Made by a program: the position numbers and the translations under genes. Positions 1-64,000 of a stretch of 64,000 nucleotides of DNA are shown in pieces. Source of the DNA: Flaccisagitta enflata (taxonomy: Eukaryota); NCBI GenBank assembly GCA_965153355.1, contig OZ231126.1, forward strand, positions 4,836,001 to 4,900,000, read 5' to 3'. Numbering within the stretch: the stretch's first letter is position 1; each line of letters opens with the position of its first letter. A model generated the notes under the pieces. That model was not told the origin of the DNA, did no database searches, and saw only the letters and a list, made by a program, of their open reading frames with translations.

Positions 1-1871
1 ATGCACAGGGAGTTGGAGGGATGGAAAAATAGTTTTCCCATGTGGGAAAGCGCAGGAAACCAGGCCCTTTGGGGCCGCTGCTCAAAAATAAACATAAGGC
101 ACTTCAAACACAGGACCTTAAATTTGACTCAGGGGTGGGATGCGGGGCACAATGAAGTCTTTTATTGGGGGAATGGCACAGCAGATGAGTGGGACGCCTC
201 CATGCAGTATCTAAAAGACGGATATGACCAAACCAAAATTGGTTCAACCAAAAAGGCTTCCTCGCGATTGTCATTGCAAGGCCAAATTCCAGCACATTTC
301 TACTGACATCTTTCAACTGTGAGCAACAATCAAGACTACACCCTGCCTTATCTGTTGGTCGGTGGTTGCGTCCGTTTGTTGCATTTATTTTTTTCACTTT
401 TTTATATTTCTGCGGTCCTTGGCCTCATTGTGCCTGCCCAAATGCTCTAGTTTACCTCTGCCCAACCTGCCCAAATGCTCCAGTTTACCTCAAATATGGC
501 CTTTGCCCACCCGCACGCGACTGGGGTAGCTGTGTATCTGGCCTTGTTTTTGTTAAACGCGTTTTCAGCGTTAACACAAATTCATGAATTTCAACAACCC
601 CATGAAGGAGCAAGCCGGTGAACAGAGCCTACTAAAGTGGAGCGCTGCAGAACAAATGAGCGAAGTGAGCGGCGCCAGCAAACAAACATAGCAAGCGATC
701 GAGTGGCCAGTTTATAAAGCAATTGTCATGTGTGGAAACTGGCCCTTAATCAATGATAAGCTGGAATTGCGTCAATATTGTCCAATACGTAATCAATTGA
801 GATGACAAATAAATGTCTTTCCTGAAAAAAAAATGTCTTGACATGAAAATCAAATGCGTACATGAAACATTGATAATCATAATACATATATGATATATTA
901 CGCATTCAATTTTTAGAGTACTTCAGAATGTCAGACTTGTCAAAATTTCAGACATTCTAGTTTAATATACATAAGAGAGTTGGCTCAAGAGTATAACAGT
1001 AGTGACAGAAAATTTGATACAGAACTTTTTGACACTCTCTATTGATTTATTGACAACTTTGGTTATCATTCAATATCAAACAATACATCATTTGAAAGTT
1101 TATCAAAAGTTCTTCAAAAGCTTATTTTATGCGAGTTGGTCAGTCCTTTGGTTTGGCCTCAGTATTGAGTTGAAGTATGGTGGTTATGACTTTTCTACTC
1201 AGGATTTGAAATTATATAAAAGAACTTTGCATCTGTTTTTTTCTACTCCAGCCCAAATTACCTCCAAAAAATAAGAAAGGCCATAATTCTCAAATACTAT
1301 AGATCAGCAGGTAAAATGATGGACCAACTAATAGCCTGACGCAGCAGCACAAAGAGCCGTGGAGCAAAAATCAAGTATTGAAGGATTTACGGATAAAATT
1401 CTCCTAAAATGATCATCATTTGACCATCATAATTAAAATCATTACTAAGCATAAACCATAAGAGCAAAATATCTCCACAAGGTCAGGTTTTGAAGCACTT
1501 TGGAAGAGTTTGCAAAGAAAATTCAATGCGAGGTTGAAAAATACTTCCGATTAGCCATATATCCATGCAAGATAGCGATCAACTTTGTATCAAATTTTCT
1601 GTCGCTACCTAAGAGTTTAGATAATAGAGTTTAATATACATAAAAGAGTTCGCATAAGAGTATGCATAAGAGTTTACATGATAGAGATTAATATGCATAA
1701 GAAAGTGTTTGGCTTAAGCACGGTATTGACTAAGCTGGAAAAAAAAAGCAAAATATGCTTGTCAACAGACTACATTTAGAAAATTGAAATTAAACCAAGT
1801 CATAGAAGTAAAGCAAAAAGAATAGGCTTCTTTTGTTTTAATTTTGAGCAGCAAAGACAGCAAAGACAGCA

Positions 1872-2008
1872 AAGAAACGCGGTTAGGAACACCATGGTCG
1901 AAAACAGCTGAGAAACGCAGTTAGGAACACCATGGTCAATAACAACTAAGAAGTGCGGTTAGGAACAGCATGGTCAATAACAGCTGTGAAATGCGGTTAG
2001 GAACACCC
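1872..2008. repeat. 38-bp minisatellite, ~3.5 copies
   Basis: GAAAYGCGGTTAGGAACACCATGGTCAATAACAGCT units. Confidence 0.85.
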
Positions 2009-3051
2009 ATTATCTGAAGCAATCTGCAACGAATGCCCAGCAACCGCATTGAAAGATTAGGGCCAATTGCATGGCTTACAAATGTCGGGCTCACGCCCAT
2101 GTCGAAAAGGAAGAAAAAAATCTTAATGACCTAAAAGACAAATGAAAAACAGAAGTAAAAGTCAAATGAGAGGGAAGAGTGATAGAGCCTATGTGGATTT
2201 TCAACAAAATAAGCTGTAACTTTCGGTTAAACAAGGCATGGTTTCTTAACAATGTTGCCCTTGGGTGATCTGTTGAATTTTGGTGCCCTTTACTTCTTTT
2301 GGGCTAGATTAAGAAAAAATTTTTTTTTCAAATTAGATTATATAGAAAACTGGAGGTGGTGCGCAAAATTACTACTCAGTAAGGGTTCATAAGGCCCTTA
2401 TCATTTTATTTCAGTTTGGGTGTACTTATGATGGCTCCCATTGATGCATGTGGGTTGGCAGGGCTAGTGAGTTGTGATGAGTCAAGAGATAGGCCAATCT
2501 AGCAGTTGCAATTTGTTGTGCCAGGGATAGCGAGACTGCCTTTTGCAAGCTATGGACCAATGGACATATGAACAGTTTGACCGACAGGGCGACGGAGCGA
2601 CCAATTGAATCGCGATCACGCGATGAAGACGCCGATTTGAGGCAATTTTTGTAGCAGTATTGTAGCGCTTTTGTACCGGTTTTTGTGGCATATGGCATAG
2701 GGCAGTCATTGAAAAGCTACCGACAAACACAACATAAACCGATCTCACCAACAGACCAATAATCTGAGTAGCGTCTGATTCAAAGTGATGATTTCATCAG
2801 CTTTAGCTTGATTAAATTTAGATCTTTTCATCTTTTTTTGATATGTCATCTCCTCATGAAATTGCTCGCGACGTAACCCGCGCGTCGATATCAGCGCTTC
2901 ACCGTAACAAGGCTTGTATAAAAGCATACATGATCATACATGCTTGAGACGAGTCCAGCGCGGAAGATATCATACCGCTTAACCAAGTCGTCTCAATTCA
3001 ATACACTCTCACACTCTCTCACAAGATTGACGACTGAGCTCGGCTGTAGAA

Positions 3052-3178
3052 ATGTGGTTGCTGGTGCTTGTTGAGTTTTGGAGCATCTGTCTTTATTTTT
3101 GGGACATTGGTTTGGACATTCTCGTTTGCAAGGAAGGATATGGAAAGACATTCTCCCAAAGACAAGACAAATCGAAAG
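3052..3178 (+). CDS. XK-related (Xkr family) membrane protein, exon 1
   Basis: ATG-initiated MWLLVLVEFWSICLYFWDIGLDILVCKE carries the Y..D.G.D first-TM motif typical of XK-family N-termini; ends AAG|GTAAAG in phase 1, matching the phase-1 acceptor at 7087-7088. Confidence 0.7.
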
Positions 3179-3381
3179 GTAAAGACAGTCTCGTCGTTGA
3201 AATCACATCAGCGTACAGTGGAAACCCGATCTAACGACCTTGAAGGGTCTGGGAAATTTTTGTTGTTAAATCTGAATGTTGTTAAATGGAATTCCTTTTT
3301 TTTCTTATAGTTTTGAAACAAGGATAAATATATGTATTCAATAGAATTTCATAAGTTCTATATTTGTGCAACTGGTCAACA

Positions 3382-3795
3382 CAGTCCATGGACAAAACAA
3401 GGAGAGTAGATTTTTCTGATCACTGGTATGATGCTAAGGACTGAAAGAATTAACGGAAGAACAATTACTACTTGTAGTAATCGTTCAAAATATAGGCTTG
3501 TAATTACCTCATAGAAAATGACTGAGGACTGAAAGAAACTATTGCAAGAACGATTATTTCAGGTAGTAATTGTTCTTCCGTTAGTTTCTTTCAGTCCTAA
3601 GTAATTTTTTTTGAGGTAATTACAAACCTATATTTTGAACGATTACTTCAGGTAGTAATCGTTTTTCCATTAATTCTTTCAGTCATTAGTAAATTTCTAT
3701 GAGATAATAACAAACCGACATTTTAAAATCAACTACGCCTAAGCATCATAACGGTGATCAGCAAAATCTACTCTCCTTTTTTTGTCCATAGACTG
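3382..3795. mobile_element. Palindromic MITE with internal sub-repeats
   Basis: CAGTCCATGGACAAAA...TTTTGTCCATAGACTG; the arms pair over most of the length. Confidence 0.8.
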
Positions 3796-5709
3796 AACAG
3801 ATGAACTAAGAGATTGACAATCAGCTTCTTATCAACTCAATATAACACATTTTTGAGCAATAGATTATCACTTAAAGATTTCTTATTGGATCATTTTATG
3901 TTAAATTGATAACAAGCCATCAAGCCACATTGATAACACACACCACGGTACCAGTGGTACCGTACCACCTAATAAAAAAGACGCACTTTTAAATTGCTCA
4001 TTTAACCATACAATTTTTAAGAGACTCAATAAAATCTTGAACCATTTTAAAGCATCTTGAAAGTACTTCCATTTGGCGCCAATCTGGTAATTCTATCTTT
4101 TTTTGTTTACAAATGGCATTAGTTTGAGTAAAAATGTTGCCTGTTTCAGTTTCGCAAACCCTATGAAAAAATGCATTTTAGCAAAATGATGCTTCTCTTT
4201 GCAGAGCTCTAGCTTTTAAAACCATTTGAGATACAAGCCTGTGGTTGGTCTAGAATTAAATATTCTTTATGAAATCTTCAAAAATGACTCAACTGAAAAT
4301 AGTTTTAATCTTTTAATCTGTCTAGTTTTTAAATCGAGAGGTGAGTCTTTTTTTTTTCTTTTTTTTTTTTTTTTTTTTTTTTTGCGTGGTAGTCCACTGT
4401 AGTTCAGAAATCTTATCTCTCTGATTGTGGAGCGTTGCAACATCTGTCTATATTTTTGGAGTATTGGTTGGGATATCGGTTGGAATATTGGTTTTGATAT
4501 TAAGCCAGATAACTTTTTATATCCACTGAGTTAGAATTTCAGTGAATTCAGTAAATTCATGATTCGTACCTCAAAGAATTGCTAATCAACCTCTGAGAAA
4601 TCAAAGAGTGTTCAATTGCGACTGACTTATTATAAATTGATGGTGTGCCTCTCATAGTCAACATTATGATTTTTTCTTTTTTTCTTCTTATTGTATATTG
4701 TTTGACGTTTTTTGTATCAAATTTTCAAGGGTTTTTGTTCATGAGATGCATCTCAGGAAGTGATCAAAGAGTCTGGCTTTATTTCTGCCCTAGATTAGTT
4801 TGATAGAGTAATACTAAACAAGTCATCCAAGGATCGCACATGGTCAGCGGTACCCGATGCCCTGCTGGAGTGATCAAGTGAAGAAGTGGAGTGAGAGCAA
4901 GGCAGCGGCCCCAAAGGACCGATGTCCTGTAGGACACAGGGGTGAATTTTGAAACGTTGGGATGGCAGAATTTAGTCAAAAAGAGCAGATTTGAGGTTTG
5001 GTGGGGGGCAGGCTTGAATTTTGAGAAGTCGGGATGGCAGAATTTAGTCAAAAAGAGCAGATTTGAGGTTTGCTAAGGGGCAGGCTTGAGGCCTAGAGGA
5101 CAAATTTAAGGCCTTAAGAGTTGATTTGATGCCTGGAGCACGGATTTGAGGTCTGCAGTGCTGATTTGAGGTCTTGAGGGCAGATATAAGGTCTAGAGAG
5201 CTGATTAGAGCTCTCGAGGGCTAAATTGAGGTCTGAAAGGGCTAATTTGAGAGCTCAGAGGGCCAAAATTAGGCCTCAGACTGCAGACTTGAGGCTCCAA
5301 TGGCTGAGGGGGGATGGAAGGAGGGAAGGATGGACGGACGTCTCGAAATTCCCCCTGTGTCCTACAGGACATTGGCCCGTTGGGGCCGCTGCCCAAAAAG
5401 GACAAGGAAAGAATTCCTCATATCTATGAAAGCTTAGGTCATCAACCCTACGGGGCCGCTGCCCAAAAAGGGGACCGACCAACCAACCAACCAACCTACC
5501 AACCAACCAACCAACCAACCGACTGGCCGTGTTTACTACGTGAGTCAAAAAACAAAGCGGCACCCTTTAGTAGGGTAGTGGAAGAGATAGAAACAAGGCC
5601 AATACCTAGAAGTAGCTTGCAGGACATAAATAGCTTAAGATGACTTAAATTGAGTTTAAATGACTCAAGGTGACCTGAGATGACTTAAAATGACTTAAAA
5701 TGACTTTAA

Positions 5710-6320
5710 GTCACAGTGCAAACGAGTACGCAATTTGACAAGTCAAAATGATTTATATAACATCTTTTATTTTATCTATACAAAGATTTCTTATTGAGAT
5801 AAAGGATTTGTGGTTGGTAATCATCAATTTTTTGCATAGAAAAACGTTTTTCTGAACCATGTGCTTAGGAAATGTGAGAAAAAAGGATGCAAAATTGATG
5901 GATTTTTTACAAAAATTGATTCTTGTGCATTGACATGTCTCGCGTAAAAAACCAAATCTGTCTCTGAAATCAAAATTTTGCATTTTGAAAAACATGGCAT
6001 CAGTCTAAACACTTTTAGGAAACAGGCCATGTGTTTAGAAATGCAAAATTTTGAAACAAGACAGATTCGGTTTTTTACGTGGCAACATCTAATGTTTTCC
6101 GTGCAATTATCTTTAAAGAATTCTGTTGTTTCACTGAGTATGCTGCGACTTTACCAATGCGAAATCAATACCATTGGTCGGTTAACTGTTTTTTAATTAA
6201 TTTATGAAGTATAAAGCATGCATAAGACTTAAGTTTTTATTATATTTCCACCGCATAGCAGCGTATTCCATCACATAACAGAACGATTCGTCAAATTTGA
6301 CGCTGTTTTGCACCACGACT
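5710..6320. mobile_element. ~610-bp MITE with GTCACAGTGCAAACGA terminus, copy 1
   Basis: Highly similar to 13578-14191 over its whole length; imperfect other end TGCACCACGAC; TAA on both flanks. Confidence 0.8.
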
Positions 6321-6845
6321 TAAGAAGATTTTTGAATTTTGTTTCATTCTAGACTGATCCTAGGTCTGTATCTCATATCGTTTAGAAGTCAGAGCTTGTC
6401 AAAGTGAACTTTTATTTTCAAAAATATGCTCATGTTTCAATAGGATTGCAAAACTGAAAATGGCAATGTTTTCACTCTTTTTTATGCCATTTCTAAACGA
6501 TTAAAGCTAGAAATACCAAATTGGAGCCAAATAAAAGCTCTCTTTGAGAGCTGCAGAATGGTCTAAAATTTTACTTGATTGTTTTGAAATTCAATATGAT
6601 AATTGTTATTCAAAAGTGCAGCTTTTTTATCGATTCGCATAGTACAAACATAAAATAAAACAAGGCCGTATCCACGGCAACATTAGTCGCTGACGTGATC
6701 GGATGGGTGGACAGGAGCAGAAAATGTAAAAAAACAACTTTGTGACAGACGGACTGACTAACTGACTGACCGACCGACTGACCGACCAATTGACCTACCG
6801 AAAGTGTCTTATAGAGTTGCGTGTCCCTGACTAATAAATATTTTT

Positions 6846-7058
6846 TAGTCGCGTGCTACGCGACCCTACACCCCGCCTTGTCGGTCCGTCCGTCCGTCCG
6901 TCGGTCTGTCGGTCCGTCCGTCCGTCCGTCACACTTTACTTTTTTTTTGGTTTTTGCGGTCTTTAGCCTCACTGCTCCTGCCCAAATGATCAAGTGACCT
7001 CAAAAACAGCCCCTGCCCACCCGCACGCGACAAGGGTAGCCGTGTATCCGGCCTTGTT
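6846..7058 (+). mobile_element. Helentron-like non-autonomous element (HINE/DINE-1 architecture), family A exemplar
   Basis: 5' hairpin AGTCGCGTGCTACGCGAC, (GTCY)n microsatellite, 3' subTIR CACGCGAC, terminal stem-loop GCCGTGTATCCGGC, T-rich flanks, no TSD; other copies at ~6659-6835, 13448-14218, 16137-16270, 21523-21670, 24975-25168, 31533-31695, 40971-41120, 41302-41438. Confidence 0.72.
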
Positions 7059-7088
7059 GCTTACTCAATAAGCATTCTACTTATCAAG

Positions 7089-7325
7089 GTATGAAATATG
7101 TTTGGGATATCCTGGATTTTGTATCTTCTCATGAACTGGTTGACATGGAGGCAATTCACTTTCTGCTCACTTGGCTCTGGATTTTTTTGGGATATCTCGC
7201 TCAGTTTGTGATGGTCTGTCGCCACATCAAAGCGCAAGATTATCTTCCGGCGGCTTATAAATTCTTCATCGTTCTCTCTTCTCTGTTCATGCTTGGCCCA
7301 ACCATGATTCATATCTACTGCATAG
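7089..7325 (+). CDS. XK-related membrane protein, exon 2
   Basis: Acceptor ttatcaAG|GT; encodes two hydrophobic segments (HFLLTWLWIFLGYLAQF; FFIVLSSLFMLGPTMIHIYCI) with an XK-like LGP motif; phase-1 end at ATAG|GTCACA. Confidence 0.7.
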
Positions 7326-8710
7326 GTCACAGTGCAAACGAAGGCAAAATTAGACAACCGTGCATATTCATAACTTGCTCTACTTGTGAATTTTATCAAA
7401 TTAAAGTATAATCTGTTTTTTTTTGTTTTATTATTCTCTTTCACAATGCTTAAAAAGTAAAACAAACTAAGAAACTTGATATTGCATTGAAGATAAACAG
7501 AAACAATCACTCATTTGCAATAATTCCTTAAAAATACAGTTGCAAAAATTTTAAAAGCAGTCGGGTGAAATTCTAAGACTATTTCCAGATGCAAATTTTT
7601 GCATTTGTAAGTACATAGCTCCATTCTTATATGTTTTTTGAACGAGGCTATGTTTTTGGAAATACAAATATATCAGTGTAGGAACCAGCTTAGGATACCA
7701 CCCAAGATAACTCAAATTACAAAACTAAATTTCTTTGATGAATTTATAATTTTTGTATTATTTGTCTTCATTTTTCTTACATTTAAGTGAGATATCAATT
7801 ATCTTCTATGCAAAAAAAATCATAATGAAAGTAAATAAACCTATGTTTAATTAAAAAAAATCATTTTACCAATAAAGGCGGCTCTCGCCGTAGGAAAAAA
7901 GTCGTAAGTGCTGGGTTTTGGAATGTTATGTGATTGTGTTTTGTCTGTTTGATTGCCTTTTTTTCTCTGGGCATCCTTTTGGTTTGTTCCACTCTCTACA
8001 TGTGTTTCTCTGATTGTTCTTTGTTTGCCCATCTCTTTCTCACTTTCTCTCTCTCTTTCCCTCTCCCATTCTGATTTTCTCTCTCCCCTTCTCTTTCTCT
8101 CTCCCCTTCCATCATGAAACACGGGGTTACAATATCATTGCGGACAGGTTTACAGAGGCATCCAACCCCCATCCACACCCCAACCTCAACCCCCACACAA
8201 TCATCTAGACCGCTTGTTTTTCCACTTGGATGGACAGACAGACCATCAGACCAATGGATGGACTGACGGACAAAGCCTCTTATAGTGTCCAGAGTTTAAA
8301 TGAGAGAGAGACTGTGCTGCCAGGACGCACAATCATCACCTAGGACATTTCAAAGTTCAAATGGACTTCAATTAACTCGATTCCTTGTTTTTAGGAAAAA
8401 TGCAAAAAATGCGAAAAAATATAAAAAGATTTAAAAAATTGTAGCTCCAAAACTATCAATCGCACAGAATTCTGCTTGGCGTCATCTGAAAGAGGAGAAT
8501 TAGCTCTTTCTTAGCTATTAATTTCATGCGTAGTCCCATTCTGCCCCCAAAATGCATCAACTTTCCCAAACGACTCATAAAACAAAGGGAAATCCGTTTT
8601 TCTCTGCAGGACTCAAAAAGACCGAAGGGACTTTGTCTCTTCGACTTTTTTCCAAATGATGTCAAAAATTGTCTAAAAATGTGAATTTTGTCTTCGTTTG
8701 CACTGTGACG
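7326..8710. mobile_element. Non-autonomous TIR DNA transposon forming intron 2 of the XK gene
   Basis: TIRs GTCACAGTGCAAACGAAGGCAAAATT and AATTTTGTCTTCGTTTGCACTGTGAC (one mismatch); TAG on both sides (7323-7325, 8711-8713). Confidence 0.85.
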
Positions 8711-8713
8711 TAG

Positions 8714-11475
8714 GCCTCCTTATCATTTTCCGATGTATCCCGAGTCCAACTTTGTCGTCACAATCCACGACGATCCAGAATCTCAATCGCGCGCTGCTTT
8801 TCGCCCACACGGTCAAACTAGCGGAAATCTTCTTCGAGTGTATGCCGCAATTTTTGACCCAATTGGTTATGACAAGTGCCAAGGGAAATAACGGTTTAAA
8901 GGAGATGACGTTTTTGCAAATGGGATCTGTTGTCAGTAGTTGTATCACCATCACGTGGGGAATCTCCAAATACTCCATCCAAAATCACGGGAAATTTGTC
9001 TCAAAAAGTCATTCAAAAATGACTTCGCATTTGGTTCTTATTTTTGTCATTTTATCCGAAGTCGTTTTTTGCGGGGGTGTGAGTCGGTTTTCATTCGCTT
9101 TCTACAGAGGGCGCATTCCGCTCGTAGCAATGTTGATGCCCCTTACTGCTGTATCATCCTTTTTTCACATGTGTCAACTTGTCAATGGCGTTAAAGGCTC
9201 CAAATACGGAGATCTTTCATTTCTTTTTGCGCGATTGTTCATTTGGGTGAGCGTACTTTTCGCTTTCTTTTCCGAACCTTCGTTTGAGAAAGGTAAGAAG
9301 GCGCTGGTTATCAACAATTCGTGGGTAGTTTTTTGCGTAACTATGACAATTGTGGCAGGAGTCAATACTACCGCGGGATTTCTTATTCGAAGACAGACGA
9401 CCAACTTTAGACTGTACGACTGGATTGATCAGTGGCTACAAGCCACCTCGACAGCCTTGGTCAAGCCAATTGACGCTGATCCATTTGAAAAGGGGCGTAG
9501 AGAATCGATAAAAGCATTGACCAACTTGAGTGAAGAGGAAGTGACAGCGGCTATTAGGAGGAAACATTTCGCAGAGAGACGGCATAGTGAACCAGTTTCC
9601 AGTATCGACAATGGAGAGCGTGATAACTCTATTTTAGGAGATTTGGATACAACCTGCATTCAAGGCTGTCATGGTGAGACGCCAATATCGAGTGAGAAAA
9701 GCCAGCCAACCAGACAGTCTGCGAGTAGCTGCGGTAGGCAACTTTTTCACTGGCTGTTTGCGACATTTTTCTTTGTACTATTCGTTTTTTGTCTGGGCTT
9801 CATTTGCAGCAGGCCCATAATTTACAAAAAGCCTGGTTACTACGTCTCTTTTCATTCGAGATACTTTAGCGAGCGTGGGTTTCCATTGGTGCATGATGAC
9901 AACGCGGCTCATCGAGGCTCCATTTGTGTGTATAACAAGACAAATTCCGAGATTCTAAAGGTGGCAATTGTCGTGGCTCGACAAATGGGACTTTTCCCCC
10001 ATCCCGTTCCCTTCATCGACGAAGAAAGCATCAACAGGCACAGCGGTAACAGGAAGCATTTCATCGAGGCTACCACCTTACTTGTGGGCAACTTGGACTT
10101 CTCCCGCCAAATAGTGGATCAAGAACCGCTCAAGTTTCCTTTCCTTCAACCTTCATGCGTTGGCAATGAAACCAATATCAAGGAATGCAAAAACTACGGC
10201 CTCTCAGTTTTGCTAGATCCTGCTTGTTACGAGGGACAAAAAAGGCTGTATGTTAGTATCATCAGGCGGCGGGTGCCTCAATCAAAGCCACTCAATTCCG
10301 TATATTTCATTACTGATATCGATTCCAACCTATCTCGTGCAAAAGAAAGTTGCTTCAATACAAATCTGTTACCTGTCGCGAAACCTGTAAAAGACTCGCA
10401 CCTTTTCCAAAATGGTGACGAGGAACGAATTTTGTTAATGGATCAATTCAAAATGTTGAATATCACCAAGTTGTGGCTGACTAACGATAGTTTCTTGTTC
10501 ACCGATCATAATTTTGGCGCTACATTTCGTCGGTCAAAAGGTGATGTTGAAAATGGGCTTCAACAGTCAATTTGTAAGGTATATCATGACTTCTACCCCA
10601 TGCAGTGTGGTCCCCGTGGGATTCCACTTTGCGACAATTGCACAGAAGTGGCGTACGTCAGGAACAAGTATTGGGAAATTGAATGTCGCTGCGAACCAAC
10701 AAAATGTCCAGAGAAAAGTTGTTCAAGATGCTCGACGCTCCGTCGCAATTACACAGATCATTGTGGCTGTCAAAGGGTTGAATGCGAAGAGAACGACATC
10801 TGTGGCAATTTTGGCGCTCGGCGATGTAGGTCATGCGAACTGAAGGCATATGTTGAGAAGAGCAAAGATGGTTGTTATTGCATGGAACCAGCTTGTAAGC
10901 CAACTCGATCTTGTAGCATGGATCGATTTTTGATGGTCTCAATGGGTCTCAATCATAACCTGACCAGGCCGCCAGGTCCAGGCCCAGATGATGAGAGTGG
11001 CACCAACGATGAGAGCGGCACAAACATTGAGAGCGGCGTCAGCCCTGATAGTGGCACTGATGCTGAGAGCGGCACCAATGAGGAAAGGGGCACTGAAGCT
11101 GAGAGAGGCACTGAAGCTGAGAGAGGCACGGATGCTGAGAGTGGCACCAATGCTGTGAGCGGCGCCAATGAGGGTAGGGGCATAAACGCTGAGAGCGGCA
11201 CTGAAGCTGAGAAAGGCCCAGACGTTGAGAGAGGCATTGACGCTGAAAGAGGCATTGACGCTGAGGGGGGCACAGATGCTGAGAGAGGCACCGAGGCTGA
11301 GAGTGGCACAGTGGCTCACAGTGGCTCACAGTGGCTCACAGTGTCTCAAGCCCAAGCAAACAAGCAGTGCTTTTTGGCAGCAAGGAAATGCTTTAGGGCA
11401 GCAAGGCAGAAACAAGGAAAAAAATCAAAGGAAATACATGAAAAAGAAAACAAAAAAGAAGACAAAATCAATTAA
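8714..11475 (+). CDS. XK-related membrane protein, exon 3 (XK core, extra TM, SRCR-like, CTL-like, Cys-rich, hexapeptide repeat)
   Basis: 2762-nt open frame; KLAEIFFECMPQFLTQL and SVVSSCITITWG match XK-family E..PQ...Q and S..S..W motifs; several TM segments; later GSICV...AIVVARQMG...CVGNETNIKEC resembles SRCR; acceptor gtAG|GC in phase 1. Confidence 0.85.
10990..11310 (+). repeat. Coding 18-bp tandem repeat (E-S/R-G-T-D/E-A hexapeptide)
   Basis: About 17-18 degenerate units of GAGAGNGGCACNGANGCT inside the XK exon 3 ORF. Confidence 0.9.
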
Positions 11476-13577
11476 AAAAAAGAAAGTTTTAATAGTACTA
11501 ATGGGAGGTTTCATTTATGCTAATTGCAGTTATTGAGAAATTTTCAATATCTAGAGATATTTAAAACTTTGATAATCCTGAGCAAATTTTATAGAAAGGA
11601 ACCTGGAAGAAAATCTAGAATGTGAGCAGCTAGAAATTTAGCAAGGGTGATTCCGTTCGTTCATACATCTAGAGAGGAGGTGGAGATAGGGGGGTCTGAA
11701 AGGGCCTGATTTGAGGCCTCAGTGGTCTGGATTGTGGCTCAAGGCGTCAGAGGGCTGATCTCAAGCCTGTGAGGGATGATATCAGACCGGTGATGGCTCA
11801 TTTCAAGCCTGTATGGATTGAATTTGAGCCAAAGAGGGCTGATTTCAGGCATGAGAGGACTGATTTCAGGTCTGACAGGTCGCCCAAGGGCAATATGTGG
11901 TCAGCGATACCCGTTGCCCTGCTTTGCATGGTTGTAAATTGGAATGAGAGGAAGCAGGGCAGCAGCCCCGAAAGGGACGAAGACCTGTAAAACACAGGGG
12001 TACTTTTGTTCATCCATTTATTTGTTTATTGGTTTGTCGATACATCTCCCCAGGCCCTCTCAGGCCTGAATTCTACCCTCTCAGGCCTGAAATCTACCCT
12101 CTCAGGCCTAAAATCTCCCCTCTCAGGCCTTGAATCTGAAAGAGCAGGTATAAGACCTGAGAGGACAGATTCAATGCAGAGGGTAGATTCAAGACCTGAG
12201 AGGGGAGATTTCAGGCCTGAGAGGGCAGATTCAAGGCCTGAGAGGGCCTGGGGGGGACAAACGGATGAACAAACAAACAAATAAACAAACAAATTTTCAT
12301 CATTCATCATCGATCATAGGTCCCACTGTTCGGATGAGGAAGCTTGCTGGTTGCTGGATCCCAAATTTGTGTTCCCTTGCAATTTAGCCATGACGTCAGC
12401 ATCGGAATCTTTGCAACAGAAACTTTTATGACAACTGACCAGAAAAATATGAATTGAAATCCCAAGAGAATTGACTAAGGGCGTGATCTAATCATGGACA
12501 ATCGCGTTTTTTACGGGCCACTCGGTCGCTCGTTATGTTCGTTTGCTCGCCCCCCCCCCCACTCCGCTCAATCGCTCTGCAGCACTTGGCTTTGCTCGCT
12601 AACTCTGTTCACGGGCTTGCTCACTCACTTTGCTCACTCCCTCGCGAAAAAGTTTAAATTCATGAATATGTGTTCAAGCTGAAAACGCGTTCAACGGGAA
12701 TAAACCCGTTTGTTGTCATCCCTGAAAATTATGTGTAGCAATTGATAATGCCATACGACATATTTTTCATTTGTCGTTTGTGGCAAAGTATTCGCCAGAG
12801 AGTTTTATCATTTCAAATTGATGGAAGATTTGTTTAACACTGCGAGTGGGCGTTTTTTGGTAACTATCATGTACCATATCATGGCCTAGAGATGTCCAAT
12901 AGATGCGTCCTCTTTCAATACAAGAGATAAGAGATGAAAAAATCAAGAGAAATTTCGCGTTACCAACTGACTGACGGACCTAACAAGGGACACACCCTCT
13001 TAAAGAGGTACAAGGACGCATCTAAAAGGGACACGCTTATATCTCTATCTTATCTCCTGCGTGAGACAGAGGAAAATGAACGAAGTAAGATTCCTCGATT
13101 TCCTATCTACTAATACTATCGTGGCTCGATGTATTTCCTCATTGACCTTTTTATCCCCCTTGTCCCATTACTAGTAGACTGGTAAAATTGTAGCTGATTG
13201 ATGTGTGCATTGTCGCCTCTCATGTTTAAAAAAATACATGTAATAATGATAACAATTGCGATTCTTTTGATGTCTTTATCCAAACAGGAGCTTTTTAACA
13301 CCAAAAACAAGAATGTTGCTTTAATCAATCAGCAATAGCATGAGCTCAATTTTTAGCACCAAAAACAATATTGTTGCTTCAATCAATCAACAATAGGATG
13401 GGCGCTATTTGATTTCTTCCTTTCGCATTGTTAATGATTCCTGAAAAACAAGGCCGGATACACGGCCACCAGTTGTGGACGGGTGGGCAGGGGCGGAAAT
13501 GCGCGTTTTCCCACTTTTCAACTCAATCATTATGGACCAATGGACCGATGGACGGACCAACGGACAAAGCCTCTTAT

Positions 13578-14191
13578 GTCACAGTGCAAACGAATACAAA
13601 ATTTGACATGTCAAAACGATTTATACAATATTTTTTATTTTATATATTCAAAGATTTTTTTATTGAGATAAAGGATTTTTGGTTGTTAATCATCAATGTT
13701 TTGCATAGGAAAACATTTTTCTGTACCATATGCTTAGGAAATGTGAGAAAAAAGGATGCAAAATTGATGGATTCTTAATAGAAATCAATTCTTGTGCATT
13801 GACATGTCTCGCGTAAAAAACCGAATCTGTCTCTGAATTTAAAATTTTGCATTTTGAAAAACATGGCATCAGTCTAAACACTTTTAAGAAATAGGCCATG
13901 TGTTTAGAAATGCAAAATTTTGCATTCAGAGACAGATTCGGTTTTTTACGTGGCAACATCTCATGTTTTCCGTGCAATTATTTTTAAAGAGTTCTGTTGT
14001 TTCACTAAGTATGCTGCAACTTTACCGATGCGAGATCAATACCATTGGTCAGTTAACCGTTTTTTAACTAATTTAAGGAGTATTAAGTATGCATAAGACT
14101 TTAGTTTTTGTTATATTTCCGCTGCATAGCAGCGTATTCCATCACAGAACAGAACGATTTGTCAAATTTGACGCTGTTCTGCACCACGACT
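13578..14191. mobile_element. ~610-bp MITE with GTCACAGTGCAAACGA terminus, copy 2, nested in a Helentron-like element
   Basis: Interrupts the host motif gcctcttatagagttgcgtgtccgcaac that is intact at 41088-41115. Confidence 0.8.
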
Positions 14192-15292
14192 TAAAGAGTT
14201 GCGTGTCCGCAACTAAAAACGTTGCTTAAAGATCGTTTATAATAAACTGCTACTACATGTGATTTACTCTTCATTTGCAGAGTATTTACTAGTCAGTGAG
14301 GGTTCACAAGGCCCTGTTCCATTTATTTCAGTTTGGGTGTAGTGACGAATATTGTTCCAGAAAAGTGATTCCAGACCATAAAGTTGATTCATGTAACAAT
14401 GGCAAAAAAAAAACCGGACGCTGTTTTTTCATCAAGGATTGCTTGGTAACTAAGAAAGATAAACCCTTAAAATCCATGATGGCTTCAAAGAGCTTCGAAA
14501 TATCTTTCATTTGAGCTCTCACAGAACATTGTAGCTTAGAAGTTATGATGCTTTAAAGATAACCACTCAGAAAACTCGAATCTGAAATTAATCTTTTTAG
14601 AGTAACCAACTTTGAATTAATATAGCTTGTAAACGAAGAAGAATCATGATTTCTGCTTGATTCCATCTTGTAGAAAATTAAAAATACTTCAATTTTACCT
14701 TGGATTTCATTCCATTTATTTGATTTCTTTATTGTACACAATATGTGAAACAAAAAGTGTCTTATTGTCAGGCACAGTAATTTGCTTCCAAGAAAATGGG
14801 TGTTGAATTTCAATCTTATGTCATTTCAAAACGACTTAAGCTAGAAGTTTCTGCTTGGTCTAGATTTGTAGAGTTTTTGAAGCTCTTTAAAATGCTCATT
14901 GATTTCAAGTAAAAAGTATGTCCAGTATTCAGTCAATCATGAAAAACTGAGCGTCCGGTTTTTATTTTGGCCACTGTTAGGAATATCAGTTTGATATTTT
15001 TTTTCCATTTTGAGATTGATCAACCGGTACCTTTATGCCCATTCTGAATTTGAGCCCCTGTTCCTTATTTCTAAAGGCAATTGTTGTGACTACCACCTGT
15101 AACACAAACATTGGAAAAAAGATTTTGATACTACCATATCTAAACCAAGGCATTTGGATTTTAATGGATTATAAAACTAGTGGCGTTCGCCATATTGTGT
15201 TCCACGAAAACTTGATTTGGCATGAGAAAGAAAGGCAATATTTCATAAAACATTTCCAATAATGATAACCGAACAAGTCTGCGTCATAGATA

Positions 15293-15566
<274 letters not shown>

Positions 15567-16439
15567 GTGTGTGACAGACATTCTGAGAAAACTGGGTGGT
15601 GTGACATGCATTTGAGAATCTTGGGTTCTTTGACAGATATTGAAGTATTTTGGGTTGTGTGACAGACATTAGAGAATTTTAAGTTGTGTGACAAAATGAC
15701 TTGAAATGACTTGAAATGACTTAAAATGACTTTTAATGACGTAAAATGATGTTAAACGGCTAAAAAAAGCAATGTGTGACCGACCGACAAAACGACAGAC
15801 AGCGTGCACGCGACTAAAAAAACGTGTAGAAATAAAAGAAAACTACTACTTTTACTTAGTCAAACACTTGTACATAGCAAATCTTTTTATCTGTTAGATC
15901 AAATCAAGAGCAATTGTATGTATTGATTGCACTGAAAATCAGAGAAAAATAGGCCTGAGCCAAATGAGCTAGATGAGTCCCCCTGTATTCTACAGGACTT
16001 CGTCCCCTTTGGGGCCGCTGCCCAAAAAGCCTAGGACCTAACATAAACCAAGGCCCCTGAAGGAATAATTTGCAAAACCAGGCTCCTAACTGATAACTCA
16101 AATTTTGTAAAACAATCTGCTGTTACTTTGATTTTTAGTCGCGGTCACGCAACTCTACACTTGGCTGTGTCAGTCGTTACGTAAGTCACATTTTTGACTT
16201 GCGAGCGGTTTTTGCATTTCTGCTCCTGCCCAACCGTCTGCGACTGGATTGCCGTGTATCCGGCCTTGTTTTTAGTCGCGTGCACGCGACTCTACAACCC
16301 GCTCCGTCGGTCGGTCGGTCCGTCCGTCCGTCCGTCGGTCCGTCGGTAACACTTTGCTTTTTTGCGTCTTTTTGGGTCATCTGGAGTTATTTTGAGTCAA
16401 TTTTTTGTTGTTTTTGGGAATTATTGGTTGCTTTTAATC

Positions 16440-18345
16440 ATTTTTGGTCATTTTTGGTCATTTTTGGTCATTTGGTCAATTTGGTCATTTTGGTCATTTT
16501 TGGTCATTTTTGGTCAATTTTGGTCAATTTTGCTCATTTTTGATCAATTTTGATCAATTTTGATCAATTTTGATCATTTTTGATCATTTTTGGTCATTTT
16601 TGGTCATTTTTGGTCATTTTTGTCATTTTGGTCATTTTGGTCGTTTTGGTCATTTTTGGTCATTTTTGATCATTTTTGATTATTTTTGATCATTTTTGAT
16701 CTTTTTTTTTCAGTTTTGGTCATTTTGGTCATTTTTGGTCATTTTTGGTCATTTTTGGTCTTTTTTGGTCATTTTGGTCATTTTGGTCATTTTGGTCATT
16801 TTGGTCATATTGGTCATTTTTGGTCATTTTGGTCATTTTGGTCATTTTGGTCATTTTGGTCATTTTTGGTCATTTTTGGTCATTTTTGGTCATTTTGGTC
16901 ATTTTTGGTCATTTTTAGTCATTTTGGTCATTTTGGTCATTTTGATCATTTTTGGTCATTTTGGTCATTTTGGTCATATTGGTCATTTTTGGTCATTTTG
17001 GTCATTTTGGTCATTTTTGGTCATTTTTGGTCATTTTTGGTCATTTTTGGTCATTTTGGTCATTTTTGGTCATTTTTGGTCATTTTGGTCATTTTTTGAT
17101 CATTTTTGGTCATTTTTGATCATTTTTGATCATTTTTGGTCATTTTTGATCATTTTTGATCATTTTTGGTCATTTTTGGTCATTTTGGTCATTTTGGTCA
17201 TTTTGGTCATTTTGGTCATTTTGGTCATTTTTGGTCATTTTGGTCATTTTTGGTCATTTTGGTCATTTTTGGTCATTTTTGGTCATTTTTGGTCATTTTT
17301 GGTCATTTTTGGTCATTTTTGGTCATTTTGGTCATTTTTGGTCATTTTTGGTCATTTTTGGTCATTTTTGGTCATTTTGGTCATTTTTGGTCATTTTTGG
17401 TTGAAGTTTGCTGGTTAAAGTCTGCTGGTTGAAGTCTGCCGGTTGAAGTCTGCTGGTTAAAGTCTGCTGGTTAAAGTCTGCTGGTTAGTCTGCTGGGTAA
17501 AGTCTGATGGTTAAAGTCTCATGGTTTAAATCTGCTGGTTTAAATCTGCTGGTTTAAGTCTGCTGGTTTAAATCTAATGGGTTAAGTTTGCTGGTTAAAG
17601 TCTGCTGGTTTGAATCTGCTGGTTTAAGTCTGCTGGTTTAAGTCTGCTGGTTTAAATTTAATGGTTTAAGTCTGCTGGTCTAATGGTTTAAGTCTGCTGG
17701 TTTTAGTCTGCTGGTTAAAATGATATTAAAGATGAGTATGGTTTAATTCTGGTTTAAGTCTGGTTTAAGTCTGGTTTAAGTCTGGTTTAAGTCTGGTTTA
17801 AGTCTGGTTTAAGTCTGGTTTAAGTCTGGTTTAAGTCTGGTTTACGTCTGGTTTACGTCTGGTTTAAGTCTGGATTAAGTCTGGTTTAAGACTGGTTCAT
17901 GTCTGATTTATGTCTGGTTTAGGTCTGGGTAAGGTCTGGTTTAGGTCTGGTCTATGTCTGGTTTTTGTCTGGTTTATGTTTGATTTAGGTCTGGTTTAGG
18001 TCTGGTTTTGGTCTGGTTTTGGTCTGGTTTTGGTCTGGTTTGATTCTGGTTTGAGTCTGGTTTGAGTCTGGTTTGAGTCTGGTTTGATTCTGGTTTGAGC
18101 CTGGTTTGAGCCTGATTTGAGCCTGGTTTTGGTCTTGTTTAGGTCTGGTTTGAGTCTGGTTTGAGTCTGGTTTGAGTCTGGTTTGAGTCTGGTTTGAGTC
18201 TGGTTTGAGTCTGGCTTAAATCTGGTTTATGTCTGGTTTATGTCTGGTTTATGTCTGATTTAGGTCTGGTTTCGGTCTGGTTTAATTCTGGTTTGAGTCT
18301 CGTTTGAGTCTGGTTTGAGTCTGGTTTGAGTCTAGTTTGAGTCTT
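16440..18345. repeat. Compound satellite: GGTCATTTT(T) 9-10 bp, then AAGTCTGCTGGTT(A/T) 14 bp, then GTCTGGTTTRA-type 11 bp
   Basis: Directly visible arrays with transitions at ~17400 and ~17745. Confidence 0.95.
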
Positions 18346-18470
18346 TTTGGGTTGCGTTTAAGTCTGATTTTCGATAAAAAGATACAATAAGGAGTCAGGT
18401 CAGTTCAGTTATTTTTGTCCTGCACGCGACTTATAGGTGTTGGCCTTGTTAATAGATCAAAGTGCTTAGT

Positions 18471-18837
18471 TCAACACTTGTTTGGATTTGCTTTTGTAAC
18501 CATCATAGGGTTGTTGTTGTTAGTATTGTTATAACTTCCAATAGGCCCATTGGGTCCCATAACTCCACCGCTTGTTGGCTGATGATTACCACCAAGACCT
18601 GCACCTCCCACGTGAGCATTATTGTTCATCATAATAGAGTTTTGCCCAGTAACTGGATGGGAATTCATAACGCCGGTAGACTGCAGAGAGAAGGTTGGAC
18701 GAGGCTGATTGCCAAGGAGTGGAACTGATCCTGGGCCACCACCGACCACATTACCTCCTCCTCCTCCACTGTTGCATTCTTGGACCCATGGGGGGCATAG
18801 CGCGAGGTCCCATCTGCGGTCCCATCTGGGGTCCCAT
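18471..18837 (-). pseudogene. Gly/Pro/Asn/Met-rich exon-like fragment, copy 1 (frameshifted)
   Basis: Polypyrimidine+cAG acceptor, QMGP repeats; lacks 74 nt present in copy 2 (19743-19816); retains the 3' part to a stop codon. Confidence 0.55.
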
Positions 18838-18949
18838 CTGATGAAAGGAAAAAAGTTGATACATACATTTATAAAGAGAAACAGAAAAAAAGATCAAGGA
18901 AGATATAGAAACAAGACAGAAGTATCAGTGAAAGCAGAAGTAAATAGTG

Positions 18950-19059
<110 letters not shown>

Positions 19060-19480
19060 GTGCCATGACACTGAGAATGGAGCCTTGAGGCTTAGATATG
19101 AGGCCTAAGGGTTGGATTTGAGCTGGAGGTTGAAATTTGGGCTTTGAAGTCAGGGGGGGACGGAGAAGGAGAAGGAGGAGAAGGAGAAGAAGGAGGAGAA
19201 GGAGAAGGAGAAAGTTTCCTATATGTGTGAAAGCATAGGTCAACAGCCCCTTTGGGGCCGCTGCCCAAAAAGGGTAACTGGTGCCGCTGACCATGTGCGG
19301 TCCTTGGATGACTTGTTTATCACTGCCCCTGCCCACCGGCACACACCTTGTTGTAAAGGATTTGCGTCTGGATAACTTTTGTAAAACATAAATTAAAGAT
19401 GAAATACACACATTGCACGATGAGAATGGAAGTGGGATTCTCTGCAATGATGTACGGTTACAATGACAGAAAAAATAACT

Positions 19481-19603
<123 letters not shown>

Positions 19604-19617
19604 CTGTTACCACCACT

Positions 19618-19878
19618 AACTGGATGGGAATTCATAACGCCAGTAGACTGCAGAGAGAAGGTTGGACGAGGCTGATTGCCAAGGAGTGGAACTGATCCTG
19701 GGCCACCACCGACCACATTACCTCCTCCTCCTCCACTGTTGCCACCACCAACGCCCATGGAAGCTGCGGCGCTGAAAGGATTTGCCATAAAAATGGAGTT
19801 GGAACCGGAGACATTCATTCTTGGACCCATGGGGGGCATAGCGCGAGGTCCCATCTGCGGTCCCATCTGGGGTCCCAT
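19618..19878 (-). pseudogene. Gly/Pro/Asn/Met-rich exon-like fragment, copy 2 (3'-truncated)
   Basis: Same acceptor and sequence as copy 1; open frame MGPQMGPRAMPPMGPRMNVSGSNS... runs into a (GTT)n tract. Confidence 0.55.
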
Positions 19879-19990
19879 CTGATGAAAGGAAAAAAGTTGA
19901 TACATACATTTATAAAGGGAAACAGAAAAAAAGATCAAGGAAGATATAGAAACAAGACAGAAGTATCAGTGAAAGCAGAAGTAAATAGTG

Positions 19991-20094
<104 letters not shown>

Positions 20095-20480
20095 GTGCCA
20101 TGACACTGAGAATGGAGCCTTGAGGCTTAGATATGAGGCCTAAGGGTTGGATTTGAGCTGGAGGTTGAAATTTGGGCTTTGAAGTCAGGGGGGGACGGAG
20201 AAGGAGAAGGAGGAGAAGGAGGAGAAGGAGGAGAAGGAGAAGGAGAAAGTTTCCCATATGTGTGGAAGCATAGGTCAACAGCCCCTTTGGGGCCGCTGCC
20301 CAAAAAGGGTAACTGGTGCCGCTGACCATGTGCGGTTCTTGGATGACTTGTTTATCACTGCCCCTGCCCACCGGCACACACCTTGTTGTAAAGGATTTGC
20401 GTCTGGATAACTTTTGTAAAACATAAATTAAAGATGAAATACACACATTGCATGATGAGAATGGAAGTGGGATTCTCTGC

Positions 20481-22643
20481 TAGGCCCCTGACTATGAAGG
20501 TTTTTTTTACAGTTGGCTCTTCTCCGTTATACCATTCTCAAGAACTGTCCATAAGCTTCAATGCTATATGTTTGTTTTGTCAAAAAATGTTCGGGAAGTG
20601 TAAGTTCCAGGGGCTCAAACGTCAGGGGTCCAAGGTATGATCCCCCACAGGGGTCAAAATTTCAAAGTTGTCAAAATCAAAATCTGATTGCAGATTTGGA
20701 TTCCTCTAAAAAAAGTAGCAAAAAAAAGTACTCTTCTTTTTTTTCATTTCTCATTTTAAGTGGGTCAAAATTGGGGTCAAAGGTCACGAGTGACCCCAAT
20801 CTGACCTCACGAGAGATAAAAATAAAAACACGGATAATCCAAATTCTGATACCAGTTTTGGAATCTTCATGAAAAATGAATTGAGAGTTATTACTGTCAT
20901 TTTTAAATTTTCTCAGAAAATGTCTGTCAAAAATGTCATCATTTGTCATGATGCACAACAGGGTCTTAACAGAGATCTTGATTCACTATGTATTCTGAAT
21001 CTACTTAGAAAGAACACATCTCCTAAGCATACATATTCAATATAGATATGGCTTCTCTGACTTTTGATTGTTGCGTTAAGTTAACATTAGCTTTTGGGCA
21101 GGAGGACAAAGTCCTGTTGAACATGGGGAATTTTATTTGTTTCTTCATTTGTCTGTAGTTGTATCCCCCCCCCCTTTTGAGCTCCAATCAGCCTTTTCAG
21201 GCCTCCAACTGACCCTCTCAAGCCTCAAGATGGTCCTCACAGGCCTCAAATTTGTCCTCTCAAGCTGCCTTAGATCATTTAGATTTCAAATTAGCTCTCA
21301 AACCTCCAGACAGCTCTTGTGACAATTAAATCAACCCTTGAATGACTCGTACCAGCCCTCTCAACCCCAAATCATCAGCTTACGGCCTAAACCAGGGTTG
21401 TCAAAAATTAGGAATGATTAGATTGACCTGATTGACTTAAGTGACTTGATATGACTTAATATGACTTAAAATGACTTAGAATGACTTATAATGGAATTTA
21501 GGAAGGAGCTGTGTCATTAAATAACAAGGCTGAATACACGGCAATCCAGTCGCGGACAGTTGGGCAAGAGCAGTAATGCAAAAACCAATAGTAATTCAAC
21601 AATGTGTCTGACCAACGGACCGACGGACCGACTGATACGGCAAGGTGTAGTCGCGTGTCCGCGACTAAAAACAAAAACAGATTTGGACTTGTCAGACTGT
21701 AGGGACAAAACAAGTAGCTCACCTTACCTCACCGCGACCTGGTTTAGCTATGATAACCCTTTCTCCTACGCTTCCTCCTCTCTCATATTTTTTACACAAT
21801 TTTTTGGCGAAAAAAAGATACCCATACATCATTATGTCCATAAATGACAGGAATTCATTACATTTGAACATTTTTTGCCTAATTTACTGCATGAGCTTTA
21901 TCAAAACCTAGGTTGAAAATTCCGACGATGCTTTTCTGCTTGCTTTCCAAAGGAACCAACTCCTGTTTACCTCTACTGTATGCCCAAAAAGCTTAAAAAC
22001 GCAAAAGAATAAAAAACAGACTGACCCACCGACTGACTGACCCACCGACTGACCGACCCACCAACAAAGAAGGGTGTGAAGTCACGTAGCTCGTGACTAG
22101 CAACTCAGTGAAGGTTCACACGGCCTTCTTCCATTTTATTCAGTTGGGAATTAGAGTGGGCTCAATCTGGGCATTCAAATGAAATATCATTTCCATGCAC
22201 TTTTCATGTTCTACTTGCATATTTAGAGCCTAATCTCATTGGAAAATCAATTTGGACCTGATCTGGGCACTCCATCAATAATGCTGTAGTTGCATAGAAT
22301 TACTATGGAACAAATTTCTGTCATAACTCCAGCAATCAATTCTATACAACTACAGCATTGAAGGCGGAGTGCCCAGATCAAGTTCAAATTGATTTTCCAA
22401 AGAGATTGGGCCCTTAACTACTTTTTTTAGAGGAATCCAAATCTGCATTCAGATTTTGATTTTGACAACTTTGAAATTTTGACCCCGTGGGGATCATACT
22501 TTGACCCCCTGACCTTTGACCCCCTTAAATTTACACTTCCCGAACATTTTTTGACAAAACAAACATGTAGCATTGAAGCTCATGGTCAGTACTTGAGAAT
22601 GGTACAACGGAGAAATGACTTTTATCCCATAGTCAGTGGCCTA
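20481..22643. mobile_element. Non-autonomous DNA element with ~235-bp TIRs and 7-bp TSD, with nested insertions
   Basis: TAGGCCCCTGACTATG... / ...CATAGTCAGTGGCCTA; TCTCTGC on both flanks; empty site seen in the duplicate near 19439-19446. Confidence 0.8.
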
Positions 22644-22689
22644 TCTCTGCATGCAATGATGTACGGTTACAATAACAGAAAAAATAACT

Positions 22690-22782
<93 letters not shown>

Positions 22783-22799
22783 CTGTTGCCACCACCAAC

Positions 22800-23394
22800 T
22801 GGATGGCACGACCGGTACCGGGCCCATGGGTTGAGACGTGGTACGATTGACTCCGATGGGGTGCGCCGCTGCCGCGCCTCCCGCCGCTGCTCCGCCAGCC
22901 ACGGACACCATGGGATGTTGATGTTGTTGATGATGATGATGCGCCCCCTGTTGACCGGGAATCATGGGAATGGCGGCGTGTTGCGGGGTGCCGGGCACGA
23001 CCGGTACCAGGCCCATGGGTTGAGACGTGGGTACGATGGCGGCGGTGCCACCAGCGCCAGGAGCGGGGATGATCATCACCCCCTGCGGCGTTTGAACGGC
23101 GATGTGAGCCGGTGGCACTCCCGGTTGCGGAGGATGATGCTGTTGTGGCTGCTGTTGTGGCACTGGTATCATTTGTTGCGCGTGTGGCTGCGCCATAGGC
23201 GGCGCGCCGCGCGGCGCGCCGCGCCGCGCCGCGCGCGCGCCGCGCCACCGCGGAGGATGATGCACTTGCTGTTGCTGTTGTTGCTGTTGTTGTTGTTGCT
23301 GCTGTTGAGCAACGAGTTGCGCCTGCTGCACTTGTTGCAGCTGAGCGGCAGCGTGTGCTTGCGCTAAAGCTTGCGCATGAGCCGCTTGCGTGTG
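22800..23394 (-). pseudogene. Gln/Pro/Ala/His-rich exon-like fragment
   Basis: GC-rich coding-like frame HTQAAHAQALAQAH...polyQ...PPQPGVPPAHIAVQTPQGVMIIP; runs into a microsatellite; no clear donor seen. Confidence 0.45.
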
Positions 23395-23443
23395 CTTTAA
23401 TTGACGGAGGCGAGGGAGTGAGAGGGAAAAGGAGGAGAGAGAC

Positions 23444-23533
<90 letters not shown>

Positions 23534-24161
23534 GACAATTTTCTCCAGTTTGAAAAGCTAGGTGGGGGGGGGCTGAGAGGCCTGATTTTGGGTCTGAAAG
23601 GTCTGATCTAGGGTCTGAGAGGCCTGATTTGGGGTCTAACAGGCCTGATATGGATCTGAACGGCCTGATTTGGTTCTGAGAGGCCTGATTTGGGGTCTCA
23701 GCGGTTTAATTTGGGCTCTGAAAGGGCCTGATTTGGGGTCTGAGATGCTTGATTTGGGGTCTGAAATGCTTAATTTGGGGTCTGAGAGGCCTGATTTGGG
23801 GTCTGTGAGGCCTGAAAAGGAAAGAAAGAGAATCAGGATCCTGAAGTCGACCAACACACGCTATATGGGATTGCTTTCTTGCTCCAGATTGTGATGTTGT
23901 TAAGAGGGCCAGAGCTGGCTTCTTACTTTGAAGAGAGTATAGAGAATATGGCCAGATGCTGCATCAAGATCTTGCCCTGGATCACGTATGCGTTTTGAGA
24001 GATGACATGTTGCAATGGCTTGGGGGGGGGGAGGGAGACAGGACTTAACGGAGAAACGAAATTACCCCATGTGGAATCATAGGTCATCGGCCCCTCTCAA
24101 ACAACCGACCAATGGACCAACTGACAGACCAAGATAGTGAGGTAAAGAATCGCCCTGACTA

Positions 24162-24701
24162 CAGGGTGATCAATCTCAAAGTGGGAAAAGTATTAAGCTT
24201 ACAGTCATATATGCATCAAGTCTGTGGTCTGAGATCAATTTTCTTTCATAGTATTATGTTTGACGTTTTTTGTGTTAAAATTTCATTGGTTTAGCTTGAA
24301 TAGTTTGACCACAACATCAATTTGAAGTAAAACAATGATTTACAGTTTTAGCTGAAAATCTAGTGAGAATTTGAAAGCAGATTTTCTTGAAATTCCTCTT
24401 ATCTCTCAATGACTTGAGCCACAGTTGCCTGATTGGTCTCAAATCAAAGATATTTGCATAATCTTTCATTTAAAACCAATTTGAAGTCTATAGCTCAAGT
24501 TAATTGGAGATGAAAGCAATTAAAAAGGAATCTGTTTTCAAAATCAAACAAGATTTTAACTATTTAAGCTAAACCAATGAAATTTTAACATAAAAAACAT
24601 CAAACAAAGTACTATAAAAGATAATTAATCTCAGACCATAGACATGATGCATACAGGAATGTAAGCTTAATACTTTTCCCACTTTGAGATTGATCACCCG
24701 G
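24162..24701. mobile_element. Tc1/mariner-type MITE with ~140-bp TIRs
   Basis: TA|CAGGGTGATCAATCTCAAAGTGGG ... CCCACTTTGAGATTGATCACCCGG|TA. Confidence 0.85.
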
Positions 24702-25276
24702 TAGTAATTAAGGGGTAACAGTATCGTCAGAGATGGGTGGGCGGGGGCACAACCCCCCCCCACTAAAATACAATGTGCGTTTTTACACTTTCCAACTTGC
24801 TGAAAGGAAAAAAGTTGATTCATACATTTATATAGGGAAACAGAAAAAAAGATCAAGGAAGAAATAGAAACAAGACAGAAGTATCTGTGAAAGCAGAAGT
24901 AAATAGTGAAGATTTCTATTTCCAAGATAGTACACACCAACACTGACAGACAATCACGCGAAAAGGGCGATTTTAAGTCGCGTGCTACGCGACTCTACAA
25001 CCCACTTTGTCGGTCAGTCCGTCCGTCCGTTGGTCCGTCACACTTTACTTTTTTGGGGGTTTTTGCGGTCTTTGGCCTCACTGAACCTGCCCAAATGATT
25101 GACTGACCTCAAATACAGCCCCTGCCCACCTGCACGCGACTGGGGTAGCCGTGTATCCAGCCTTGTTTGAATCAAAGCCCCTGATATACTTCTGGATTAG
25201 TTAATGTTATCAAAATGTATGTCCGTCCCTGATCAAAAGCAGAGCCAAAAGAAGTCTAAACAACCAAAACGAACCT

Positions 25277-27763
25277 TTATAGGGGCCAAAAAGATTCATG
25301 TTTACGCCTCAGATCTTGCTTAAGATCAAAGGGAAAGAGTAAAGATTCACAATTCAAGTGCTCAAGAATTACCTTGGGCTTGATGTAATAAACCGGTTGC
25401 GTGTCACCATCAACATGAAGTTTCTCTGATTTGTTAGAGGGCAGACAAAACACAACAAATTTGTCAGTTTTGATAAGTAACGGATAGACGACAAATGCCT
25501 GGTTGTCTGGCCAGTTGAAATTCGAGTGTGTTTGTAGGATTTGTTCTGAAGACATTCTGTCAACAAAATTTTTGACTTTGGCAACTACTTTCTCTGGCAG
25601 ACGGCAATCATGGCAAAGATGGTCTGAGTGTTCAAAAACCGCCTCCAAGTAGTCTGAGGCTAAGACAGTTTTCAGATTTTCTTCCAAAGGAAATTGTTTT
25701 TCCGCAATAATCATCATCATTTCTTGCAGTATTTCTGCTATGTCAGAGATAGATCCTTTCATGGCAATGCCCGTCTGAATGATTTCGCAGATCATCTGTA
25801 CAAGTCTGAGTTCATCTGCGCTATAGCAACTCTGTAGGATATGCTTCATGAGGTTGAGAATTCTTTGCTTTGAGCGGCTCTGATTGCATTTTCTGCGAAT
25901 TTGTGCCATTGTGCAGCGGAACACTGATAGATGAGTGTCCTGGAGAAGTCCTTTGGTTATTTGAAGTGGAAGGGCAATTTCATCATGACTTAGAAACAAA
26001 GAAATGACATTCTCTCGACTGTTTCGATGGTAGAATTGGAATACTTTCTCATCTTCATCTCCTTTTTCTTCAAGAATGTCCAGTCTCAAAACTAGATTCA
26101 CTTCCTCCTTCTTCAAAAGTTTCTTCAATTCTTTTTTCAAATCGTTTCTGCTCAGATCTTGAAATCCAATGATCGATTGACCATTACAAATGAATACAGC
26201 TTGACCCAGTTTCACAAGGAGATGCATATTATCCTCCAGTACTCTGTAGGCATCAGTTTCTAGGATTTGACGCCGCTCCTCTTTGAGAGCTTCCTTCTTT
26301 GTTGCTGAATATTTCTTATCATTTTCCAGTTGAATGTCAATGGATTTCACAAGCTCAGATTTGATGATCATTCCATTGAGTCCATCTGAAATGTCCAATT
26401 GACTTGCAATGACGTGACTCATGCGGTCTTGATTGAATAGACAGCAGATCAGTGCTGCGTTGATTGGTATGGGAAATGTAGACTTGAGGATATCATTTGC
26501 CTGCCAAACATTGATAATATCCATTCTTTTCGTAACAGCTGACCTTGTTTTGGTAGTGGAAAATGGGAATTTGTTTGCAAATTCTTCACATTGCTTTTCA
26601 TCAAGATTTTTCAGACTGAATTCTATTCTGTCCCGTTCTATTTCATTGAGTATCGGTCTTCCTTCTTCTCTCGTTACAATCAGGAAAACACTCTCCCTGT
26701 AAAAATCTTCATTTCTTTGGAGGTATCTAATGGCATCAACGTGAGAGCGACTTTCATCAAGCCCATCAAGAATCCAGAGAACCGATTTTTGACATCTTCT
26801 TACAGAATGTTTGATTTTCTCCAGTTGTGGTTCTTCAAATTGACCCCGTAAGAATGTGTATTGTTTAAGCAAAGAATCAAATGCATTTTCCTCGGGATCG
26901 GCAACCTTCATTTCAATACGGGCTACAATTTCAAATGAAAGCAAGCATTCTCCTTCCGCCCATTCTAAAACAACTTTTTTGGCCAGTGTTGTCTTCCCTC
27001 GTCCTCCTGCCGCCACCAGTAGAAGGTGTTTGTTTCCCTGCATCACCTCACTTTCAATTGCCAAAGTTAACCCACTGAAAGAAATTCCTTTGAATTCATG
27101 TCCTTCACTGGCTTCCTCCTCGACATCAGGTTCATAATCCGTTGCCCTGACGATATCCTCTGGGTCTTCTTCTGGAATGTCAGCAACATCGTCAAAAACA
27201 TTGTCCTGCATTTCGACGGAATTGTCACCCTCAGCGTTTGCAGCATTGTGTCTCTCCTCTTCTTCTTCCTCGGCGAGGACCGGGTTGACTCGTTGATTCA
27301 GAACAGCATATTTCAAATCCATACGAATTTTTGATGCTGGTATGAGGATGGTTGAATGATCTTTTCTTATATGCTTTTTTAAGGCTTTGGAAAACTTCCT
27401 AAGTAATAGGTTATCAGAGGAATTTTGAGATGCAATCTTGTCGTGACCTCTATGGCAATTGGCCTGGCAGCAATTTACTGTTGTTTTTTTTATGATAGTG
27501 CTTGCAGTGTTCAATTCGGTAATGGTGCTCCCTTTAACTGAACAATTTACGGAAGCAGCTCCATCAGTATGCTTATCTTCTTGTCCTTCATCTTCATCTT
27601 GAGTTTTACCTTTCTTTTGTTTAGCACCTCCTTTGCTGCTTTTTTTCCGTTTTAACACCCCCTCACAGTCCTCAGCTTTCTTGTCGTCACTACAATCATC
27701 CCCGTCATACTCATACTCATCATCAGTAGGACAGTTTGCCCTCCCAGTTTTTTTTGTCGTCAT
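25277..27763 (-). CDS. NACHT-domain (NLR-like STAND) NTPase, single ORF of 828 aa
   Basis: Walker A LLVAAGGRGKTTLAKKVVLEW, Walker B VLWILDGLDE, sensor FLIVTR, IPINAALIC helical motif, WHD-like FQFYHRNSRE; in-frame stop just upstream of the ATG. Confidence 0.88.
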   Translation of the reverse strand: MTTKKTGRANCPTDDEYEYDGDDCSDDKKAEDCEGVLKRKKSSKGGAKQKKGKTQDEDEGQEDKHTDGAASVNCSVKGSTITELNTASTIIKKTTVNCCQANCHRGHDKIASQNSSDNLLLRKFSKALKKHIRKDHSTILIPASKIRMDLKYAVLNQRVNPVLAEEEEEERHNAANAEGDNSVEMQDNVFDDVADIPEEDPEDIVRATDYEPDVEEEASEGHEFKGISFSGLTLAIESEVMQGNKHLLLVAAGGRGKTTLAKKVVLEWAEGECLLSFEIVARIEMKVADPEENAFDSLLKQYTFLRGQFEEPQLEKIKHSVRRCQKSVLWILDGLDESRSHVDAIRYLQRNEDFYRESVFLIVTREEGRPILNEIERDRIEFSLKNLDEKQCEEFANKFPFSTTKTRSAVTKRMDIINVWQANDILKSTFPIPINAALICCLFNQDRMSHVIASQLDISDGLNGMIIKSELVKSIDIQLENDKKYSATKKEALKEERRQILETDAYRVLEDNMHLLVKLGQAVFICNGQSIIGFQDLSRNDLKKELKKLLKKEEVNLVLRLDILEEKGDEDEKVFQFYHRNSRENVISLFLSHDEIALPLQITKGLLQDTHLSVFRCTMAQIRRKCNQSRSKQRILNLMKHILQSCYSADELRLVQMICEIIQTGIAMKGSISDIAEILQEMMMIIAEKQFPLEENLKTVLASDYLEAVFEHSDHLCHDCRLPEKVVAKVKNFVDRMSSEQILQTHSNFNWPDNQAFVVYPLLIKTDKFVVFCLPSNKSEKLHVDGDTQPVYYIKPKVILEHLNCESLLFPFDLKQDLRRKHESFWPL

Positions 27764-28769
27764 TTTGAAGGCATCGGATGCAATTTTATCAAGCTACAGG
27801 TACTCTCATGGTATTAGAAGTATGTAACTGTAGAAAATCCAAGTTGAATGAGCGGCGATCAAGAGGTACAAAGGGTGGTGACGGTATCAAGAGAGATCGT
27901 ATTGACCACAGTTAAAATTGCATGAAGTACCTGTGAAAAAAAAGAGTTATTTTCCGTATTTCTTGAATTTATCGCCCCCCCCCTCTAATTAGCGCCCCCC
28001 CTTTTGATGAGAGAATGACTTAATGACAAATTATCTTTTTAGTTGCGGACACGCAACTCTATAAGAGGCTTTATCTGTCCGTCTGTCCGTCCATCCCTCC
28101 GTCCGTTGGTCCGTCAGCACAAGTCAAAAAGTGGGAAAATAAGTGTTTCAGTTTATTTTTTTGCAAAAACCACATGAGTACAGCCTGTAATACACCAAAA
28201 ACTTAATTTCTTAGTATTTTACTGTACTGAAATATAAAAGATTTGTCAAAAAAAGTGAATTTAATGTAACATCTTCTACATTAGATAACGATCTCTTTGT
28301 TTTAATTTATAGAGTTAAAATTGAAACGCGTCATGCGTAAATCACCACCGATCTAGGCTTTCTTGGGTTTGTTTGACGGAGATATGTTTTCTCTCGCGGC
28401 CCTTGCTAACTAGAATTGTCATTTGTTTATTTGTAATAGATAATAGGTATATATATATATAAACAATTGATGATTGACAAACACAACTTTACGTTCAGGG
28501 ACTGAAAGGTCAACTTCAGAGAAGTCAGTCAAAATCATTTTAAAGCGTCTATGTTATGGTCAAAACAAGTGTTGTTCTCAAAAACCTTCATCTTTAGAGG
28601 TTATTTCACTTTTCTTACACGATCTACTTCCTAACGAGGATGAACACTCATGGTAAAGCGTCTTTTTAAGAGGCTTTTTCTGCGTCACTCTGCGCGTCTC
28701 ACTCTGTTGTAACAAGTTGCACACGTGTACCAAAACAAACTGAAGATGATCTTTTTAGGATTTGGTACC

Positions 28770-28995
28770 AAAATGTCCCCTTTTCAATCTCCCTTACATT
28801 ATTGTCCCTTCCAAGAAATGTCCCTTCAAAAATGACCCCAACTTTAGATGTCCCTTCAAAAATGTCCCTTCAAAAATGTCCCTTCAAAAATGTCCCTTCG
28901 AAAATGTCCCTTCAACAATGTCCCTTTAAAAATGGCCCTTCAAAAATGGCCCTTCAAAAGTGGCCCTTCAAAAATGGCCCTTCAAAAAATGTCCT
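28770..28995. repeat. 13-14-bp tandem repeat AAAATGTCCCTTC
   Basis: Directly visible. Confidence 0.9.
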
Positions 28996-29258
28996 CTGAG
29001 GATAAGGAAGTTTCACAAGTGAAGCTCCGTAGGAAACGTTTGCGAATCTCAGTTGCCGAGACTCCGCCAAGAAATCGAAAATGATTTCATGTTATTTCTA
29101 TTTTTCTCGAGGATTGAATTGTATTAATTTTGATATTCAACTATCTTTGAATAAAGTGAATTGTTGAAATTTTTTGTTGGCAACGTTTTACGAGTACAGA
29201 ATTTCATAGAAAAAAAAAGAATTTACAGGAAATAGGGATAAAAGCGGGTGCTAGCAGA

Positions 29259-30306
29259 CTAACCATGGCAAAAAAAAAAAAAGTAGACGCAATGTTTTGA
29301 TTGTTGATTGCTTGGTAACTAAAAATGGTAAACCCTTAAAATCTATGATGGTTTTAAAGAGCTTCGAAAGATCTTTTATTTGAGCTCTTTCTGAACATTC
29401 TAGCTTCAAAATTTTAGAAGTTATGATATTCTAAAGACAACTACTCAAAAATCTTGAATATGTTTAGAAATGTTTTTAGAGTAACCAACTTTGAATTAAT
29501 ACAGCCTTTAAACGAAGCGGAATCAAGAATTTTGCTTGGTTTCATCTTGTAGAGAATTAAAAATACTTCATTTTACCTTAATTTATTCCATTTATTTCAT
29601 TACTTTTAGAGTAGTAGATCTCCCAGACTGAGATAACGGGCAAAGTAATAAACAAAGAGGAGTTATATTTCACATGAATAACGGGATCTTTATTGCCATG
29701 ATAGCTGGTTGTATGGTCATTATTCCATAATGCAGTATTTTGAGAGAGCAGAACTTGAAATACGCTACAATACACAGTATGTTGTAAGAATGTGCCTGTC
29801 TAGCGGTTGCTAGTTGTCACATGGATACGCTGCCAAAAAAATTCTTACAGAACATACTGTGTTAGAAAAATTTTTTTGAGCAATGTTCAAAAACTCAAAA
29901 TATTGATACTTTGCTGAATACATGGAAATGTGTTCACATGAACCAGCTATCATGGGAATATCATATTTTGATTAGTCACATCCAAATATCGCTCCCCTGC
30001 CTTCATTCGTCTTTCCACAATGCTTGCCCCCATCATCTCAAGTCTAGACGAGATCTACTGTAAGTAAAATAGTGCCTTGTTCAAGGATGTTGAAATCTGC
30101 TCTTTTTGGCATTTTGAAAAATGAGTGTTGAACTTCAATCTTATGTCATTTCTAAACGACTTGAGTCACAAATTTCTGCTTGGTCTAGATTTGCAGAGTT
30201 TTTGAAGCTCTTTAAAAAGCTCATAGATTTTAAGCAAAAAGTGTGACTGGTTTTCAATTAAATGATAAAAATTGAGCGTCTACTTTTTTTTTTTGGCCAT
30301 GGTTAG
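29259..30306. mobile_element. TIR element (AACCATGGC-A-run-GACGC ends) with nested MITE at ~29610-30062
   Basis: Inverted termini; related shorter copy at ~14394-14979. Confidence 0.7.
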
Positions 30307-31733
30307 ATGAGACACACAGCTTAAAAGAGGAGCAGATTTGCTTCGCTGGACGGGAGACTCCTATATAACGGTGATTGAGGAGGATTCAAAAAAAAACTCT
30401 GCCTTAGATGTAATGATGTAAATATATGAAAGAAAGAATAATCATCGTTAACTTTATCACTGTCATTGTCAGCGTCATCGTCATCGTCATCACCTTGATT
30501 TTCATCTATTTCATGTGAGGGACGATATAGATGTAACCAGATGAATGCAGAAGCCCCATATCTAGCCCAATACGGCATATTTCCTCACCTTACGTGTTTA
30601 AAAGCGGCGATATTAAAGGCTAAACCTCTCTCAAAAATTTTCCCTCCATTATTTCCATATGATGCAAGTCAGACTTTGAGTCGAAGATATCGCGTGACCA
30701 GGAAACAAAGGAGCTTCAAATGGAATAAAAGAGGAGCCACAGCGAGGGAGATTTCCCTCGCTGGATGGGAGCTCGCCTGAAGAAAGACAATTTAAGAGGA
30801 TTAAAGATACTTTAAGCATCCAGGCAAAACTAGTAAGATACGAAAGAAAGTATTATCTTCCTTCTCCTCCTCATCCGTCTCCTCCTCCTCATCGACGTCA
30901 TTGTCATCGTCATCGTCCACATCATTGTCATCACCTTTGTTTTCATAAAATTGATCTTCTCGAATTTATAAAAAGACAGAATCATGAGCGTGAAGCTTCT
31001 TCATGCGTGACGAAGGATGAAGAAGAAGCGAAGTCGTCGATTCTGAAATTGAGAGTAAAGAAGAGACAATGAATGAGTTTGGAAGGTTGTAACAAGTACC
31101 ATACGACTAAAAAAAAAAGACGCACTTTTGGATGGCTAATGTTACTTATGAATCAATGCAAAACTTTTTAAAATCTTAGGTCTTAGGTCATTGGAGTGCC
31201 CTTCAAAAGTACTTTCATTTGGCTCCAATCTGGTATTGCTATCTTTTTTCGTTTAGAAATGGCATTAGTTTGAGTGAAAACATTGCTCATTTCAATTTTG
31301 CAATCCCTATGTAAAATCGTATTTTAGCAAATTAGTGCTTCTCTTTACAAGGCTCTAGCTTCTAAACCGTTTGAGATAGAGCTAGGATTGGTCTAGATTG
31401 AAAGATTTTTCAAAAATATTTCCAAATGTCTTCTTTGAAAAAAATTTAAAATAAATTTTCATACTTGTTTTATCAATTCATAAACAGGTACAGAGTCGAG
31501 TGGTAGTGACAGAGAGATTTTGAAATGGGCAAAACAAGGCCGTATTTACGGCAACCGTAGTAGACTGCAGTGATTTAGAAAGCCATTCAGGAACTTTGGC
31601 AGGAGTGTCGACCCCAAAAACACAGAAATAGAAAAATGTGACGGACCGATGGTTAGACAAAAGTGGATTACAGAGTCGTGTATCACGCGACTTAAAAGGT
31701 GTCATTATCGAGCAGAGAGCACATGTAAAGGAA

Positions 31734-32076
<343 letters not shown>

Positions 32077-32348
32077 ACTGAGGGCAAAGCATCGTGACGT
32101 TAAACTTACCACAAATGCGTCTAAAATCAAACGCCAATTCCATACAGTCTTCGGTTATCACACGGCGCACAATTTTTGTGGCAGATCTTTGTGGCTTAGA
32201 GCAAAGGTCACCTAAACAAAGATGCCGATGAAATTAAGTATAGATTATTCGTTGCTTCTAAGCCAAACAATAGTCAATACTTAAATGATGTAATGAAATT
32301 AAATCAAAAATCATAATCGTCGAGGTTGCCGTTGTCGTTGCATTGCGT

Positions 32349-32433
<85 letters not shown>

Positions 32434-32740
32434 AGAACTTACCACAGTGCGTAGAAATGATCCATCCACTTCTAAAATGAAACGTCCGTTTAAATGCAGT
32501 CTTGGGTTATCCAAAAAGCGAAAATAAATCATTCAAAAAGATTTGGAGCGGAGAAATGGTGGACGCATGATGGAAGGAACCTAGTACCTTGATACGGACC
32601 CTCGGCGCGAGAAAGTAACAGACGTTCCGAAAAAGCTGAAAGAAATGTTACCTCGATAAATCAATTTTTTTATATCTTATACTATTTTTGCCGTGAGCTT
32701 TTCTTGATTATTTATAAACATTTAATGTTTTTATGGCCGG

Positions 32741-34039
32741 CACAGCGTTACGATACATAGACAAAGACAACTTTGAGTGCCCAGAGCTGAGAGTGGTTCA
32801 GAAGTGTTCTGTGATACTTGGTGAATACCTATCACCCGGTGGTAAATTTTTTTGAAAGCAAAGTTTTTAAAAAATGCCTTTTAAGCAAAAAAAAAAGATG
32901 TTTTTTTAGCATTTCTTTAAGATTAGGTTATAACAGTAGCTTTTGAAATACTAATGAATACTATAAATGCGTATTTTTAGTTGAAGTTTACACACTTTTA
33001 CCTTAAACAGCAAGTTACATGAGATATTTTAAAGATTAAAGCTTAATAATAGCCTAAAAAAAGTAGAATATTGATTTTTTTAGTATTGTAAAGCCTAAAT
33101 TTGATCAGGCAGCATCAAAAACCCTGGAAAATCCTGGGAATGTCTAGTGTTATCTAAAAATCAAATACTTTAACCCTAAACATTAAGTGATTAGGGATAT
33201 TTTCAAGTTTACAGCTCAAAAATAGCCTAAAAAACGTTAAATATTGATTTTTTTTTTTTTGCTTTGACGAAAAGAATATCTTGAAAAAATTCTCATTAAA
33301 AGTCAAGGTATTTATACTTCAACTATTACCACAGAGCGCTAGTATCATTCAAGATTTTATAAGCTGCTTAAATGTTAGCTTAAATGTTGAGAAAAATAAA
33401 TATTTTGCCTTTTTCAGGTTATCTTTAAGCTCTAAACTGCAAAGTATCCCAAACTACTTGCTATTCAGGGTAAAAATATGTATACTTTATTTGTTAGCAG
33501 ACATATCCAAGATTTTTCAGGATTTTTAGAACTGTATGAATATTTAACTTGTAAATGCTTAAAAAAAAAGCAGTATTTTTCTGTTTTTAGACTTTTTTTT
33601 CAGCTCCAATCTTGGAATATCCTTGTTAACTTGTTGTTAAGGGTAAGTGTATTTCTACTTTAACTATCACTACACATTTCCAATATTTTCAAATTTAGGC
33701 TCTAATATACAAAAAAAAACATATTTTCATTCTTTTTAAGCTCTAATCTTTAAAATATTGCAAGAAACTTGCTGTATTAGGTTAAAGTATGTATATTCTA
33801 ACTATAACTACCCATTTCTATTATTTTTGAGGATTCGTGAAGCTGCTTTTACAATTTGATGCTAAAAAAATACTGAAAATACCCTTTTTTTACCTAAAAA
33901 ATAGTTTTTTTCAAAATTTTGCTTTCAAAAAAATTTACCACTGGGTGATTGATATTCACCAAGTATCATGGGACACTTCTGAACCATTCCCAGCTCTGGG
34001 CACTCAAAGTTGTCTTTGTCTATGTATCGCAATGCTGCG
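32741..34039. mobile_element. Long-TIR (~150 bp) non-autonomous element
   Basis: CACAGCGTTACGATACATAGACAAAGACAACTTTGAGTGCCCAGAGCTG... mirrored at ~33900-34039; no clear TSD. Confidence 0.8.
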
Positions 34040-34455
34040 ATGGGAAAATATTGGCGCTAATAACCGTCGTGAGCATCAGTGGCCCCATTCACTAGCTTAT
34101 GTCTTCATGATCCTTCGTTTTTGTAATCATTTGATTGAAACAAAACTGTTATGTTTTACGGTGGCTAATTTGAGGAAAAATTGAATGAAATAAACTAAAG
34201 ACTAAATTCAATCAAATTAGCTAAACATATGTCAATCATTTGATTTATCAGAAATCCTGTGTTGTAAATTGAAGACTTCAAATCTAGTTTGCTACTCCAC
34301 TGGATTTATGTTTATATCTGCTTTGTGAATTGTGTTCATACATCAGTGGAATGATTCCAATTTTTTTTTCTGATGGTTAACCTTAATCTCCTTGTGAAGG
34401 TGTACATGTATGCGAAATGGGAAAACCATTGCATGTCTCCAACTTTTGATTAAAA

Positions 34456-34616
<161 letters not shown>

Positions 34617-34856
34617 CACACACAGAGACAGAGACAGAGGGAGAGAGAGAGAGAGATACAGAGACAGAGACATAGAGATAAAGAACGAATGAAAGAACGA
34701 AAGTAAGACATAGCGGAAGACAGAAAGAAATAGAGAGAGTATTGGTTCTACGAAAAAATCAATCAATAGCCTTTCTTTCTCTTTTCCTATTGCATGATGC
34801 ATATGCCGTTTCTTTGTTTTATCTTTGTTTCTTTCTCTTTCTCTCTCTCTCTCTCT

Positions 34857-34902
<46 letters not shown>

Positions 34903-35013
34903 CTTCTCTCTTTCGTTGCCTGACTTTCTTCATTTATTTCTTTCATTCTTTTTTCCTTTCCTTCTATCTCTCTTTCTATCGTTCCATTTCTTTTTACCTT
35001 TTTTTCCCTTTTT

Positions 35014-35048
<35 letters not shown>

Positions 35049-35049
35049 C

Positions 35050-35088
<39 letters not shown>

Positions 35089-35284
35089 CTCTCTTTCTTC
35101 ATTTCTCTCTCTTTCTTTCTCTTTTTCGTTCTTTCTAGTAGCGGACACTCAACTGAACAAGAGGCTTTGATAGTCTCGTGGATGGTGGTCTCGAGTTCTT
35201 GCTTTCCTTTCTTTCTTTTTTACTTTGTTCCTGTCATTCATTTTCGAACTTTCTCTTTTACCTTTTTGCCATTTTTTAATTTTT

Positions 35285-36798
35285 AGCCGCGTGCTTCGCG
35301 ACTCTACATCCTGCTTTGTCGGTCCGTCGGTCCGTCCTTCCGTCGGTCCGTCGGTTTGTCCGTCCGTCCGTCCCTCCGTCCATCTGTTCGTCCGTCCGTC
35401 CGTCCGTCCGTCCGTCCGTCCGTCCGTCCGTCCGTCCGTCCGTCCGTCCGTCCATCCGTCCGTCCGTCCGTCCGTCACACTTTACTTTTTGGGCAGCGGC
35501 CCCGAAGGGGTCGATGACCTATGCTTTCACACATATGGGGGATTCTCTCCTTCCTTCTTTTGGGCAGCGGCCCCAAAGGGGTCGATGACCTATGCTTTCA
35601 CACATATGGGGGATTTTCTCCTCCTCCTCCTCCTCCTTCTTCTCCGTCCACCCCCCTCAAATCCCAGTCCCGAGGCCCAAATTCCAGTCTCGAGGCCCAA
35701 ATCCCAGTCTTGAGGCCCAAATCCCAGCCTCAAGGCCCAAATTAGCCTCAAAGCCTAAATCCTAGCCTGGAGGCCCAGATTTCAGCCGTAGCCCAAATCT
35801 CAGCCTCCTCAAGGTCAAAATCTCAGCCAGGAGGCCCAGATCCCACCTTGAGGCCCAAATCTCAGCCTCCAGGCTAGGATTTGAGGCTTGAGGCTAGGAT
35901 TGGGGCATTGAGGCTGGGATTTGAGCCTCAAGACTGGGATTTCGCCTCGAACTGGAATTTGGGCCCGGGACTGGGATTGAGGGGAGGACGGAGAAGGAGG
36001 AGGAGGAAGGAGGAGGAGGAGAAAATCCCCCATATGTGTGAAAGCATAGGTCATCGACCCCTTCGGGGCCGCTGCCCTGCTCCCCCCTCAACTTCAACCG
36101 CAACCAACTTAGGCAGGGCACGGGTACCGCTGACCATCTAACGCTTTTGCGACTATTCCTTCTCCTTCTACGTCCCCCCCTCAAATCCCAGTCTCGAGGC
36201 CCAAATTCCAGTCTCGAGGCCCAAACCCCAGTCTTGAGGCCCAAATCCCAGCCTCAAGGCCCAAATCCTAGCCTCAAGGCCTAAATCCTAGCCTGGAGGC
36301 CCATATTTCCGTCTTGAAGCCCAAACCTCAGCCACAACGTCAAATTCTCAGCCAAGAGGCCCAGAACCCAGCCTTGAGGCCCAAATCTCAGCCTCCAGGC
36401 TAGGATTTGGGCCTTGAGGCTGGGATTTGGGCCTTGAGGCTGGGATTTGGGCCTCGAGACTGGGATTTGGGCCTTGAGACTGGAATTTGGGCCTCGAGAC
36501 TGGGATTTGAGGGGGAGGGACGGAGAAGGAGGAGGAGAAGGAGGAGGAGAAAATCCCCCATATGTGTGAAAGCATAGGTCATCGACCCCTTTGGGGCCGC
36601 TGCCCTGCTCCCCCCTCAACTTCAACCACAACCTACTTAAGCAGGGCACGGGTACCGCTGACCATCTAACGCTTTTGCGACTATTTTGGGTTCATGCGGT
36701 CTTTGGCCTCACTGCTCCTGCCCAAATGATCAAGTGACCTCAAATACAGCCCCTGCCCACCCACACGCGACTGGGGTAGCCGTGTATCCGGTCTTGTT
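35285..36798 (+). mobile_element. Family A element with two nested family-B (GGGCAGCGGCCCC) elements
   Basis: Family A is interrupted in its T-run at ~35486 and resumes at ~36686; family B has inverted ~50-bp subterminal blocks, 21-bp internal repeats and a 3' tail; other B-like copies at ~4817-5400, 11650-12290, 19057-19318, 20092-20353, 21093-21390, 23560-24100, 46341-46981. Confidence 0.75.
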
Positions 36799-36850
36799 CT
36801 ATTAAAGAGAAGAAATTTTAGAATCTTTTGAATTCAAATTGAAATCTCCG

Positions 36851-38825
<1,975 letters not shown>

Positions 38826-38847
38826 AGAGAGAGAGAACTCTTACTCT

Positions 38848-38937
<90 letters not shown>

Positions 38938-39208
38938 CAAGGAGAAACTAGAAACTATGAGAGATAAACCGAAGGAAGGCAGGCGTAGAAACTGGAAATG
39001 ACACCCTGATTTTACAGACCCAAGAGTAACAAAAATCCGCCAATAACTGCTAGGAAAATACAATTCCCTCGTTCCCTCACATCAGTTTTACTGGGGTTTG
39101 ACTGTACAATCTGTATACCCAGTATAGCCGAGAGTATAGAAGAACAAATAAGGTTCTCAGAACACAGTCATACAGACAGCTCTACTAACTGTTGACAGAA
39201 ACGGTTTC

Positions 39209-40181
39209 GGCCAGGAATCCCGTTGGAGAAAATCTCAATTCTAAGGGTTATGAAAAAAATAAAATAGACCCATCATAAATTTTTGCATGTGGGTCCTAAA
39301 AAGCATGTAGAACAAGAATCTGATACTTATTTTGGCCTTTCATGAGCCAAAAAAAAAAAAAGAAACGGTTTTTTGTGCCTAAAACAGCTATTTTTCCTAA
39401 AAAAATAGTATCAAATGAAATATTTTGGACTTTTTTGTACAGAAACATAAAGTACCAATAGTAATTGATATTTGAGTGAATATAGAACAATTTTGAATAG
39501 GTCTTTTAGGTTCAAAAATATCATTAAAGTGCTGAAAAATGGAGAAATGACCTAAAAATTGAAAAATCGTCAAAACTGATGTTTTGGAACAGTTTCTTAG
39601 GGTAAAATATGCTGTCACTGAGCATTTCATTTATTTAGTTAAAAAAACATGGCCACAATAACCGAAAATGCGAAACGGCAGTATGCAAATGAGATCTCAT
39701 TTGCATATTGCGGTTTTGTGTTTTTCACTTATCACGGCCAAGTTTTTTAAGTAAATTGATGAAACTCATACTGACAGCATATTTTACCCTTAGAAACTGT
39801 TCCAAAACATCAGCTTTGACAATTTTTCAATTTTTAGGTCATTTCTCCACTTTTGAGCACTTTAATGCTATTTTTTAACCTCAAAGACCTATTCAAAATT
39901 GTTCTAGATTCACTCAAATATCAATTACTATTGGTACTTTATGTTTCTGTAAAAAAAAAGTCCAAAATATTTCATTTGATACCATTTTTCTAGGAAAAAT
40001 AGCTGTTTTTTACCACAAAAAAACAGGTTTTTTTTTGTTGTTTTTTTTTGCTCAAGTTAGGTCAAAATGAACATCAGAATCTTGTTTTACAGCCTTTTTA
40101 GGTCCCCTGTGCAAAAATCTGGGATGGGTCCATTTTTTTTTTCTTTTTTATTTAAGAATTTTGCAAGTGGGAATCCTGGCC
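39209..40181. mobile_element. Foldback element, ~970-bp spacerless palindrome
   Basis: Ends GGCCAGGA(A/T)TCCC; arms pair through the centre ATGCAAATGAGA|TCTCATTTGCAT at 39694/39695. Confidence 0.85.
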
Positions 40182-40370
40182 GGTTTGCGGTAAAAAAGAA
40201 TCAAACGAGACAGGGAAAGAGTAGAGACGAGAAAGACAGCTCAAGTCCAGATATAGACTGACTTAGATGAAAAGGATAGACTGAGACAGGATTGGGGTAA
40301 GAGGCCTGGATGTCAATATTGTAGTGGTCCTAGCATATCAATAATGACAGAGGTGGAAAATCAATGAATA

Positions 40371-40785
40371 CACTCTTTTTTTTTATAAGAACGTCATTTT
40401 TTTTTTGAAGGCTTCATGTTCTTATTTTCAAGGCCGAATAAAGCCTTCAACGTTCTTAGAGTGTTCTTAATTTTATATACTATGTAAACTATTAAAAACC
40501 TTATAATATACTATTACTAGATTATATTAAATATGTTTTTATCGAATACTGTTTAAAGGAATGCTAATCATTAAAGTTTTGGAATATTTATTTGAAGATT
40601 TTGAAATATTATTTTAATTATACTAAAAGTTCAAGTGTTTTTCAATGTTTTTTGCATATTATTATAAGCAAAATTTTTTTTCTCAAGATTTGAAGCCTTT
40701 GTATGTTCTTAAGATGTTCTTAATTTTGGAGCAATTTGAAGCCTTGATGTTCTTAAAAACTAGGTTCTTATAAAAAAAAAGAGTG
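40371..40785. mobile_element. TA-flanked MITE (Tc1/mariner-like)
   Basis: TA|CACTCTTTTTTTTTATAAGAAC ... GTTCTTATAAAAAAAAAGAGTG|TA. Confidence 0.8.
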
Positions 40786-43520
40786 TATCGTATTTGTTCC
40801 AACTAAAATGGAAACGACGAACAACAGATTGAGAAAAAAGTTTTTGTTTGTTTTTGATGTTTGATGGATCCATGAAAGTGGTTCGCGTATGTGACTTCGA
40901 CAACCGAACTGTGACAACTTAGTTTTTGTTAAATCATTTCCATTTCTAATCGAAATAGCATCAATCATGAACAAGGCCGGATACACGGCCACCAGTTGCG
41001 GACGGGTGGGCAGGGGCGAAAATGCGCGTTTTCCCACTTTTCAACTCGAGCGTGACGGACCGACCGACGGACGGACGGACAGACAAAGCCTCTTATAGAG
41101 TTGCGTGTCCGCAACTAAAAATGAATGTCAATATGCAACAAACTTGCTTTTTGAAAAACTTTGTCATTTAAGTCCTAGGAATCCGGTCTTAAAATCGAAA
41201 TGAGCCACTGGTGTGCAATTATTGCCCATTAAAAGAAAAATATCGAGTTGGTTTGAATGATCAATTGATCATAAACACACTGCAAGGAAGTATACACCTC
41301 TTTTAGTCGCGGACACGCCTCTACACCTCGCTGTGTCAGTCTGTCTGTCAGTCTGTAACATATTTGAATTGCGGGAGGTTTTTACATTACTGCCCCTGCC
41401 CAACCTTTCGCAAATGTCTTGCCGTGTACCCGACCTTATTCTATCATATAGCCGTTTTCTACTCATGTTGTACAGGCAAAACCTCAGAACACTCGCTGCT
41501 TAGGTGAAGCTTAACCTTAGCAAGATCTTTTTCTGTAAATTTTTTATTTCTTTATTCAGTGCTAGAAAAGTCTGTCACATTTCAGGATGAAAAAAGAAAA
41601 AAAATCTTCACTAGAATTCTTTTGTATAGCCTATTTAAGCAAGTATTTTGACCAGCTAAAGCTAGGACTGAAAATGAACAAGTGTTAACACAACAATTTG
41701 AAAAGTAAGGTTGACAGTCTGAGATGTTGGGCAATTGCTTAATCTTTTATCCCCTATGCTTACCTATTCAACCAAAATATGTGGAAATGAACTTTAATGA
41801 AGATTTATTTCTTTTAGTTATGGAGAATTCATGTTATAGATCTTTTTAGGGGAAAAAAGCTCCATGCAATTTGCCAATCTTGAAACTTATCTATAAGTTG
41901 CACTCCTGAGTTAACGTGCTACTTGACGATGACTTCATTGTCTAAAAAGTAAGCCTCAAATGGCTGATTTATCAGTTTGGTACGAACAAAGGAAATTAAA
42001 CAAAACAGAATGCGTCAGTTTTAAATAAATCTATTCTACATTAAAAACATCTACAACTACGTGCACAGTCTCGTTTCGATCATCAAAGTACAATGCAACG
42101 CTCTGAGATTCACAATATACGTAAACAATTGAAGAAAAAAAAATAACTTATTTCAGTTCAAGAAATCAGAAATAGAGTAAACGGACTCATGGAATGGGAG
42201 AATGAGAGAAAGGACGTTGTTCCATAAAATTGGATTATTTGATATTCATAAATATATGATAACGTATTATGATATGGTTTTGAAAAAAAGGACTCTGTTT
42301 GGGAATTCAAGGCTGGAATAAGATGTAAGTCTTTAAAGAGTGATCTAGTCATGGGTGAGACAATAAGTAAAGAATTGAAAACATGAAACATGAAAGCACA
42401 GCGTTGAGGATCAGTATATTCCGGCAAGAAATAAGACAAATTATGATGTAAATCAGTAAATGATATGACAGGGAAATCAATTCAAAATGATTGTATGTAT
42501 ATTCACTCTGATTTTTTTTGGTGACTGGAAAAGCAACTTCTGGATTCTCATCAAGCTCACCATACAGACTTATCAGCCTTTTTGAAATTTTCTTGCAAAT
42601 CTCTTGCGCAATATTTTCTAAAAAATAAAAGCACAGGTGATATGTTTTCTATGGACAAAATGGAATGATAAAGATGGAAAATGAGACATTGTTTTGGGTA
42701 CAAGTTAATGAAAGAAATGGATCATGATAGAATTCCTGGTATCTCTCCAACTAAATGTCATTTAAAGTTGACATTTAGAATTCTAACCTTCAAAAGAAGA
42801 GATATTGGAACTTTTTCCCACTTATTTTTCCGAGAAACGTTCCCAGAGATGTCTCTTCATAATTATCAGGAGACGTCTCCTGAAATGACTCCTTTTGGTC
42901 TTTGTCACAAAATAATGACTTTATTAACAACTCCTTCACCCTGATCAGGATTAAGTAATAGAATCGCTTATGGGCATTGATGCCAAAAAAATGGAAGTCT
43001 TTTTTGGTTGTTTTTATGGATAAAAATTCATAAAAAATATTTTTTGCATCTTTTTATATGCTTTATTGGTAATTAGATGTTCATTTCAGGTCTTGATCTC
43101 AAAGTGAATCTTTAAATTGACCCAATTCTTATTATTGAATGTGAGGCTAAGTTTAGCATTTTTGCGCCATTTTCCTGGAAGTCTAAAAACTGCCTTTTTG
43201 AGCTCATTCATACTTATGTTTTTTCCCCTACATGAGTGTCCAATTTTAGAACTCAATCAAAGGTAGTACACAATGATTCCTTATTAATTATTTTCTTACA
43301 AAAAACAACAGTTTTAAGCCATAAATGATTCTATTACCTAAAACCATATGAATGTAGAAAGGGTGCCTTGCGGCTATAAAGATATCACCTGGAAAGTCTT
43401 TGAGTCTCAAAAAAAAATTTCTTAAATACAATAAATGTATCTCAAAATGTCTCTTTGCGTGCAATTGCGTGAGTTGTGTCTCAAAAGATATCTTCTCAAA
43501 CACCTCACGCTAGCGTCTCC

Positions 43521-56584
<13,064 letters not shown>

Positions 56585-56687
56585 CTGTTAGAAAGAAAGG
56601 GGAAGAGATACAAGCCAATGTACAATTGCTGAACATCATCACCACCTGTTAGAAAGAAAGGGGAAGAGATACAAGACTATGTACAAC

Positions 56688-57018
56688 CAGGGTGGCAGAA
56701 AATTCTATAGGTCCGAGGCACAAGTTTTAACAGCGCTATAAGTCCGACTTATAAAAATCAACTATTATTGTGCAAATATTGCATAAAACTACTAGCCTTC
56801 TGTATTTTTCTTTTCAATTCATAGAAACTAAGAGTTCCCACGTTAAAAGAATAAGTGATCAAACCCAAAACCGTAATAATCCTTCTGATTTTTCCATTCG
56901 CTTCCTATTTTTTTCTTCTTTTTCTCAATTTTTTCCATTATCAAATCTATAAGTCCGACTTTTGAGCTATAGTTCCGAGGCACAATGTGCCAAGTGTGCC
57001 CCTGTTTCTGCCACCCTG
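56688..57018. mobile_element. hAT-like MITE
   Basis: Perfect 14-bp TIR CAGGGTGGCAGAAA; 8-bp TSD TGTACAAC (56680-56687, 57019-57026). Confidence 0.9.
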
Positions 57019-57625
57019 TGTACAACTGCTGTACATCATCACCACCTGTTAGAAAGAAAGGCGAAGAGATACAAGCCAATGTACAATTGCTGTACATCAT
57101 CACCAACTGTTAGAAAGAAAGGGGAGAGATACAAAACTATGTACAACTGCTGAACATTGTCACCACCTATTAGAAAGAAAAGGGAAGAGATACCAGACTA
57201 TGTACCATTACTGTATATCGTCACCTCTTGTGGAATTGGCATATGAAGTCGAAGAAAGAAAAGATGAATGTGACTGCCAACTATGATTCGATAGTTATTA
57301 ACTTATTATCACCAACTACAAATGATGATATAGTGAGGATAAGTGTAAAGAAAGGACATTAACGCACAATTGTGTGTAACTGACTGGTAGCTGGGCATCG
57401 TGATATCTCTGATACCTCTCTAACAACGAGCAAATGCCAGTTGGGATGAAATGTGACTTTTTTCTTCTTTTTTTTTAATCTGTTCCCATGAAAATGATTT
57501 TGCTCTCGTCACCATAAATCATTTTCTCCTCTTAAAAACAAAAATATGGCCATCACAAAAGTATTCATTTCTTCATCCCATTCATTCATAATTTTTTATC
57601 CAATTGATACAAAATACCGATTATG

Positions 57626-57735
<110 letters not shown>

Positions 57736-57996
57736 AAAAAGTGAAAAATACACAAACACTTTTTAGAGATCCATAAACTTTCACTAGTTTTTTTTTCTCC
57801 TTCAATCTTTCTTTGTATTGTTCATTCATTTGAAGACAAAAAAATTCATACAAGGGTTTTTTTCTTCATTTTGTCACAAAAGGGTTTTTTTACTTCGATG
57901 CTATTCTTTTTTACTCTTTATACATTCTCTTGATTTCTTTCTTCCTTTTTACTTTTTTCTTTTTTTTTTTCCTTTTTTCCTTTCTCAATCTCTCTG

Positions 57997-58068
<72 letters not shown>

Positions 58069-58765
58069 TTCTCCAGGCCAGATCTCTTCTCTCCTAAGGG
58101 CACAAATTTGACGTTGTGAAAACCCTTTTTTTTTCTTTCATTTCTTTTGTCCATCAATGTTCCAACTCTTCTTTTTTTAACCCTCTTTTTTTATATCTTA
58201 AGACTTTAAAAAAAGGGTTTGGAGCAAAATTATGTAACAATTCCGCCCATTATAGTCTTATATTTATAATGTACAAAAATAAACTTTGAAACCCGATCTT
58301 GCCTTTGTTTTTTGCTTTATATCATTCATACATCCCAAACCTCATCAATAGAATCTGTTTTGAAAAGGGTCAATTTCTTTTTTTGTATAAATGATTCTTT
58401 TTATGAAATATAAAAAGAAAAAACAAAAGAGAATCAAAAATTTCTCAGGCTTGATAAATCTGGGATCGGGACAAGGCTTCGTAATTATGAAATGTTTTAA
58501 AAAAAGTTTTATCAAAAGTTTTTATGCACATCTTTTTTCAATTTTTATAACATCGTTTTTATTCCAACTCTCTGCAGATTTATTTAGGAACAGCAAATGA
58601 TATTTTCCCGCCTGTCTAAAATCACGATGTCACATTTTCCATGCACCACTTTTTGAATCTGCTTATGGGATCCATCGTATCTGTATGAATAACAAGGCCG
58701 GATACACGGCGATCCAGTACGTTTGTACATGTCTGTTTCTTTCTCTGTCTCTGTCTGTCTGTCTG

Positions 58766-58806
<41 letters not shown>

Positions 58807-59345
58807 TGTACTGACTGCGTAATCTTCCTTCTCTAGCTCTTCCTTCTCTAGCTCTATCTTCCTATTCTTAGCCATTGAGTCATTTAAGTCTTAATCTTGC
58901 TCGCGCGACCATCTCTTAAATGAAAGAATGAAAAAAAAACCTTTTCCCAAATTCTTTTTTTCGGGGAATCTTTTTGTCCTTGAATTGATACCCCAAAAAA
59001 TCTTTAGTCTCTTTTCATTCCTCTGACAACTCCCAAAAAGAGAAAACTATTTTAACAAAAGTCTTAAAGATGACAAACAATATGACAATGGCACTAAAAC
59101 TGCTCCGGATCAGACTCTGACAAACACATGCCCTCCCCCCCCCCTCCCCCGAAAAAAATATACCTCAAGGCTTAAGAAATAATAGACTGAAAAGGGAAGG
59201 TTATAAAAAAAAACGATTTTACTACTGACGGCCGTCCCCTCCCCTGGGGTGGGGCACGGCTTGAGTGTGAAACATTGAATGAAAAAAATGGAGAAAAAAA
59301 TGGAGAAAAAAAGCGTACAAAGAAATTTTCTCATGCAAGGAAAGA

Positions 59346-59468
<123 letters not shown>

Positions 59469-59546
59469 AAAACAGACAAACAGACAAATAGACAGACAGA
59501 GCGACAGAGACAAAGAGAGAGCAACAGAGACAGAGAGACAGATACA

Positions 59547-59925
59547 ACTCGACTCATAAAAAAGCCGCACTTTTAAATGGCAAATTGTCAAGCTGAATTT
59601 CAAAAAAACTAATCAAAATCTTAGATCATAAGAAAGTTTTTAAAAAGATCTTTCATTTAGCTCCAATCTGGAAATTCCAGCTTTATTCGTTTAGAAATGG
59701 CATAAGAATGAATAAAAACATTGTCATTTTCAGTTTGCAATCCTATGGAAAAATAAGCATTTTTACAAATTAGAAGATAACTCTGACAAGCTCTAGCTCC
59801 TAAACCGTTTGAGACAGGGAGTTGAAAATCTTTTAAATCACTTCAACAAGAAAATATTCAAATCATTTGTTTTTATTCTTCTTTAACTCAAAATAGGGTG
59901 CGGCTTTTTTTTTAGTCGAGTAGTA
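59547..59925. mobile_element. TIR element family (ACTCGACT-A-run-GCCGCAC ends)
   Basis: Inverted termini; similar internal sequence at ~3962-4392, ~6340-6645 (reverse) and ~31100-31500. Confidence 0.7.
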
Positions 59926-60508
59926 GATGAACATAGATAAAACTTAAAAGAGACGGACACTAAGAAAGACACAATAACTAAATGATACGCACAAAAAATA
60001 CTGACAATTATAAAGACAAAAAGATATACAAACATACAGAGACACAATCAGATAGATATACGGACAGATAGACCGATGGATAGACAAACTAACAATTCAT
60101 GAGAGACAAAAATTTAGGCAACAAAACCCACTGACATCGGCGATAATGTAAACACTGTTCAATGAATACATAATAGTCGATCAGAAAATGAATTTGCCAA
60201 TAGACTGATCCAACAGTTTACCCAACTAACCATTAGCAACAGAAAACGATAAGAACGGTGACAACATAGAAAGCGCGCGAAGTCGACCTCATTAAGAAAA
60301 GGAAAAGTGTATCCAAAACTATGACTCAGGCGATGGGTTCTCGAAAAGAAGGAGACACACACAGATAGACAGACCATGGGGAAGGTTTTGTAAGTTGCGT
60401 CTATTCATATTGTCATCATGGAGAAAGAAAAAAAATGTGAAAAGAAAAAAGAAAATGGAACAAAAACGGATGAAAACCCTCTTTTTTCACTCTCTCTTCT
60501 CTTTTCTT

Positions 60509-60548
<40 letters not shown>

Positions 60549-61314
60549 AATGAGGCAATGGTTAAATGCGCGACACTTATGGCCATGAGAAGGTTATCAC
60601 GACATGAGTCGTCCGTCTCACCCAAAAAAAAAGATCCCTAACTAAGAAAAGGCCAAAAATCTTTTTTTGGAAGTTTTTTTTCTTTTGAGGGCATGAATCT
60701 CTTCTGATTTTTTCCTTCAAATAGGGTTGAGTCTTTTTTTTTTTTTTTTGGTCCCTGGGGCATGAATTTTTAAGCCAAATTTTGGAGCCACGCGTAGTTA
60801 GATTTTGAAGGAGTGGATGATCTTTTGTTTTTGTGAAAACTCGGATACAAAGAACTAGAAATGAGCATTAGTACATTAGCAAAAATTACTATTAAAGTAA
60901 ACCATTCATTAGCTTGTATCTAATTTCCCATGGGGTGATTCTCACGCTTGTTAAGAGCATATATCCTTTCCCATGCATTTGCCATTAGTTTTTCAGATTC
61001 ATTTTTTTCCCCTTTTTCTTGTCATTATAATTTTTTTTGCCTTTTTTCCCCTTTTTCTTGTCATTATAATTTCTTTCTTCTCCTCCCGTTTTCTTTCTCT
61101 CTTTCTCTTTCTCTTTCTGGGTTTCTTTCTGTACGTGTTTTTTTCCTTTTTAATCAATTATTTTACATATTTCCTCTTTTTTTCACTACTTTTTTTTCTC
61201 TCCTTTCTCTTCCTTGGATCCCGCATCTGTTCTATTGAAATAGAAAAAATAATCATATAATACATATCCAGGTTACTAGGCAAGAAAAAAATCCAAATCA
61301 TGAGGGAGTTTCTC

Positions 61315-61366
<52 letters not shown>

Positions 61367-61776
61367 CCTCTGTCTCAATATATCTGATTTCTTGATTAAA
61401 GAAAAAATCTTTTCAGCAGACAATAGAAAACAGGGAAAAGGAGAAAAAAAAACTTGAAGTGAAAAAAAAATAATGTCGCATTTATCGAGAGAAAGAAGTG
61501 GTTAAGAATGGTTCAATAGAAAATGAAAAAAAAAAACTTCTTTGCGAAAAAAGAATAGTGAATTATCTACAACTCACGTTTGGTAACAATAAGATGAGGA
61601 TAGAAAATGTTACAAAATTTTGCGCTAAGAAATTTGACTGAATAGTTTTCATGGGAGTGGAAATATAAAAAGGGAAAAGAACCATTTTAAATGAAAAAAA
61701 AAAACTTTAAAAAAGGGTTAAATACTGCGGGGAGTGAATTTTGTATTCATGAAATGCGGGTGAGAAGAGGGTTAAA

Positions 61777-61891
<115 letters not shown>

Positions 61892-64000
61892 GACGAAAAA
61901 AAGTAGGAAATAAAGGGGATGAAAACAAAGGGTTAAAATTCACCCCGGGCCAAAGTTACGTTCATAAAAGTGTAAATATATATATATTTCATTCAAAAAC
62001 CAGAATAAGAAAATATTCCCTCATTTTTCAATCAACCTCAATAGGGGGAAAAGGAAGTATTTAGTCTCAATTTCCACTTATTTTCCACAGACTTTTTCAT
62101 TTCCCCCCCCCCCTCCTCGTGTTTTTTTCTCCACATTTTTTTTTTCATTTTCATTTTTGTAACCTAAAAAAATTAACCCGATGCGCCAAAATGACGTGGG
62201 AACTCAGGCTAGGAAATTTTCTTGAAATGAAAGGGGAGGAGAGGGGGAAAGGAGAGAGGAAAAGGGGGAGAGAGACAAGAAGACGGAAGAGGGGGGGGGG
62301 GTTGAGGAGGATAGTCACAAGAGGAGTGGAGAGGGGAAAGGAGAGGGATGAGGGGGAGAGGGACAGAGGAGGGGAAATGGGGAAGGGGGGAAAGTGGAAA
62401 GGAAAGGATGAGGAGGGATTGGAAAGGGGGGGAGGTAAAAAGAAAGGGAGATGGAGGAAAAAAGAGGATCAAGAAGGGGTAAATGGAAAGGTAGAAGAAA
62501 GATAGACGGACACGGAGGAAAGAAGGAAGAGGAGGCTAAGCAGGAGAAACCGAGGAAAGAAAGAGGTACAAGGTGAGCGCTGCGTGGGGAAGATGAGGTT
62601 AAGGGGAAGCAGGGTGAGGACGAAAGAAGAGAAGATGAAAGGGAAGGAGGAAATGAAGAAGGAAAGAAGAGGAGGGGGAAAAAGTGGTTGATATTGCTTC
62701 TTAAAAAGTGATTAGTCTCGTTACAAGCGGTGGGCCAATTGATCAAATGTTCTTTTAAAATCATTTCCGAAAAGGGGAAAAAATGAAGTAGAAAACCTCC
62801 AACGAAGAAAAACACTTAAAATTTCCCGAATTTCCTGGGGTGGAGGAAGAACAAAATGTCTCAATTTAGAGAAAAGATTCTGAAAGCATTTCATAAGAAT
62901 TATAATGATGGGTTTTTCTAGAATTATTTTTGCGTGCTTTGTTCGCAGGCTTTCACACGTTAACTCACTCGCTAATTGTTCCTTGAGCAACATTTGATTG
63001 TATGATCAAGCTGTTGAAAAAAAGCTATTTAACTTTGACGCTTAGTCCTGCACTGAAGGTTAACTACCATTAATTTTTTTGATTTTCTGAACGATGTAAA
63101 CAATGTGAGCAACTAGAAAAGAATTATGAAAAATCGTTGTTATTTATCTTAAAATGTGACAGTATCAATATCATATTATCAAATTCACAGTGATACGGTA
63201 TAGATTCTGAAAACGTTGATATTGATAAGACTTGATGACCTACCTTGTGATATGAAAGTGTCGTAGTATTGAAGCAGATTTGCGCGGCGAACAATTTCCT
63301 ATTGATTGCATCCCACTTTTAAAAACCATTTTTCAAAAAAATATTTTGTGATTTGTCCCTAATGCAAGACATAAAATTTTTTTGGTAAGTTTTTGGAAAA
63401 AGGGAAAAACAAGATTTTTGGATCAGCAAATCAAACAATTTCCTATTGATTGCACTCCTTTTGAAAACCTTTTTTTTTTTTCAAAAAAAATTTCAACAAA
63501 GGTTTTTGTATCTCTTAGGGTCTCCCTAAGAAGAAAATAATAATGTTTAGTTGAAGCCGACTTCATAGAGAAATCAAATTTGTCGAACAAGACCAAGAAC
63601 GCTCTAGATCGGTAGTATAGAGCCCAACAACAGTCAACACTTCAGGGGGCGAGTTTTTTTCAAAGCGAGATCCGCTTTCAGCCCTAGAAATTCCAAGTTG
63701 TAGACCGACGGACGGACGGACAGACCCTCTTATAGAGATGCGTTCCTGACGGACGCATCTAAAAAACTATCAACCGGTTACTAGTAACCCGGGGTTACAA
63801 AATCGTCGCGGATCGGTTGGCAATGAAGAACAACCTCCATTTCACTCAAAGGCTTCAACTTGAAAATGCAAGTCGACGAAACAACGAACCCTGTCGAACC
63901 CACGGGCCAACGAACGGTTTAAGCCTCTTATAGAATGGCTACAGTCCGCGATTTTGAATGAAGAATGACGGAATGTTTTGCTCGAGCTGAAGATGCTTTT

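Follow-up and report, generated by a model that had tools for sequence, protein, structure and literature searches.

A putative transposon-derived intron in an XK-related-like gene of Flaccisagitta enflata

The origin of new spliceosomal introns is an old question, and the best-documented route is now that of introns made by transposons. In introners, as described in two reports (PMC9860276; PMC11282704), one of the splice sites belongs to the element and its partner is provided by the duplicated target, 4-bp duplications included. The genome surveys (Gozashti et al. 2022, PMC9860276; Gozashti et al. 2025, PMC12130899) name as hosts Micromonas, Aureococcus, Symbiodinium, Chrysochromulina and others, together with a few animals. 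Transposon-made introns are rare in animals: of 835 genomes of animals and land plants, the first survey found them in only two groups of animals (PMC9860276), and the 2025 study adds the sea urchin and one tunicate as validated among the newly added taxa (PMC12130899). Furthermore, the tunicate Fritillaria borealis has introns derived from MITEs (Henriet et al. 2019, as summarised in PMC11282704).

We here describe an insert which is probably a real transposon-derived intron and a further case of this known kind, the favoured reading, to which we assign a rough probability of 0.62, being that a non-autonomous transposon landed in the coding region of an XK-related-like gene and would now be removable as a GT-AG intron. 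Positions are those of the window, by which we mean the whole stretch of 64,000 nucleotides that was analysed, and all features lie on its forward strand apart from the nested repeats, to which no strand is assigned. As read from the sequence, the insert occupies 7326-8713 (1388 nt) and splits the gene at a left junction, 7325|7326, reading ...TAC TGC ATA G|GTCACAGTGCAAACGAAGGCAAAATT..., and a right junction, 8713|8714, reading ...AATTTTGTCTTCGTTTGCACTGTGAC GTAG|GC CTC CTT. The frame that is open from the ATG at 7091 breaks at G 7325, one base into a codon, and a stop-to-stop frame of 932 codons (8677-11475) takes over from 8714, the split codon G|GC encoding Gly in phase 1. Exon 1 (7091-7325) comprises 78 codons and the first base of the Gly codon, as seen from the open frame, tblastn and the haplotypes, the first ATG in the stretch with homology being assumed as start codon. 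Exon 2 (8714-11475), recognised from the open frame, Pfam, tblastn and haplotype differences, comprises two bases, 919 codons and a stop at 11473-11475. In it the XK-related-like membrane part is completed, and a Cys-rich part and a coding tandem repeat of 18 nt are found. Apart from the insert, the gene is one unbroken reading frame from the start codon.

When the insert is excised, the protein is colinear with its homologues across one split Gly codon and without a gap. In alignment A1 exon 1 runs to column 96 and exon 2 (8716 onwards) starts at column 98, with the split codon between them, and in tblastn residues 15-76 of the homologue P0001 fall on 7139-7324 and residues 76-328 on 8710-9465. 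Exon 1 is covered at 7139-7324 by P0001-P0003 with 58-62% identity. Reading through without splicing would instead meet a stop codon 28 codons into the element. The predicted spliced joint is TACTGCATAG|GCCTCCTTATC, the exon 2 side being GCCTCC, and the site before insertion would have been of the type TGCATAGGCC. An earlier note on this DNA had claimed that the frame stops at TGC ATA G| and resumes at |GC CTC CTT with 1388 nt between, which agrees with the coordinates 7326-8713, and that splicing would restore the gene with no footprint, which fits with the colinear protein obtained by exact removal.

The designation XK gene, also taken from that note, is a loose label. P0001 passes the gathering cut-off of 24.8 bits for the Pfam XK-related family PF09815, scoring 28.5 bits over profile positions 30-237, but exon 2 alone falls short of it with 16.7 bits (E 0.0039). 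A family-profile search of solved structures gave no XK-family chain, only a chance match (E 0.35), and there are no paralogues within the window.

The insert is bounded by terminal inverted repeats, the left arm at 7326-7351 and the right arm at 8684-8709, which match at 25 of 26 positions and are the only inverted match of significance within the insert (E 1e-7); in the inverted-repeat list the pair figures with an arm of 32 nt at 91%. The proposed 5' splice site, in the context TAG|GTCACA, is made up of bases 1-2 of the left arm, just as had been stated, and the T-rich strand TTTTGTCTTCGTTTGC of the right arm occupies the place expected for a pyrimidine tract. One target copy, ATAG at 7322-7325, stays in the exon, and the other, GTAG at 8710-8713, provides through its bases 3-4 the AG of the putative acceptor; both the open frame and the alignment to homologues continue from 8714. 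The notion that the AG stems from a duplicated TAG is accordingly correct in that AG ends the target copy, but one extra G (8710) lies between the end of the right arm at 8709 and the repeated TAG at 8711-8713, and since the two other elements with the same terminus have 4-bp flanks, with which the left copy was compared, the duplication is better read as 4 bp, ATAG/GTAG, with one mismatch. Over the three copies the target duplications are 4 bp with a central TA and have two mismatches in 12 positions; alternatively, the duplication might be a 2-bp TA with a variable end base. Outside the element the insert has nothing at its 5' end and just the 4-bp target copy at its 3' end. The putative intron is indeed the transposon, as had been claimed, namely one element from arm to arm together with one copy of the target duplication.

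The 18-nt terminus occurs four times in the window at no more than three mismatches, with 0.04 occurrences expected and none of 100 shuffles reaching four. The two other elements, both intergenic and both with the left terminus GTCACAGTGCAAACGA, are a 610-nt element at 5710-6319, flanked by TTAA/TTAA at 5706-5709 and 6320-6323, and a 613-nt element at 13578-14190, which lies within another repeat and is flanked by TTAT/TTAA at 13574-13577 and 14191-14194. Depth of DNA words in run X1 is about 7,400-9,900 for the bins covering 7214-7609 as against about 130 in the exons, which, over 7214-7609 and at a likeness of at least 95%, puts the number of close copies of this left part at about 55-75 by depth, and the bin 7610-7741 is near single copy. 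The hallmarks of a MITE, that is terminal inverted repeats, a target site duplication and multiple copies without a transposase gene, are all present, the absence of transposase being judged from the length of the open reading frames overlapping the insert, which are short only (at most 149 aa). PiggyBac elements are characterised by a strict TTAA duplication and CCC...GGG termini, and this superfamily, considered on account of the TTAA flanks, fits poorly, as the termini are GTCAC...GTGAC and TTAA is found on both sides in just one of three copies. Scans of 5500-14500 with Rfam and for tRNAs gave no match, and the exact terminus pattern had no matches in metagenome contigs and none in viral contigs.

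Inside the arms, depth and the open-frame list mark off a left inner part (7352-7866) that is AT-rich, non-coding and moderately repeated. It is followed by nested, very high-copy repeats at 7867-8656, whose limits are approximate, as the depth in run X1 (3e5 to 1.9e6) has loose ends at 7867 and 8656. This nested region, recognised from depth, an inverted pair and matches in the window, includes a CT-rich tract at 8018-8107 and, at 8241-8288, 40 nt belonging to a different repeat family. The short inverted pair lies at 7893-7904 and 8642-8653, and the window matches at 13535-13577, 41062-41101 and 28056-28094. Both observations put forward previously, nested repeats inside the element and an intact downstream frame of 2.76 kb, can thus be seen, in the depth and in the open-frame list respectively. 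In the predicted RNA fold 7326-7357 would pair with 8679-8709, which would place the donor within a 26-bp stem.

Introners are among the nearest known counterparts. As described for these elements (PMC9860276; PMC12130899), the intron would consist of the element and a target copy, with boundaries flush with the ends of the element. According to the same descriptions, an element-borne 5' GT with the other site taken from a 4-bp target duplication is shared with the Chrysochromulina type, terminal inverted repeats with the Symbiodinium type, and an unchanged message length and an aquatic host with introners at large, splicing being here a putative reading of the sequence. Unlike an introner family, only a single genic copy is seen in the window. 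At 1388 nt and with its nested repeats, the intron also appears long compared with typical introners. The likeness to the introns of Fritillaria borealis lies in the animal host, the MITE origin and inverted ends that can pair in the RNA, but those introns are, as far as summarised in PMC11282704, mostly AG-AC or AG-AT and need a changed spliceosome, whereas the proposed sites here are GT-AG. Like ordinary MITEs, the element has 26-nt inverted ends, a short target duplication and a non-coding sequence, exists in dozens of copies and is nested with other such elements. It differs from them in its place within a coding exon, where its ends are so positioned that they could act as splice sites, the gene being still under selection.

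The insertion was found in five further haplotypes, namely that of DNA run X2 and those of four public contigs, making six in all. For X2 it rests on a 163-nt contig which spans 7169-7331 with one difference and reaches six bases into the repeat arm, and the public contigs (P0048, P0086, P0087 and P0088) have exon 1 at about 97% identity and run into the same element end, covering the left junction only. The read-through of the junction as Gly-His (GGT CAC) is identical in five of five haplotypes. An empty allele of low depth could be found among 98 further joints beyond those listed. Over lengths of 158-339 nt, the X2 contigs of exon 2 show 3-12 letters that deviate from the window, or about 1.3-4.4%. 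The haplotype differences in exon 2 comprise 28 synonymous and 12 non-synonymous ones among the 40 listed of 99 found, in a stretch with 473 synonymous and 1711 non-synonymous sites, which gives a ratio of about 0.12 (binomial p 8e-11). Among five haplotypes, 5 of 79 residues are variable in exon 1 as against 8 of 27 in the transposon read-through (Fisher p 0.004). Both flanking exons are hence under purifying selection, and because of this a tolerated, working intron is the best reading; the population data suggest that the gene still works.

It could be argued that the element is unspliced and has broken the gene, leaving a pseudogene or merely a stub of 106 residues. The RNA run X11 of the same study gave no reads on 6950-10900 (3951 bases) in the approximately 6% of the run that was read, a yield which by itself says nothing for or against splicing. 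The donor TAG|GTCACA is weak relative to the usual animal consensus, having C at +3 and at +5, and is secluded in the predicted stem. Neither is colinearity in itself proof of splicing, since excision of any recent insertion along with one target copy restores the old sequence. However, 919 codons are still open, the synonymous excess in exon 2 involves at least one haplotype carrying the element, exon 1 varies less than the element read-through, and the element is old enough to have acquired nested repeats, one arm mismatch and one mismatch between the target copies, so that a broken gene seems rather improbable. Selection on exon 2 alone would also be compatible with its being expressed on its own, from a start within or behind the element, by way of a promoter borne by the transposon or of trans-splicing at the AG, exon 1 being disused, and the first in-frame Met of exon 2 does lie before the conserved PQFLTQL motif. 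This is nonetheless in poor agreement with an exon 1 that is still open and less variable than the adjoining element, and with an N-terminal part that is retained in homologues at the identity given above, and we consider it very improbable.

Another possibility is that the intron position is old and common to at least the gene of P0005, the transposon not being its maker but having taken the place of the sequence within an earlier intron or having turned the junction left by intron loss into an intron anew. The P0005 cluster (four contigs) resembles P0001 and P0003 only from the residue that corresponds to the split Gly codon onwards, the residues upstream of the break (..HLLL-G) are compatible with a pyrimidine tract plus TAG|G, as would be found at an intron 3' end, and the relative may, judging from these letters, possess an ordinary intron of identical position and phase. 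Given that the coding sequence has only 22 TAG sites, 7 of them TAGG, the odds of coincidence are about 1 in 7 to 1 in 22. On the other hand, insertion into an existing intron would have left old intron sequence outside the arms, and none is present. Furthermore, 29 of 95 family proteins continue through the site, most of them without a gap, although their contigs may be transcripts rather than genomic DNA. The distant relatives end 15-19 or about 26-28 residues past the site, apparently at other introns and thus at other positions. With copies at least 95% alike the element is young compared with the 45-55% protein divergence between the genes, and the N-terminal residues of P0005 may come from an exon that has diverged and not from an intron. 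An old intron at this position is therefore unlikely, and the site probably held no earlier intron. The comparison with relatives that the earlier note had proposed for establishing absence of the intron has thus yielded proteins that read through and one cluster that breaks at the same codon. The nearest species has a gene of the P0004 type, which is 87% identical. The idea that 14 fragments ending near the junction reflect a shared old intron was dropped, as most of them cross the site and stop further on. Comparison of exon 1 with longer proteins, in search of a spliced or empty-site form, gave nothing, a protein-guided search of metagenome contigs with alignment A2 gave 258 pattern matches and no confirmed relatives, and a literature search for intron positions in the XK family gave nothing useful.

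If the element is indeed a transposon-derived intron, a MITE-type cut-and-paste element, originally of about 620 nt, would have inserted into the XK-related-like coding sequence and later been enlarged by nested repeats. Its ends being inverted repeats, the element reads GT at the start of both strands, and as the target ended in TAG, the duplicated target puts AG directly after the right end. The spliceosome would then remove the element and one target copy as a phase-1 GT-AG intron, the message being the same as before the insertion, and the two 26-nt ends might pair in the RNA and bring both splice sites side by side. The insertion would since have spread to all sampled haplotypes, with the gene remaining under selection.

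Whether the elements with the GTCACAGTGCAAACG terminus are an active intron-making family in a marine animal is more doubtful. Were this so, the mirror-image ends would give a GT donor in either orientation and any NTAG target would give an acceptor, such that perhaps a quarter of genic insertions would be spliceable at once and free of a footprint, and many recently gained introns would be found among the several dozen close copies. The gain described here would then have occurred in a family whose close members otherwise appear as single long exons. Being a single locus at which splicing is read from sequence, it is a good lead and not a discovery, but it is also an unusually clear single case, in that transposon ends, target duplication and putative splice sites are all still legible, and the natural haplotypes at the locus permit a selection test.

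The window as a whole holds 134 pairs of inverted repeats, with many MITE-like elements.

The window is repeat-rich eukaryotic DNA of about 38% G+C, and the XK-related-like gene in it is split by an insert of 1388 nt. The frame of exon 1 runs from an ATG at 7091 to 7325, where the final codon is cut after its first base (...TGC ATA G), and the frame containing 8714, where coding is taken up again, remains open through 932 codons, counted stop to stop (8677-11475). The insert begins at 7326 with GTCACAGTGCAAACGAAGGCAAAATT, and its right repeat arm (8684-8709), the reverse complement of the left 26 bases with one mismatch, is followed by GTAG and then by GC CTC CTT; besides this terminal pair no other significant inverted repeat was found inside it. 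The earlier note had described the locus correctly in its frame, arms and repeated TAG, to which we add that a G at 8710 separates the right arm from that TAG. Allowing up to three mismatches, the window has four occurrences of the 18-nt terminus (0.04 expected). Two further elements with the same left terminus are found at 5710-6319, flanked by TTAA/TTAA, and at 13578-14190, flanked by TTAT/TTAA; the latter lies inside another repeat, which in its other copies has CTCTTAT-AGAG at the insertion point. Taken together, the flanks of the three elements suggest a 4-bp target duplication with a central TA, which at the insert would be ATAG (7322-7325) and GTAG (8710-8713) with one mismatch, and alternatively the duplication may be a 2-bp TA with a variable end base; on either reading, removing 7326-8713 regains the same pre-insertion sequence. 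The 613-nt element at 13578-14190, which has the GTCACAGTG terminus, is nested in another MITE, which spans 13444-16273 by the pairing of its ends (AAAAACAAGGCCGGATACACGGC).

Read depth was taken from three DNA runs, and the word depths given here are those of run X1. They amount to about 130 in the exons, about 7,400-9,900 in 7214-7609, near single copy in 7610-7741, 3e5 to 1.9e6 in 7874-8665 and about 2,700 in the bin holding the right arm (8666-8797). From this profile the insert consists of an outer element of about 620 nt plus inner repeats, the outer element being near in size to the two elements of 610-613 nt nearby and present, judged by depth, in some 55-75 copies of at least 95% likeness; the very abundant repeats were inserted into it afterwards. 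The insert has nothing in common with the two neighbouring elements past the first 31 nt; these are different families sharing one terminus. Only short open reading frames overlap the insert, and Rfam and tRNA scans of it gave no match. MITE-like DNA and microsatellites are unusually dense in the window, which also holds several long elements that are near-perfect palindromes or long-armed inverted repeats (arm length 53-88 nt), at 20554-22580, 32751-34029, 35491-36605 and 39381-40009.

Exon 2 alone matches the XK-related family (PF09815) weakly, at 16.7 bits for a cut-off of 24.8, which the family protein P0001 clears with 28.5 bits. Both exons align with three homologues (691-799 residues, 43-45% identity), P0001 among them; the last column of exon 1 in the alignment is 96 and the first of exon 2 is 98, which leaves a single column for the split Gly codon, and tblastn agrees. 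Since the likeness extends into the Cys-rich C-terminal part, the whole 2.76-kb exon 2 is coding. Searching 1.84 billion representatives with a profile returned 81 family members, and no paralogue of the gene was found in the window. The C-terminal part contains a coding tandem repeat (10945-11360) of about 15 or more units of 18 nt, or six residues, of the ESGT-N/D-A type, which is absent from all homologues examined. Elsewhere, an open frame of 838 codons on the minus strand (25280-27793) has a NACHT domain (PF05729, E 4e-11) and is a large single-exon immune-type gene.

As for how the insert might be spliced, its first two bases would offer a GT donor in whichever orientation it had landed, because its ends are inverted repeats, while the acceptor AG would be supplied by the duplicated target and the right arm has its T-rich strand at the place expected of a pyrimidine tract. 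The donor TAG/GTCACA is weak by the usual animal consensus. A predicted fold pairs 7326-7357 with 8679-8709, which would bring donor and acceptor next to each other; we infer these splice-site roles, and any functional meaning of the fold, from the arrangement of the locus.

Translation of an unspliced message would end 28 codons into the element, and the exons are constrained. Among 40 listed of the 99 differences found, 28 are synonymous and 12 non-synonymous, for 473 synonymous and 1711 non-synonymous sites in the compared stretch (ratio about 0.12, binomial p 8e-11), and among five haplotypes 5 of 79 residues vary in exon 1 as against 8 of 27 in the read-through of the element (p 0.004). 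RNA run X11, of the same study, has no reads anywhere on the stretch, abundant repeats included, and is hence uninformative on splicing. The simplest reading, an indirect answer from DNA data, is that the element is taken out of the message, and a transposon-derived, working intron is the most likely state of the locus (probability about 0.6). The earlier proposal of a tolerated, functional intron of this origin is thereby borne out in part, with constraint on both exons and the insertion in other haplotypes added to it and splicing itself reached indirectly. Plain disruption of the gene by the insert is improbable in view of this constraint, and that exon 2 is expressed independently is a reading to which we give very little credence.

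It could also be argued that the intron position is older than the transposon, since in the P0005 cluster of four contigs likeness to P0001 and P0003 begins exactly at the split-codon residue, and the preceding residues (..KWHLLL-G) would be compatible with the 3' end of an intron, with a pyrimidine tract and TAG/G. These upstream residues do not resemble the insert's terminus. However, 29 of 95 family proteins extend across the site, mostly gap-free, and insertion into an existing intron cannot give repeat arms flush with both exons, so that an older position seems unlikely. Should the P0005 gene have an ordinary intron there, the site would be one that is targeted recurrently, or else an old junction sequence that took a second hit. 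In the gene's coding sequence there are only 22 TAG sites, seven of them TAGG. Contigs with exon 1 of the gene are clearly DNA because they include the element, and the long single-frame relatives are probably of the same source type. Fragments of more distant relatives (P0067, P0070, P0077, P0079, P0080; P0053, P0056, P0059, P0062-P0064), at first considered as ending at the junction, prove on inspection to read through it and to stop at one of two conserved points, either 15-19 residues past the site, where the last residue is invariably R or K, or about 26-28 residues past it. Such an R or K end would be consistent with an AG/GTAA donor in phase 2, and both points look like other, older intron positions, missing from the window gene and its close relatives.

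Introners, in the accounts of PMC9860276 and the review PMC11282704, have one splice site in the element and take the other from the target duplication, leaving message length unchanged, and duplications of 4 bp occur among them with or without inverted ends. The insert matches this arrangement; to count as an introner in the strict sense it would need many copies that are themselves introns, and RNA proof as well. Introners are rare in animals. The 2022 survey places them in two animal groups (PMC9860276), and a 2025 study names sea urchin and a tunicate as validated among newly added taxa (PMC12130899); the species and family lists in the supplements of these papers may already include this organism or element family. 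If the family makes introns serially, the finding gains weight.

Haplotypes other than the assembled one carry the insertion too. Four separate public contigs (encoding P0048, P0086, P0087 and P0088), which span the left junction only, read from exon 1 into the same element end (..IYCIG-HSANEGKIRQP..), each with its own differences, and in a second DNA run, X2, a single contig of 163 nt covers 7169-7331 with one difference and so enters the left arm. One of 98 further joints might stem from an empty allele at single-copy depth. Between the window and the exon 2 contigs (8782-10388) of X2, a second individual or sample, divergence is about 1.3-4.4%, and third codon positions account for nearly all of it; either natural diversity is very high, or one organism label covers two diverged lineages. 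Upstream of exon 1, a presumably Tourist-like MITE, whose inverted ends are long (AACAAGGCCG...), occupies 6660-7058 and stops 33 nt before the ATG; its depth is about 2.7 million, where the exons have about 130. Here the four public contigs read MDKF-CLLNK where the window reads PCIRPC-CLLNK, so that this MITE is seemingly absent from them, and thus polymorphic.
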